DNA of 54,490 bases from an uncultured Candidatus Bathyarchaeia archaeon (GCA_964394935.1 CAYMZN010000004.1:1-54490); one strand, 5' to 3'; positions 1 to 54,490 are shown, counted from the stretch's first letter. The notes: generated from the sequence alone by a model not told the origin. A program made the numbers and translations.

Positions 1-1
1 A

Positions 2-202
2 GGGCAGAATCGCCACCTTACCGCAATGGGTCTGTTTCAAGGTTCAGAACTTTCGAAAGCCATCCCACTGCTGAATCCAGCAGGTGCGCTGCGGCGCATT
101 CTTGCCAATTTGAGGCACTTATTGCAACGCCCATCTTCTCCATGGCCACCTGAGCGAGTACAATATCTTGATAGCCGAGTCAGGACGATTCACGTTCATT
201 GA
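2..202 (+). CDS. possible 3' end of a CDS entering from upstream of the window (or a 59-aa ORF from the ATG at 26); function unknown
   Basis: Frame 2 is open from the window edge to a TGA at 200-202 (GQNRHLTAMGLFQGSELSKAIPLLNPAGALRRILANLRHLL...). I recognise no motif. Confidence 0.15.
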   Translation, partial: GQNRHLTAMGLFQGSELSKAIPLLNPAGALRRILANLRHLLQRPSSPWPPERVQYLDSRVRTIHVH

Positions 203-296
203 TTGGCCACAGAGTACCGAGTACCAGTGCCTATTCAAATGGCACTGGACTTCGTACGAGGAAGGAGGAATAGTCTCAACGCAATTCGCCGTTGAA

Positions 297-1139
297 CTAG
301 CCCTTATCCAGAAAACCAAACGCGGCAATCGCGGGGCTGACGGCAACTTCATCCAAGTCTCGAAGACTCATCACGACGCCTGATCTTTCAGAGCGGAAGC
401 CGAGCCGAGAGGCAGTCTCCAAAACTAGCTGATTTGATTCGGGAACCGACACTTCGAGCGGCCATTTTCTCGTTATGGCAATTGAGGATTGCAGAAGTGT
501 CTCGACATCCTCTTGATTCATATTTTTGCAGACTGAGGGGCCCATCTCTGAACTGTCCTGATATTGTTTGACAACCGAGTACGCCGAGACCTCGGATCCT
601 CGGAGAATCCAAGTCCAGCCTCCCGGAAACTCCTTGAGAATGCGTCTAAGCAGGCGACTTCTGTCGGCTCCAAACATTTCTCCGTCGAGCTTGAGAATCT
701 GGCGGAGGGGGACCTTTCTGCGGGAACCGGGCAGCCGACGAGTCTGGCGTGAGATTGACAGCCTGACGAAAGCACCGGTCTGCCTGAAGTTCAGTCGTTC
801 GTACATGGATTTGTTTTCCGGGTAAGAGTTTAGACCGATGCTCTTGACGTGTGAGCGCAGAAGATGTCTGATCGCCGATTCCACCAGACTGCTGGCTACC
901 CCTGTGCCTCGGTGATTCTTGTGGACCACCACGTTTCCGATCCAGCCGAGCTTCCTGCCGTACGATATGGTTGTGGCAAGCCCAATGGGCCGTCTGTCGA
1001 GCACCGCAATTGGGCAACCTTTCGGCTCAAGCGCGAGCATCCTCCTAAAGTCGCGGCTCGTAAATCCCCAGTGCTCTTGGTTTGTCAACCTAACGATGGA
1101 CCGGAAGTCCGCCGCCTTCATGGGTCGAATGCGCAGCAA
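297..1139 (-). CDS. GNAT family N-acetyltransferase
   Basis: 280-aa ORF. It has an acetyl-CoA binding motif-A-like segment, IGNVVVHKNHRGTGVASSLVESAIRHL (R-x-x-G-x-G/A). About 130 extra C-terminal residues have no recognised function. Confidence 0.75.
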   Translation of the reverse strand: MLRIRPMKAADFRSIVRLTNQEHWGFTSRDFRRMLALEPKGCPIAVLDRRPIGLATTISYGRKLGWIGNVVVHKNHRGTGVASSLVESAIRHLLRSHVKSIGLNSYPENKSMYERLNFRQTGAFVRLSISRQTRRLPGSRRKVPLRQILKLDGEMFGADRSRLLRRILKEFPGGWTWILRGSEVSAYSVVKQYQDSSEMGPSVCKNMNQEDVETLLQSSIAITRKWPLEVSVPESNQLVLETASRLGFRSERSGVVMSLRDLDEVAVSPAIAAFGFLDKG

Positions 1140-1158
1140 GAAACCGTCGCCGGCGCTA

Positions 1159-2463
1159 CTATGGGTAGATCCGGTTCATGAGCCGAGGAAACGCTGCGGC
1201 ATCACGGATGTGTTTGAGCTTGCAAATCCAAGCAACTGTCCGCTCGATGCCCATTCCGAATCCTGAATGGGGCACCGTGCCATATTTCCTAAGGTCAAGA
1301 TACCATGAATACTGCTCAGGGTTCAAGTGTTCCTCATCTATTCGTTTCATGAGTTGGTCATAGTCGTGAATGCGCTGTCCGCCGCCTGTTATTTCTCCAT
1401 AGCCTTCCGGTGCAAGCAAGTCGACTGAAAGAGTGACCTCCGGCCGCCTTGGGTCAGGCATGTGGTAGAACGCTTTGACCCCTTTTGGATAGTGCGTCAC
1501 GAAGAACGGCGTACTGAAGTTTGCCGTCAGAATCTTCTCTTGATTGTAACCTAGGTCCATACCCCAGTCAAAGGTCGAGTCACGGCTGTGGATCAGATCG
1601 ACGGCTCTGTCATAGGTAATCCTAGGGAAGCCCACTTGCAAACCGGCTAATCCCTTGGGGTCACGTCCGAGATCCCTTAGCTCATCAGAGGCTCGGGCTC
1701 CGATCTGATGGCAGACGTGAAGGACCAGTTCTTCCTCGACCTTGATTAGGCCATCTAGGTCGAGCCATGGTTCTTCCAGCTCTAGGTGCCAGTACTCGGT
1801 TAGGTGGCGCCTTGTCCTTGACTTCTCAGCACGGAAGGAGGGTGCTAGCGTGTAGATCTTTCCTAAGCTGGCTATCATAGCCTCAGCGTATAGCTGCCAG
1901 CTCTGCGTCAAGTATGCCTTCTGATCGAAGTACTTGACCTCAAATAGAGTTGAACCTCCCTCCACAGCCGCTGAGACGAGCATGGGAACCTGAACCTCCA
2001 AGTATCCGTGCTCTTTTAGCCACTGTCGTGCTTCTTCAATCAGCAGGGCCCTGACTCGAAGAATGGCCTGCATCTTCTTGCTACGAATCCAGAAGTGCCG
2101 GTTGTCAAGAAGGAATTCGGGCCCATGATACTTCTTGGCTATGGGAAAGTCTTCGTGAGAGCGCTGGAGCACCTGAAGGCTCGTGATTCGGAGTTCACAG
2201 CCACGTGGAGCTCGTGGGTCTCGCGTAACCTCGCCCTCGAGTTCCACCGTCGACTCAAGTGGGAGCGCCTCAATCTCCTTGAACCTCTCGTCGCCCAGTT
2301 GGTCTCGCTTTGCAGTGCACTGTAGAAGACCCGTGCCGTCTCGTATGATGAGGAATAGGATGCCTCCGCTCGATCGCCTGTTGTGCAACCATCCTCTCAG
2401 TTTCACTTGAGCTGAGTCCGCGCTTCCAACAAGGATTCTTCCAATTTGGACACTGTCTCTCAT
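1159..2463 (-). CDS. asnS: asparaginyl-tRNA synthetase (class IIb)
   Basis: 434 aa with an N-terminal OB-fold region. Motif 2 is FRAEKSRTRRHLTEYWHLE and motif 3 is GFGMGIERTVAWI. The FRAEKS..RRHL signature favours AsnRS over AspRS. Confidence 0.85.
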   Translation of the reverse strand: MRDSVQIGRILVGSADSAQVKLRGWLHNRRSSGGILFLIIRDGTGLLQCTAKRDQLGDERFKEIEALPLESTVELEGEVTRDPRAPRGCELRITSLQVLQRSHEDFPIAKKYHGPEFLLDNRHFWIRSKKMQAILRVRALLIEEARQWLKEHGYLEVQVPMLVSAAVEGGSTLFEVKYFDQKAYLTQSWQLYAEAMIASLGKIYTLAPSFRAEKSRTRRHLTEYWHLELEEPWLDLDGLIKVEEELVLHVCHQIGARASDELRDLGRDPKGLAGLQVGFPRITYDRAVDLIHSRDSTFDWGMDLGYNQEKILTANFSTPFFVTHYPKGVKAFYHMPDPRRPEVTLSVDLLAPEGYGEITGGGQRIHDYDQLMKRIDEEHLNPEQYSWYLDLRKYGTVPHSGFGMGIERTVAWICKLKHIRDAAAFPRLMNRIYP

Positions 2464-2800
2464 GCCAATGCATCTTCCCCGTGAAGTGAACAGGACTGCG
2501 GAGGTGGCGATACGAAAAGACTAGAACTACCCCAGGTTAAAGCGCTCACCCGTCATCGCGCGCACCGTGAGCTATCTGCCCTGCAGACGATATTTAAACG
2601 GTGATGTGCAGAAGCCTCCTCACCACGCAGTAGATCCTTTTATGGGCAATCCCCGGTGCTCTCCCCAACAGGTGGTCCAGTGTTCAGGATAAGGGTCGAG
2701 GATGACTTCGACGCTTGGCACATCATTCCCCGGCACCGAGGGAAAGGGAAACTTGCAATCTTCCGCTCGGCCATAAGTAAATCCGTCAGACAGACGCGCT

Positions 2801-3430
2801 TTGTTAATAGCCCGAGAACATAGACTTGGTAGTGTGCAAGTGGTTGTGTTGTCGAAACAAGAGGATCTCGATCTCAAGCATCTGGCCGAGATGAAAGCAT
2901 ACCTGGAGAAGAAGATCGCGGACTCGGAGCGAGAAAATGAGCGACTGAAATCATTTCTCGCGGTAGTCGACTCGCTCCTCGCGGAGAAGAGTTTCAAGCC
3001 CGTCAAGATCTCAGCGGAGGTCCAGGCGGCGGTCGCTCCAGAGAGGGCTGAAGCAGCGACGAAGCAGGTAAGCGAGGTCTGGCCGATAACCTCCCCTGAA
3101 GGCGTTCATCTTGCGGATCTCCAGATCACCGAGTCAGAGATCATGTTAGTTCCGGATCCGGCCATCAGGTACGAGGTGGCGTCACCTCCTCTGCGAGCGT
3201 TTCTTATTGCACGTGTTCTTGATCCCATGAATACGAAGGATCAAGAGGCAGCGCGCAATGGTCAGCTGAATCCCAACAATGTCTTGTCCTACGACGTTGA
3301 GGAGGACAGTGGCGTTCTGAAGGCCTTGCGTGTTCGAAATTACAGGGACCAAGGAAGGCTCATGGAGCTCAGGAATGCCATACGGTGGACCATCCGCCGA
3401 ATGTACGAAAAAACCCTGCAGACGCGATGA
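2801..3430 (+). CDS. hypothetical protein with an N-terminal coiled-coil segment; start codon uncertain
   Basis: 209-aa ORF from a TTG. It has a heptad-like stretch, KHLAEMKAYLEKKIADSERENERLKSFLAVVDSLL, and a protein-like C-terminal half. An alternative ATG lies at 2891. No family recognised. Confidence 0.5.
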   Translation: MLIAREHRLGSVQVVVLSKQEDLDLKHLAEMKAYLEKKIADSERENERLKSFLAVVDSLLAEKSFKPVKISAEVQAAVAPERAEAATKQVSEVWPITSPEGVHLADLQITESEIMLVPDPAIRYEVASPPLRAFLIARVLDPMNTKDQEAARNGQLNPNNVLSYDVEEDSGVLKALRVRNYRDQGRLMELRNAIRWTIRRMYEKTLQTR

Positions 3431-3690
3431 CCGCGCCCCGGGAGGATTTGGCTCCGCTACCCTAGGTGATTTCATCCTTTCTCATTTCTGAGAGTATCGT
3501 CATCGCCAGACTTGGAATCCACTCAGTCCCAGTTAAACTGTTTCGTTTCTTCGACTCATTGAGATGAGAACACTATAGCATCCCTCGGAATCTCACAGGG
3601 ACCCTAGGACAAATGAGTGGGATCCAAAAGACGAACGAGAACAGGTATTGCAACAAGGAATGGGTTGGCACCCAAGCGCTCAGTATTGCA

Positions 3691-4176
3691 TCACTTCGTC
3701 TCCGGGTTTTTCTGGATCACATCAACAGTAGGGCTAACCGGAATCGATCTAGTGCGCTCTAGGTATGCCTCCGCCTTGTGAAGAGTGTCTTTGGCATTCT
3801 TGTAAGTGAGGCGTTCGAGGGCTTGGCGGTATGGTAGCCACTCATACCCGACGTGTTCGCCTGATATCTTCACTTCCTCTTTTCCGGTTGCTTCGACTAG
3901 GTAAAATATGACTTCCTTGAAGACAGTCCTGCCGCGCCTCCTGTAAAAGTAGCTGACTCGTTCTCTGAAGTCACTTAGGAACCTGTGGTTCCTCAGTCCT
4001 GTTTCTTCAACTATCTCTCTACTGACCGTCTCCTGCTCGGATTCCTTTTTCTCCGCGTGACCCTTCACGAAGTCCCAATGTCCTGCTTCATAATGTAACA
4101 GTAGATACTCGGCGCCATTTCCGACCCCAAATATGACCGCGCCGCAGGACTTCTCGTGCTCCATTCGACTCCACAT
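3691..4176 (-). CDS. NUDIX hydrolase (Ap4A-hydrolase-like)
   Basis: Complete Nudix box GHAEKKESEQETVSREIVEETGL (G-x5-E-x7-REUxEExGU). HWDFVKGH resembles the asymmetric Ap4A hydrolase subgroup. Confidence 0.85.
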   Translation of the reverse strand: MWSRMEHEKSCGAVIFGVGNGAEYLLLHYEAGHWDFVKGHAEKKESEQETVSREIVEETGLRNHRFLSDFRERVSYFYRRRGRTVFKEVIFYLVEATGKEEVKISGEHVGYEWLPYRQALERLTYKNAKDTLHKAEAYLERTRSIPVSPTVDVIQKNPETK

Positions 4177-4262
4177 CCGGCGGAGAGTATCGACCTATTC
4201 GTATGTCACGAGGTGTCATTTGTGCTTTCAGCATACTCGTCGGCGCTTGCATGCGAACTGCT

Positions 4263-5207
4263 TCAAATGGCTTTCACGAGCAGAAATGATGTAGCCGCCC
4301 CCGCTATCGGCCCGATCGTCCAGCCGGCCAGTATTTGTTCTAAGAGTCTCCTGTTTGTGATCGCAATTCGCTTGACCGAGGCAGCCCCTTCCATCCCGCC
4401 GATTACCACCTGCGATATGGAAACAGGCAGTCCTAGCTGCGTGAAGAGGTGCACGGATACAGCACAGCCAAACTGAGCTGACAGCGCTGTTGACGGATTC
4501 AATCCCACCAGGTTTTCGGCGACGCTTCTCACAGTACCTCCACTGAGGAAGACTATGCCGAAGACCGTACATGCCGAGAACATCAGGGATAACAAGAGAT
4601 GGTCTGCAGGGGTCGTTGGAAACAGCCCCACCAGGAGACCAAGAGTATTTGCGCCGAGCGTATACGCCGCGTAGAATCCTGCGATGAGAGTAAGATTCGC
4701 GTAGAGGTGGTTCAGAGTCATTGTATCCTTGATCTTCCCTCCTAGCTGGAGCACCGTACTCTCGATCATCGCCGACCCAAGAAACGCCAGTGCCGGTGAC
4801 AAGATCCACGATGCTACGACTTGAATAGAATAGGCGTCACCCATTCGAAGTCCTGTGGCCAAGGCGATCCCCCACCCCGCACCGACGGTGACCTGAGATA
4901 GAGCAAGCGGAAGGCGGAACACAGTCACTATTGTCATGACGACTATGCTTCCGACGAGAATCATCAAGAGGCTAGAGGTTGACAGTGCCGGTAGAATCCC
5001 TCCGTCCACGACGGTGGAGAGCTTGTGTCCTTCGAGAAGCGTCCCTAGAAACACGCTTACTGAGGCTATCATTATCGCATCCGAAGGTTTGATGATCCTG
5101 GCGCCTAGGCTCGCTCCAAGGCACGTCGAGAAGTTGTTTCCTCCTAGTATTGCAGAAAGCATGACGGCCAGGGCTACTGCCGCATACAAGTAGAGATCCC
5201 CGGTCAA
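4263..5207 (-). CDS. PiT family inorganic phosphate transporter
   Basis: 314 aa and polytopic. It has the PHO4/PiT signature GGNNFSTCLGASLGA near the N-terminus, a repeated glycine-rich TM pattern, and a neighbouring DUF47 gene. Confidence 0.85.
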   Translation of the reverse strand: MTGDLYLYAAVALAVMLSAILGGNNFSTCLGASLGARIIKPSDAIMIASVSVFLGTLLEGHKLSTVVDGGILPALSTSSLLMILVGSIVVMTIVTVFRLPLALSQVTVGAGWGIALATGLRMGDAYSIQVVASWILSPALAFLGSAMIESTVLQLGGKIKDTMTLNHLYANLTLIAGFYAAYTLGANTLGLLVGLFPTTPADHLLLSLMFSACTVFGIVFLSGGTVRSVAENLVGLNPSTALSAQFGCAVSVHLFTQLGLPVSISQVVIGGMEGAASVKRIAITNRRLLEQILAGWTIGPIAGAATSFLLVKAI

Positions 5208-5267
5208 GAGTGCACCCGCCCTAAGGCTCTAGATCATAATGTAGGACCCGGGATTCGGTGTTCAGGC

Positions 5268-5441
5268 TCAGTCTGTTCGAAGCCACTGCGGATTTTTCTG
5301 GATCTCGCTTGTCTTACCCTTTGAGGCTGCAGCCTTGTTCAGCAAACCATGTCTCTCGCAGTAGTAGACAGGCTCGCTCACCCTTCTCGAATTTGAGCCG
5401 CTAAGTCTAGTCATTTCACGTCCGCAGAGAGGACACCGCAT
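5268..5441 (-). CDS. small zinc-ribbon protein (57 aa, below the ORF-track cutoff)
   Basis: Translated by hand: MRCPLCGREMTRLSGSNSRRVSEPVYYCERHGLLNKAAASKGKTSEIQKNPQWLRTD. It has a CPxC ... YYCxxH metal-knuckle pair and fills an otherwise empty 366-nt gap between the PiT and DUF47 genes. Confidence 0.35.
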   Translation of the reverse strand: MRCPLCGREMTRLSGSNSRRVSEPVYYCERHGLLNKAAASKGKTSEIQKNPQWLRTD

Positions 5442-5573
5442 GTAGGATCAACCTGGCTCTAGATCTGCTCAAGGACTGAGGTTCGGCTCGGCACAACTTT
5501 GCGGGAAGTAGGTTCATAGCTCTTTCTCTGAACGATTAGTGCTTGCACCGATAATGTGAATATTTGGCACATT

Positions 5574-6276
5574 TCACGAAACCGCTTTCACAACAATTGT
5601 TATCACGAGGTCCGAACAGTTCTCGGCAGCGTCCGCAACTTCATCGAGCTTGAAGATGAACTCTTTGAGCTGCAGATATGTGAGTACATCGATCTCCAGT
5701 CTGTGCTCGGAAAGCCTGGAGATCAGTTCTGCCCTGACCTGATCCACTGCCTCCTCTATTGTTTCCACTTCAAGTGACTTGTTCACGGCAACCTCGGCAT
5801 TAGTTCGAAGAGATTCCACCGACTCAGCTAGAGTTGCAACGCATGTGTCAATGCCGTCAACGAATTGCCGGACCGTCGAGTTGCCCTCATAGAGGTAGTC
5901 TAGAACTCGGCGTTCGATCGGGGCCTCGGCGATCACGCGGGCGGCGTCTTGGGAAGCGTCTGCGATCTCATCGACCTTCTCAAGCAGGTCCAGAAAGTCC
6001 TCCCTCATTCCAGCGAAGAATGCGCCTTGAGCGATCTGGATGACCGCCTCTCGGTGGATGTCATCCGCCATGCTCTCATATCTTGAGACGATCTCCGCTT
6101 GGTCTTTTTAGGACCCAGTTCATCTGCTCCAGCGAGCTGATCATCTGCTTAAGCTCTCTCGCACATCTCTGAACCATGGCGAGATGCTGCGTGATCAGGT
6201 CAAGAACTCTCTTCTCTCTCTTGCCGCCTAGTCGGAAATCTCTGCCAAGGCGTGAGGCCCAAAAAGAACGTGTCAA
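5574..6276 (-). pseudogene. DUF47/TIGR00153 (PhoU-like phosphate-transport regulator) gene interrupted by a frameshift
   Basis: ORFs 6276..6076 and 6071..5574 lie in different frames. Deleting one A of the A5 run (plus-strand T run 6105-6109) gives one continuous protein of about 233 aa, ...VLKDQAEIVSRYESMADDIHREAV.... This has the DUF47 helical pattern and sits next to a PiT gene. Confidence 0.7.
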
Positions 6277-6398
6277 TTTTTCCCCTCGAGTCCATGCCCC
6301 CGCACGGACGACGGTCTGTACGGGAGAAGATCGAGAAAGCTCAGATCAGCTCTTCAGAAGATAGTCGGATCCTAGCAAAAGAGTTTACGAGAGGCGGG

Positions 6399-7736
6399 CT
6401 AGACCCAGCCTCTCAGCTTCATCGCTTCGGCAACTCGTTGCACCGAGAGCATGTAGGCCGCCATGCGCATGTTCACCTTATGTTTGATATGCATGTCATA
6501 TACGTCGTTGAACGCCTTCGTCATCATCTTGTCCAATCGATCGTGGATCTCCTCAACCGGCCAGTAGAGGCCGTATATGTTCTGGACCCACTCGAAGTAG
6601 GAAACCGTCACGCCGCCTGCGTTGCATAGAAAGTCCGGGATGTCGAAAACTTTGTTCTTGTGCAGGATTTCGTCAGCATCGGGCGTCGTGGGGCCATTTG
6701 CAACTTCAGCCACCATCCTCGTCTTGATGCGGGATGCATTCTTTCCCGTTATGACGTTCTCAAGCGCTGCTGGAACCAAGATTTCGCATGGTTCCTCAAG
6801 CAAAGCTTCGTTTGTGACCGCTTTGCCACCGGCGAACCCAACCACACTACTCGTCTTCTGCTTGTGTTGAAGGACAGCGCGCGGATCGAGTCCATTCTCA
6901 TTGAGAATGCCTCCTTTCGAGTCGCTCACTGCGATGATTCGTGCTCCCATTTCTTCTAGGAGTATGGCCGCAAATGATCCAGCATTTCCGTAGCCTTGGA
7001 TTGCAGCTGTGGCGCCTCTGAGGGGGATGCCGAGCTTCTTTGTCGCCTCACGTATCGTGTATACTGCTCCACGGGCCGTGGCGTCGCCCCTTCCTTGGGA
7101 TCCGCCCAGAGGTATTGGCTTGCCAGTTATCACGCCAGGGGCGTTGTGCCCTCTGATCTTGGCATATTCATCCATCATCCATGCCATGATCTGTGGGTCT
7201 GTATAGACATCGGGTGCTGGGATGTCGAGTTCGGGTCCTATGATCGCTCCTATGGCGTCTATGTACGCTCGGCTGAGCCTCTCCAGTTCTCCGCGGGACA
7301 TCTGCTTCGGATCGCAGATGACTCCTCCCTTTCCTCCGCCCAGAGGTACTCCCACGCAAGCGGTCTTCCAGGTCATCCATGCCGCGAGAGCCTTGACGGT
7401 GTCAAGGGTCTCCTGCGGATGGAATCGGATTCCTCCCTTGCATGGGCCACGAGCATCGTTGTATTGAACTCTGAAACCCTTGAAGGTCTTAACCTGCCCG
7501 TTATCCATTCTTACTGGAAACGTGACCTCTAGCACACGCTTGGGTTCTCTCAGCAGGCTGTGAACGGCAGGATCCAAATTCAGTAGCTTCGCAGCCATGT
7601 CAAGCTGCTCTTGCGCTATCTTGAACGGATTCAGCTCCTCCGTCAACGTTGGACCATCCTGTTTCGCTGAATTCGGAAGGGGCCTCTTAAATTCATCCGT
7701 TTTTCCCCATCCGCTAGACGCTGCAGCTTTCGTCAA
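6399..7736 (-). CDS. gdhA: glutamate dehydrogenase (Glu/Leu/Phe/Val dehydrogenase family)
   Basis: 445 aa. The catalytic-lysine region is [15 protein letters not shown] and the Rossmann region is [13 protein letters not shown]. The architecture is typical of hexameric GDH. Confidence 0.9.
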
Positions 7737-7763
7737 TCCAACAAGAACCGCAAGAAGAATGTG

Positions 7764-8630
7764 CTATAGGCTGGAGAACCGATCGAGGGTCACTCTTTCC
7801 TCTGTTGTCGAAGCGAGGCTTCCTTCGATGTGATCTTGTATCCTCTTGAGCGTCGCTTCATGCTTTTCGTCCGCTAGTCCAAGCATCTTCATCATCTGAA
7901 TACAGTTCTCGGGTGCATATCCGCGAAAGTGGTTGTTGAAGATGCCCAAGGTTCGCTTTGTGTTGGCACATATTTCCTCAACTTTGGGCAACCACTCGGT
8001 GAGTTGATCGTGCGTGTAACGGTAGTCATACCACAGTCGCTCCCCTCTGCCGTGCCATCGGATGTATCCAATGTCGGAGGTTACGTGGACCTCGGATGGT
8101 AGTAGGGGTTCATCGACAATACAGTAGGCGACCTTGTACTTGCTTAAGGTTGTCCATGTCCTCGGTTCCAACCAAGACGGGTGCCTGAACTCCATGGAGT
8201 AGTTGTATCTTCTCGGTAGCGCGGCCAGGAATTCTTCAAGCAGATCGTCTTTTCGCTTGAGCGACGGAGGCAGTTGTATCAGCATGCATGCCAACTTGTC
8301 TTGGGCTAGCAGGGGATCAAATAGTTCACAGAATGAATCGAGTTCAGTTTGAGCGCTTTCGTCAAGCTTCAGGCGAAGTTCGTGTGTGAACCGCTTGTTC
8401 ATCTTTGCGCTAAAGAGGAAGCCTCGCGGTGTATATCGCGTCATCCCGAGTATTGTTCCTTTGTCAGGAAACTTGTAGAAAGACGAGTCTATTTCTACGG
8501 TATCGAAGATCGAGGAGTATTGCTGGAGCATGCTCTTGTCCGGGTCGTATAGGGGGCCAACCCATTCCTTGTACGACCAGCCGGCGCATCCCAGTCGAAT
8601 GGGTGCAATTGACCGCGTGGCTTCATTCAA
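7764..8630 (-). CDS. DUF72 (UPF0759/YecE-like) protein
   Basis: 288 aa. The N-terminal IRLGCAGWSYKEWVGPLYD and later FEFRHPSW-like segment (MEFRHPSW) are characteristic of DUF72. Confidence 0.8.
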   Translation of the reverse strand: MNEATRSIAPIRLGCAGWSYKEWVGPLYDPDKSMLQQYSSIFDTVEIDSSFYKFPDKGTILGMTRYTPRGFLFSAKMNKRFTHELRLKLDESAQTELDSFCELFDPLLAQDKLACMLIQLPPSLKRKDDLLEEFLAALPRRYNYSMEFRHPSWLEPRTWTTLSKYKVAYCIVDEPLLPSEVHVTSDIGYIRWHGRGERLWYDYRYTHDQLTEWLPKVEEICANTKRTLGIFNNHFRGYAPENCIQMMKMLGLADEKHEATLKRIQDHIEGSLASTTEERVTLDRFSSL

Positions 8631-8731
8631 GAAGCGCTTCGACCCCTATTGTGTTCTCGCGTTGATTGTCGTCCCTGCCTTTTGCGGATTTCGGGCAACC
8701 CTTAAAGGACGTCGGCGGCAGCTTCTCTCAA

Positions 8732-10525
8732 ATGTGCCAGGACTGGCGATCTCACGTGAGATATGAGCAACTTGCAGAGGTCCTCGAGGGGATCGAGGCA
8801 ACCTCAAAGAGGCTTGAGATGACGGATCTCCTAGTCAAGTTGCTCAAGGAAACTCCAGAGGAGATCGTGGACAAAGTCGTGTATCTAACTCAAGGCAAGC
8901 TGTATCCGGACTACGTGGGCATCGAGCTTGGAATGGCAGAGAAGCTGGTCGAGAAAGCGATATCATTTGCATCCGGTCGCTCTGAAGCCGAAGTTGAATC
9001 GGCGTACAAACGGAGCGGAGACTTGGGACTAACCGCTCAGCAGATGCTCAAGAAGAGAACCCAATCCACCTTGATGAAGAAGCAGCTGACCGTTGAGGCC
9101 GTGTATGAGACCTTCGACAAGATCGCTCGGGCAATTGGCGACGGCTCCGTCGACGCGAAGATCAAACTTCTCTCGAGCCTTCTGAGCGACGCGAATCCTG
9201 AAGAAGCAAAATTCGTAGCCCGAATGGCTCTAGGCAAGCTGAGAGTGGGAATCGCCGACATGACGATCCTTGATGCACTCGCAATAGCCTATGCTGGAGG
9301 AAAGGAGTTCAGGGAGCCATTTGAGAGAGCCTACAACCTGTCGTCTGATTTGGGATACGTCGCAAAGATTGTGGCTTCTCGCGGTGTCGACGGGGTGAAG
9401 GACTTCAAGATATCCGTTGGGCGTCCTATAAGACCCATGTTGTGCGAGCGCCTCTCCTCAGCTCAGGAGATCCTTGCAAAGCTCGAAGGCAAAGCGTCGG
9501 CCGAATACAAGTACGATGGCCTACGCATCCAAGCGCATCTCTCCAAGGAGCGGGTTCAGCTCTTCTCAAGACGGCTAGAAAACATAACGAGTCAGTTCCC
9601 AGATGTCGCCGAAAGTCTGAGAAACGCAGCAGTCGCCGAGCGGGCGATTCTTGAGGGAGAATGCGTTGCAGTCGATCCGAACACAGGCGACATGTTGCCC
9701 TTCCAAGTCGTTTCGCAACGCAGAGGCCGAAAATACGAGATAGAAACAATGGCGGAGGAAGTCCCTGTAACAGTCTTCCTGTTCGATGTTCTGTGTGCCG
9801 AAGGACACGACTTCACCCTGACACCCTACTTGGACCGGAGAAAGGAGCTCATCAAGATCGTCAAAGAGTCAGAACAGGTACGGATCGCCGAGCAATTGCT
9901 GACTGAAGACTCAACCGAGCTTGAACGGTACTTCGACAAGGCTGTGTCTCTGGGCTGCGAGGGGCTTGTTGTCAAGAGCATTGGTGCAGAATCGGTCTAC
10001 CAAGCAGGTGCGCGCGGTTGGCTCTGGATCAAGTATAAGAGATCCTACAAGGCGGAGGTGGCTGATACTTTCGATCTGGTTCCCGTGGGAGCTTTCTACG
10101 GAAGGGGAAAGAGAGCAGGTACATATGGCGCGCTACTGATGGCGGTGTACAACACGGAGAGCGACCAGTTCGAGACAATATCCAAACTAGGGAGCGGGTT
10201 CACAGATGAGGACCTCGCGAAGCTACCCAAGATCCTAGGGCAAGACGTGCTTCCCCACAGGCATCCGAGAGTCACTTCTGAGATGAAAGCGGACGTTTGG
10301 TTCACACCCCAGCGGGTCCTAGAGGTATCAGCGGACGAGATCACTCTCTCACCTCTTCACACATGCGCGCTGAATGCCGTCCGGCGCGGCAGCGGGTTGG
10401 CGCTAAGGTTTCCTAGATTCACAGGGAAATATCGGGACGACAGGTCACCAGAGGACGCGACGACTACCAAGGAGGCTTTGGAGACATATCATAGGCAGCT
10501 GAAGAAGATTGAAGCCGAAGCATAG
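8732..10525 (+). CDS. lig: ATP-dependent DNA ligase
   Basis: The adenylation motif I is EYKYDGLRIQAH (KxDG). Also present are EGLVVKS, LWIKYKRSY and a C-terminal OB domain with RFPRFTGKYRDDRSPEDATT. The ORF track starts at a TTG at 8666. I prefer the ATG at 8732 because of the typical N-terminus ...YEQLAEVLEGIEATSKRLE. Confidence 0.9.
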   Translation: MCQDWRSHVRYEQLAEVLEGIEATSKRLEMTDLLVKLLKETPEEIVDKVVYLTQGKLYPDYVGIELGMAEKLVEKAISFASGRSEAEVESAYKRSGDLGLTAQQMLKKRTQSTLMKKQLTVEAVYETFDKIARAIGDGSVDAKIKLLSSLLSDANPEEAKFVARMALGKLRVGIADMTILDALAIAYAGGKEFREPFERAYNLSSDLGYVAKIVASRGVDGVKDFKISVGRPIRPMLCERLSSAQEILAKLEGKASAEYKYDGLRIQAHLSKERVQLFSRRLENITSQFPDVAESLRNAAVAERAILEGECVAVDPNTGDMLPFQVVSQRRGRKYEIETMAEEVPVTVFLFDVLCAEGHDFTLTPYLDRRKELIKIVKESEQVRIAEQLLTEDSTELERYFDKAVSLGCEGLVVKSIGAESVYQAGARGWLWIKYKRSYKAEVADTFDLVPVGAFYGRGKRAGTYGALLMAVYNTESDQFETISKLGSGFTDEDLAKLPKILGQDVLPHRHPRVTSEMKADVWFTPQRVLEVSADEITLSPLHTCALNAVRRGSGLALRFPRFTGKYRDDRSPEDATTTKEALETYHRQLKKIEAEA

Positions 10526-10570
10526 CTAGGTTGATCCTGCATCACCGCTTTCGAGAATTGTAATGACTCT

Positions 10571-11521
10571 GTGGTTCAGAGAGAATACGCCGGCGTCAAT
10601 GGAGCCGGCCCCGAATATGAAGTGGTCGCAGTGCTTGGAGCAAACACCTTACTCGACAACCTTGAGGCCATTGCAAAGGCTCACGAACTCTGCAATAGAT
10701 ACGGCCTGGATGTGATATCCACCGGAGCTGTCATCGGCTTCGCTCTGGAAGCGGCAGAACACGTCATCCTAACGGATGACCAGACAGAGGAGCTGGATCT
10801 CACTTGGGGGAATGGAAAATCGATCGTGAAGCTGGTTGAGAAGATCGGTCGTCGTGAAGGTCTTGGATACCAACTCGGCGAGGGTGTCATGCGAACCGCG
10901 GCAAGACTCGGGAGAGGCAGCGAAGTGTTTGCGCTCCATGTGAAGGGCCTTGAGCCACCGGCACATGACTCCCGCGCTTACAACAGTCTGGCGGTCGGAT
11001 ATGCGACCGCAAACCGCGGCGCCTGTCATGTCCAAGGGATGTCCTACGCATTTGAGCGGTCAGTGACGATGCCAGAGCTTGGTATATACGAAGTTCAGGA
11101 TAGGTTCGGGGTCATGAACAAGGGGGAACTGGTTGCAAGGGCTCAGGATCTGATGTCGCTCTTCGACTCTCTCAAGCTCTGCAAGTTCATGCTCTATGGC
11201 GGCGTGAAACTGACACATGTCCTGGAATGGTTCAATGGCGTAACAGGTTTGGAAATAGGTCAAGCAGAGTTGATGAAAGCCGGCGAGAGGATCTACAACC
11301 TCAAGCGAATGTACAACATCAGATGCGGTATCACGAGAAAAGACGACATCGTGCCAGCGAGGATGCTTGGAGAGAAACGACAAGAGGGCGGGGCCGCTGA
11401 TAACCTGCCACCATTTGAGGCAATGCTCGACGAATACTATAGATACCGTGGCTGGAATGAGTCTGGGGTGCCGGAAAAAGCGAAGTTGTGGGAACTGGGG
11501 CTTGTGCAGATACTCTCCTAG
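10571..11521 (+). pseudogene. aldehyde:ferredoxin oxidoreductase (AOR family) C-terminal fragment lacking about the first half
   Basis: The 316-aa ORF begins inside the AOR domain 2/3 region (GPEYEVVAVLGANTLLDNLEAIAKAHELCNRYGLDVISTG...). There is an in-frame TGA at 10532-10534. The N-terminal domain and the Cys-rich cluster/pterin-binding region are absent, and the ligase stop is only 45 nt upstream. Confidence 0.75.
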
Positions 11522-11575
11522 ACCACTCGAATTTCGCAATCGGCTTCCGATCGACTAATATTGCCTACTTGCTGA

Positions 11576-12562
11576 GTGAGTGAACGGAAGTCCACTTCTT
11601 TGTCGTCAAAGCAGGTGATCATCGAGGTTCTAGATCGAATCAAAAGTAAGGAGTTTAGAGGCCCAACACGTGTCACGCAGGCAGCGCTCAGAGCTCTAAG
11701 CGAGGCCTCTCGAGAGTCCGGCAGTGGCTCTCCGAAGGAATTCCTAGAAGAGCAATCAGCTTTCGGTGATCTACTCCTTAAGACGCGCCCAACAGCGATT
11801 CTTCTCGCGAACGGGGCTCGGCTAGTCGTCGACGCGATCAAGAAAGGCGCAGGTCAGGGATTGAACGTGCCCGCGCTTCAAGACATCGTATCCGAGACAG
11901 TAGACTCATTTCTTGCTGAGATGCAACAATCCGTCGACCAAATTGGCGAGATCGGAGCCAGAAGGTTACGCAGCGGAGACACAGTCCTTTGCTACGGCTA
12001 CAGCACTTCCGTTCTTTCGATCGTTGCCAAGGCACAGGAGCAGGGAAAGAACCCGAAAGTCGTGGTCAGTGAGGCACGGCCGGAGCTCGAAGGCCGCCTG
12101 ATGGCGAGGGAGTTTCTGAAACTTAATGTGCCGACGACCATGATCATTGACTCGGCCGTATCTTACTTCATGAAGGACGTGGACCGAGTTCTCACCGGAG
12201 CGGACGCCGTAACTGCGAACGGGGCCGTAATCAACAAGATAGGCACCTCCACAATAGCAGCGATTGCTCATTACTCGCGGGTCAATGTGTTTGTCGCGGC
12301 GAGCATCTACAAGTTCAGTCCAGAGACGATATTGGGCGAGCTCGTCGAGATAGAAGAGCTGGACCCCTCCCTTCTGATCCCCAAGGAGATGACGTCACAG
12401 TTCAAAGGGATGCAGATACGCAATCCAGCGTTTGACGTTACTCCCCCAGAGCATATTGACTTGATCTTAACCGAGAGAGGCGTCATCCCTCCGCAGGGAG
12501 CCATTATGATTCTGCGTCAACATGAGGCCGTTTCTCTTGGCTCAAGCGTCCCCAGCATCTAG
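11576..12562 (+). CDS. eIF-2B alpha/beta/delta family protein, divergent paralog A (ribose-1,5-bisphosphate isomerase-like, catalytic-Cys motif not conserved)
   Basis: 328 aa with family motifs TRPTAILLAN and GADAVTANGAVINKIGTS. The THCNS-type motif is replaced by LCYGYS and RGAG by RGPT. Confidence 0.75.
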   Translation: MSERKSTSLSSKQVIIEVLDRIKSKEFRGPTRVTQAALRALSEASRESGSGSPKEFLEEQSAFGDLLLKTRPTAILLANGARLVVDAIKKGAGQGLNVPALQDIVSETVDSFLAEMQQSVDQIGEIGARRLRSGDTVLCYGYSTSVLSIVAKAQEQGKNPKVVVSEARPELEGRLMAREFLKLNVPTTMIIDSAVSYFMKDVDRVLTGADAVTANGAVINKIGTSTIAAIAHYSRVNVFVAASIYKFSPETILGELVEIEELDPSLLIPKEMTSQFKGMQIRNPAFDVTPPEHIDLILTERGVIPPQGAIMILRQHEAVSLGSSVPSI

Positions 12563-12588
12563 GGAAGGAATTCAGCTGGGTTGAGAAG

Positions 12589-13587
12589 ATGTCCACCGTG
12601 CTGATTCCGGCCGAAGTTAGGCAGATCGCGGAAGATATCCGGGAAATGAAGGTCAGAGGCGCTGGAGAATTGGCAAGATCGGCTGTAAAAGCCCTTAAGA
12701 TCGCGTGTGAAAAATCGTCCGCAAAGAACGCCCAGGCCTTCCTTGCTGACATTCGAACAGCCGCTATGGCTTTGCTCGAAACAAGGCCGACGGCAGTCTC
12801 TCTGCCCAACGGGATTCGTTACGTGGTGCACAGATTAAGGCAGGCTGGTCAGCGGACTCAAGACGTTGAACAGCTGCGTCTAGCCGGCGTTAAGTCTGCA
12901 GAAGAATTCATCGCGAACTCAAACACCGCGATCGAGCGGATCGGGGAAATAGGGGCCCGTCGGATCAAGGATGGCGACGTGTTGTTGACTCACTGCAATA
13001 GCTCCGCAGCCATCTCCATCATCAAGACTGCTTGGAAGATGGGTAAGCGGATACACGTCTATGTGACCGAGACGCGCCCCAGATTTCAGGGTAGACTGAC
13101 CGCAGCCGCTTTACTGGAAGACGGAATCCCGGTGACCATGATCATTGACGACGCGGCAAGGTACTTCATGAAAGAAATCGACAAATTCATCATAGGGGCG
13201 GACGCGGTCACAGCCAACGGAGCCGTCGTCAACAAGATCGGCACTTCAATGATTGCCTTGGCCGCGAAAGAATCCAATGTGCGCACATTTGTTGCTGCGG
13301 AGACCTACAAGTTCAGTCCCGAGACGATGATCGGGGAAGTTGTCGCGATCGAGCGGCGTAGCACAGATGAGGTCATAGGAAAAGCCGAGCTCGTGAAATT
13401 GCCGGGCATGGACGTGAAGAACCCGTCATTCGATGTGACGCCGCCGGAATATATTGATCTCATAATCACAGAGAGAGGCATAACCCCACCGCAGGGTGCC
13501 ATTCTGATCTTGCAAGAAGTAATGGGCGCCATCACCCCTGAAGAACTCGAAGAGTATAAGACGTTCACACTCGCCGAAGTCGACTAG
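12589..13587 (+). CDS. ribose-1,5-bisphosphate isomerase (eIF-2B family, paralog B)
   Basis: 332 aa. It carries MKVRGAGELARSA, TRPTAVSLPNGIRYV, LLTHCNSSAA (Cys-containing motif), ETRPRFQG and GADAVTANGAVVNKIGTS. It lies two genes upstream of type III rbcL, with prs between. Confidence 0.75.
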   Translation: MSTVLIPAEVRQIAEDIREMKVRGAGELARSAVKALKIACEKSSAKNAQAFLADIRTAAMALLETRPTAVSLPNGIRYVVHRLRQAGQRTQDVEQLRLAGVKSAEEFIANSNTAIERIGEIGARRIKDGDVLLTHCNSSAAISIIKTAWKMGKRIHVYVTETRPRFQGRLTAAALLEDGIPVTMIIDDAARYFMKEIDKFIIGADAVTANGAVVNKIGTSMIALAAKESNVRTFVAAETYKFSPETMIGEVVAIERRSTDEVIGKAELVKLPGMDVKNPSFDVTPPEYIDLIITERGITPPQGAILILQEVMGAITPEELEEYKTFTLAEVD

Positions 13588-13674
13588 TTGGATGATTGCC
13601 AACTCGGTGACCTAGCTTATGTCACGCCCAAAGCTTATTCGTGCCTTGGTAAAGCTTCGAGGAGAGTGCCTAGA

Positions 13675-14559
13675 TTGAAGATCATCGGAGGAAGTGGTGG
13701 GCAGCTCCTTGCGACTCTTGTCGCCCACCAGCTCAGTTTGAAAACCTCGAGAGTGGAGATTAGGAGGTTCCCCGACGGAGAGAAGTACATTCGCATCGAT
13801 GACGATCTCGCAGGGCAGGATGTCGTCCTAGTTCAATCAATTCACCATGAGCCTGACAACTTTCTGTTTGAATACCTTCTCCTGTGCGACACAGTCAAAG
13901 ACTTGGGGGCCAAGAAGGTAGTGGGTGTGTTTCCGTACTTTGCCTATGCCAGACAGGACAGTCGATTCAACCCTGGAGAGGCTGTGAGTTTCAGAACGGT
14001 GACTAAACTCATCGAGGATGTCGGCACTGCGGAATTGTTTTCGATTGACATGCATCAGCACAGGGTCGAGCGGGCAGGTGACCTGTTCAGAATTCCCGTT
14101 CACAATCTGACGGCCGCTCCGCTCTTGGCCGAGTACGTCAAGGCGAACGTACCACTTCAGAGACCAACGGTGATAGGACCTGACGAGGAATCAGAGCAAT
14201 GGGCACAGGCAGCGGCCAAGGTTATCGGTACAGACCACGATGTCTTGCAGAAGAGGAGACTCGGAGCCGACAAAGTTGAGATAAGGACAAGATCGCTCGA
14301 CGTTCAGGGCAGGGACGTGCTGATCATGGATGACATCATAAGCACAGGAGGGACAATCGTGGAGGCAAGCAAGATTCTGAAGAGCCAAGGTGCTCAACGG
14401 CTGGTTGTCGCATGCACCCACCCCATCCTCGCTCAAGACGCTCTTGCAAAAATCTACGAATCAGGAGCAGAGATCGTGGTGGGAACAGATACAGTTCCAA
14501 GCTCCATCAGCTACGTTTCCGTCGCTCCACTGATCGCTGATGCAATCAGGAAACTCTAG
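13675..14559 (+). CDS. prs: ribose-phosphate pyrophosphokinase (PRPP synthetase family)
   Basis: Motifs are LKIIGGSGG, FPDGEKYIRI, FPYFAYARQD and the PRPP loop VLIMDDIISTGGTIVEA. The start is placed at the TTG at 13675, preceded by GGAGAG (13661-13666). The ORF track extends to the TTG at 13588. Confidence 0.85.
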   Translation: MKIIGGSGGQLLATLVAHQLSLKTSRVEIRRFPDGEKYIRIDDDLAGQDVVLVQSIHHEPDNFLFEYLLLCDTVKDLGAKKVVGVFPYFAYARQDSRFNPGEAVSFRTVTKLIEDVGTAELFSIDMHQHRVERAGDLFRIPVHNLTAAPLLAEYVKANVPLQRPTVIGPDEESEQWAQAAAKVIGTDHDVLQKRRLGADKVEIRTRSLDVQGRDVLIMDDIISTGGTIVEASKILKSQGAQRLVVACTHPILAQDALAKIYESGAEIVVGTDTVPSSISYVSVAPLIADAIRKL

Positions 14560-14652
14560 CCACACGCGCAGCCTGGAGGCCGTCTTGGCTCGTTGCGTTT
14601 AGAGAAGGTTTTTCTCAGCCAGGTCACCCGTACTTCTCGAGTCTGCTGATAA

Positions 14653-15966
14653 TTGCAGAAGTTCCAGGCAGGAGTCAGTCCGTATTCGAAGCGCTACCTA
14701 GAGCTCGGATATGAACCAGAAGAGACCGAGCTCTTGATCGCATTTAGAGTGACGCCACGGCCTGGTACATCGATGGAGGAGGTCGCGTCAGCTGTTGCTG
14801 CTGAGTCGTCTGTGGGAACGTGGACTGAGGTAGAACTTGGAAACGAGGAGAAGTACAACAAGTTCAAGGCAAGGGTCTACCGGATCGAGGGTGATGTTGC
14901 CTACATTTCCTACCCGGTCATCCTCTTCGAAGACGATAGCATACCAAACATACTCAGTAGTGTAGTGGGCAATGTATTCGGCTTCAAAGCCGTGAGTGCC
15001 CTCCGAATCGAGGACATGCGCATCCCGCTGGCACTAGCGAACACCTTCCCGGGTCCCGCGTTTGGCATTGAAGGAGTTCGAAAAATCCTAGGAGTAAGGG
15101 ATCGTCCGATGACTGGCTCCACAATGAAACCGAAGCTAGGCAATAGTCCAAGGGAGCATGCCTACATCGCGTATAACACGCTCCGCGGGGGGATCGACAC
15201 AGTCAAGGATGACGAGAATCTGAACAGTCAAAGTTGGAGCAACTTCTACGAGCGAGCTGACGAGACGCTCAAAGCTGTCGAAAGGGCTGAGAAGGAGACG
15301 GGCGAGAGCAAAGGATGGTGGGCGAACGTCACCGCGGGCAATACCGAGGAGATGCTGAAGCGCTGCGAATACGTCGCAAAGAACGGCGGAAAATTCGTCA
15401 TGGTTGACTACCTGACCGTTGGGTTCGCGGCTACGGCATCACTGAGGAAATGCACTGGAGAGCTGGGCTTGGCCCTGCACTGCCACAGGGCGATGCATGC
15501 AGTCATGGATCGCCAACCGAATCATGGCGTGGAGTTCAAAGTTCTAGCTAAATGGGCCCGTCTGGTGGGGGTAGACCATATCCACACAGGAACAGGCGTT
15601 GGGAAGCTCGAGGGCGAGTTTCAAGATATCAAGGACAGATGCAACCTGCTCCGCAAGAGCTACACCCCGAAGGAGGGCGGCTTGTATTTCGATCAACCGT
15701 GGGGAAACATCAAGACCGTAGTGCCTGTGGCCTCGGGAGGCCTACACCCGGGGCACGTCTGGAAAGTCTACGAAAGCTACGGGAAAGATGCATTCTTTCT
15801 ATTCGGAGGAGGTTGTCACGGACACCCCGGTGGCAGCTACGCCGGCGCAAGTGCCGTCAGAGCTGCAGTCGAGGCCGCTGCGGCGGGGATCGGTCCTGAA
15901 GAAGCAGCCAAGCGAAGTAAGGAGCTGCAGCAAGCCCTCGAACTCTGGGGTGCAGTGCGCTTTTGA
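14653..15966 (+). CDS. rbcL: ribulose-1,5-bisphosphate carboxylase, type III large subunit
   Basis: 437 aa with catalytic signatures intact: GSTMKPKLG, GGIDTVKDDENL (carbamylated Lys plus Asp/Glu), HCHRAMHAV, HIHTGTGVGKLEG and GGGCHGHPGG. No small subunit is nearby. TTG start. Confidence 0.9.
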   Translation: MQKFQAGVSPYSKRYLELGYEPEETELLIAFRVTPRPGTSMEEVASAVAAESSVGTWTEVELGNEEKYNKFKARVYRIEGDVAYISYPVILFEDDSIPNILSSVVGNVFGFKAVSALRIEDMRIPLALANTFPGPAFGIEGVRKILGVRDRPMTGSTMKPKLGNSPREHAYIAYNTLRGGIDTVKDDENLNSQSWSNFYERADETLKAVERAEKETGESKGWWANVTAGNTEEMLKRCEYVAKNGGKFVMVDYLTVGFAATASLRKCTGELGLALHCHRAMHAVMDRQPNHGVEFKVLAKWARLVGVDHIHTGTGVGKLEGEFQDIKDRCNLLRKSYTPKEGGLYFDQPWGNIKTVVPVASGGLHPGHVWKVYESYGKDAFFLFGGGCHGHPGGSYAGASAVRAAVEAAAAGIGPEEAAKRSKELQQALELWGAVRF

Positions 15967-16009
15967 TCCACCTCGCAGTTCTCTGGAACACGCCCGCTAG
16001 CTGGTTGAC

Positions 16010-16552
16010 CTAAGGTCGTAGCCCCTTCAAGGTCTGGCTTGCAAGCTCGAGAGCTTTCTCCACCGCCCTTGCCGGATCGCTTTCTGTTAGAATCCGAACG
16101 CTCTGGCGCTCATCTAGGAACGTTCCCTTTATCCGGTCAGCCACGCCTCCGCTTCCCTCAATTGCGACGATTGGCTTTGCCTTCAAGTATGCAGCGCATG
16201 CCTCGATGAGAGCTCCCGCCCCGCCCGCAATGATCACCACGGCATCAGCACTATGTGCGGTGATGAAGTCTCTGGCCCAACCCATCCCGGTAGCGATGAC
16301 TACGTCGCAGTAGCGATTCGCGTACTGCACCTGGTCCTGAGGAATTATGCCGACGGTGGTTCCGTGATTCTCTTTTGCTCCTTTGCACGCTGCCTCCATT
16401 ACTCCGCCCAACCCGCCGGTCAAGACTACTGCCCCTCGCTTCGCCGCCTCTGCGCCAACTTGGTAGCCTATTTTGCGAGCTTCTTCCGTGCAGTGATCTG
16501 CAGCGGAACCTATCACCAGTAGCTGCAGCCTCTTGCCAGTTTCGTCTTCCAA
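16010..16552 (-). CDS. TIGR00725 / LOG (SLOG) superfamily Rossmann-fold protein
   Basis: 180 aa. VLTGGLGGVMEAACKGA and IIAGGAGALIEA resemble the GGGxGxM and PGGxGTxxE motifs of LOG-type nucleotide phosphoribohydrolases. Confidence 0.7.
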   Translation of the reverse strand: MEDETGKRLQLLVIGSAADHCTEEARKIGYQVGAEAAKRGAVVLTGGLGGVMEAACKGAKENHGTTVGIIPQDQVQYANRYCDVVIATGMGWARDFITAHSADAVVIIAGGAGALIEACAAYLKAKPIVAIEGSGGVADRIKGTFLDERQSVRILTESDPARAVEKALELASQTLKGLRP

Positions 16553-16801
16553 CCTACAGCCACCCCTTCTGCGACTCGATCTCGACGAGCTTCAATAGAG
16601 CCTGTCGAGACTCGATATAGGTTCACCGCACACGAATGAATCCGCAATGAATCTGCTTGCTTCAAAGACACGTTGCGCACCTTGTACTTGTGTCATCGCA
16701 AGGATTCGGAAGAGTGAGTGATGATCGCCAGCTCAACATGAACTCTCTATACGGCAACGTTATGAGAGGTTCATCTGTACCTTCATCGCCGAGTAGAAAC
16801 A

Positions 16802-17044
16802 ATGACCTCCGCCATCGAGACGCCAAAGATTGTCATAGTGGAGGATCTCTGCAAGGGCTGCGGGATCTGCATTGAATTCTGCCCAGCCAAGATACTCAAG
16901 GTCGGCAGCCGTATGACGAAGAAAGGCGTCTTTGCTCCGGAGGTCATTGATCCGTCAAAGTGCACAGCTTGCCGGATCTGTCAGTACTATTGTCCAGATC
17001 TTGCCATATTCGTCGTCGGGGGGTCTAAGGTTTCCCGCTCGTAA
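16802..17044 (+). CDS. korD: 2-oxoacid:ferredoxin oxidoreductase delta subunit (2x[4Fe-4S])
   Basis: 80 aa with two CxxCxxCxxxCP motifs (CKGCGICIEFCP and CTACRICQYYCP). It is first in a four-gene OFOR operon. Confidence 0.8.
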   Translation: MTSAIETPKIVIVEDLCKGCGICIEFCPAKILKVGSRMTKKGVFAPEVIDPSKCTACRICQYYCPDLAIFVVGGSKVSRS

Positions 17045-17061
17045 GACCCGGAACGTACTTC

Positions 17062-18177
17062 ATGCAAGGAAACGAGGCATGCGCGCTAGGCGCAGTTGCG
17101 GCAGGCTGCAGATTCTTCGCCTTCTACCCGATCACTCCTGCCGGCGAGATTGCTGAGAAGATGGCGCGGGTCCTTCCAAAGGCACGCGGTGTGTACATTC
17201 AGATGGAGGATGAAATCGCGGCAATCGGGAGCATAATCGGGGCCTCATGGACGGGCTTGAAGGCAATGACCGCGACTTCAGGCCCCGGATTCAGCCTCAT
17301 GCAGGAGAACATCGGATACGCAGTGATGACTGAGGCACCATGCGTGATCGTAGATGTTCAGCGGGCGGGTCCGAGCACCGGAATTGTCTCCGCTCCCATG
17401 CAAGGCGACGTGGTCCAGGCGAGGCATGGCAGCCACGGCGAGTATGACATCATCGCTCTTGCACCGTCCTCAGCTCAGGAAATGTTCGACATCACCATTC
17501 GCGCATTCAATCTCGCAGAAGAGTACAGGACGCCTGTGATCGTCCTCGCGGACGAGACTGTCGCTCACATGCGTGAAGAAGTTGTGATCCCCGAGGAAGG
17601 CTCTCTCACAATCATCAACAGAAAGATCCCGTCGAGCACCGAGGAAGCGTCTCGAGGATTCCTTAGCCCCTCAGTTGCCCCAATGCCGATCTTCGGGATG
17701 GGATTCGCAGCTCACGTGACCGGCTCGTCGCACGATGAATACGGAAAGCGGCAGGCAAGCGCGCCTGAGGCAATAGACAAGATCGTACGAACAATCAACG
17801 AGAAGATAAGACCACACACCAGAGAGATTTCAACAATAGAGAAAGTGATGTTGGACGACGCCGACATCGTAGTTGTCGCGTATGGAAGCTGCGCTAGGAC
17901 TGCGGAGCATGTTGTGAAAGAGGCGCGTGACAGAGGAGTGAGGGTCGGTCTCCTGAGGCCAATCGGCCTTTGGCCGTTTCCGGCAGAAGCAATGCAGGAA
18001 GCGCTCAAACGGGCTCGCCGAGTAATTGTGTTAGAGAACAATCTAGGCCAACTCTTTCCAGAGGTTGAGAGAATAGTGCCCGAGAGCGCGGAAACAATGT
18101 TCCTGCCTCCGCAAACCCTCGGAACCTTGCCCAGGCCGGACTACGTCCTGGGACATGTGATGACAGAGGCGAGTTAG
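17062..18177 (+). CDS. korA: 2-oxoacid:ferredoxin oxidoreductase alpha subunit
   Basis: 371 aa. The N-terminus MQGNEACALGAVAAGCRFFAFYPITPAGEI and SGPGFSLMQE are typical of the OFOR alpha subunit. Confidence 0.88.
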   Translation: MQGNEACALGAVAAGCRFFAFYPITPAGEIAEKMARVLPKARGVYIQMEDEIAAIGSIIGASWTGLKAMTATSGPGFSLMQENIGYAVMTEAPCVIVDVQRAGPSTGIVSAPMQGDVVQARHGSHGEYDIIALAPSSAQEMFDITIRAFNLAEEYRTPVIVLADETVAHMREEVVIPEEGSLTIINRKIPSSTEEASRGFLSPSVAPMPIFGMGFAAHVTGSSHDEYGKRQASAPEAIDKIVRTINEKIRPHTREISTIEKVMLDDADIVVVAYGSCARTAEHVVKEARDRGVRVGLLRPIGLWPFPAEAMQEALKRARRVIVLENNLGQLFPEVERIVPESAETMFLPPQTLGTLPRPDYVLGHVMTEAS

Positions 18178-18179
18178 CT

Positions 18180-19016
18180 TTGTCCGTTCAGATGGCGCAC
18201 CCATTATCGAGTTACATACGAAAAGGCGCCCAACCGCACACGCACTGTTCGGGCTGTGGCAACGGAATCATTGCTCAGTCCTTTCTGAGAGCCCTCCACG
18301 AGATTGGAATCGATAGGAAGAAAATCGTGTGTGTAGCGGGAATCGGATGCAGTGGTTGGATCCCTAGCCCATTCTTCGATGTTGATACCCTTCATGTGAC
18401 ACACGGGAGACCAATTGCGTTCGCTACAGGCGTGAAGCTTGGCAAGCCTGATCTAGAGGTTGTAGTTTTCACCGGCGACGGAGACGCCTCCGCGATCGGC
18501 GGCAATCACCTCATACACGCGGCCCGCAGAAACATCGGGGTGAAGGTGATCTGCGTGAACAACATGATCTACGGGATGACAGGTGGAGAGGTAGCACCCA
18601 CCACGCCACGAGGAATAAGGACGACGACCACCCCATTTGGGAACCTAGAGAGGCCGTTCGACCTCTCCAAACTCGTCATAGCCGCGGGAGGCACCTATGT
18701 CGCACGGTGGACCACCTACCACGTCGCCAGACTTGTTGCTTCAATGAAGAAGGCGTTGGTGAGGAAGGGCTTCGCCTTCGTTGAAGTCCTATCCCAATGT
18801 CCAGTCCACTACGGCCGTAGGATTGGTATCTCGAATCCTGTCGAGATGATGCGATGGTTCCAGAAACAGTCCGTTCCCGTTGAAAGAGCTCGTGAAATGA
18901 GTGAGCAAGAACTGGCTGGGAAGTTCGTTGTAGGGGAGTTCGTGAACATCGACGCACCAGAGCTCAGCCAACTGTACGCAGAGCTATTCGAGACGGCTAA
19001 CCGTGAATCGAACTGA
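18180..19016 (+). CDS. korB: 2-oxoacid:ferredoxin oxidoreductase beta subunit (TPP-binding)
   Basis: 278 aa with CSGCGNGI, the TPP motif GDGDASAIGGNH and NNMIYGMTGGE. An alternative ATG lies at 18192. Confidence 0.88.
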   Translation: MSVQMAHPLSSYIRKGAQPHTHCSGCGNGIIAQSFLRALHEIGIDRKKIVCVAGIGCSGWIPSPFFDVDTLHVTHGRPIAFATGVKLGKPDLEVVVFTGDGDASAIGGNHLIHAARRNIGVKVICVNNMIYGMTGGEVAPTTPRGIRTTTTPFGNLERPFDLSKLVIAAGGTYVARWTTYHVARLVASMKKALVRKGFAFVEVLSQCPVHYGRRIGISNPVEMMRWFQKQSVPVERAREMSEQELAGKFVVGEFVNIDAPELSQLYAELFETANRESN

Positions 19017-19563
19017 AGTCAGAATCGCGGGGTTCGGCGGCCAAGGCGTGATCTTAGCCGGCATAGTTCTAGGGCATGCCGCTGCAGTTTACGAAGGCAA
19101 GAAAGCAGTTCAGACGCAGTCCTATGGGGCTGAGGCGAGAGGTGGCGCAGCTCGCTCAGAGGTCGTTATTTCAAATCAGAAGATCGACTACCCAAAGGTC
19201 ATCTCGGCGGACATAACGATCGCGATTTCGCAAGAGTCGTTTGAGAAATATGGGACGAACGTGAAGCCTGGAAGCAAATTGTTCGTCGATGCGGACCTAG
19301 TGGCGAACATATCGACTGTTAAGGGAGGAACGATCTACTGTATTCCGGCAACGAAACTAGCCGCGAATGAATTCAAGAAGACGTTGGTTGCTAACATGGT
19401 TATGCTCGGAGCTGTGGCCGCGGTCACCAAGGTTGTGAAACTCGATAGTCTCAAGATGAGTATTGTAGAAGTGGCTCCCAAGGGATCGGTTGGCCTGAAC
19501 ACAAGAGCCCTAGAGCGGGGGTTCCAGTGGGCAGGTGCCAATCTCGCGACCGGCCCGAGTTGA
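19003..19563 (+). CDS. korC: 2-oxoacid:ferredoxin oxidoreductase gamma subunit
   Basis: 186 aa with RIAGFGGQGVILAG and QTQSYGAEARGG. The GTG start overlaps the korB end by 14 nt. Confidence 0.85.
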   Translation: MNRTEVRIAGFGGQGVILAGIVLGHAAAVYEGKKAVQTQSYGAEARGGAARSEVVISNQKIDYPKVISADITIAISQESFEKYGTNVKPGSKLFVDADLVANISTVKGGTIYCIPATKLAANEFKKTLVANMVMLGAVAAVTKVVKLDSLKMSIVEVAPKGSVGLNTRALERGFQWAGANLATGPS

Positions 19564-19569
19564 AAGCGG

Positions 19570-20529
19570 TTAGGTCCCTAGGGGTTGGATTCTCTGAGTC
19601 AGCTTCGGGACGACCTGGTATAGGTCTCCGACTATCCCATAGTCAGCTATCTTGAAGATCGGTGCTTCCTTATCCTTGTTAATCGCGACGATTAGTTTCG
19701 AACTCATGATTCCTACCGTATGCTGGATCTGTCCGGAGATTCCGATCGAAACGTGAAGTTTCGGCTTACATCTCTTGCCTGAGATTCCAACCATTCTGTC
19801 CTCTGAAATCCAGTGATAGTCGGACGAGAGTGCTCGGGTGCATCCCAGCTCCGCTTTCAGCAGTGCGGACAGCTCATTCACCATCGCCAGGTCCTCCTTG
19901 CTGGATAGTCCCTTTCCGACGCAGATCAGCCTCTCAGCTGATTCTATGTTGACTGACTCACCGATTTTCTTTCTGCGTTCGACCAATTGCACCCGAGGAG
20001 GTGGAACGTTTAATTCTACTTTTTCGACTATGCCCTGAACAGGTGCGGGCTGCGCTTCGAACGTTCTAGGCATGACCGAGATGACTTTCTTCTTCGTCCT
20101 GATGATTTCTGACGATATTGTGTTGCCTCCGAGAGCGTATCTGTCGACCACCAAATCCGACCCTTTCACGGTTAGATCGATCGCGTCCGTGATGCAACCG
20201 GCCTGAAGCTTCTGGGCTACACGTCCAGCGGTCTCCTTGCCGAGCCTCGTCGATCTGATCAATAGAATGTCCGCGCCATTCTCCTTGGCGATCTCGTGCA
20301 AGACGTTTGCGTACGTTTCCGCGTCAAGAGTTCCAATGCTGCTGTCTGGGACCAAGAGGGTTTTCTGTGCACCATACTCAAGATAGGACTGGATCTTCGT
20401 GTCATCCCTGTTGCCAAGGATAACTGCAGAAAGCTCCAGGTTCAGTTGTTTCGAGAGTTCACGGCCCTTTGTGAGGAGCTCGAAGGCGCCCTCATCAGTC
20501 TCCGAGGATACGATAAGCCGACCGATCAT
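19570..20529 (-). CDS. etfA: electron transfer flavoprotein alpha subunit (FixB-like)
   Basis: The start is set at the internal ATG (MIGRLIVSSE...), which forms an ATGA overlap with the etfB stop. The FAD-binding C-terminal region is GISGQIQHTVGIMSSKLIVAINKDKEAPIF. The 59-aa N-terminal extension in the ORF track is Arg/Ser-rich and looks non-coding. Confidence 0.85.
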   Translation of the reverse strand: MIGRLIVSSETDEGAFELLTKGRELSKQLNLELSAVILGNRDDTKIQSYLEYGAQKTLLVPDSSIGTLDAETYANVLHEIAKENGADILLIRSTRLGKETAGRVAQKLQAGCITDAIDLTVKGSDLVVDRYALGGNTISSEIIRTKKKVISVMPRTFEAQPAPVQGIVEKVELNVPPPRVQLVERRKKIGESVNIESAERLICVGKGLSSKEDLAMVNELSALLKAELGCTRALSSDYHWISEDRMVGISGKRCKPKLHVSIGISGQIQHTVGIMSSKLIVAINKDKEAPIFKIADYGIVGDLYQVVPKLTQRIQPLGT

Positions 20530-21311
20530 GGCAGAGCTCCCTCCTTTCGGAGAGCATCTACTAGTTTTCCAACCGCTTCGTCTACATCTCCCTCGAAGAA
20601 CACGCCTTTCCGCTCCTGCTGCGGTGCCAAGTTGCTGACGACTTGAATGGCGGACGACGCCGAGCCGACTGCACCCGGATCGATTCCAAGATCTTTCAGG
20701 GTCCACGACTTCAATGGCTTGCGCGAGGCTCGAAGGATCTGTGCTAGCGGTGCTCTTCGCGGCTTGTTGATCTCACTGGTCACCGAGACCACCGAGGGCA
20801 TCTCGGCCTTCACGACTTCAAGCGCGGCCTCCACGTCCCGGACCGCAGTAATAGTGTTGCCCCCTATGGAGAGCTCTCTCACGTAGGTGATCTGAGGGAT
20901 ATTGAGGATCTCCGCGATCCTTGAACCGATCTGGCCGGAGTAGTTGTCGGCCGAGCCTTCTCCGACCAGTATAAGATGGTATGGGGCGATCTTTTCGATC
21001 GCCCTGACCAATGTCCTTGCTGAGGCCGCTGTATCTGAACCTTCACACGCAGGATCGACGACTGTGCACGCTTCGTCAGCACCCATCGCGAGCGCTTCAA
21101 GGACGGTATCCTTGAGTTTGGCCGAGCCTACTGATAGAACGGTGACCTTTGCGCCGTGTTTCTCCTTTATCCTGACCGCCTCCTCAAGCGCATTCTTGTC
21201 CATGTCACCGTAGAGAACGGGTAGACCCTCCAGCACCGGCTCACGGGTGTCACGCTTGATTCGAATCTGTTGAAGGTCAACTACCTGTTTCATGCATGCT
21301 ATGACGTGCAT
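20526..21311 (-). CDS. etfB: electron transfer flavoprotein beta subunit (FixA-like)
   Basis: 261 aa. It has the typical EtfB N-terminus MHVIACMKQVVD, a GEGSADNYSGQIGSRIAEILNIPQITYV segment, and operon context. Confidence 0.85.
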   Translation of the reverse strand: MHVIACMKQVVDLQQIRIKRDTREPVLEGLPVLYGDMDKNALEEAVRIKEKHGAKVTVLSVGSAKLKDTVLEALAMGADEACTVVDPACEGSDTAASARTLVRAIEKIAPYHLILVGEGSADNYSGQIGSRIAEILNIPQITYVRELSIGGNTITAVRDVEAALEVVKAEMPSVVSVTSEINKPRRAPLAQILRASRKPLKSWTLKDLGIDPGAVGSASSAIQVVSNLAPQQERKGVFFEGDVDEAVGKLVDALRKEGALP

Positions 21312-21383
21312 TTATCGGTACCCCATTCAATTGCAGCTAGACCCGTTTCGCGACATGACTAGAAACACATGACTCTTTCCGTT

Positions 21384-21659
21384 TCAACTGAAACGGTACT
21401 GGACTCCGAAACCCGCCTTAGGATACTGCCAGCTCAGCGCCTCCTCGAGGCACGCAATGACACAGGCCCCGCATTCCAGGCACCCGTCTGGGTTCGGGTG
21501 CACATCGCCTCGTTCATCGAGCGAATACACCTTCGCTGGGCAGACGAAGAGGCAATACTTGGGCTCGCACTTCTCTCGGCAGACTTCCTGGTTTATCTTG
21601 ATATGTCCTTCCTTGTCGACCTTGAACACGTTTCGTCCGAGTTTCTCTTCCACCTTCAA
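21384..21659 (-). CDS. fixX: FixX ferredoxin-like protein
   Basis: 91 aa with the FixX-like Cys pattern CLFVCPAKVY ... CLECGACVIAC. It lies directly downstream of fixC. Confidence 0.8.
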   Translation of the reverse strand: MKVEEKLGRNVFKVDKEGHIKINQEVCREKCEPKYCLFVCPAKVYSLDERGDVHPNPDGCLECGACVIACLEEALSWQYPKAGFGVQYRFS

Positions 21660-21671
21660 CGTTCTGGCCTT

Positions 21672-22961
21672 CTATATCTTGAGCAGGTCAAGGGCGTCTT
21701 TCAAGGTTGACAGGTTAAGGAAGTTCTTTCTGATCTGCTTGAAGACGGTTGATGAAAGCTTCGGTTTGGGATCAGATCCAATGAACATCAGCTCCGTCAA
21801 GAGGGCACTGATCGCACGAGGATACCTCTCGAACAACCTCGGGTTGCTAAGCACGGTCCAAACATCTGCGAAAGTGTGAAGGTCTCTCATCACGAAAGAT
21901 TTTTTGAGCATCGTCTCATATGCGGCCAGCGATTGTGCGGAGTAGTTGTCCCGTTTCTTCGAGGCCTTGATGGTCTCGGCAGCCATCACCCCAGACGCGA
22001 TAGCGAGATCCATTCCCCTAACGATGATTCCCATGTTGAGCGCGAAGCCAGCCGCATCCCCGACTACCAGAATTCCGTCGCTGTACAATGTTGGTACAGA
22101 CTTTATTCCTCCTTCAGGAATCATGTGAGCGGAGTATTCGAGGGTGTCGCCGCCTTCAATTAGGACGGAGACCTCTGGACGTTGCTTGAACTCTTCCATC
22201 AACTGGAAGCTCTCAAGGTGTCGCATATCGGTCATCAGTGCTCCTATGCTGACCACAATGCCGAGAGAGATACTCTCCCGGTTAGTGTACAGGAATCCTC
22301 CGCCAGTCAAGCCCTTGCTGACGGTTCCAAAATAGAGCTGAGCCGCACCTTCGTCCCCATGAAGGTTGAACCTATCTTCGATCGTTTTCCTGGGCAGCTC
22401 GATCGTCTCTTTCATGCCGATAGCAAAATGTTCAGGCTCGTGCTTTCCACGCAGACCTGCTTCTTTGGCGATGAAAGACATCGCGCCGTCCGCCGCGACC
22501 ACGACGTTTGCAGCGATGTCTTCCCCCTCAGCGGTTATTCCAGCAAACTTCCCATTTTCGCGCAGCAGCCCCTCAACTTTGTATTTCGGTACCACCGTGG
22601 CGCCCGCTGCAGATGCCTTCTCGGCAAGCCACCTATCGAAGATGGGGCGGATGAGCGTGTAGCTGTGATACGGCGGCTTTGCGTAGGCATCTGAACGCAG
22701 CTCCACCATGACCGATGAATCATCTGACAACATAGTCAATCGTTCTTTTGCGACGTGCCTCTCGAAAGGCGCTTCATCCCAGATCTCCGCCAGGTACTGT
22801 CTGACCGGATTCATGTACAACCTGCCCCCGGTCACGTTCTTGCTGCCTGAGTAGTCGCCTCGCTCAACCACTAGCACGTCCAAGCCTGCCTTCGCGAGCG
22901 TATACGCACAGGATAAGCCCGCGAGGCCGGCCCCTATGATGGCTGCGTCCACCCGTTCCAC
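21672..22961 (-). CDS. fixC: FixC / ETF:quinone-oxidoreductase-like FAD-dependent oxidoreductase
   Basis: 429 aa with the dinucleotide-binding motif DAAIIGAGLAGLSCAY. It has FixC-type length and context (followed by fixX and etfBA). Confidence 0.85.
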   Translation of the reverse strand: MERVDAAIIGAGLAGLSCAYTLAKAGLDVLVVERGDYSGSKNVTGGRLYMNPVRQYLAEIWDEAPFERHVAKERLTMLSDDSSVMVELRSDAYAKPPYHSYTLIRPIFDRWLAEKASAAGATVVPKYKVEGLLRENGKFAGITAEGEDIAANVVVAADGAMSFIAKEAGLRGKHEPEHFAIGMKETIELPRKTIEDRFNLHGDEGAAQLYFGTVSKGLTGGGFLYTNRESISLGIVVSIGALMTDMRHLESFQLMEEFKQRPEVSVLIEGGDTLEYSAHMIPEGGIKSVPTLYSDGILVVGDAAGFALNMGIIVRGMDLAIASGVMAAETIKASKKRDNYSAQSLAAYETMLKKSFVMRDLHTFADVWTVLSNPRLFERYPRAISALLTELMFIGSDPKPKLSSTVFKQIRKNFLNLSTLKDALDLLKI

Positions 22962-23034
22962 ATTTGATCTCCAGATTGCACTCGAAGCTGTCCGCTATAT
23001 TGTGTTGTGAAAAATGAAGATGACTGAAAGGCCC

Positions 23035-24246
23035 TCAGCGGTAGGGGATCGCGACTTCTCCCATGAGCTCACGCGCGATGATGATCTTCATGATGTTTGC
23101 TCCGCCCTCTGCCCCAACCACGTAGGACATCAATCCCCTCATGCACATCTCGAGCGGGCTCTCCTTGCTGTAGCCGAGCGCGCCATGATACATCATCGCA
23201 TGCTTCACTATCTCAACTCCCAACAGAGGCGCTCTCAACTTGCAAATGGCGATTGTCTGATTGATCTCTTGGTTGGTGAAGCTTCCGTCCTTGTAGTGTT
23301 GATCGATCATCCAAGCTCCCTTAAGCACGAAATTCTTGACCATCTCTAGTTCAGCGAAGTCATCAGCGATCTCGAATGAGATCCCCTCGAACTTGGCAAG
23401 AGGCTTGCCGAATAGTACGCGGCGCTTCACGTAGTCAGCTCCAAGTTCCAGGCATTTCTCGGCCCCTCCGAGGCAGGCGCTTGCCACAAGCGTTCGGGCG
23501 ACATTGAAGCCTTCCATGTTTACGTAGAATCCTCTGTTCTCTTGACCGAGCACGTACTTCGTGGGAATCTTCACATCCTTGTAGGAGAAGCCGCCCGTGG
23601 ACAGCCCCATCCGGCCCATGTCCCTGAAGCTCGTGTACGAGATTCCAGGGAGCGTCGCCGGCACGTAGGCAAAGGTCATGCCTTTGGTGCCAAGTTCGGG
23701 TGCTGTCCGATAGAGAGTTAGGTGTCCGCCGCCTCTCTTGGTTGCCTCAATTACGCCACTAATGTATGTCTTCTCCCCGTTGATCACATACCCGTTCTCT
23801 ACTTTCTTCGCGGTGGTCTTGATGTTGGCTAGGTCTGATCCGCCGCCTGGTTCTGTGGTGGATATTCCGATGAACCATTTTCCAGCTGCCACGTTCGGGA
23901 GGAGTTCTTTCTTCAGCTCCTCCGAGCCGTGCCTCACAACCAAGTAGCTCCAGCCGAGATTCAGCAGCGTGTAGACCGGGAGCGACATCGACAGCTCGCC
24001 CCGAGCAATCTCGTGGACCGCAATTGTAGCATAGGCCATCTCTTCTCCCGGGCTTGCTGAACCTCCATATTCCTCAGGAATTGTGACGCCAAAGATCCCG
24101 AGCTCTACCATCTCCCCGATGATCTCCTCAGGGATACCCGCTTCCTTTTCGTCGATCTCACGTGTTCTGGGAAACAGCTTCTCCTCACAGAAGCTGCGTA
24201 CGGTCTTCCTGAACAGCTCCTGTTGAGGTGTTAGTCGGAAATCCAA
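23035..24246 (-). CDS. acyl-CoA dehydrogenase
   Basis: 403 aa with ACAD signatures GISTTEPGGGSDL and the C-terminal YEGGANIMKIIIAREL-like segment (GAEGGANIMKIIIAREL). It is the first gene of the acd-fixCX-etfBA operon. Confidence 0.88.
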   Translation of the reverse strand: MDFRLTPQQELFRKTVRSFCEEKLFPRTREIDEKEAGIPEEIIGEMVELGIFGVTIPEEYGGSASPGEEMAYATIAVHEIARGELSMSLPVYTLLNLGWSYLVVRHGSEELKKELLPNVAAGKWFIGISTTEPGGGSDLANIKTTAKKVENGYVINGEKTYISGVIEATKRGGGHLTLYRTAPELGTKGMTFAYVPATLPGISYTSFRDMGRMGLSTGGFSYKDVKIPTKYVLGQENRGFYVNMEGFNVARTLVASACLGGAEKCLELGADYVKRRVLFGKPLAKFEGISFEIADDFAELEMVKNFVLKGAWMIDQHYKDGSFTNQEINQTIAICKLRAPLLGVEIVKHAMMYHGALGYSKESPLEMCMRGLMSYVVGAEGGANIMKIIIARELMGEVAIPYR

Positions 24247-24316
24247 ACATCTTCCTCCATTCTATTCTCCGTATCGAAAGGGTGACCTCTGAGTCATATT
24301 TGGCTGTTCCGTGGGC

Positions 24317-24376
24317 TTGATCGATGAAAGCGATACGATCAAAGGCGCGAACAGAAGCCTAGACTGATCTTGATCA
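24317..24376. promoter_or_regulatory. cluster of TTGATC/GATCAA half-sites (hairpin plus palindrome) in the intergenic region upstream of the acyl-CoA dehydrogenase operon
   Basis: TTGATCG (24317-24323) pairs with CGATCAA (24336-24342) across a 12-nt loop. TGATC-TT-GATCA is at 24365-24376. That makes four copies of the same hexamer within 60 nt. Confidence 0.25.
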
Positions 24377-24419
24377 GTTCATCACTCTTGCGTGCAGCAC
24401 AATGGCCTACGGGCTGGAA

Positions 24420-25793
24420 TCAAAGTACCACTGCTATTGCGATGTCGTTTACGTTCGTGTTGGTTCTTCCGGTCATCACGAGGTCCTTGAGTGGCAAGAA
24501 GAATCTGTAGGAGTCATTCTGGTTCAGTAGCTCATCGAACCTAAGGTTGAGCTTTTCAGATCGAGAAACAGTCATTCCATCCACGACGGCGCCTGCGGCG
24601 TCTGTTGGGCCATCTATCCCATCAGTTCCAATTGATGCCATTGCAGCTCCTCTCAGACCCTGAATTTCCCTTGCACACCCCATTGCACATTCTTGATTTC
24701 TTCCCCCAAGTCCGGAACCTGTGACCGTAACGGTTGTCTCCCCTCCCAAGAGGAGCGCGCATGGCTTTCTGAAGGGCTGGTTGGATGTAGCTAGGTGCCT
24801 CGCCAGGGAACCGATGAACGATCCCAAGTGCCGGGCCTCTCCCGTGACGGACGAGCTTAGGACCTTAGCCTTGATTCTCCGAGACCGCAGGTGCTCCTGC
24901 GCGGAAGTGCATGCGTCTCTGTTGCTTCCCACGATATGATAACGAACTCTGCGGAAGCACGGATCATTGACCTTCGGGGTTTCAGAAATCCGCCCATCTG
25001 CCCCGTCACGCAGGATTCCCACCACAACCTTGGGTATCGATTCCCATAGGTTGTACTTCTTCAGGACTGCAATCGCATCTGAGAAAGTCGTTCTGTCGGG
25101 TGAAATCGGTCCTGAGGCGATCGAGTCAGGCCTGTCTCCAACCACGTCGGAAATCGCTAGGCCGAGAATCTTTCCCGCCGCTGACCGTTTCGCGAGCCAG
25201 CCTCCCTTTATCGCAGACAGGTGCTTTCGGACGGTGTTAAGCTCCACTATCGTCGCACCTGCGTTCATGAGCAGTCCTGCAACTCGTCCCTTGTCTTTGA
25301 TCGTCAGGGGCTCAACTGGAAGCGAGAGGAGCGCCGAGCCGCCCCCGGATACGATGCAGATGAGAAGATCACGGCTGGTGAGGTTCTCCACAAGGTTGGC
25401 GAGTTCCCTCGCGGCGCTTACACTATTCTCGTCAGGAGTGGGGTGGGACGCGAGAACGGATTTCACCTGTCTCAGCCTTGGCAAACGCTGGCTGGTCGGG
25501 ACTACGACCAAGCCTCCATCTAGTTGATTTCCCAGGATCTCTTCAAGCGCCTCTGCCATCGCTCCTGAGGCCTTTCCGGCACCCGCGACATAGATGGATT
25601 CGTACTTGGCAAGTCTGGTGATCTCGCCGTTCACGAGAAGGTTGTCTCCATGTTTCTTGACGTGTCGCGGGACGAGCTTGCGTGGGTCAACAGAGGCCAG
25701 TGCGAACTCTAGGGTTTCGATGAGAAGCCGTCGTGCCCGCCGTCCTTGATAGTCAGAGCTGTTCTCGATCAGTTGAGCCTTGTTCAGGATCAA
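24420..25793 (-). CDS. glycerate 2-kinase (DUF4147/MOFRL family)
   Basis: 457 aa with YVAGAGKASGAMAEALEEILG, IVSGGGSALL, LLGGETTVTVTGSGLGGRNQE and SIGTDGIDGPTDAAGA. These are typical of MOFRL-family glycerate kinases. Confidence 0.8.
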   Translation of the reverse strand: MILNKAQLIENSSDYQGRRARRLLIETLEFALASVDPRKLVPRHVKKHGDNLLVNGEITRLAKYESIYVAGAGKASGAMAEALEEILGNQLDGGLVVVPTSQRLPRLRQVKSVLASHPTPDENSVSAARELANLVENLTSRDLLICIVSGGGSALLSLPVEPLTIKDKGRVAGLLMNAGATIVELNTVRKHLSAIKGGWLAKRSAAGKILGLAISDVVGDRPDSIASGPISPDRTTFSDAIAVLKKYNLWESIPKVVVGILRDGADGRISETPKVNDPCFRRVRYHIVGSNRDACTSAQEHLRSRRIKAKVLSSSVTGEARHLGSFIGSLARHLATSNQPFRKPCALLLGGETTVTVTGSGLGGRNQECAMGCAREIQGLRGAAMASIGTDGIDGPTDAAGAVVDGMTVSRSEKLNLRFDELLNQNDSYRFFLPLKDLVMTGRTNTNVNDIAIAVVL

Positions 25794-25957
25794 GTTGGCT
25801 CCAGAGAGAAGACACCTAGTGTAATGTGCTTATGACTCTTGGCTGTAGGAGGCATGCAGGAGACCGTACCAGGATACGCCCAAGCGGTCAGGATCTAGAA
25901 GGGCTTCGCTGACCCCGCCGACTCAGAAAAACGGAGAACGAAGCCTCTGCTCAACTA

Positions 25958-26158
25958 TTAGGGGCCTGGTGAAGGACCTGAAGAAGGAGTACCCCCAGGT
26001 GCGGCCTCCGGAGCAGGGGTAGGTGCCGTCTCAGCAGCCGGAGCTGGAGCTGGCGCCGGAGCAGGTTTAGGTTTAGGCTTGGCAACACGTTTCTTAGCCG
26101 CTTTTCTAGCCTTCTTCTTCATCGCCTTCTTTTTCTTCTTCGCCAAAAGCAAATTCAC
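25958..26158 (-). CDS. small, highly basic Lys-rich protein with a (Lys-Pro)3(Ala-Pro)4 and Ala/Pro/Gly/Ser-rich tail; function unknown
   Basis: 66-aa ORF (GTG start; internal ATG at 26122): MNLLLAKKKKKAMKKKARKAAKKRVAKPKPKPAPAPAPAPAAETAPTPAPEAAPGGTPSSGPSPGP. A TTATTA element lies about 30 nt upstream on the coding strand, and a T5 run (plus 25926-25930) follows the stop. It is the only plausible ORF in a 718-nt gap. Confidence 0.35.
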   Translation of the reverse strand: MNLLLAKKKKKAMKKKARKAAKKRVAKPKPKPAPAPAPAPAAETAPTPAPEAAPGGTPSSGPSPGP

Positions 26159-26185
26159 CGAGATAATCTTCGGGCTCTGGAAACC

Positions 26186-26191
26186 TAATAA
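26186..26191 (-). promoter_or_regulatory. TATA-like element (TTATTA on the minus strand) upstream of the small basic ORF
   Basis: It is centred about 30 nt upstream of the GTG at 26158. That spacing fits a leaderless or near-leaderless archaeal transcript. Confidence 0.2.
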
Positions 26192-26511
26192 GGCTTGCCT
26201 AGGTCAGCACAGAATTTGGCAGTCATCTTGTTCTATTCTAGTTTGCAACGCGCACCCTGTCAACAGGACCTCGTAATGGTCAAATTGATCGCAAAGGACA
26301 CGATCTGCTTCCCCCGCGCCTTGGGGGTACACCCCTCAGGGCTTGGGTGATTCTATGACCTTTCCTAGCACTCTTGAACTGGTATGGCTGAGAGGCCTAT
26401 GCGGGATCCAGGTCTAGCCGGTTCCGAGAAGGCCAATGTGCAGGAGGCTGTGATGCCAGTCGGCGAACCTCATAAGCTAGGAAGCGTCTTTGCCACGCTA
26501 CATGAGGGACA

Positions 26512-26844
26512 TTGGCGGAAGAGATTCCTTTTGAAGACTTCAAAAAATTGGACATCCGAGTAGGGACCATCATGAATGTCGAACGAGTCAGGAGGTCAGA
26601 GAGACTCTACAAGATCCTCGTAGATCTAGGAAGCTTTGGAAGCCGCCAAACAATATCGAGTCTTGTAGGCTACTATGAGCCGGGCGAGCTTGTTGGCAAG
26701 AGGATAGTTTTTCTTGTGAACCTCAAGCCGGCAAAGTTCGCGGGCGAGGTTTCGCAAGGCATGCTGTTGGCAGCCGAGATGGACGGAAAGCTCGCGCTAC
26801 TCACAACCGATCATGAGATTCAATCGGGTGCGCGTATCACCTAG
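26512..26844 (+). CDS. tRNA-binding domain protein (CsaA/Trbp111, EMAP-type OB fold)
   Basis: 110 aa with FEDFKKLDIRVGTI..., LVGKRIVFLVNLKPAKFAGEVSQGMLLAA. This is the same pattern as the MetRS C-terminal tRNA-binding domain. TTG start. Confidence 0.8.
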   Translation: MAEEIPFEDFKKLDIRVGTIMNVERVRRSERLYKILVDLGSFGSRQTISSLVGYYEPGELVGKRIVFLVNLKPAKFAGEVSQGMLLAAEMDGKLALLTTDHEIQSGARIT

Positions 26845-26940
26845 CGTCCATCCACCCGGGCCTCGGAGCGTTTTCAAACGTCTTAATTACCCCTCCAGTT
26901 GTACTGGCCCTCGAAGGACTGGTCGAAGAAGGCACATCGA

Positions 26941-27309
26941 ATGCCGAGGAAAGGCCCTACGGAACAAGACGTGCTACGGATAGTCATGGACAGAGGAAAC
27001 GAAGGGATCCTTCAATCCGCCCTCTGGAGAGAGATGAAGGCTGACAGTAGAGAAGGATCAAGAGCTATACTAAGGCTGGAACGCAAGGGACTAATTGAAA
27101 GGAAGCGAGAGCTGCATTCAGGGCGCTGGACCTATCGGGTCTTTGCGAGACGAAAGTACTCAAGCATAGACTCGATACTTGATGTTCCGTGTTCCTTCTG
27201 CGACCTTGAGGCCAGATGCGGTCAAGCCGCTATGGCAAACCCGGCCAATTGTGGAAGGATTACCCAATGGATACTCGTCTCAGTTAGCACGCCGTCTCCT
27301 GGAAGATAG
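26941..27309 (+). CDS. winged-helix plus Cys4 protein, TFE-beta / RPC34 (hRPC39)-like
   Basis: 122 aa from the ATG at 26941. The wH-like segment is EGILQSALWREMKADSREGSRAILRLERKGLIERKRELHSGRWTYRV. It is followed by PCSFCDLEARCGQAAMANPANC (C-x2-C-x6-C-x10-C), matching the FeS-domain layout of archaeal TFE-beta. Recognition is from memory of the family only. Confidence 0.5.
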   Translation: MPRKGPTEQDVLRIVMDRGNEGILQSALWREMKADSREGSRAILRLERKGLIERKRELHSGRWTYRVFARRKYSSIDSILDVPCSFCDLEARCGQAAMANPANCGRITQWILVSVSTPSPGR

Positions 27310-27311
27310 TC

Positions 27312-27995
27312 TTGTCCAGTCGATGGATCCAGAAACGTCACAGGGATCAGTTCTACAGACTCGCCAAGGAGAGAGGCTACAGAAGCCGGGCCAGCTTCAA
27401 GCTTCTTCAGGCCAACAGAAGCCATAAATTCATCAAACGAGGCTGGAACGTTCTAGATCTTGGAGCCGCCCCTGGCGGATGGCTTCAAGTTGCGCGAGAG
27501 GCCGTAGGCGAATCAGGATTCGTTCTTGGAGTCGACAAGCAAGAGATCGAACCGCTACCACGGAAGAACGTTGCAACTTTCGTCGCGGATATCGGAGACG
27601 CGTCACTTCCGGACCGGATATTGAAGGAGATGCCGGGGCCGGTGGATGTTGTACTCTCCGACGCCTCACCCGACCTGACTGGCACCTGGGACCTAGACCA
27701 GGCTAGGCAGGTGCATTTGGCAAATCAGTCGCTAGAGGTTGCAAGACGTGTCTTGCGCAAAGGGGGAAGCTTCTTCGTCAAAGCATTCCAAGGAGCAGAT
27801 CTTCCAGACTTCAAGTCCACACTGAAGCTGTCCTTCCAAACGGTCAGGATCGTCAAACCCCCCGCAAGCAGGAGCGACAGTTCCGAGATCTACTTCCTAG
27901 GTCTCAACTACACCGGCGAGAGACGCCTCCCGTCCGTCCCACAAGGACACATGGAAGAATCTCTCACTGAAGATCCTGCTACGAGGCAGTCTTGA
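27312..27995 (+). CDS. rlmE: 23S rRNA (uridine-2'-O)-methyltransferase RlmE/FtsJ
   Basis: 227 aa with QKRHRDQFYRLAKERGYRSRASFKL, the SAM motif VLDLGAAPGGWLQVA, VLSDASPDLTG and FVKAFQG. TTG start. Confidence 0.88.
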   Translation: MSSRWIQKRHRDQFYRLAKERGYRSRASFKLLQANRSHKFIKRGWNVLDLGAAPGGWLQVAREAVGESGFVLGVDKQEIEPLPRKNVATFVADIGDASLPDRILKEMPGPVDVVLSDASPDLTGTWDLDQARQVHLANQSLEVARRVLRKGGSFFVKAFQGADLPDFKSTLKLSFQTVRIVKPPASRSDSSEIYFLGLNYTGERRLPSVPQGHMEESLTEDPATRQS

Positions 27996-28515
27996 AGCGT
28001 TCGAAGAGAATATCGGGGAGAGTATCCCTGTTTTCGTGGGTGACCTCGAGCACCTCAATGCCTCCCCCCGATTTGATCGCCCTGACTATGGGATCTTGCG
28101 CATTTCGATGCACGGTTCCAAGTACGGGCTTTCCGCAGACTAACGCAGCTTGGACGGCATCCTTGAACGTCCTGGAGGTCAACTCCATTGGTCCAACTTC
28201 ATCTATGACTATGAGATCCGCGTCCTTGACCGCTAATAGGATTGCTTCTGCACCTATCCTGTCCAAGTCTTCACTGTTTACGCGGTATCGTCCTATTCTC
28301 GGTCCAGTACGCTGGTTGACATGAGCAAGGACTCCAGTCTCGCCGGTAACCAGGTTTCGTATCTCGAAACCGATGCGGGCCGATCCGGATCTCAGATCAC
28401 CGGATGTCATTCCCCCAACCTTGAGCCCATCTGTCCTTATCTTCTCCACAGCATGTCTCACGACTGTACTCTTGCCCACCCCAGGGCTACCCGTGAGAAA
28501 CACGACAAGAGCCAA
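27979..28515 (-). CDS. THEP1-type nucleoside-triphosphatase
   Basis: 178 aa with the P-loop TGSPGVGKST, then RIGFEI and VIDEVGPMEL (Walker B). This is the typical archaeal NTPase THEP1 layout. Confidence 0.8.
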   Translation of the reverse strand: MALVVFLTGSPGVGKSTVVRHAVEKIRTDGLKVGGMTSGDLRSGSARIGFEIRNLVTGETGVLAHVNQRTGPRIGRYRVNSEDLDRIGAEAILLAVKDADLIVIDEVGPMELTSRTFKDAVQAALVCGKPVLGTVHRNAQDPIVRAIKSGGGIEVLEVTHENRDTLPDILFERFKTAS

Positions 28516-28599
28516 AGCCTTTCAATCCGCGCAGCATGTCAGTTCCAACGCGCAAGCTATAACTGATTTGAGGGATCAAGCGGAACCATCCGATATGTT

Positions 28600-29289
28600 G
28601 TGACGAGCATGGGCAGAAACGTGGCCGGGCTCGACGATGCGGGGCGAGGCCCGATAGTTGGTCCACTTGTCATTGCGGGGGTGCTAATGGAGGAGGACAG
28701 AGTCCCAGAGCTCGTCTCGATCGGCGTCAAGGATTCGAAACTCCTCACGCCCGAGTCACGATCAGACCTGGCGGGGAAGATACAAAGGCTCGCGGTTAAG
28801 ATTTCGTATGACGAGCTTTCGCCCGCCGATATTGACCAAGCCGTTCTGAAAGGTAGGAAGCTTCAGAGACTGAACTTCCTTGAAGCAAAGTCCATGGCAA
28901 AGGTGATCGCCGAACTCAAGCCACAGGCGGTTTGGGTTGACGCTTCAGACGTTAACCCGGAACGCTACGCCCGCCAGATCTTGGACGAGCTGCCCATGAG
29001 TCTGAAGAGAACCGTACTGATCTCGGAACACAAGGCCGATAGGCGGTATCCGATAGTCTCCGCGGCAAGCATAATGGCGAAGGTGAGACGCGATGCCGCA
29101 ATTTCAAAGCTTTGGGAAGAGTTTGGCAACTTCGGCTCCGGGTACGTCACAGATCCTTTGACGATCAAGTTCCTGAAAGAGTGGCGAAGAACCCACGAAC
29201 AGTATCCCCCGATAGTCAGGAAATCTTGGAAGACGCTCAGGGAGATAGAATCGGATCTGACTCAGTCAAGATTGACTGAAGAAAGATGA
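28600..29289 (+). CDS. rnhB: ribonuclease HII
   Basis: 229 aa with GLDDAGRGPIVGPLVIAGV (catalytic DxxG/E region), DSKLL and SAASIMAKVRRD. Confidence 0.9.
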   Translation: MTSMGRNVAGLDDAGRGPIVGPLVIAGVLMEEDRVPELVSIGVKDSKLLTPESRSDLAGKIQRLAVKISYDELSPADIDQAVLKGRKLQRLNFLEAKSMAKVIAELKPQAVWVDASDVNPERYARQILDELPMSLKRTVLISEHKADRRYPIVSAASIMAKVRRDAAISKLWEEFGNFGSGYVTDPLTIKFLKEWRRTHEQYPPIVRKSWKTLREIESDLTQSRLTEER

Positions 29290-29856
29290 CTCCTCGTCTC
29301 TAGGTCCGAAGCCGATCACAACTAGCGAATGGAATTCCCTGACCAGCTCAGCCACATGTGGCTTATAGAGATAGGTTGTCTCACGGTTGTCGGACGCCTG
29401 CTCGAAACCTCTGTCAGTCAGTCCCAAGATCTTCCTAGCCGTGAATTGCTCGACATTATCTCCCAGAACCGTAAAGACAGACTTTCCAAGATCCAATCGG
29501 CGCAATACCACGATCGGCAGATGGATACTCCTGTGGATCGAAGACGGCGTGAGACGCGCGAGCTTCTCAAGTATCCTTTTATCTAGGATGATCTCCGAGC
29601 CGTCTATCGCTCTGACGCTCGGCGTCTCTTCGCGGAGAAGTTGTTCTAGGGTCTTGCGTCCTCTCGGTAGATGAAGATTGAGCCTCCGCGTCTCCTCTCT
29701 CACGAGAGCGTCAAGGATTCTGGTTGACGGCAGCATATCCATCCATTCTTGAGTCGCAAGTAGCCTGTAAGTAATGTCTTTGTCGCGACGTAACCCGAGC
29801 TGGATCGCAGTCCTGTCTTTCGAACTCTCGATCTGGTGAGGCCCAGCGCGCTCCAC
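29266..29856 (-). CDS. UPF0216 (DUF61) family protein
   Basis: 196-aa ORF. The core RRLNLHLPRGRKTLEQLLREETPSVRAIDGSEIILDKRILEKLARL...IHLPIVVLR matches my recollection of the archaeal UPF0216 pattern. The true start may be the internal MDMLPS... Confidence 0.6.
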   Translation of the reverse strand: MERAGPHQIESSKDRTAIQLGLRRDKDITYRLLATQEWMDMLPSTRILDALVREETRRLNLHLPRGRKTLEQLLREETPSVRAIDGSEIILDKRILEKLARLTPSSIHRSIHLPIVVLRRLDLGKSVFTVLGDNVEQFTARKILGLTDRGFEQASDNRETTYLYKPHVAELVREFHSLVVIGFGPRDEESSFFSQS

Positions 29857-30032
29857 TTCACGCTCGGACGGCGACCTGATTTCGGAATCATTTTCGCAGG
29901 CAGACCGAGGCGGAGACGTGCCCGCACCTTGCCTGGAGAAATACGGGGGCGCACAGTGCAGTACACCAGTTGCTCCAGTCTATCCTCTGGATTCTTGTCT
30001 TGGCGGATCGGGCCTGTACTCTTGAGGGACCA

Positions 30033-30755
30033 CTAACTTCCTCTTCTCGCAACGATCATGGCATGGTCCTTCTCATATGGCTCCAGTCGGACTGTGTCCA
30101 CGATCTTGAACCCTCTCCGCATGAGCGTTCGTTTCTCTTGAGAGAAGACCGAAGCAGGGCTCATGGTCACATCCACGCTCCTCGACTTGACTGCGATCAT
30201 CGCAGTCCCTGACTCTTTCAGAAAGAGGTCCGCATTGTCCGCAAGGATTCTTGCTTGGTCGGGTTGCGCGACATCACAATAGATGCTGTCCACAGTTGAG
30301 ACAAGCGGCCGGTATCCGCTCGGGTACCTTGCATCCGCCAGTATAGGAGACATGTTTGGTCTGTAGGAGCAAACGTGCTCAATGAGTTCACGCATTGTAC
30401 GTTGTGCAAATTCCACGCAATAGACCACTCCGCTCTTCCCGACGATATCGCTCACATGACTTGCTGTGGTTCCGCTGGCGGCGCCGAGATACAGCACTTT
30501 TCCACCATGGGTCACGGAGACCTCTGCTATGTCCTTCAGGATAGCCGCCGCAAGCTTACTTCTGTAGGCGTCCCAGACTCTGTATTCCTTCCGGCGAAGC
30601 TTTACCAGTTCCTCGCCGTAGACCATGCGGCCAGGGGCAAGGTTTTCCGTAGCGAGTCGTCGTGAGTGGTCGTGAAACTTGATCCAGTATACCCCTTCGA
30701 ATCTTTCGTGAGGGCTAACGTCTTCGACCCTGATCACGTCTGCGGTCCTCGTCAC
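30033..30755 (-). CDS. flpA: fibrillarin (rRNA/tRNA 2'-O-methyltransferase)
   Basis: 240 aa with VYGEELV, YRVWDAYRSKLAAAI, the SAM motif VLYLGAASGTTASHVSDIVG and DVAQPDQARI. It is paired with nop5. Confidence 0.92.
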   Translation of the reverse strand: MTRTADVIRVEDVSPHERFEGVYWIKFHDHSRRLATENLAPGRMVYGEELVKLRRKEYRVWDAYRSKLAAAILKDIAEVSVTHGGKVLYLGAASGTTASHVSDIVGKSGVVYCVEFAQRTMRELIEHVCSYRPNMSPILADARYPSGYRPLVSTVDSIYCDVAQPDQARILADNADLFLKESGTAMIAVKSRSVDVTMSPASVFSQEKRTLMRRGFKIVDTVRLEPYEKDHAMIVARRGS

Positions 30756-31953
30756 GCCCTCTCATGGGCGGCTCCTTGTACTTCTCCTGGATCTCCGAGA
30801 CCTTCTTCTCCACGTCCTTGGCGAGTTTGTCTCCGATGAAGTCTCCACCGAAAGCGTCGACCCTAGCAGCTATGGCGAGCTTCCCAGAGAGCGTGCGCGC
30901 AATCTTGCCTCTCTGCCAGCGGGGGGATTGATGAATAGAGGCATACTGGAAGATCACCCCGTGCTTAGGTGGTCTGGCTCCCGTCTTCAAGGAACGAAAG
31001 AGCGCCTTTTCCGCTCCGAGAACCTGCATCGTGCTTGCCGGCATCTTGGCGAGGTTCTCAAGGCCTCCCGCGATCGACATCAACCTTGCAGTCAACAATG
31101 CTCCTATGATCGCAGTAGTGTTTGGGGCGACCTGATTCATCACAGCGTCGACGTAAGCTTCAGCCTTCTCTCGAAACTTGAAGAGTTCCAGCGTATCTCT
31201 ACAGAGCGACCGCAGCCACTCAAGATCCTCCTCTGGAAAGCTCGCTCCCATCGATTTGCGCGCCGCTGAGGCGATCTGTTGAATCCTCTCCTTCGGGATA
31301 CCCTCCTTCTGAAGGTTCTCTTCGGTAAAGTTGGATCGCATTCCGAGGTCTGAGACAAGTCGTGCATAGGTGTCGTGTTTCTCTACGATGCGGTCAAGTT
31401 CGGGGAAGTGCAACCCATACCATTCCCGTATCCTTCCTGCGAAGAGGTTGATCGTCTTGTCGATGTCGTCGATCGCGCGTACTGCTTGAACCGCGTAGAG
31501 GTCACGCTTCGCAGCCGCTACGGTGACAGCCACACGCGCAAGCTCTAACGTTACCTGGCGAACAAACTTCTGATACTCTTCAAGACTCGCGACTGGGTTG
31601 ACATCTAATTCCTGCTGCTTCAGCCACTTCGATCTGCCTTTCCAGTCAGTGGCAAGTTTCTCTCGGAACTGCGTGACCGCCTTGAACCCTGCCTCGATTC
31701 TAGTCGGCGTTCCCTCGATGGACTTCACCGCCTTGGCCACGGCCTCCGTCTCCGCGACGAGAGCGTCAAACCCGGCTTTCCTTACTGATTGAACAAGCTG
31801 CCTCAATTCGGCCGTGGCATTTCCAGCTTGAAGTTGCCGTAGCTGCTCCGCGGCTTCACCGGGTTTCCTGCCGAACAGCTTCTTCTCGACCACTGATCCG
31901 TCCTTGTCTATCGCGAAGATTCCGGCAGGTGTTTCGACAATATAGGCCTCCAC
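30715..31953 (-). CDS. Nop56/58 (Nop5) C/D box sRNP core protein
   Basis: 412 aa. The NOSIC/Nop domain has EWYGLHFPEL, LGAEKALFRSLKTGARPPKHGVIFQ and a charged R/D/E tail. It is upstream of, and overlaps, flpA. Confidence 0.9.
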   Translation of the reverse strand: MEAYIVETPAGIFAIDKDGSVVEKKLFGRKPGEAAEQLRQLQAGNATAELRQLVQSVRKAGFDALVAETEAVAKAVKSIEGTPTRIEAGFKAVTQFREKLATDWKGRSKWLKQQELDVNPVASLEEYQKFVRQVTLELARVAVTVAAAKRDLYAVQAVRAIDDIDKTINLFAGRIREWYGLHFPELDRIVEKHDTYARLVSDLGMRSNFTEENLQKEGIPKERIQQIASAARKSMGASFPEEDLEWLRSLCRDTLELFKFREKAEAYVDAVMNQVAPNTTAIIGALLTARLMSIAGGLENLAKMPASTMQVLGAEKALFRSLKTGARPPKHGVIFQYASIHQSPRWQRGKIARTLSGKLAIAARVDAFGGDFIGDKLAKDVEKKVSEIQEKYKEPPMRGRDEDRRRDQGRRR

Positions 31954-32103
31954 GCACTCTCACTCTCTCAATCATGAATGCTTCTGACTGTTGCTCGCCA
32001 TAGGACTACGCGGTGTTGAGATAAAGCCTTGCTGAACCGTTGCCGGAGTGTTAATAGTCGAAGCTCTCTACATGATGTATCTGGATCCGGAACTGGGTGA
32101 AAA

Positions 32104-33021
32104 TTGTTGCCGGAGGTCTCAATAGAAGTTGCAGGACTTAGGCTGCGCAATCCTACAATGCTCGCATCAGGTTTTCTAGGCGTCTCCGGTGAGACGCTAA
32201 CCAGGGTTGCCGAAGCAGGCGCTGGCGCAGTGGTTACGAAGTCATCAAGTCTCAAGCCACGTGCCGGGAACCCGGGACCCACGATTGTTGAAGTTCCAGT
32301 CGGGCTCTTGAACGCCATTGGCCTGGCCAGCCCTGGGATCTCTATGATGAAAGACGAGGTCACCGAAGCGAAGAGGTCAGGCGTTCCGGTCATAGTGAGT
32401 GTCTTCGGTTTCTCCATCTCGGAGTACTCGAAGTCTGCACGCATAGCCGAAAGCCTGGGAGCCGATGCCGTCGAATTGAACATCTCCTGTCCGCATGTGT
32501 CCGGAGTGGCCGAGATCGGGCAAGATCCCACGATCGTAGGGAAAGTGACGCGCCATGTCAAGAGGGCAGTCGATATTCCCGTCATGGTGAAGCTTTCCCC
32601 AAACGTCTCAAGCATAGTGGCCATAGGTCGCTCTGCCGAGAAGGGCGGAGCGGACGCAGTCACCGCTATCAACACCCTGAAGGCGATGCTGATAGACATA
32701 CACATTCGCCTGCCCGTACTATCAGCCAAGATCGGCGGTTTGTCAGGGCCAGCGATAAAGCCAGTTGCGGTTCGATGCGTACACGAGCTGGCCGAGAGGC
32801 TGAAGGTGCCCATAATCGGCGTAGGAGGAATAATGGGATGGGAGGATGCGGTTGAGTTCTTCCTAGCCGGCGCAAGTGCGGTCCAAATAGGAACCGCAAT
32901 CCTTCAAAAAGATCTCCATGTCTTTTCAGAGGTTGTCGAAGGCCTCACGAACTACATGAAGCAGAACGGCTTCACACGTGTTTCTGAACTAGTCGGCCTC
33001 GCGCACTCGAAACCCGAGTAG
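32104..33021 (+). CDS. pyrD: dihydroorotate dehydrogenase, class 1 catalytic subunit
   Basis: 305 aa with RNPTMLASGF, VELNISCPHV (active-site Cys type) and IIGVGGIMGWEDAVEFFLAGASAVQIGTA. Confidence 0.88.
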   Translation: MLPEVSIEVAGLRLRNPTMLASGFLGVSGETLTRVAEAGAGAVVTKSSSLKPRAGNPGPTIVEVPVGLLNAIGLASPGISMMKDEVTEAKRSGVPVIVSVFGFSISEYSKSARIAESLGADAVELNISCPHVSGVAEIGQDPTIVGKVTRHVKRAVDIPVMVKLSPNVSSIVAIGRSAEKGGADAVTAINTLKAMLIDIHIRLPVLSAKIGGLSGPAIKPVAVRCVHELAERLKVPIIGVGGIMGWEDAVEFFLAGASAVQIGTAILQKDLHVFSEVVEGLTNYMKQNGFTRVSELVGLAHSKPE

Positions 33022-34705
33022 CCTGAAATCTCTTCGATACGTAGACAAATCTGCCTCCCACCATCGTCGCTAACACATTGATTCTACGAATCTCCTCGGG
33101 CGCGACAAGTAGCGGATTACGATCAAGTATCACAAGGTCGGCCAGCTTTCCAACCTCAATCGTTCCCTTCAGCTTCTCTTCATATGTGGCGTAGGCTGCG
33201 TTCTTCGTGAACATCCGGATGGCGGTTTCTGTGTCCACCTGCTCGCCATAGCCTCTTGAGAGAGGGGCAACCGCAGCATAGATGCCTCGTAGGGGATCGA
33301 TTGGTTCAACCGGACAATCTGACCCGGCGACCAGTGTGGCTCCGCTCTCGACAAGTGACCTCAGAGGGTAGACAAGCCTCGCGCGTTTGTCTCCGACGCG
33401 TTCTGGTACCCACACATCGGAGACAATGAAGTGCGGCTGAACTGACGCGATAGCTTTGCAGTTCTTCATCTTGACGACGAGGTCGCGATTCAGGACCGAG
33501 GCATGCTCTACCCTGTGTCTCAAACCAGAAGATCCCGGAACCGTGAGGTTGGCCTTTTCGATGGCTGTGAGCGCCATCGAGACTGCGCGGTCTCCGATCG
33601 CGTGAATCGCTACCTGTAACCCGTGGCGAGCTGCTGATTGGACTATCATGTTGAGCTCATCTTGCGGGTGAATGATAACCCCCGATGTGTCTCGCGCGTC
33701 AGAGTAGGGTTTCTCGAGAGCTGCAGTACGTGCCCCTAGTGAACCGTTCGCGAATATTTTGACGGCCTGTATTCTGAGCATGTCGTCTCCGAATCCAGTT
33801 GAGATGCCCATCTGCGTGGCAGAGCATAACCACGCGTCCGGAATCAAGAGGTAGATTCGAACCACAAGTTCGCCGGCTCTATTCATGGTGTTCAAGACTC
33901 GAATGTCTTGGGGATCATCGACAATGCAATGCACTGCCGTCAAACCCGTAGAGACCGCTTTGCGCATCGCCAATAACGCCGCTTCACGGACCTCTCGATC
34001 GTCTCTCGTAGGTATCAGAGAGGTCACAATGTTCATCGCGTTCTCCCTAAGGAGGCCGGATGGTTCTCCCGTCTCTCGGTCACGGTCTATGACTCCCCCT
34101 ATAGGGGGGGTGGTAGCCGCCGTTATGTTCGCGAGTCTCACCACTTCACTGTTGATGACGCACATGTGCCCACAGATTCGGAAGATGCACACCGGCCTAT
34201 CAGGAACAGCGGCGTCCAAGTCGAACCGGTTCGGAAACCTTTGTTCCTTCAGTTTCTCCTGGTCCCATCCGTAACCGAGAAGCCATCTGCCGGCACCGAC
34301 CCTCCGAGCTTGCCGGACAAGAATATCCTGAATCTCAGAGATGGAGCGCGTCTGCCTAAGGTTTGCGCCGAACAGCTCGAGCCCGTACGCGACGAGATGC
34401 GTGTGACAATCAACGAATCCAGGCAGGACAGTTGCTCCGTGGAGATTCCAGACAATAGCATCTTTCCCCACGGCCGAAAGAATTTTTCGATTAGTGCCAG
34501 TCTTCAGTATGCGATCTTGGCCAATGGCCAGAGCTTGAGCTTCAGGTCTCCGGCTGGCCAGCGTTAGAACGTTGGCGTTCAGAAACGCGACATCTACTTG
34601 CCTGAAGCGTGCCTTGCTATTCGTCTTCTTCGTGGCCCGTCTCGTTTTCCTCCTTCCTGAAGAAGATGGAAGAGTACTTCTCAGGCCACTCAATCTTTCC
34701 GCCAC
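32972..34705 (-). CDS. amidohydrolase-3 family metal-dependent hydrolase (YtcJ-like)
   Basis: 577-aa ORF with GFVDCHTHL (HxH metal site), HAIGDRA, VEHASV and AGSDCPVEP. The Arg/Lys-rich first 35 or so residues overlap the upstream zinc-ribbon ORF, so the start is uncertain. Confidence 0.8.
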   Translation of the reverse strand: MAERLSGLRSTLPSSSGRRKTRRATKKTNSKARFRQVDVAFLNANVLTLASRRPEAQALAIGQDRILKTGTNRKILSAVGKDAIVWNLHGATVLPGFVDCHTHLVAYGLELFGANLRQTRSISEIQDILVRQARRVGAGRWLLGYGWDQEKLKEQRFPNRFDLDAAVPDRPVCIFRICGHMCVINSEVVRLANITAATTPPIGGVIDRDRETGEPSGLLRENAMNIVTSLIPTRDDREVREAALLAMRKAVSTGLTAVHCIVDDPQDIRVLNTMNRAGELVVRIYLLIPDAWLCSATQMGISTGFGDDMLRIQAVKIFANGSLGARTAALEKPYSDARDTSGVIIHPQDELNMIVQSAARHGLQVAIHAIGDRAVSMALTAIEKANLTVPGSSGLRHRVEHASVLNRDLVVKMKNCKAIASVQPHFIVSDVWVPERVGDKRARLVYPLRSLVESGATLVAGSDCPVEPIDPLRGIYAAVAPLSRGYGEQVDTETAIRMFTKNAAYATYEEKLKGTIEVGKLADLVILDRNPLLVAPEEIRRINVLATMVGGRFVYVSKRFQATRVSSARGRLVQKHV

Positions 34706-34802
34706 AGTTATCGCAGTAGAAGGCGTTCAGAAAAAGCTCGCGTTCACAGTTCTCGCAAAAGAACCTCTTCTGGCTCAGCTCGGGTTCCGCCAAGGTCGTC
34801 AT
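34617..34802 (-). CDS. small zinc-ribbon protein with an acidic tail
   Basis: 61 aa: CENCERELFLNAFYCDNCGGKIEW (CxxC-x10-CxxC), followed by EENETGHEEDE. Confidence 0.5.
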   Translation of the reverse strand: MTTLAEPELSQKRFFCENCERELFLNAFYCDNCGGKIEWPEKYSSIFFRKEENETGHEEDE

Positions 34803-35059
34803 TTACTCCACTTGTCCCTCAGTCAACGGGTGTCGACATACCTTATGGGTTCTACACACCGAGCAACCAAAAAAGCAGTCCTCAGGCGTTCTGGTCTAGC
34901 AAAGTCGCGTCAAACTGACGCTCAGGCATGCGTTTTGAGTCTGCCGTAAAGGAGTGCTCCGTTGGTCGTCTTGGCATAGGTGGCTGATTTGGATCGTGTT
35001 CCGTCCCTGATTCTTTGCTATGATTTGGGTCTGGCAAAATGCCGTGATGAGTTCTCTCC

Positions 35060-36916
35060 ATGAGATGCGACTGGGCTCATAAGCGCCCGCTTCCCATGGG
35101 CTCTTTCATCTCGCTAGCGAGAATCCCTGCCGGTCTGAATAGTTTTCTTGAATGGCACGTGAAGGGTCACAAGTCTTTCATATCTGCCCGGGACGTGGGT
35201 CTGTTGCGCGGCGGATATGGCGTGAGAGACCGCGAGCGTTCAGACAATGAGCAGCCGCCTCGGGGCCCAACGACCGAGAACAGCCTCTTGAGGCGACTTG
35301 TTCTGCTTCTTGATTCCGCATCTGGGTCGCGCAGCGTAAGAATCGCCGCATACGGGCTCGGCATCCTATTCTTTCTCACAATCGTCTTTGTTCCTCCTGT
35401 CTTCGGAATTCTTCTCGGCTGGCCCAAGATCATTGAGATGTTATCATATCCTGACTTGCTGGTGAGAGGCGGCTCAGCCATCGTTGCTTCCTTTGCGATC
35501 GCCGTAACCGTTTCATTGATGGATCTCCTGGCCGGCTTACCCTTGGCGTGGTTCATCGTTAGAAGCAAGTCTGCCTGGGTTAGCACGATCGACACACTTG
35601 CTAACGTTCCCTTCATTGTTCCCACCGTTGCCTTGGGTTACTCCGTTCTGACCTTCTGGAGCGGCGATCGCGGTCTCGGTAGTCTGCTCGGCCCGGGGTT
35701 CGTGCTTTCGCCTGGGTGGCAGATGATTGTCTTGCTACACTTCGCATTCTCTTATCCGGTCATAGTTCGTGTCATGGTCGGGGCTCTTCAAGGCTATAAA
35801 GAAGTATACGAAGTAGCTGCGCGTACTCTTGGAGCGCCAGCGTTCACTGCTGTCAGAACAGTCTCGCTGGCTTTGCTGAAACCATCCATCGTTGCGGCAT
35901 TTCTACTGGCATTTGCCAGGTCTCTGTCGGAGACCGGAGCGACAGTCATGGTCGCCGGCGCTTTTGAGAACGGCCCAGTCTTCATTCGGAACGCGCGTGT
36001 GGCCGGACTGGAGAGTCCGCTAATCTTCGTGAGTTTCGTTCTAATAGTGGCGTCTAGCCTTTTCTTCATCGGAATCCGGATCTTCGCTCCGAGAATGGGC
36101 CTTCCGATCTCCACAGTCTGGCCAAAGCTTGAGAGGCAACTGAGTTCAGGGGGTTCCGTCGCATGCAGGAATCTTCTGACATTCCTCACATTCGTTCTCC
36201 TTGTAATTCTTCCATCGCTTTTCGTCCTGCTGCCCGGCACCGGGGCTCTCATGGACGGTACCTTGCAGTCTGCAGTTTCTGGAACCGGTATTTGGTCGGT
36301 CTATTGGCAGTCCGTTGGCCTATCCTATCTGATCGCTCTAATTGCAACTAGTTTGAATATCGCGACCGGCTTGCCTGTTTCAATTCTCATTGCACGAGCA
36401 CGCGGCGGAAAGCTGGTCGCAGGTGTCTTAGACACCTTGGTCAATATCCCAATCGTGGTTCCATCTATAGCACTTGGAGTCTCGATAGGTATTTTCTGGG
36501 GCGGGGTCACTTACATCCCGGAGTTTTGGCTGCTGATCTTTGCTCATGCAAGCATCACGTACACATACTTCGTCAGGTCAATGATCGCTGCTGTTGAAAG
36601 TATTCCCACAGAGGTTGAGGAGGTCGCGCGCACATTGGGTGGCAAGCCTCTTACGGTCTTTAGGAGGCTAACACTTCCATTGTCAAAGTACGCGTTGCTG
36701 GCAGGGGCGATAATGGCCTTCACGCGAAGTGTCGATGAGACGGGAGCCACTCTAGCGGTAGCAAAGAAACTCACAACGGCTCCAGTCCTGATGGTGGAGT
36801 GGGTGCGAGGCACAGTTCCCGCGTCCTCGAGTGCAATAGGACTAGGGTTAGCAATTCTGGTGTTAACCTCGTTCGCCTCACTACTAGTTCTCACAGTGGC
36901 TTCTCGAAAGATGTGA
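35060..36916 (+). CDS. ABC importer permease, fused double (2 x 6 TM) MetI-type domain (FbpB/ThiP/CysTW-like)
   Basis: It has two EAA-loop regions: YEVAARTLGAPAFTAVRTVSLALLKP and VEEVARTLGGKPLTVFRRLTLPLSKY. The first 90 or so residues of the ORF are non-membrane, so the true start is probably internal. Confidence 0.8.
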   Translation: MRCDWAHKRPLPMGSFISLARIPAGLNSFLEWHVKGHKSFISARDVGLLRGGYGVRDRERSDNEQPPRGPTTENSLLRRLVLLLDSASGSRSVRIAAYGLGILFFLTIVFVPPVFGILLGWPKIIEMLSYPDLLVRGGSAIVASFAIAVTVSLMDLLAGLPLAWFIVRSKSAWVSTIDTLANVPFIVPTVALGYSVLTFWSGDRGLGSLLGPGFVLSPGWQMIVLLHFAFSYPVIVRVMVGALQGYKEVYEVAARTLGAPAFTAVRTVSLALLKPSIVAAFLLAFARSLSETGATVMVAGAFENGPVFIRNARVAGLESPLIFVSFVLIVASSLFFIGIRIFAPRMGLPISTVWPKLERQLSSGGSVACRNLLTFLTFVLLVILPSLFVLLPGTGALMDGTLQSAVSGTGIWSVYWQSVGLSYLIALIATSLNIATGLPVSILIARARGGKLVAGVLDTLVNIPIVVPSIALGVSIGIFWGGVTYIPEFWLLIFAHASITYTYFVRSMIAAVESIPTEVEEVARTLGGKPLTVFRRLTLPLSKYALLAGAIMAFTRSVDETGATLAVAKKLTTAPVLMVEWVRGTVPASSSAIGLGLAILVLTSFASLLVLTVASRKM

Positions 36917-38037
36917 TCGCTTTGCCATCCATAAGGCTCGTCGGTGTTTCCAAGATTTTCGCAAGGGTCAGAGCTATAGACGGCGTGAACTTGGAGATCA
37001 GGGACGGGGAGTACGTCTGTGTTCTGGGGCCAACCGGGAGCGGTAAGACGACGCTGCTTCGACTCATCGCAGGACTGACGCCTCCCACAAGTGGAAGTAT
37101 CGAACTCAACGGGAAGCCGGTCACTCGTGTTCGACCTGAGGACAGAAATGCTGTCTACGTGCCGCAGCAGTATGCGCTCTTTCCTCACATGACCGTGAGG
37201 GACAACGTCGCCTTCGGCCCGCTGGCTCGCGGTTTCACCCCCGAGGAATCTTTGCGAAGAGCTGACGAAATGCTGAAGCTCGTTAGGCTGGCCCATAGGG
37301 CAAACTCGTTTCCGAACGAGCTCAGCGGGGGCATGCAGCAAAGGGTTGCAGTTGCGCGCGGCCTCGCTGGGCATTCTTCTCTGCTTCTCTTGGATGAGCC
37401 GCTCGGGGCCATCGACGCTCGACTGAGAGTCGTGCTCCGCTATGAGATCAGAAAACTGGCGAAAGAGCTCGCGGTCACAGTAATTCATGTCACTCATGAT
37501 CAGCAAGAAGCCATGTCGATTGCCGACAGAATAGCCGTACTGAGAGAAGGCAGCGTGGAGCAGTTTGGCCGCCCATCTGAAATCTATACTGCGCCGGAAT
37601 CACCATTCCTAGCCAATTTTGTTGGTGGTGCGAATTTCCTTGAAGGAGCTGTAGTGCAACAGAATCCTGACGCAACTGTGATCGAGGTGGCTGAAGGATT
37701 CTCGATAACGGCGCCGCGAAGCGGTCACCTTGTGGGCGATGCCGTTGTTGTGTCGTTCAGGCAAGAGAGAACTTCGATTCTCACCGGCGCAAGTCTCGAA
37801 GAGAACGTTGTTCCGGGAACTCTTGCTTCAACTAGTCTTCTCGGCGTCTTCCTGAGGTGTTCAATGGACTTTGGAAGGGCGGGGACGATAGTGGCGAAGG
37901 TGCCGCTATGTGAGGCTTTGGAACAGCGCCTACCGGATCTAGTCGGAGAAGTTGTCTATGCGAGAGCGAGTCGGGACGGGATAATCCTGTTCAAGAGGCC
38001 AAGACGACCGCTGGCGATCGAGTTGGAGGCGATCTAG
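36913..38037 (+). CDS. ABC transporter ATP-binding protein 1 (CysA/PotA/FbpC/MalK-type with C-terminal regulatory domain)
   Basis: The GTG start forms a GTGA overlap with the permease stop. Walker A is GPTGSGKTT, the signature is LSGGMQQRVAVARG and Walker B is LLLLDEP. About 130 aa of C-terminal TOBE-like extension follow. Confidence 0.88.
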   Translation: MIALPSIRLVGVSKIFARVRAIDGVNLEIRDGEYVCVLGPTGSGKTTLLRLIAGLTPPTSGSIELNGKPVTRVRPEDRNAVYVPQQYALFPHMTVRDNVAFGPLARGFTPEESLRRADEMLKLVRLAHRANSFPNELSGGMQQRVAVARGLAGHSSLLLLDEPLGAIDARLRVVLRYEIRKLAKELAVTVIHVTHDQQEAMSIADRIAVLREGSVEQFGRPSEIYTAPESPFLANFVGGANFLEGAVVQQNPDATVIEVAEGFSITAPRSGHLVGDAVVVSFRQERTSILTGASLEENVVPGTLASTSLLGVFLRCSMDFGRAGTIVAKVPLCEALEQRLPDLVGEVVYARASRDGIILFKRPRRPLAIELEAI

Positions 38038-38046
38038 CTGCCCAGC

Positions 38047-39141
38047 GTGAGAATCGTAGATGTCAGGAAAGCATTCGGAGACGTAGTCGCCTTGGACAAT
38101 GTCTCGCTGGAGATCAGGGATCGTGAATACGTTTCAATCATAGGACCGAGCGGATGTGGCAAGTCCACCCTTCTGAAGTGTTTGGCCGGCATAACTAGAC
38201 AAGATTCGGGACAGATATCCATCGGTGACAGAGAGGTAACCTCTCTGCCGCCCGAAGAGCGCCAAATCGGATACATGTTCCAGGAGATAGCTCTTTTTCC
38301 CCACATGTCAGCCTGGGAGAATGTAATGTACGGCCCTCGAGTTCGGGGAGAGGATAGAGAACAAGCACGTCAATTCGTCGGACAGATCATCGAGATGGCT
38401 AGGCTTAACATTTCAGCTGAAACCTATCCCGATGAACTGAGCGGAGGAGCGAAACAGAAAACTGCACTGGCTAGGGCGATCGCCTCAGAACCCCAACTCA
38501 TGCTCCTCGACGAACCATTGGGTGCGCTAGACGCTAATGTTCGAGCGGTGCTCCGATATGAATTGAGAAGGCTCGTCAAGGAGCTGGGACTAACCGCGAT
38601 TCACGTTACACATGACCAAGAGGAGGCTATGTCAATCTCAGATCGCCTTGTCATAATGAAGGCTGGCCGGATCGTGGAAGTTGGAACACCCTTGGAACTG
38701 TATCTTTCGCCGAAACAGCTCTTCACCGCCAACTTTCTAGGGGAGGCGAACTTCATTCCTGCAAGAGTGGAAGAGTGCGATTCAGGCCGTATTACCATAT
38801 CAGTCAACGGTTGGAAACTCGGCTTTGCAGGGTCAGGCTTCGCTAGGGGAGAGCGTCTGGTACTTGCAGTTCGGCCAGAATCAGTTCTCTTGACCCTAGC
38901 CGATCTTCACCGCGACCTAGAATGGACGGGAATTGTGAAAGAGCGTATACTACTCGGTGACAGTATACGAACGGAAATTGAGCTTGAAAACGGCATGCAG
39001 ATGATCTCGGAGATACCTAACGAGGGTGTTGAGCCTGCGAAACAGGTTGGGGAGCGTGTTAGAATCGATTTTGCTGTTGGAGGCCTAATACCTTATCAGT
39101 TCCCCGCCCAAGGTCTGGATGTCGAGCTAGCGCTGGAGTAG
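38047..39141 (+). CDS. ABC transporter ATP-binding protein 2 (same family, distinct paralog)
   Basis: Walker A is GPSGCGKST, the signature is LSGGAKQKTALARA and Walker B is LMLLDEP. It has a C-terminal TOBE-like extension. GTG start. Confidence 0.88.
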   Translation: MRIVDVRKAFGDVVALDNVSLEIRDREYVSIIGPSGCGKSTLLKCLAGITRQDSGQISIGDREVTSLPPEERQIGYMFQEIALFPHMSAWENVMYGPRVRGEDREQARQFVGQIIEMARLNISAETYPDELSGGAKQKTALARAIASEPQLMLLDEPLGALDANVRAVLRYELRRLVKELGLTAIHVTHDQEEAMSISDRLVIMKAGRIVEVGTPLELYLSPKQLFTANFLGEANFIPARVEECDSGRITISVNGWKLGFAGSGFARGERLVLAVRPESVLLTLADLHRDLEWTGIVKERILLGDSIRTEIELENGMQMISEIPNEGVEPAKQVGERVRIDFAVGGLIPYQFPAQGLDVELALE

Positions 39142-39162
39142 ATTGAGGCGAGGCCGCAGGAG

Positions 39163-39840
39163 ATGAGAGCTACCTTCGAAAGTTGGTTCGCCGCTAGAAC
39201 TAGAGCTCGAGCGATCGAGATGGTCAGACAGGCGACCCGCATGCTAGTCCCGTCGGTGGACGAGCTTATTGCATGTGTCAACAGCGCAACTGCTGGAAAC
39301 AGGGAGGAATTGGAGAGAGCCTTCACTAGACTACATCAGGTTGAGAGAGAAGGAGACAGCCTGCGAAGACTGATAATCCTCGAGTTTGCCAGAGGAAACC
39401 TTCCAATCGATGAAAGGCGCAGCTTCATGCGGCTCGAGAGGCAGATTGACTGGGTCGCGGATTGGTGCCTCGAGGCTGGCCGGCTCGTCAGGCTCTTCCC
39501 GATGAACAAGCTGGCAGAGGCCCTTCGAGCCAGTACTCTTGATACTTGCAAGGTAATACGGGACTGTGTTTTGGAGGTTCAGCGATGCATCGACCTATTG
39601 ACCGACAAGAAGGTAGAAGAAGCGCTCGATGCGGCGGACAAGGTAGAACGCCTAGAGGAAGAGGCAGACGACCTCTACCGAAAGGGCAGAGCACTGTTAA
39701 GCCAGATATCCGGGCCAGAATTCACCATTGGCCAAGTAGTTCTGTTGGCGGAATTCCTAGACGCGATTGAGAACGTCGCTGACAAGTGCGAGGATGTCTG
39801 TGACCAAGCCAGAGTAATAGCCGTCAGCGTGGGCACTTAA
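39163..39840 (+). CDS. DUF47/TIGR00153 (PhoU-like) protein
   Basis: 225 aa and all-helical, with repeated E..aD motifs (HQVEREGDSLRRLII and VERLEEEADDLYRKGRALL). It is the last gene of the ABC importer operon. Confidence 0.7.
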   Translation: MRATFESWFAARTRARAIEMVRQATRMLVPSVDELIACVNSATAGNREELERAFTRLHQVEREGDSLRRLIILEFARGNLPIDERRSFMRLERQIDWVADWCLEAGRLVRLFPMNKLAEALRASTLDTCKVIRDCVLEVQRCIDLLTDKKVEEALDAADKVERLEEEADDLYRKGRALLSQISGPEFTIGQVVLLAEFLDAIENVADKCEDVCDQARVIAVSVGT

Positions 39841-39845
39841 TCGAT

Positions 39846-39925
39846 AGATACCGATTTTCCAGATACCTGAGGATTTTCCGAGATCGCTTGAAACGAGGGC
39901 TACTATTTACTTTCTGTGCTACTAT
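39846..39925 (+). repeat. two pairs of short direct repeats upstream of the ferredoxin gene
   Basis: AGATACC-GATTTTCC (39846-39860) and AGATACCTGAG-GATTTTCC (39861-39879). GCTACTAT occurs at 39899-39906 and again at 39918-39925. Confidence 0.3.
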
Positions 39926-40012
39926 CTAGACTCGCCGGTGAGATTTCGGTGGAAGCCATGAACTTATTACCTCGCACGAAAGTACGGGTTCAACTTTCAA
40001 TGGTGTCAGATC

Positions 40013-40213
40013 ATGGTGAAAGTCGCAGTCGATCTGAGCAAATGCAACGGCGACTCCATCTGTGTCGATGTATGCCCCGTTGCGGTGTTCGAACTTCAAG
40101 AAGTAAAGGGCTACGAAGGAAAGAAGTCCGTGGTCGTTAACAATGACGCGTGTATCATCTGCCGAGCCTGCGAGGTCCAGTGTCCCACCCAAGCCATAAC
40201 TGTGACCGAATGA
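40013..40213 (+). CDS. dicluster-type ferredoxin with an Asp in the first cluster motif
   Basis: 66 aa. Motif 1 is [12 protein letters not shown] (C-x2-D-x2-C-x3-CP) and motif 2 is [12 protein letters not shown]. Confidence 0.85.
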
Positions 40214-40292
40214 ATCGTTGACACAGAAATCTTCTGGCGTCTCTAGGAATACGCGAACTCGACCTCGTCGTTTTTGCATGTTTGGGCTTTGA

Positions 40293-40685
40293 CTAAGTCA
40301 TAGTCATTTCTCGTCTGTTTCTTGCGAGGTCATGCTTTTGGCCGTGAGTAAGCGCTTTTATCTGACGCTCTCTTCTCATCGCCGTGCGGTGACTGCCGAA
40401 CTTCTCTACGTAGACAACCCTCTTCGGTCTATGCATTCTGGTATACCGTGCTCCGTCTCCTCTCTCGTGTTGCGCAAGCCTAGAGACCAGATTGCTCGTG
40501 TATCCAGTGTAGTAGCTTCCATTGTCACAGAGAAGCAAATAGACATAGTATAACCTATGTTTTCTTCCTTCCCGTGGGTGTCTCACGTGCTTTCCCCATT
40601 GCGCATTTTGATCCTTGAAATTTGGTCCAGCCGCCGAGAGCCGAACCTGTAGTTGAGTCGCGTTTTCCAGTTCCTTCTGTCGCAT
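40293..40685 (-). CDS. GIY-YIG nuclease superfamily protein (UPF0213/YhbQ-like)
   Basis: LYYVYLLLCDNGSYYTGYTSNLVSRLAQHERG ... RRERQIK is the classic GIY-YIG core. The N-terminal 50 or so residues of the ORF may not be translated. Confidence 0.75.
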   Translation of the reverse strand: MRQKELENATQLQVRLSAAGPNFKDQNAQWGKHVRHPREGRKHRLYYVYLLLCDNGSYYTGYTSNLVSRLAQHERGDGARYTRMHRPKRVVYVEKFGSHRTAMRRERQIKALTHGQKHDLARNRREMTMT

Positions 40686-40823
40686 TTAGAGATATTGTAC
40701 TCTGTTGTGCCTAGCGTTTGTCCAGCGTTCTTGTGGCAAAGGGTGACGAGGAGTTCGGAGTCGAGAACATGTTGGATCCTTGACAAAACACGATAATAGC
40801 ACATCTACTGAGCTGCTAGGAAG

Positions 40824-41957
40824 GTGCACTTTGGATTGGAGCCCAGACATCTAGCCTTCTGCCCGAGGTACCTCTTCGGCAGTCGAGCGGTGGACAGGCT
40901 AGTGCACTTTTGTCGAGAAATTGGCCTACAAGAAAAGAACGCGGTTCTCGTAGCGGACGCAACGACTTGGAAGGTCGCTGGTGAAAGGATTTCAGAATCT
41001 TTGACTGGATCCGGATTTCGGGTCGATGCGACTATCGTGGAGAAAGGCGCCGTACGGTCAGAAGTGGATAGAGCTCGCCAAAAGATCCGCCTCCTGAGAC
41101 CCTGCGTCGTATTTGGCATTGGAGGCGGAGTAAACATGGACATTGCAAAGGCTTCGGCATTTCTGGAGAAGGTGCGTTGGATTACTGTTCCAACGAGCTT
41201 TTCGACGGATGCCATGACCGGAATTAATGCAACATTTAGAGAAGAGAAGCGAGGCGTCGACGACAAGGCTCACGCGGGAGACTACGACATCCGCGTCGGG
41301 CCCCCACTGGCATGTATAGTCGACACAGACATAATAAGAGACGCCCCATGGAGATTTCAAGCAGCGGGATTCGCTGACTACATAGCCAAAGTCTGCGCCA
41401 CTGACGATTGGAATCTCGCCTACACGCAGGGAAAAGATCAGGTCTACAACGAATACGCGATAATGCTTGCAAGAGCCCAGGTGGAATACCTCATGAAGAA
41501 TGCTGTACGAATAAGGAAGAAGGACGAAAGAGCCTTTGACGCCTTCCTGCAGGCCGTGATGAACGACGGTTTTCTCACGGAGATGGCGGGGAGTTCAAGA
41601 ATATTGTTTGGTAGTGAACATGTGGTGGCGCAAGGATTGATGGAGGAGCAAGTGCGCGTGAACATTAGAGGCTTGCACGGCGAACAAGTAGGCTTGGGTA
41701 CAATTCTGATGGCGTACTTGCAAGGGCAAGATTGGGTGGCGGTGAAGAAGACCTTGGAGGAGATTGGAGCGCCCTTAACAGCCGAGCAAATCGGGCTTGA
41801 CGATGAGGCCGTGATCAGGGCGCTAACGAGAGCCAGAGCAATAAACGAGTCCTGGCTGCGTGATCGCCCAGATATTCATACGATCCTGATGGAAAAGCCC
41901 TTGACTCGCGAATTTGCGAAACAGATTCTAAAGGAAACAGGTGTCATAAAGTCATAG
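40824..41957 (+). CDS. glycerol-1-phosphate dehydrogenase-like protein (iron-ADH / dehydroquinate synthase-like superfamily)
   Basis: 377 aa with FGIGGGVNMDIAKA, VPTSFSTDAMTG, IVDTDIIRDAPWRFQAAGFADYIAK..DDWNLA and LHGEQVGLGTILMAYLQG. This pattern resembles archaeal G1PDH (EgsA). GTG start. Confidence 0.65.
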   Translation: MHFGLEPRHLAFCPRYLFGSRAVDRLVHFCREIGLQEKNAVLVADATTWKVAGERISESLTGSGFRVDATIVEKGAVRSEVDRARQKIRLLRPCVVFGIGGGVNMDIAKASAFLEKVRWITVPTSFSTDAMTGINATFREEKRGVDDKAHAGDYDIRVGPPLACIVDTDIIRDAPWRFQAAGFADYIAKVCATDDWNLAYTQGKDQVYNEYAIMLARAQVEYLMKNAVRIRKKDERAFDAFLQAVMNDGFLTEMAGSSRILFGSEHVVAQGLMEEQVRVNIRGLHGEQVGLGTILMAYLQGQDWVAVKKTLEEIGAPLTAEQIGLDDEAVIRALTRARAINESWLRDRPDIHTILMEKPLTREFAKQILKETGVIKS

Positions 41958-42118
41958 CGGCATCTCCTCTTTGTGGCGCACAGTTGCGCCGGAGTGGTGG
42001 TCTGCTCAGCGTAACGCCGAAGAACAAGAAATTGGGCTTCATCGCAAATCCGATTGCCACAAGGCAATGCTCAAGGACTGTTTGAGGACAAACCCTACCG
42101 AGGTACGTCGCCGTGGGG

Positions 42119-42125
42119 TTTTATA
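42119..42125 (+). promoter_or_regulatory. TATA-box-like element (TTTTATA) upstream of gcvPA
   Basis: It lies 41 nt upstream of the GTG at 42166. That spacing fits a TSS about 15-20 nt before the start codon. Confidence 0.3.
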
Positions 42126-42165
42126 GCCCGGTTTATCGTTCCCCATAAGTGACCTACCAAAGGCC

Positions 42166-43557
42166 GTGGAACTTGTGCCGGTTCATCCGTATATGCCGAA
42201 CAGTGACCCCGAAGCAAAAAGAGAGATGCTCAACGAAATAGGCGTGCAGAGTGTCCAAGAGCTCTTTGCAGATATCCCCAAAAGAACAAGGCTCAAGAAA
42301 AGGCTACAGTTGCCATATTCCAAGTCGGAATATCAGGTAAGAAGAGAAATTGAAGACATTTTATCAGGAAACAAGACTTCTGGTGAACTAATCACTTTCT
42401 TGGGAGCAGGTTGCTGGCCGCATTACGTGCCAGCGGTCTGTGACGAGATCAATTCGCGGTCGGAGTTTCTGACAGCGTACGCCGGTGATCTATATTCTGA
42501 TCTCGGAAGGTATCAAGCGCTCTTCGAGTTCCAGAGCATGATAGGCGACCTTCTTGCGATGGACGTTGTAAGTTTTCCTTGGTACGGCTGGGGAAGTGTT
42601 TCTGGCGACAGCGCCCGAATGGCTGTAATGATTACCGATCGCCACGAAATCCTAGTGCCTAGGACGCTCAGTCCTGATAGACTTTCCGTTATGCGAGGAC
42701 AGTGTGAAGGCTTGGCGGATATCAAGCTAGTCAAGAACGATCCAGAGAGCGGAGAAGTTAGCCTTGAAGATTTGAAGGGCAAGATTTCATCAAAGACCGC
42801 GGCGGTTTACATTGAAAACCCGACGTACCTAGGATTCGTCGAGTCACAAGGCGACGAAATCTCTGAGATAGCCCACGACCACGGAGCATTGCTCGCAGTT
42901 GGGGTCGAGCCTCTATCGCTAGGAGTCTTAAATCCTCCGGGCGAATACGGCGCGGACATAGTGTGCGGTGAAGGTCAGCCTCTTGGGATGCGCATGAATT
43001 TCGGAGGCGGGCTCTTAGGATTTCTTGCATGCAGGGATGTCGAGCGGTTTGTGTCAGCGGTGCCTCACAGGTTGATAACAATAACCACGACCGAGCGAAG
43101 GGGAGAATGGGGATTCACATATGTCCTACCTGAAAGAACCATGTTTGCCGCAAGGGACAAGGCGAGATCGTTCACGGGTACTGCTACAGCTCTTTGGGCC
43201 ATAACCGCCGCCGTCTACTTGTCGCTCTTGGGCCCCAGCGGTGTGCGAGAGCTTGCAGAGGTGATCATGCAGAAGTCGCATTACGCGATGAAGCGGATGT
43301 CCGAAATAAGGGGAATCAAAGTTCCTGTATTCAAATCTTGTCACTTTGAAGAGTTTACCGCAAACTTCGACGGGACGGGGAAGACCGTATCCCAGTTAAA
43401 CGAGGTTCTTCTGGATTCTGCGGTCATCGGAGGAAAGGACATCACGAAAGAGTTCCCTGAGCTCGGCGAGACAGCACTCTACTGCGTGACTGAGATACAT
43501 ACTAGGGCGGATATCGACAAGCTTGCTGCCACACTTGAGGAGGCCGTCCGATGCTAG
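42166..43557 (+). CDS. gcvPA: glycine dehydrogenase (aminomethyl-transferring) subunit 1
   Basis: 463 aa with the N-terminus HPYMPNSDPEAKREMLNEIGVQSVQELFADIP. It is followed by overlapping gcvPB. Confidence 0.9.
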   Translation: MELVPVHPYMPNSDPEAKREMLNEIGVQSVQELFADIPKRTRLKKRLQLPYSKSEYQVRREIEDILSGNKTSGELITFLGAGCWPHYVPAVCDEINSRSEFLTAYAGDLYSDLGRYQALFEFQSMIGDLLAMDVVSFPWYGWGSVSGDSARMAVMITDRHEILVPRTLSPDRLSVMRGQCEGLADIKLVKNDPESGEVSLEDLKGKISSKTAAVYIENPTYLGFVESQGDEISEIAHDHGALLAVGVEPLSLGVLNPPGEYGADIVCGEGQPLGMRMNFGGGLLGFLACRDVERFVSAVPHRLITITTTERRGEWGFTYVLPERTMFAARDKARSFTGTATALWAITAAVYLSLLGPSGVRELAEVIMQKSHYAMKRMSEIRGIKVPVFKSCHFEEFTANFDGTGKTVSQLNEVLLDSAVIGGKDITKEFPELGETALYCVTEIHTRADIDKLAATLEEAVRC

Positions 43558-45113
43558 AGGCGGAAACGACAGGTTATCACGCAGTGTCCTGGAAAGAGCC
43601 GATCGTTTATCAACTGGGCAGAAAGGGTAGAAGAGGCCATCGGGTGCCCGTGGCTGAAGACGATATCCGGGCAGCGATCGGGGACGTTGTATCGCGCATT
43701 CCCAAGAGAATGCAAAGAAAGCACCCTCCAGAGCTACCAGAGCTCTCAGAACCAGAAGTTGTAAGACACTACATCCGGCTATCGCAAGAGACTTATGGCG
43801 TTGATTCGGGGATCCACATGCATGGAACCTGCACAATGAAATACAATCCTAAGCTCAATGAGTCAATCGCGCGGTCACCCAAAATAGCGAACCTCCACCC
43901 TCTGCAGGGCATCGATACCGTTCAGGGTATCCTACAGATAATGTACGAATTTCAGAAGTGGCTCTGCGAGCTTTCCGGAATGCGGGAGTTTTCTCTGCAG
44001 CCGCGCGGCGGAGCTCACGCAGTATTCGGCAATGCTCGAATAATCAAGGCATACCACAGACTGAATGGCGAACTCGAGCAGAGAAAAGAGATAATTACAA
44101 CGGTTCTGTCGCATCCGTGTAACGGCGGTTCACCTGCGGCAGCAGGTTTCGAGGTTGTCACGCTCTATCCTGACGAAGAGACGGGATACCCGGACATAGA
44201 AGCTCTGAAGGCTGCAGTCTCAAGCCGAACGGCGGGTCTCATGATGACCGATCCGTATGATACCGGTATCTTTGACAGCAACCTGGAAGAATACATCAAG
44301 ATCGTTCATGAGGTGGGTGGCCTTGTGGCGATCGATCAGGCCAACGCCAATTGCCTACTAGCCAGACTGAGAATAGGAGATCTGGGCGCGGACCTCTGTC
44401 ACTTCAACCTGCATAAGTCATTTTCCACCCCTCACGGGTCCACTGGACCCGGCAGCGCCGCCATGGGTGCTAACGAGGAATTGAACAAGTTCCTTCCGAT
44501 CCCGATAGTAAGTTTCGACGGAAAGAAGTACTATTTCGAGTACGAGAGACCGCACAGCATAGGGAAACTTGGGGAATTCTACGGAGTTATCCCGAACGTC
44601 CTAAGAGCCTACGCATGGATAATGACAATGGGCGCAGAGGGACTGGAAGAGGCCTCAGAGGTAGCGGTCATAAACAACAACTATCTCATAAAGAAGCTCT
44701 TGAAAGTTCGGGGAGTAAGTCTGCCCTGGCATGAATCGCATCCTTTCAGATTGCAGGAAGCACGATTCAGCCTAGAAGAGCTGAAAGAAGAGACAGGCAT
44801 AGGAATCGCCGATGTGAATCGCAGGATAGTGGATTATGGTCTGCAGGATGTGGAGACGAGCCATGAGCCGTGGATAATTCCGGAACCTTTCACGCCGGAA
44901 CCGCCTGAAACGACTCCTAGAGAAGACCTTGACAAATTCGTCGAAGTACTCGACGCAATCTCTCGCGAGGCATATACGAATCCCGAGATAGTCAAGACCG
45001 CACCTCACAACGCCGCAATATCAAAGATCGACCGAGCGCCATCATTGGATCCCGGGAAGTGGGCTATGACTTGGAGAGCATATCTTAAGAAAGCAAGAGG
45101 TGACGAGGACTGA
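43551..45113 (+). CDS. gcvPB: glycine dehydrogenase (aminomethyl-transferring) subunit 2
   Basis: 520 aa. The PLP-lysine region is CHFNLHKSFSTPHGSTGPG. The ATG overlaps the gcvPA stop (ATGCTAG). Confidence 0.9.
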   Translation: MLEAETTGYHAVSWKEPIVYQLGRKGRRGHRVPVAEDDIRAAIGDVVSRIPKRMQRKHPPELPELSEPEVVRHYIRLSQETYGVDSGIHMHGTCTMKYNPKLNESIARSPKIANLHPLQGIDTVQGILQIMYEFQKWLCELSGMREFSLQPRGGAHAVFGNARIIKAYHRLNGELEQRKEIITTVLSHPCNGGSPAAAGFEVVTLYPDEETGYPDIEALKAAVSSRTAGLMMTDPYDTGIFDSNLEEYIKIVHEVGGLVAIDQANANCLLARLRIGDLGADLCHFNLHKSFSTPHGSTGPGSAAMGANEELNKFLPIPIVSFDGKKYYFEYERPHSIGKLGEFYGVIPNVLRAYAWIMTMGAEGLEEASEVAVINNNYLIKKLLKVRGVSLPWHESHPFRLQEARFSLEELKEETGIGIADVNRRIVDYGLQDVETSHEPWIIPEPFTPEPPETTPREDLDKFVEVLDAISREAYTNPEIVKTAPHNAAISKIDRAPSLDPGKWAMTWRAYLKKARGDED

Positions 45114-45910
45114 AGAAGCTGTCGGGAAAGGTAGCGATCGTTACAGGGGCGTGGCGAGGGATAGGCGCGGGGACAGCGAGAGCGCTAGCTGAACATGGTG
45201 CACAAGTTGTACTTACTGATGTTGCAGATGCGGTTCAAGACACTGCAGAGAAGAATAGGAACGCTGGTCTGAACACTATAGCTTTCAAAATGGATGTCAC
45301 CCGGATAGACCAGGTAGACCATGTCGTTCAGGAGGTGTTGAGTAGGTTCGGGAGGATGGACATACTCGTCAACAACGCAGGAATATATCCGCGCAGTAAA
45401 CTGGTCGACATGTCAGACGAATTTCTACGCCAAATGTTCGACATCAACGTATTCGGCATGTTCAGATGCGCCAGAGCAGTTCTTCCAACAATGATGAAGC
45501 AGAGATATGGAAAGATCGTGAATATGTCCTCTGTTACAGGACCGATGGTCAGTGATGCTACCGGAGGTCAGACCGCTTACGCCGCAACGAAGGCAGCAGT
45601 TTGGGGCTTTACAGTGGCGTTGGCCTTGGAAGTAGCACAGTATGGCATAAATGTGAATTGCATTTGCCCGGGCTACATCGATACTCCGGGAGGCAGAGAG
45701 CAAACGTCAGAGCCCGGCTACCCAGATAGAAGCGTCGAAGCACTGGGGCGCACCATACCGATGTGTAGACTCGGGACACCAGAAGAAGTTGGAGACCTTG
45801 TTGTGTTCTTGGTATCCGACGAGTCGAGGTACCTGACGGGAACGCACATAGTCATTGACGGTGGCAACATACTACAAGAAACATACCGCGGACCCTACAC
45901 TCCCCAGTAG
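45110..45910 (+). CDS. short-chain dehydrogenase/reductase (FabG-like) with no canonical start codon upstream of its Rossmann motif
   Basis: The frame is open from 45104. It encodes LKKLSGKVAIVTGAWRGIG (TGxxxGIG), NNAG, S-x12-YAATK and PGYIDTP. The first ATG/GTG/TTG in frame is at 45290, after the cofactor motif. A CTG at 45110 is preceded by GAGGTGA (45097-45103). Confidence 0.75.
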   Translation: MKKLSGKVAIVTGAWRGIGAGTARALAEHGAQVVLTDVADAVQDTAEKNRNAGLNTIAFKMDVTRIDQVDHVVQEVLSRFGRMDILVNNAGIYPRSKLVDMSDEFLRQMFDINVFGMFRCARAVLPTMMKQRYGKIVNMSSVTGPMVSDATGGQTAYAATKAAVWGFTVALALEVAQYGINVNCICPGYIDTPGGREQTSEPGYPDRSVEALGRTIPMCRLGTPEEVGDLVVFLVSDESRYLTGTHIVIDGGNILQETYRGPYTPQ

Positions 45911-46282
45911 GCTCGAGGCGCCAACAACCAGAAGGCGGAACATCCCCGGTACCTGCTGCAGGACTAGAGTTCGTGGCGGTCGCATGGCCGATCCGCTCAG
46001 CTCACTTTCGGCTTGAACAGCACTCAACTTCAGCTTCATTTTGGCTAGAAATCTGCTCACTTGCCAGTGTTAAACGACAGTGTAGACCTATCCCGCCCCA
46101 CCTTTGCATTCACTTCAGCACATGCTCAAGATCGCCCTCTCAGATTCTGGATGAGGTTGGCGAGTGGCTATCATCACTCCGACGTTCCAAGCTCTGGATC
46201 GAAGTGAGGAAAGCCTTAGGAGAGCGAGTTTATGGCGGAGAGGAGAGACTCGGAAGCCACGAGTCTAACGAGGCGATGAGCA

Positions 46283-46483
46283 GTGAAGTGGGTAATACGC
46301 GAGAACGTTCATGTGGACAGAGTTACCTGCCCGTGGCTGATAAGACGATTTGTTGATCCGGACGCGAGCTTTCTCTTCGTGTCGCCCGAAGAGCTGCATG
46401 AAACTGCTGTAAAGGAGCGCGCTATTCCATTTGATGCTGAGGGATGGGGCTGTATACGGGCTGAAGCTTGCAGATCGCATTGA
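46283..46483 (+). pseudogene. ChrB-like (Chrome_Resist domain) 5' fragment
   Basis: KWVIRENVHVDRVTCPWLIRRFVDPDASFLFVSPEELHETAVKERAIPFDAEG matches the N-terminal third of chromate-resistance-domain proteins. The sequence then degenerates and stops after 66 aa, inside the start of the PadR ORF. Confidence 0.5.
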
Positions 46484-46763
46484 GGAAGCGTCGAAGGGGC
46501 ATTTCAGAGTGACCTATGGGACCATCTATCCATTCCTGCGTCATATTGAGAAGGCGGGGCTGATAAGATCCACGAAAGACGACACCTCGCGAAGGGTACA
46601 CTACGAACTCACGCCAAATGGTAAACGCGCTCTGAGAGGTTTGCTGAATGAGCTCGATGAACATCGAGAAGACTTCGAAGAGAAAATGCTAGGCCATCTT
46701 GCCATCCATCAGGAGATCTTCGGACGACATGGCCTAAACAGACTATTGAACCGAATCAAATGA
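46431..46763 (+). CDS. PadR family transcriptional regulator (N-terminally short)
   Basis: 110 aa with GAVYGLKLADRIEEASKGHFRVTYGTIYPFLRHIEKAGLIRS...YELTPNGKRAL (wHTH plus wing). Helix 1 appears to be missing. Confidence 0.7.
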   Translation: MMLRDGAVYGLKLADRIEEASKGHFRVTYGTIYPFLRHIEKAGLIRSTKDDTSRRVHYELTPNGKRALRGLLNELDEHREDFEEKMLGHLAIHQEIFGRHGLNRLLNRIK

Positions 46764-47065
46764 GGGATGAGGGAGGTCAAGAGATGTTGAATCGAGAGGC
46801 AGTAAGCCGCCATGTAGGAAACATGACTCAACATGCCGTGGCAGAGGCTACCATCCTTCTCTCCATGGCAAATTGTGCTGACATACTATCTCTGCATGAA
46901 CTTGGGGTCCCGCTCAAGCATGGTCTAGGTGCTTTGTCCGATCTACAGGCAAAGCTTGCGACAGCGGCTCTTATGGCGATCCTCGACGGCGGGCCCTCTA
47001 GTTGGTTAGAGCCTATTGCACTGACGAATTCGTCAAGAGTCTGGGTGTTAGGGAGGGCGAGCTGA
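46760..47065 (+). CDS. hypothetical protein, translationally coupled between padR and the ABC ATPase
   Basis: 101 aa. It has an ATGA overlap with the padR stop and a TGATG overlap with the ABC ATPase start. No motif recognised. Confidence 0.4.
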   Translation: MRDEGGQEMLNREAVSRHVGNMTQHAVAEATILLSMANCADILSLHELGVPLKHGLGALSDLQAKLATAALMAILDGGPSSWLEPIALTNSSRVWVLGRAS

Positions 47066-47847
47066 TGAAGCCTATCATAACGACTCATAATCTCACGAAG
47101 AGATTCGGCAATTTCGTAGCCGTCGATCGAATAAATCTAGAAATCATGGAGGGAGAAATTTTCGGGTTCCTCGGGCCGAACGGCGCAGGCAAAACGACCA
47201 CGATAAGAATGTTGACCACGCTTTCGGAGCCAACAGAAGGCACAGCTAGAGTGGCGGGCTTCGATGTTCGAACTCAAGCAGATGAGGTTAGAAGAAGAAT
47301 CGGCTTGGTAGCTGAGAAGCTCATTCTTTATCCTAGGCTTACCGCGGTTGAGAACTTGATGTTCTTCGGTGAACTCTACGGTTTGAATAGAGGTGAACTG
47401 AGACCGAGGATCGATGAATTGCTGAGGATGGTTCATCTGGAGAACTTCAAGGACATGCCCATAGGCAGCTATTCAAGTGGCATGCGGCAACGGCTGAACA
47501 TCATACGTGGACTGCTTCATGATCCGGAGATACTCTTCCTAGACGAGCCCACAGCCCTTCTCGACCCGCAAAGCGTTCGCTTCGTCCGCGACCTTGTGAA
47601 GGAACTGAACGAGGATGGAAAGACAATGATCCTCACCACCCACATCATGGAGGAGGCTGATGAACTATCGCACACAGTTGGCATAATTGACAATGGGAAA
47701 ATGGTAGCTGTGGATGAGGCTGCCTTCCTAAAGAGCAAGTTCAATTGCGAAACCCTGGAAGAAGTCTTCTTAGAGCTCACAGGAAGGACGCTTAGAGACT
47801 CTGCTTCGAGCCGTGTACCAGTGAGAAGAGTTATGGGGAGAGTCTAG
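47065..47847 (+). CDS. ABC-2 type exporter ATP-binding protein (DrrA/CcmA-like)
   Basis: The start is at the ATG at 47065 (MKPIITTHNLTKRFG), preceded by GGGAGGG. Walker A is GPNGAGKTT, the signature is YSSGMRQRLNIIRG and Walker B is ILFLDEP. Confidence 0.88.
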   Translation: MKPIITTHNLTKRFGNFVAVDRINLEIMEGEIFGFLGPNGAGKTTTIRMLTTLSEPTEGTARVAGFDVRTQADEVRRRIGLVAEKLILYPRLTAVENLMFFGELYGLNRGELRPRIDELLRMVHLENFKDMPIGSYSSGMRQRLNIIRGLLHDPEILFLDEPTALLDPQSVRFVRDLVKELNEDGKTMILTTHIMEEADELSHTVGIIDNGKMVAVDEAAFLKSKFNCETLEEVFLELTGRTLRDSASSRVPVRRVMGRV

Positions 47848-47848
47848 A

Positions 47849-49039
47849 TTGACGAGCGGTCTTTCTCAGAGCATATACATTACCTTTCGGATAGCCCACA
47901 AGGACCTTCTTGAGTTCTGGAAAGCCAAGATGCTCATTGTAACCTTCATGACAATGCCTATTCTAATGATGTCCATGTTCGGCTTCATGTTTCCTCAGAC
48001 AACGGGTACAAGCAGCCTGTACAAGAATGCCCCGATGGCCATGGTCGTTGAGGATGATGGATCGCTTGCGATTCAGGTCGCAGACCAGTTCAAGGTGATA
48101 GCGTCCTCAACAGCTCTATTCAGAGTGCAAGATTTCCCGAGTTACCAGTCGGCTAGAGATGGAATTCTGACGGGTACGGTCAAAGGAGTCGTTGTAATAC
48201 CGGCAGGCTTCACCGCGGCGTTCAACTCGCATCGCCAAGCAACCGTTCTAATCACCGTTGATGATACTAACCCTACGATGGCCTCGGTCATCTACGGGGA
48301 AACAGCCTCAATCTTCAGAATGATATCCGACAACTTTGGCCAGTCCATCATATCGAAAATGTGCAGCTCAAGCGATCCATCATTTGTTTCGGAGCCGATA
48401 GGAGTTCAACGTGAGAATCTGATCGGCAGCCCCACAAACACATTCCAGTTCCTAGCCCCAGGTTTTATGGCACTAACCGTGGTGATGGGAACCTTGTCTG
48501 GACTGGGTTCCGCTATCGCGAGGGAGAAGGAGCAAGGTACTATGGACGGCATAATGGCTGCCCCCATATCGAGGAACACTATAGTCGGCGGAAAGATGCT
48601 ATCTCAAACCGTAAGAGGCATGATCCAGGGATTCTTGATCTTGGGATTATCCATGTTGCTCTTCGGTGTCAAGGTCTATGGTAGCCCCTTCCTGATCGTG
48701 GTAGTGATGCTACTGGGGGTCGCTAGCTTCGCAGGCATTGGCATAATAGCCACTTCTATAGCGCCCGAGCAAGAGACTGCAATGATGATGATGATGCTCT
48801 TGCAGTTCCCGATGATGTTTCTGAGCGGTATTCTCTTTCCGATGGATCAATTGCCAAATTGGTTGCAGTTGGTTGGAAAGATGCTGCCTCTATATTATGC
48901 CACTGACGCTCTCAGGAAGGTCATGATCCTTAGTGCAAGCTTCAATCAGATCCTCATGGATGTCGTGGTGCTCGTGCTCTACTCTGTCACAACTCTAGGC
49001 ATAGCAATCCCCATCTTTAGGAAAGCAGTGACCAGGTGA
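47849..49039 (+). CDS. ABC-2 type transporter permease with a large extracytoplasmic loop
   Basis: 396 aa: one N-terminal TM, a loop of about 150 aa, then five TMs including an ABC-2 signature-like region. TTG start 1 nt after the ATPase stop. Confidence 0.85.
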   Translation: MTSGLSQSIYITFRIAHKDLLEFWKAKMLIVTFMTMPILMMSMFGFMFPQTTGTSSLYKNAPMAMVVEDDGSLAIQVADQFKVIASSTALFRVQDFPSYQSARDGILTGTVKGVVVIPAGFTAAFNSHRQATVLITVDDTNPTMASVIYGETASIFRMISDNFGQSIISKMCSSSDPSFVSEPIGVQRENLIGSPTNTFQFLAPGFMALTVVMGTLSGLGSAIAREKEQGTMDGIMAAPISRNTIVGGKMLSQTVRGMIQGFLILGLSMLLFGVKVYGSPFLIVVVMLLGVASFAGIGIIATSIAPEQETAMMMMMLLQFPMMFLSGILFPMDQLPNWLQLVGKMLPLYYATDALRKVMILSASFNQILMDVVVLVLYSVTTLGIAIPIFRKAVTR

Positions 49040-49087
49040 TCACAATCCGATGACAGACGAGAGAGAGAAGGGCGGGTTTCCAGCCGA

Positions 49088-49939
49088 CTAGATAATGACT
49101 CTCGGATACAATCGAGCGGCCAGAACCACCATTAATGTCGTTACGGCCAACAAGACTCCTACATCCACCGCTAGTCCATACACAGTAGTTCCTCCCGTTA
49201 CCATGAGCAGCCGAAGCGCGTCCACCTGGTAAGTCAGTGGGTTGATCTGCGAGATGACCTGCAACCAGGTAGGCATTATTGCGATAGGGTAGATGGCATT
49301 ACTGGCAAAGAAAAGCGGCATTGTCAGCACCTGACCGATGCCCATGAAGCGTTCGCGCGTCTTGACGAGGCAGGCTATGATCAGCGAGAATGTGGAGAAG
49401 AGCGCTGAGCCAAGAAGCACGACCGCCAACACGCCAATCAGCGCCGGCACGGTCCAGTTCAGTCTCACCCCCAACAGAAGCGCCAACAAGTAGATGATGA
49501 TGGCCTGTACCAGTGCACGCTCCGCTGCCGAGAGGGCCTTGCCGAGGACCAAAGCTGCGCGCGGTGTAGGACTGGCCAAGAACTTGTGCAGGATGCCCAG
49601 GTCACGCTCCCAAATGACGGCTATGCCGTAGAAGATCGCTATGAACAGCACGCTCTGAGCCAAGATACCGGGGGCCATGAAATCAAGGTATGACAACTCG
49701 CCTGTCGGGATGGCCCTCACACGTGCCAAGACCTCTCCGAACACCAGTAACCACAATGCGGGCTGTACGGCACGTGTGATCAGCTCGGTCGAATCGTGGT
49801 GAAGTTTGCGTGCTTCCAGTTCAGCGATCGTGAACGTCTTAGCCACAAAGCTGGCGACGACAGTCAGCGGGTTTACCCTCCGCGTCTGTGGCAAGTCAAC
49901 CAAGCCGCCGCGCGACTCTTCTCGTTCTTGAAACCTCAC
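49088..49939 (-). CDS. ABC-2 type transporter permease
   Basis: It has six predicted TMs and follows its ATPase. The start is provisionally the GTG at 49939; the ORF track extends to 49996. Confidence 0.8.
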   Translation of the reverse strand: MRFQEREESRGGLVDLPQTRRVNPLTVVASFVAKTFTIAELEARKLHHDSTELITRAVQPALWLLVFGEVLARVRAIPTGELSYLDFMAPGILAQSVLFIAIFYGIAVIWERDLGILHKFLASPTPRAALVLGKALSAAERALVQAIIIYLLALLLGVRLNWTVPALIGVLAVVLLGSALFSTFSLIIACLVKTRERFMGIGQVLTMPLFFASNAIYPIAIMPTWLQVISQINPLTYQVDALRLLMVTGGTTVYGLAVDVGVLLAVTTLMVVLAARLYPRVII

Positions 49940-50696
49940 GGTAAGTCCCCCCTGATTCCAACACATAACCCGCGTAATGCACGAACACGTCGTCAAGTGT
50001 CGCGCCGTTCTCGTCCAATGATGCCTTGAGTTGAGCAGGTGTGCCGACGGCTACCACCTTGCCTAAGTGCATAATCGCCACCCGGCTACACATGCCATCA
50101 GCTTCCTCCATGTCGTGTGTGGTGAGAAAGATCGTGGTGCCGTAGTCAGCGCGAAGTCGTTCGATGTGCTCCCACACTCCCTTTCGAGCGACCGGATCCA
50201 GCCCCATCGTCGATTCGTCGAGAAACAGGACAGTCGGCCTATGCAACATGGACTGGGCGATCTCCAGTCGTCGGATCATCCCCCCAGAGTAGTTCCGCAC
50301 AAGTTTGTCGCCTGCCTCGGTCAAGCCCATGAACTCTAATGCCTCACGAACACGTGACTCGCGCTCGGATCTGGGGATGTCGTACAGTTTTGCAAATATC
50401 AACAGATTCTCATAGCCGGTCAAAGCACCGTCGGCAGAGACCAGCTGCGGCACGTAGCCGATGACCCGCCTCACCTCAGAGGGGTGGTGGATGATGTCGA
50501 AGCCTGCGACCAGTGCGTTCCCAGAAGTTGGGGGCAAAAGCGTCGTTAGCATCTTGATCACGGTTGTCTTGCCCGCGCCATTGGGACCCAACAGACCGAA
50601 CACCTCGCCGGACTCCACTGAAATCGTCAGTCCATCCACAGCCGTTAGCTCCCCGAAGCGCCGCGTGAGGGCCTCTGCTTCCAGAACTATCATCAC
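49896..50696 (-). CDS. ABC-2 type exporter ATP-binding protein
   Basis: 266 aa. Walker A is GPNGAGKTT, the signature is YSGGMIRRLEIAQS and Walker B is VLFLDES. It has a GTGA overlap with the marR stop. Confidence 0.88.
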   Translation of the reverse strand: MMIVLEAEALTRRFGELTAVDGLTISVESGEVFGLLGPNGAGKTTVIKMLTTLLPPTSGNALVAGFDIIHHPSEVRRVIGYVPQLVSADGALTGYENLLIFAKLYDIPRSERESRVREALEFMGLTEAGDKLVRNYSGGMIRRLEIAQSMLHRPTVLFLDESTMGLDPVARKGVWEHIERLRADYGTTIFLTTHDMEEADGMCSRVAIMHLGKVVAVGTPAQLKASLDENGATLDDVFVHYAGYVLESGGTYREVSRTRRVARRLG

Positions 50697-51163
50697 GTCA
50701 CCGGCCGTCTTTCAGTCCCCATACCTCTCGTTTGAGTGAAGATTGGTCGCAAGATCTGCATCGCTCTGACGACCGTGGCACGTTCTGTTGACGGTAGGTT
50801 TCTGAACAGCTCGCGGAAGTAAGCCTCCGTCGCCTCGCGTGCCGACCAGAGCGTCGCCCCGCCACGAGCCGTGAGGGACAATGTCATCCGTCGACGGTCA
50901 TTGGGATGAGTCTGGCGCGTCGCCAATCCGCGCGTCACCAATCCATCCACCATATTGGACATCGAAGGCAGCGTCAGCCCGATGTGCTCAGCAACTTCCG
51001 ACAGTGATGTGCCCTCGTGGCGGCTCAAGAAGAACAGGGTGCGAAATTGCGGTACCGAGAGGTCTCCTCCTCTATGCCTTCTCAGCTCAGCCCGAATCAC
51101 GCGCATCACTAGCGGGACCACTTCGAGCACCTGCCGCCCACAGTCGTCAGCCGAGAACTGCAT
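50693..51163 (-). CDS. MarR family transcriptional regulator
   Basis: 156 aa with the wHTH LSVPQFRTLFFLSRHEGTSLSEVAEHIGLTLPSMSNMVDGLVTRGLATRQTHPNDRRRMTLSLT. Confidence 0.85.
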   Translation of the reverse strand: MQFSADDCGRQVLEVVPLVMRVIRAELRRHRGGDLSVPQFRTLFFLSRHEGTSLSEVAEHIGLTLPSMSNMVDGLVTRGLATRQTHPNDRRRMTLSLTARGGATLWSAREATEAYFRELFRNLPSTERATVVRAMQILRPIFTQTRGMGTERRPVT

Positions 51164-51309
51164 TCTATGCGCATCCAGATAGTTGGGGATCCTAATAGTT
51201 TCAGTCTCGAAGTATTTATCTCGCTCGGCTCACCCGGAAGGCGGTCCCTGGGGTGTACGAACCCACTTTATCGCTTGGGTTCAAACGCTCCCGCGAAAAA
51301 TGGTGGCCA

Positions 51310-51322
51310 ATGATGTCATCAT
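51310..51322. promoter_or_regulatory. perfect 13-nt palindrome ATGATGTCATCAT in the marR / methyltransferase divergent intergenic region
   Basis: Read directly from the sequence. It lies 147 nt upstream of marR and 49 nt upstream of the methyltransferase start. It is a candidate MarR operator. Confidence 0.3.
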
Positions 51323-51370
51323 CCTTTTAGTGGACATCTGCGCATCCCAGCGGGAGCCGGTTAGGAGCTC

Positions 51371-51856
51371 ATGCCTAGTCTAATGTGGTTTGCATTGGTA
51401 CTCGCAATAGGCGCCGTTTCTGTGATGTGGCCGGAGGCCATAGGCTCGGCTTGGCAGCCCACTTCTATGAAGATCGTTAGGACGATGCTCGAGATGGCTG
51501 AAGTTGGACCAGCTGACATGGTCTACGATCTTGGGTCGGGCGATGGCAGGATCGTTGTCGAAGCCCCTAGGAGGCGCCAGGCAAGGGCGGTGGGAATAGA
51601 AGCAGACCCATTGCGTGTGCTTTGGTCTCGGTTAGTGATAGCGTTGTTAGATCCTTGCAATCCAGTTAGAATTGTGTGGGGGGACTTCTTTCACCAGAAT
51701 ATCAGCGAAGCCACAGTCGTGACTCTATTCCTCACGCAACGAACGAATCAACGGCTGAAGCCAAGACTTCAACAAGAGCCTAGGCCAGGAACTCGGGTGG
51801 TTTCACATGAGCACTCAGCCCTGGCCTGGGTCGAAAGCCTTTGCCGCCTATGGTGA
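51371..51856 (+). CDS. small class I SAM-dependent methyltransferase with an N-terminal TM helix
   Basis: 161 aa with the hydrophobic N-terminus LMWFALVLAIGAVSVMW and motif I VYDLGSGDGRIVVEA. Confidence 0.65.
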   Translation: MPSLMWFALVLAIGAVSVMWPEAIGSAWQPTSMKIVRTMLEMAEVGPADMVYDLGSGDGRIVVEAPRRRQARAVGIEADPLRVLWSRLVIALLDPCNPVRIVWGDFFHQNISEATVVTLFLTQRTNQRLKPRLQQEPRPGTRVVSHEHSALAWVESLCRLW

Positions 51857-51909
51857 GGCAGGTTAAAATGGACAGTCGAGCTATCACCTTGTAGGATAGG
51901 TAGTGTGGA

Positions 51910-52212
51910 TTGGGAAAGAGAAGGGTGCTTTCAGAGGGAGACATTAATCAACTCGTTCTTCCAGGAATGGGCCAGTTGCTTGGGATTGTAACCCAGATGT
52001 TCGGGTACGATCGGATAATGGTGAAATGTTCAGACGGAGCCGACCGAGTTTGCCGCATACGGGGCAAGATGAAGAGGAGGGTCTGGATCAAGGTTGGTGA
52101 TGTGGTCTTGGTTGCCCCTTGGGATTTCCAAACCAGTCGCGCGGACGTGCTCTGGCGTTACACACAGAATCAAGCGCAGGTACTTCACAGCAAGGGCATT
52201 CTTACGATGTAA
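51910..52212 (+). CDS. eif1a: translation initiation factor aIF-1A
   Basis: 100 aa with the S1-like OB core LGIVTQMFGYDRIMVKCSDGADRVCRIRGKMKRRVWIKVGDVVLVAPWDFQ. TTG start. Confidence 0.9.
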   Translation: MGKRRVLSEGDINQLVLPGMGQLLGIVTQMFGYDRIMVKCSDGADRVCRIRGKMKRRVWIKVGDVVLVAPWDFQTSRADVLWRYTQNQAQVLHSKGILTM

Positions 52213-52231
52213 CCCCATAGTGCAAGCCTGC

Positions 52232-52579
52232 ATTGCGTTGCTTTTTCCAACTATTGGGCAAAAGTGAGTGGAAACCCCAGTTCCTTCAGATTCTAATTCT
52301 CCTGTTCGTGGACGGTAGCGAGGACATTGAACCGTGATGAGAAAAGTCTCAGCCTCTCGTGAGGTCATGCAGAAAGAAGTCAGTGGAGTTCCCGTCCTGA
52401 TCTGCATCAACAAAGTCGATATCGCTACACGTGAACATTTGGATAAAGTGCTTGGGGAAACCCGCAAGATATTCGGAGCAGAAGAAATACTGGAGATAAG
52501 TGCGAAGACAGGAGTCAACGTACCATATCTTCTGCGGAAAATATCCGAGAGACTTACCTTGGCGGCTCCAAGAACATGA
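52232..52579 (+). pseudogene. remnant of a small (MMR_HSR1/Era-like) GTPase
   Basis: ORF 52334-52579 encodes only the G4 (INKVD) and G5 (ISAKTG) half. Upstream in the same frame is a degenerate P-loop-like IALLFPTIGQK followed by stops at 52265, 52316 and 52328. LLFVDGSEDIEP lies in another frame. The G1-to-G4 spacing is about 50 aa shorter than in an intact G domain. Confidence 0.5.
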
Positions 52580-52686
52580 TCGTGGACCACTACCATGCGA
52601 GGAACTCGAGAAACCCAAAGGGCCTCCACCAGCTATCCTGAAGTACAGGTGCCGACATACAAAGGCCCAACGTGGGACAAGGTAGC

Positions 52687-52797
52687 ATGGCACATAAATT
52701 GAGCAGGGCAGACTATGTGATGCGAAAGCGACAGAAGAAAAAGCAACGCATGAGGAAGCGCACGAAATCAAGCAGAAATCCTAGCCGATTCAGATGA
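52687..52797 (+). CDS. tiny, extremely basic ORF (36 aa); possibly a ribosomal-protein-like peptide
   Basis: Translated by hand: MAHKLSRADYVMRKRQKKKQRMRKRTKSSRNPSRFR. Its composition is reminiscent of L41e-type peptides. There is no other support. Confidence 0.2.
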   Translation: MAHKLSRADYVMRKRQKKKQRMRKRTKSSRNPSRFR

Positions 52798-52934
52798 TCC
52801 TCGCTCGCACCGGGCAAGCTTCAAGGAGAGTACCCTCTGGGCTTTGCGACTCAAGGTTCTGAGGTGGGAAACGCGCCGCCCCTCAATATCTGCTTGCGAC
52901 AAATTTTGGTTTAAAGAACATTCCGGTTAGGCTA

Positions 52935-53162
52935 CTACAGCCTTCGCTCCTTGAACAACCTTTCAAGAAGCACTGGCAAGTCCTCATGGTTCCTCGCAGC
53001 TTGATCATCCAAGCTGCTTTGCTGCTCTTTCGTAAGTAGCTGCCAGCAGTGAACGATCTCATCAGTGGTTTCGTATGTGTGAGTTCCGCCCTGCCTCCTA
53101 TTATGCCGGCGAACGGCTACACTGATCCTTGCCATAAATAGAGATACGTGAAGGACACTCAA
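52935..53162 (-). CDS. hypothetical protein
   Basis: 75-aa ORF with an alternative ATG giving 66 aa. No motif recognised. It is the only ORF in this gap. Confidence 0.25.
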   Translation of the reverse strand: MSVLHVSLFMARISVAVRRHNRRQGGTHTYETTDEIVHCWQLLTKEQQSSLDDQAARNHEDLPVLLERLFKERRL

Positions 53163-53247
53163 TAGCCTCTCGGTTCAGATCGCAGGTACGCATAGGCTGG
53201 CTGGGACAAGGGTCCTTGGTCGGCTCTCCAATACATGACGATCTGCA

Positions 53248-53487
53248 ATGGCTACATTCCAAGAATGCCCTTGCTATGGAACACTTGGCCTAGGTTCACC
53301 AGTGAAAGAAGTTCTAGTAAACGACATTTTACTAGAGTCGGGATTCATCCCATATCGTTTGTGGGGTTATTATGATTCTCCGTCTTACATGATAGGTGGA
53401 ACTTTGCCAATAGAAGTTGCAGTCTTATACTTTTTCTTAGGGATGACTGCCGCTGTTTACGTACTATACAGATTGGAAAAGCAGTGA
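53248..53487 (+). CDS. short membrane protein resembling the C-terminal part of a lycopene-cyclase domain (possible fragment)
   Basis: 79 aa. RLWGYYDSPSYMIGGTLPIEVAVLYFFLGM resembles the W.y....G..iPiEE..ff motif of CrtYc/d-type domains. The sequence here is visibly more AT-rich than its surroundings. Confidence 0.3.
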   Translation: MATFQECPCYGTLGLGSPVKEVLVNDILLESGFIPYRLWGYYDSPSYMIGGTLPIEVAVLYFFLGMTAAVYVLYRLEKQ

Positions 53488-54389
53488 AAAGTGAAGCATC
53501 CCATGCACAAAGTCTTCAATGACATATGGAAGATCTATCCCAAGAACATGCTCAAAAACCGCACCTGGCACTGGTGGTGGATTCAGTTTTTCGAAAACCC
53601 AGACAATCCCGAATTCCTCAGGCAGCTCATGCTCCTTTGGGGCACCCGGAACTGAGCTAGGCCGATTCGAATATGTCCAAGGCTTCGGTTTCTTTGAAGT
53701 CTCTTTCCAGAACTTCAACATCACGCTTTGCCCTACAGAACCCTTCGTGAGCTTCGCCGACGGCTACGTTAACCTCCTTTAATGCGTGATCTTCCAAGAA
53801 GCGATAAGGTAGCTTCAACGGGTAATCAGTAATGGTTGCGCCGGGGACCACAGGTACTCCGACACTTAGGCCATATCTGGCAAAGATCTCTTCCAAAGGT
53901 CTACTGTATCTCTGAAGCACCTTCCAGATAGCTCCCTCTTCGCCAACCCCGGAGTCGTCGATCGGATCCTCCCTATATCCTGTAGCTGACGACGGGCACC
54001 ACAGCCAATCTGGGCATGAATCGAATGCTTTCAAAGCATTCTCAATCGCTTTGGGCTTCTCCTTCTCAATCTCTATCTTCATCTTCCTAAGCTCTTCAGG
54101 AGACAGTTGATCGATGCGTGAAGCGTTTTTCTCCACAAGTCTTCTTATTGCCGAATCAACAAAACCGGGAAAGGCCTCTCGAAGTTTTTGTACTAGGACG
54201 GTCTTACTTTCGAGCAGTTGCTGTTGGCTTTTCTCTAGCTCCGTACGCGCCAGATCCAGTCGTTGTTGGATCTCCTTTGAAGTTGGCAGGGTGCGTTCGC
54301 CTCCTAGTGGTACTCCGCCCGCCTCCTTGTAACATCTTCTCTTGCTCTTCGCTAAGAGAGCCGACGACGAAGAGTCGCCTCTCTCCCAT
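53464..54389 (-). pseudogene. hypothetical coiled-coil protein gene broken by two apparent frameshifts
   Basis: Three consecutive minus-strand ORF pieces lie in three frames (54389..54204, 54136..53657 and 53724..53464). The middle frame stays protein-like (KEIQQRLDLARTELEKSQQQLLESKTVLVQKLREAFPGF...) for about 190 nt upstream of its first possible start codon. Confidence 0.45.
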
Positions 54390-54490
54390 GCATGTCCTCC
54401 TCCTGACGGTTCAAACTACGCCGCCGGCACCATGGATGGCTGATTGGGTGCCGCATGGCCCTCTCGTAGTATGATTCACTCAAGACGCAC

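Follow-up and report, generated by a model that had tools for sequence, protein, structure and literature searches.

A Bathyarchaeia gene cluster combining a predicted ribose-1,5-bisphosphate isomerase, a Cys-less paralog, a PRPP synthetase and a putatively form I-related RuBisCO

The window analysed here, a 54,490-nt stretch of DNA from an uncultured Candidatus Bathyarchaeia archaeon, contains four same-strand ORFs that Pfam and NCBIfam models assigned to two IF-2B/R15P-isomerase-like proteins (e2b2-A and e2b2-B, hereafter A and B), one ribose-phosphate diphosphokinase (Prs) and one RuBisCO large subunit (RbcL) (Table 1). This ORF map and these assignments confirmed the four co-oriented genes with short gaps reported in a preliminary description of the locus. 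On identical contigs, gene callers placed later starts for A (320 aa) and for Prs (294 aa), the mechanical ORF of the latter beginning at TTG 13588 and its likely start being TTG 13675. With the gene-caller starts, the intergenic gaps measured 26–35, 87 and 93 nt, and from this spacing and its conservation we infer that the genes form an operon.

Table 1. Genes of the cluster and neighbouring features in the window.
Feature	Coordinates	Strand	Basis or remark
e2b2-A, eIF2B/R15P-isomerase-family paralog without catalytic Cys	11576..12562 (likely true start 11600)	+	PF01008, TIGR00511
e2b2-B, predicted catalytically competent ribose-1,5-bisphosphate (R15P) isomerase	12589..13587	+	TIGR00511, match to Tk-R15Pi 3a11
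prs, predicted class III archaeal-type ribose-phosphate diphosphokinase (PRPP synthetase)	13675..14559	+	NF002095, match to 1u9y
rbcL, putatively form I-related (form I-alpha-like) RuBisCO large subunit	14653..15966	+	Profiles, PDB ranking, NJ tree
SLOG/LOG-like gene (LDcluster4, TIGR00725)	16010..16552	-	Convergent with rbcL
Truncated aldehyde:ferredoxin oxidoreductase (aor), C-terminal domains only	10571..11521	+	Upstream boundary of cluster
NUDIX-domain ORF	3691..4176	-	PF00293, E 4e-16

The AFOR_C match of the upstream aor gene begins at profile position 89, and the window has lost both ThiS and the 5′ portion of aor in comparison with relatives, which carry ThiS and a full AFOR of 619–625 aa. 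This truncation was common to two independent assemblies. The downstream SLOG/LOG-like neighbour is kept in most relatives of the window lineage and missing in some (L031 type), and may or may not belong to the pathway. In agreement with the preliminary description, which had noted no AMP phosphorylase (AMPpase) in the 54 kb, a domain scan detected no PRK domain, no APRT domain and no member of Glycos_transf_3 (the AMP phosphorylase family) in any window ORF scanned.

The RbcL protein carries a complete set of catalytic motifs (KPKLG, KDDE, HCHRA, HIHTG, GKLEG, SGG and GGGC), including all of those quoted earlier, and each carboxylase residue tested was present (K175, K177, K201, D203, E204, H294, R295, H327, K334, S379 and G403/404). 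This supports the earlier view that RbcL is a genuine carboxylase, although these motifs are common to forms I–III and do not discriminate between RuBisCO forms. The genes, motifs and order first described thus stood, but the 'Type III RuBisCO' label did not. On the form III model TIGR03326, RbcL barely passed the cut-off (501.4 vs 497.45) and scored higher on the general RbcL model NF003252 (569.4), whereas the form III proteins of sister modules (L044/L047) reached 598–607 bits on TIGR03326, above their NF003252 scores. When PDB structures were ranked, ancestral form I (551–562 bits) and form I′ (6ura, 505) came out ahead of the form III enzyme of T. kodakarensis (380). RbcL shares 64–66% identity with Chloroflexota/Limnocylindria proteins and 57–58% with those of Anaerolineales, among them NIOZ-UU35, whose RbcL is assigned to I-alpha clan-2 in a preprint (10.64898/2026.09.21.753380). 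In an NJ tree (without support values) it grouped with Chloroflexota form I-related sequences, apart from form III. Form III membership was rejected on these model scores, PDB ranking and NJ grouping, and RbcL appears instead to be form I-related and 'form I-alpha'-like (sensu Liu 2023 / Bamba 2026). No rbcS-like ORF adjoins rbcL in the window or in relatives, and a dimer has been predicted for form I-alpha RuBisCO (10.64898/2026.09.21.753380).

The nearest non-archaeal relatives of this RbcL, in Chloroflexota and Anaerolineales, are encoded in CBB operons with PRK (10.64898/2026.09.21.753380), which might point to Calvin-Benson-type autotrophy as in those bacteria. We consider this very improbable. 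The window rbcL lacks such a CBB context and sits in an R15P-isomerase module together with prs; moreover, neither the window nor the flanks of the Bathyarchaeia loci examined contained PRK or another CBB gene, and PRK was reported absent from all Bathyarchaeia genomes surveyed (PMC8407382).

B scored well above the TIGR00511 cut-off (418 vs 314 bits) and matched the R15P isomerase of T. kodakarensis (Tk-R15Pi, 3a11) at E 2e-111, with THCNS and GAD intact. Residue mapping revealed the catalytic pair Cys133/Asp202 (Tk numbering) and all ligand residues (R22, R65, S137, Q166, N214, K215 and K240) to be conserved, and THCNS was present in 23/23 B proteins compared. These features uphold the initial reading of B as R15P-isomerase-like, and B is predicted to be a competent R15P isomerase.

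On the same model A passed marginally (319.3 vs 314.1). In sequence it is much nearer to R15P isomerase, matched at E about 1e-79, its matches to eIF2B subunits lying at about 1e-27 to 1e-31. It carries CYGYS in place of the R15P-isomerase motif THC[HN]S while retaining the GAD aspartate, and alignment to the Tk and Ph enzymes placed a Gly at Tk Cys133 / Ph Cys135. The catalytic Cys was absent from 133/133 A-clade sequences, its site being occupied by Gly in 36/36 database orthologs of the window lineage and by Ser, Gly or Ala in 83 more distant database proteins; in addition, Asp was replaced by Glu in 82/83 database A-clade sequences outside the window lineage. The divergence attributed to this paralog in the preliminary description is therefore real and lies specifically in the loss of the catalytic Cys. 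A was rejected as a second R15P isomerase on this ground, and should not be filed as one. The binding site was nevertheless largely kept: the A clade retains R65, S137, N214, K215 and K240 at 100%, while R22 is invariant (100%) within the window lineage and kept at 80% outside it. Substitutions in the window protein relative to R15P isomerase are Q166E, A24P, G25T and R190S, of which Q166→E, adjoining the 1-phosphate site, is near-universal in the clade. A Ph-R15Pi C135S mutant is inactive yet still binds R15P and RuBP (Kd 7–14 µM), and eIF2B-alpha has Ala/Gly at the catalytic Cys site (PMC5789824). Taken together, A most likely binds ligand without being catalytic, as a partner or regulatory subunit of an oligomeric isomerase. 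It is encoded beside B, or one gene (prs) away, in 30/30 informative loci, and its loss in short-layout relatives in which B and RbcL remain suggests that it is dispensable for B there.

A could alternatively be an active enzyme, either an isomerase using the Cys at position –2 (C-Y-G) or one with another substrate or chemistry (sugar-1-phosphate, PRPP). The window lineage indeed keeps GAD together with this –2 Cys (34/36 database orthologs), most phosphate and sugar contacts are conserved, and Q166→E by the 1-phosphate site could suit a metal-bound diphosphate. However, the –2 Cys was found in no other A-clade lineage (TH[S/G]YS there), and those lineages also have Asp→Glu. To our knowledge, all characterised enzymes of the family (MtnA, R15Pi) use the canonical Cys. 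Given also that the C135A mutant of Ph-R15Pi, like C135S, is inactive (PMC5789824), catalysis by A seems unlikely.

The near-universal Gln166→Glu at the 1-phosphate site and a remodelled 5-phosphate loop are the features behind a further, speculative reading of A. A might bind Mg-PRPP and then either produce R15P from it by hydrolysis or pass the PRPP on to B, giving an AMP-phosphorylase-independent Prs/A/B/RbcL route from ribose-5-P to 3-PGA across Bathyarchaeia; we give this little credence. If it were true, any RuBisCO form could be plugged into the module, including a form I-lineage enzyme outside the Calvin cycle.

Prs exceeded the cut-off of the archaeal equivalog NF002095 (329.6 vs 296) and matched M. 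jannaschii Prs (1u9y) over its full length at E 1e-72, with FPDGE, ARQD, the KRR-loop and DDIISTGGT present, and is thus predicted to be a class III archaeal PRPP synthetase. In an NJ tree (without support values) a clade of stand-alone Prs proteins from sister genomes (P0160–P0168, L039–43) nests within the cluster-Prs clade, and in L134/135 Prs occupies the same chromosomal spot without A, B and RbcL. Because it belongs to the same orthologous lineage as the stand-alone Prs of sister genomes, the cluster Prs is probably the ordinary housekeeping copy of the genome. The equivalog match, the intact motifs, the nesting of stand-alone Prs and its persistence without the other genes all argue against a dedicated paralog. 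If Prs is simply a housekeeping enzyme, it could owe its place to a 'ribose-phosphate' neighbourhood of a general kind rather than to flux into RuBisCO.

The A/B/prs/rbcL set recurs in distant Bathyarchaeia, BA1 among them, and does so with three or more gene orders (P, prs; R, rbcL). The A-B-P-R order of the window is found in many relatives (L005, L006, L008, L024, L031–38, L052–60 and L132–133); A-P-B-R occurs in BA1 (LIHJ01000032), L047–49, L075, L086, L089, L108 and others, and P-HAD-PfkB-x-A-B-R in L044–46. Of the 30 loci in which 4.5 kb or more of sequence follows A, all 30 contained B, 19/30 RbcL and 18/30 Prs. The linkage is therefore not obligatory: Prs is missing from the cluster in the other 12 (40%), and close relatives have lost it from theirs by deletion. 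Among the findings that the preliminary description had named as fatal in combination, a housekeeping prs is probable, but the prs–rbcL linkage proved to be conserved in relatives. Spacing was tight, with medians of 25 nt from A to B and –1 nt from Prs to B (n = 19), the latter junctions overlapping or nearly abutting. Remnants of prs or A are present in Prs-less or A-less relatives, NJ trees (without support values) agree, and the long layout appears to be ancestral.

Cross-lineage identity amounted to 51–58% for A, 62–64% for B, 57–65% for Prs and 39–44% for RbcL. The L044/L047 RbcL proteins are solid form III, and RuBisCO elsewhere in Bathyarchaeia outside the window lineage is form III or divergent III-like. 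Because other lineages carry form III where the window carries a form I-related enzyme, the RbcL slot appears to have been swapped, with RuBisCO exchanged inside an otherwise vertically inherited module. Flanking the module in other lineages are PfkB (ribokinase-like/R1P-kinase-like), HAD phosphatase (HAD-IA and HAD-IB) and nucleoside hydrolase genes, and some A-P-B loci without RbcL adjoin a DeoC-family aldolase.

These data lead us to favour, at a probability of roughly 60%, a reading in which a conserved Bathyarchaeia module channels ribose phosphate into glycolysis via R15P by a pentose-bisphosphate-type route, with a Cys-less A as partner and with RuBisCO exchanged. Judging from homology and intact active sites, Prs would convert ribose-5-P and ATP to PRPP, B would isomerise R15P to RuBP, and RbcL would carboxylate RuBP to two 3-PGA; comparative genomics suggests that A would act as a Cys-less partner or regulator of the isomerase, akin to eIF2B alpha/beta/delta. 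PRPP could give R15P in two ways: via APRT together with an AMP/NMP phosphorylase whose genes lie elsewhere, or by losing its terminal phosphate directly, whether spontaneously or through a Nudix or HAD enzyme. The putatively tight co-expression of prs with isomerase and RuBisCO argues that ribose-5-P enters via PRPP, and the recurring prs–rbcL linkage and the overlapping or near-abutting Prs–B junctions make a functional tie between PRPP synthesis and R15P→RuBP→3-PGA plausible. A PRPP-fed route to R15P is supported, though not proven, by this recurrent tight linkage, and is not a new idea, having literature precedent in other archaea (PMC5113843, PMC7300363, PMC5767755).

How R15P is supplied allows two further accounts. 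In one, built on the preliminary description, operon-derived PRPP would be directly dephosphorylated (Nudix, HAD or spontaneous) independently of AMP phosphorylase, and then pass through B and RbcL. This would fit the embedding of Prs between A/B and RbcL with overlapping or near-abutting Prs–B junctions in many lineages, the lack of any AMPpase or APRT in the window or within ±8–10 kb of the module loci examined, the HAD-IA and HAD-IB genes flanking the module elsewhere, and precedent hypotheses in methanogens and in AMPpase-lacking Thaumarchaeota (PMC5113843, PMC5767755, PMC7300363). Against it, AMPpase and APRT are reported to be widespread in Bathyarchaeia, RuBisCO-bearing ones included (PMC8407382), so that the missing deoA in 54 kb, used as an argument in the preliminary description, says little. 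Moreover, no conserved phosphohydrolase was found in the window-lineage cluster, and the hosts stem from peat, soil and sediment, habitats in which heat is unlikely to drive PRPP decay. The Nudix ORF put forward as a candidate does have a real NUDIX domain, but its NudB/MutT1-like matches are weak and far under cut-offs, leaving a generic assignment, and nothing ties it to the cluster: it is encoded on the opposite strand, at a distance of 7.4 kb, and adjoins PHO4/PhoU genes. We regard direct dephosphorylation as rather unlikely.

The other account, possible but on balance doubtful, is a canonical, Thermococcus-like supply, in which R15P would derive from NMPs (AMP/NMP phosphorylase) or nucleosides (ribose-1-P kinase), and Prs would be a housekeeping neighbour or feed AMP via APRT. 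Consistent with this are the orthology of Prs to stand-alone Prs and its persistence without the module, the 40% of informative loci whose cluster lacks it, the PfkB kinases with R1P-kinase/ribokinase similarity that adjoin the module in other lineages, and the AMPpase and APRT reported in Bathyarchaeia (PMC8407382). However, the tight operon has taken in Prs independently at two or more positions (A-P-B-R and A-B-P-R), and its junctions hint at translational coupling; such an arrangement would be difficult to account for unless co-expression had been selected for. Of the original interpretation, the carboxylase, an isomerase-like B, a divergent A and the prs–rbcL linkage were retained, while form III, a dedicated Prs, the deoA argument and the Nudix candidate were unsupported or weakened.

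The favoured route resembles the AMP / pentose bisphosphate pathway of T. kodakarensis (Sato 2007; Aono 2012, 2015; summarised in PMC9700705) in its Cys/Asp R15P isomerase and carboxylating RuBisCO, leading from R15P to 3-PGA, and in its link to nucleoside/ribose salvage, PfkB-type kinases lying near the module in some Bathyarchaeia lineages. As far as it is summarised there, the Thermococcus pathway differs in its form III RuBisCO, its dispersed genes, the lack of a direct Prs role and of a Cys-less isomerase paralog, and in drawing R15P from NMP phosphorylase or an ADP-dependent R1P kinase. A PRPP→AMP→R15P loop via APRT is said to have been described by Sato et al. in 2007. Other PRPP-derived proposals share with the module the sequence ribose-5-P→PRPP→R15P→RuBP→3-PGA, feeding RuBisCO without PRK: abiotic conversion in methanogens (Finn & Tabita 2004, as cited in PMC5113843, PMC5767755), a Nudix route in AMPpase-lacking heterotrophic marine Thaumarchaeota (PMC7300363) and an APRT route (PMC5113843, PMC5767755). 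Whereas those rest on extract activity or on genes anywhere in the genome, the Bathyarchaeia module has prs physically in the isomerase–RuBisCO operon, across a phylum-level group. The haloarchaeal non-carboxylating pentose bisphosphate pathway uses R15P isomerase without RuBisCO (PMC9700705), with a HAD phosphatase, a PfkB kinase and an aldolase as partners. It can be likened to the RbcL-less A-P-B loci beside a DeoC-family aldolase, but the window cluster has a carboxylating RuBisCO, and the Bathyarchaeia HAD/PfkB matches to the haloarchaeal enzymes fall far under cut-offs.

A itself recalls eIF2B alpha/beta/delta, PF01008 pseudo-enzymes of the same fold family in which Cys is likewise replaced (Ala/Gly) and the sugar and 5-phosphate residues are kept (PMC5789824). 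Those proteins are ligand-sensing non-catalytic subunits of hetero-oligomers (PMC5789824), whereas A keeps the 1-phosphate arginines that eIF2B-alpha lacks, and has nothing linking it to translation.

Closest to the window is a single Bathyarchaeota MAG with a form I-alpha RuBisCO and tandem R15P isomerase genes (Bamba et al., bioRxiv 10.64898/2026.09.21.753380, Sept 2026). It shares the phylum, an RbcL placed with Chloroflexota form I-alpha, the lack of CBB genes, two e2b2 genes 'one gene upstream' of rbcL, and a proposed pentose bisphosphate role. The preprint treats this MAG as possibly unique or HGT-derived, leaves the intervening gene (prs here) unnamed, takes both e2b2 proteins as isomerases, and does not mention that other Bathyarchaeia have this module with a form III RuBisCO. 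In the present analysis, the form I-related clade comprised not one but about 10 species-level MAGs (9 with a complete locus and 1 with the locus split across two contigs), and also dozens of metagenome contigs.

Four co-oriented ORFs were found in the cluster under study, and Pfam and NCBIfam models assigned them to the IF-2B/e2b2 family (two paralogs, e2b2-A and e2b2-B, hereafter A and B), to ribose-phosphate diphosphokinase (prs) and to the RuBisCO large subunit (rbcL). The gene set given in the preliminary description was thereby confirmed from ORFs and domain models, and synteny shows it to be conserved in relatives. Labels on the closest RbcL, Prs and e2b2 matches and on related genome contigs mark the organism as a Bathyarchaeia archaeon. 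Gene callers run on identical public contigs place the e2b2-A start at 11600 (yielding 320 aa) and the Prs start at the TTG codon at 13675 (yielding 294 aa, beginning 'LKIIGGS...'), with resulting intergenic gaps of ~26–35, 87 and 93 nt. A Pfam search that covered practically every ORF of substantial size in the 54-kb window revealed no AMP-phosphorylase-family, PRK, APRT, HAD or PfkB protein, in agreement with the earlier remark that an AMP-phosphorylase-family protein is absent from this stretch. The ORF previously designated as Nudix does carry a genuine NUDIX domain (Pfam) and resembles NudB/MutT1 only in a generic way. Scanning the whole window against Rfam and for tRNAs gave no matches; in the cluster, searches for Sigma-70 promoters and for terminators, based on models ill-suited to archaea, remained at chance level.

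The RuBisCO had been labelled type III, which proved to be wrong. The window RbcL scored 501.4 with the form III equivalog model (cut-off 497.45) versus 569.4 with the general RbcL model, and form III enzymes from sister Bathyarchaeia scored higher with the form III model (598–607) than with the general one (556–559). Its nearest group was a tight Bathyarchaeia set (85–91% identity), followed by Chloroflexota/Limnocylindria proteins (64–66%); Anaerolineales/Desulfobacterales proteins shared 54–58% identity, and the match list also held proteins labelled 'form I' and synthetic ancestral form I constructs. When structures were ranked, ancestral form I (551–562 bits), 8u66 (523) and form I′ 6ura (505) preceded form I (~400 bits) and T. 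kodakarensis form III (~380 bits). In an NJ tree (all trees were NJ, without support values), the window RbcL clade fell within the form I-related group as sister of the Chloroflexota sequences and lay well apart from archaeal form III. Model scores, structure ranking and tree thus mark the enzyme as form I-related, and all catalytic motifs named in the preliminary description were found in it.

To our knowledge, form I-related RuBisCOs (I′, I″, Iα) were, before a recent preprint, confined to bacteria with Calvin-cycle operons. That preprint of 24 Sept 2026 (10.64898/2026.09.21.753380) reported one Bathyarchaeota MAG with a form I-alpha RbcL, R15P (ribose-1,5-bisphosphate) isomerase 'tandem copies' 'one gene upstream' of rbcL and no CBB genes, proposed a pentose bisphosphate pathway role for the enzyme, and considered the case possibly unique, favouring HGT. 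Against this possibly-unique view, the archaeal form I-related clade is common: it was found in ~10 species-representative MAGs (9 complete loci and 1 split across two contigs) and on dozens of metagenome contigs, including one of 1.69 Mb (Ga0315314_1000001, locus L054, order A-B-prs-rbcL-SLOG).

The next relatives of A outside the window's lineage (49–58% identity) lie in clusters of the same kind in distant Bathyarchaeia, ordered A-Prs-B-RbcL in genome BA1 (GCA_001399805.1) and in the type of locus L047, and Prs-HAD-PfkB-x-A-B-RbcL in the type of locus L044. Across lineages, identity to the window proteins was 51–58% for A, 62–64% for B and 57–65% for Prs but only 39–44% for RbcL, indicating that the module was inherited and its RuBisCO exchanged in place. 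BA1-type RbcL (L051, which is BA1, and L075) scored under the cut-offs of both the form III and the general model (431 and 413 bits), and the BA1 protein shares only 41% identity with the L044/L047 form III enzymes; the slot thus holds a divergent RuBisCO of a third type in these loci. All three types (window, L044/L047 form III and BA1) keep the catalytic residues.

Unbiased scanning with A-clade seeds yielded 80 metagenome loci, and gene order was scored in the 30 in which 4.5 kb or more of sequence followed A. Here, B came after A in 30/30 loci, with Prs present in 18/30 and RbcL in 19/30, the orders (with P for prs and R for rbcL) being ABPR (8, including one whose prs is split), AB (7), APBR (6), ABR (5) and APB (4). 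Spacing was operon-like, with medians of 25 nt from A to B, 64 nt from A to prs and 68 nt from B to rbcL, and the prs-to-B spacing, with a median of –1 nt (range –11 to +8, n=19), suggests translational coupling. In other lineages, genes flanking the module encode PfkB kinases (best matches ribokinase and ribose-1-P kinase), HAD-IA and HAD-IB phosphatases and a nucleoside hydrolase, which would fit a role in ribose or nucleoside-carbon metabolism.

Some loci showed further peculiarities. At L078 and L082, A-Prs-B occurs with RuBisCO absent within ~6 kb and with an AFOR (aldehyde:ferredoxin oxidoreductase) or SIS-domain gene accompanying a DeoC/LacD-family aldolase; these loci may represent a non-carboxylating pathway variant. 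The cluster at L073 (Ga0209725_1000138) holds two adjacent Prs matches and a 238-aa product (P0184); its prs appears to be split or duplicated and may be frameshifted. Two RefSeq proteins labelled [Eubacterium] cellulosolvens, WP_455285076.1 (Prs) and WP_455285080.1 (A clade, annotated 'ribose 1,5-bisphosphate isomerase'), are members of the related-protein entries P0128 and P0251; they share 78–86% identity with Bathyarchaeia proteins and lie on a 5,564-bp contig that is probably a contaminant in a bacterial assembly.

Close relatives displayed two layouts: a long one, aor-A-B-prs-rbcL(-SLOG), which is the window's own, and a short one, aor-B-rbcL-SLOG (aor encoding AFOR). An ancestral B-RbcL pair into which A and prs were later inserted was rejected, because remnants of both genes persist and because the B, RbcL and Prs trees all nest the short layout within long-layout diversity. 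Specifically, the DNA between B and rbcL in the short layout matches the intergenic prs-rbcL sequence of the window, upstream of B lies a short remnant resembling the N terminus of A, and locus L064 of the window's lineage retains N- and C-terminal prs fragments between A-B and rbcL. The short layout is thus derived, and the module is actively being remodelled by deletions in this lineage. At L068 and L070, of the same lineage, A-B is found with RbcL absent from several kb downstream; at L074 the sequence ends too soon after A-B to judge RbcL.

In this population, ThiS has been deleted together with ~900 nt at the 5′ end of the AFOR gene, leaving an AFOR_C-only ORF of 316 aa located 45 nt past the DNA ligase gene. 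Misassembly was rejected since two independent JGI assemblies carry the identical truncation. The SLOG/LOG-like gene on the other side of the cluster is missing from L031-type relatives. Enzymes of the LOG family liberate ribose-5-P from nucleoside monophosphates, and such release would, speculatively, fit upstream of Prs. Further out, the cluster adjoins a 2-oxoacid:ferredoxin oxidoreductase operon and an electron-transfer flavoprotein region (see table).

With regard to the two paralogs, e2b2-B matched T. kodakarensis (Tk) R15P isomerase at E 2e-111, has THCNS/GAD where Tk has THCHS/GAD (THCNS and GAD being found in 23/23 of the B clade), and keeps all ligand-contact residues listed for the P. 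horikoshii enzyme (PMC5789824). In e2b2-A, only ~44% identical to B, the catalytic cysteine is replaced by Gly (CYGYS). Its orthologs in the database carry [C/S]YG[Y/H/F]S in 36/36 cases; in 83 distant A-clade proteins the Cys site is Ser (~three quarters), Gly or Ala, and the catalytic Asp is Glu in 82/83, a residue pattern with which the 80 metagenome-scan loci agree. R65, S137, N214, K215 and K240 are kept at 100% in the A clade, and R22 at 100% in the window's lineage and 80% elsewhere. Systematic changes affect the 1-phosphate site (Q166E), the 5-phosphate backbone site (A24/G25 replaced by P/T or G/T) and the inter-protomer AMP site (R190S); among the 118 columns invariant in B and Tk, 59 are conserved in 90% or more of the A sequences and 39 have been lost. 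In the P. horikoshii isomerase, C135S is inactive and still binds R15P and RuBP at 7–14 uM, and C135A has lost substrate binding; in eIF2B-alpha this site is Ala or Gly (PMC5789824). Given the cysteine loss, the retained pocket and these mutants, A is best read as a putative ligand-binding, non-isomerising paralog.

The window Prs scored above the cut-off of the archaeal Prs equivalog model and aligned full-length with M. jannaschii Prs; none of the functional motifs is missing. Its homologs form three tiers: one of 76–83% identity, always in the long layout (P0147, 16 contigs); one of 71–74% (P0160–P0168), stand-alone in an adh_short-glyoxalase-prs context and from samples of the same project as the short-layout contigs; and one of 57–66% from other Bathyarchaeia, with many members module-linked. 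The preliminary description had implied a dedicated prs copy, and such a paralog was suspected at first here too. With the 57–66% tier as outgroup, however, the stand-alone clade nested inside the cluster clade, and L134/135 show an intact L047-type neighbourhood with Prs alone, without A, B, RbcL and HAD-IA. A dedicated paralog was therefore rejected as probably wrong, and the cluster prs most likely encodes the ordinary PRPP synthetase of the genome. From its relocation events it follows that two copies were present together for some period. A search of the window for an adh_short-glyoxalase-[prs]-DUF362 'empty site' matched only an unrelated SDR.

All functional statements made here derive from sequence and synteny. 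Judged by homology and intact sites, Prs would convert ribose-5-P and ATP to PRPP, B would convert R15P to RuBP, and RbcL would convert RuBP and CO2 to two 3-PGA, with A as a possible partner or regulator of B. Because the embedding of prs is recurrent and tight, ribose-5-P is plausibly routed to R15P via PRPP. For PRPP to R15P, earlier publications describe APRT plus AMP phosphorylase (Sato 2007, via PMC5767755, PMC5113843) and direct, abiotic beta-phosphate loss (Finn & Tabita 2004); such loss by a Nudix hydrolase was proposed for AMP phosphorylase-lacking Thaumarchaeota (PMC7300363). From the PRPP-fed route proposed earlier, a linkage of PRPP to the R15P and RuBisCO steps thus stands as plausible and is now supported by conserved gene order in a phylum-level group, while the RuBisCO form and, probably, the dedicated prs do not. 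A pentose-to-3-PGA shunt of this kind would be useful.

Coordinates of features in the window and in relatives' loci (L numbers)
Feature	Location	Strand	Remark
e2b2-A, e2b2-B, prs, rbcL	window 11576-15966		cluster under study
NUDIX-domain ORF	window 3691-4176	-	
Truncated AFOR region	window 10526-11575		compared with L008, L031, L132, L133
SLOG/LOG-like gene (LDcluster4, TIGR00725)	window 16010-16552	-	transcribed convergently to rbcL in most of the lineage's relatives
2-oxoacid:ferredoxin oxidoreductase operon and beyond	window 16802-24246		Fer4, alpha, beta, gamma; beyond these, on the minus strand, ETF alpha/beta, ETF-QO-like flavoprotein, acyl-CoA dehydrogenase
DUF4147/MOFRL (glycerate-kinase-type) gene	window 24420-25793	-	
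ORF without Pfam match (this and the next three, 117-281 aa)	window 2620-3430		
ORF without Pfam match	window 31968-32813	-	adjoins Nop5/fibrillarin pair
ORF without Pfam match	window 39926-40279	-	
ORF without Pfam match	window 45973-46356		
A-B-[prs fragments]-rbcL	L064 9986-10390		
BA1-type RbcL	L051 4287-5555		
DeoC/LacD-family aldolase	L078 12933-13769	-	opposite strand, just downstream of A-Prs-B
DeoC/LacD-family aldolase	L082 11037-11738	-	opposite strand, just downstream of A-Prs-B

Four points are new relative to the searched literature: how widely the archaeal form I-related RuBisCO clade occurs, that RuBisCO was exchanged in place while the A/B/Prs module around it was conserved, that paralog A lacks the Cys throughout, and that prs apparently belongs to the operon. 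That PRPP feeds archaeal RuBisCO is an old, unproven idea, for which the prs linkage is, as far as we found, the first gene-linkage evidence. The universally paired Cys-less isomerase homolog is predicted to be a previously unremarked pseudo-enzyme or regulator, and bears on the evolution of eIF2B regulatory subunits from sugar-phosphate isomerases. Form I-related RuBisCOs (I′, I″, Iα) serve to reconstruct the origin of the dominant carbon-fixing enzyme. A whole Bathyarchaeia clade, frequent in metagenomes from peat, soil and sediment, holds such an enzyme inside a conserved module for predicted ribose salvage, in the slot that form III occupies in its relatives, so that RuBisCO forms would be interchangeable within one pathway context, and this clade offers a natural system for asking what an enzyme of the form I lineage does without PRK or small subunits.
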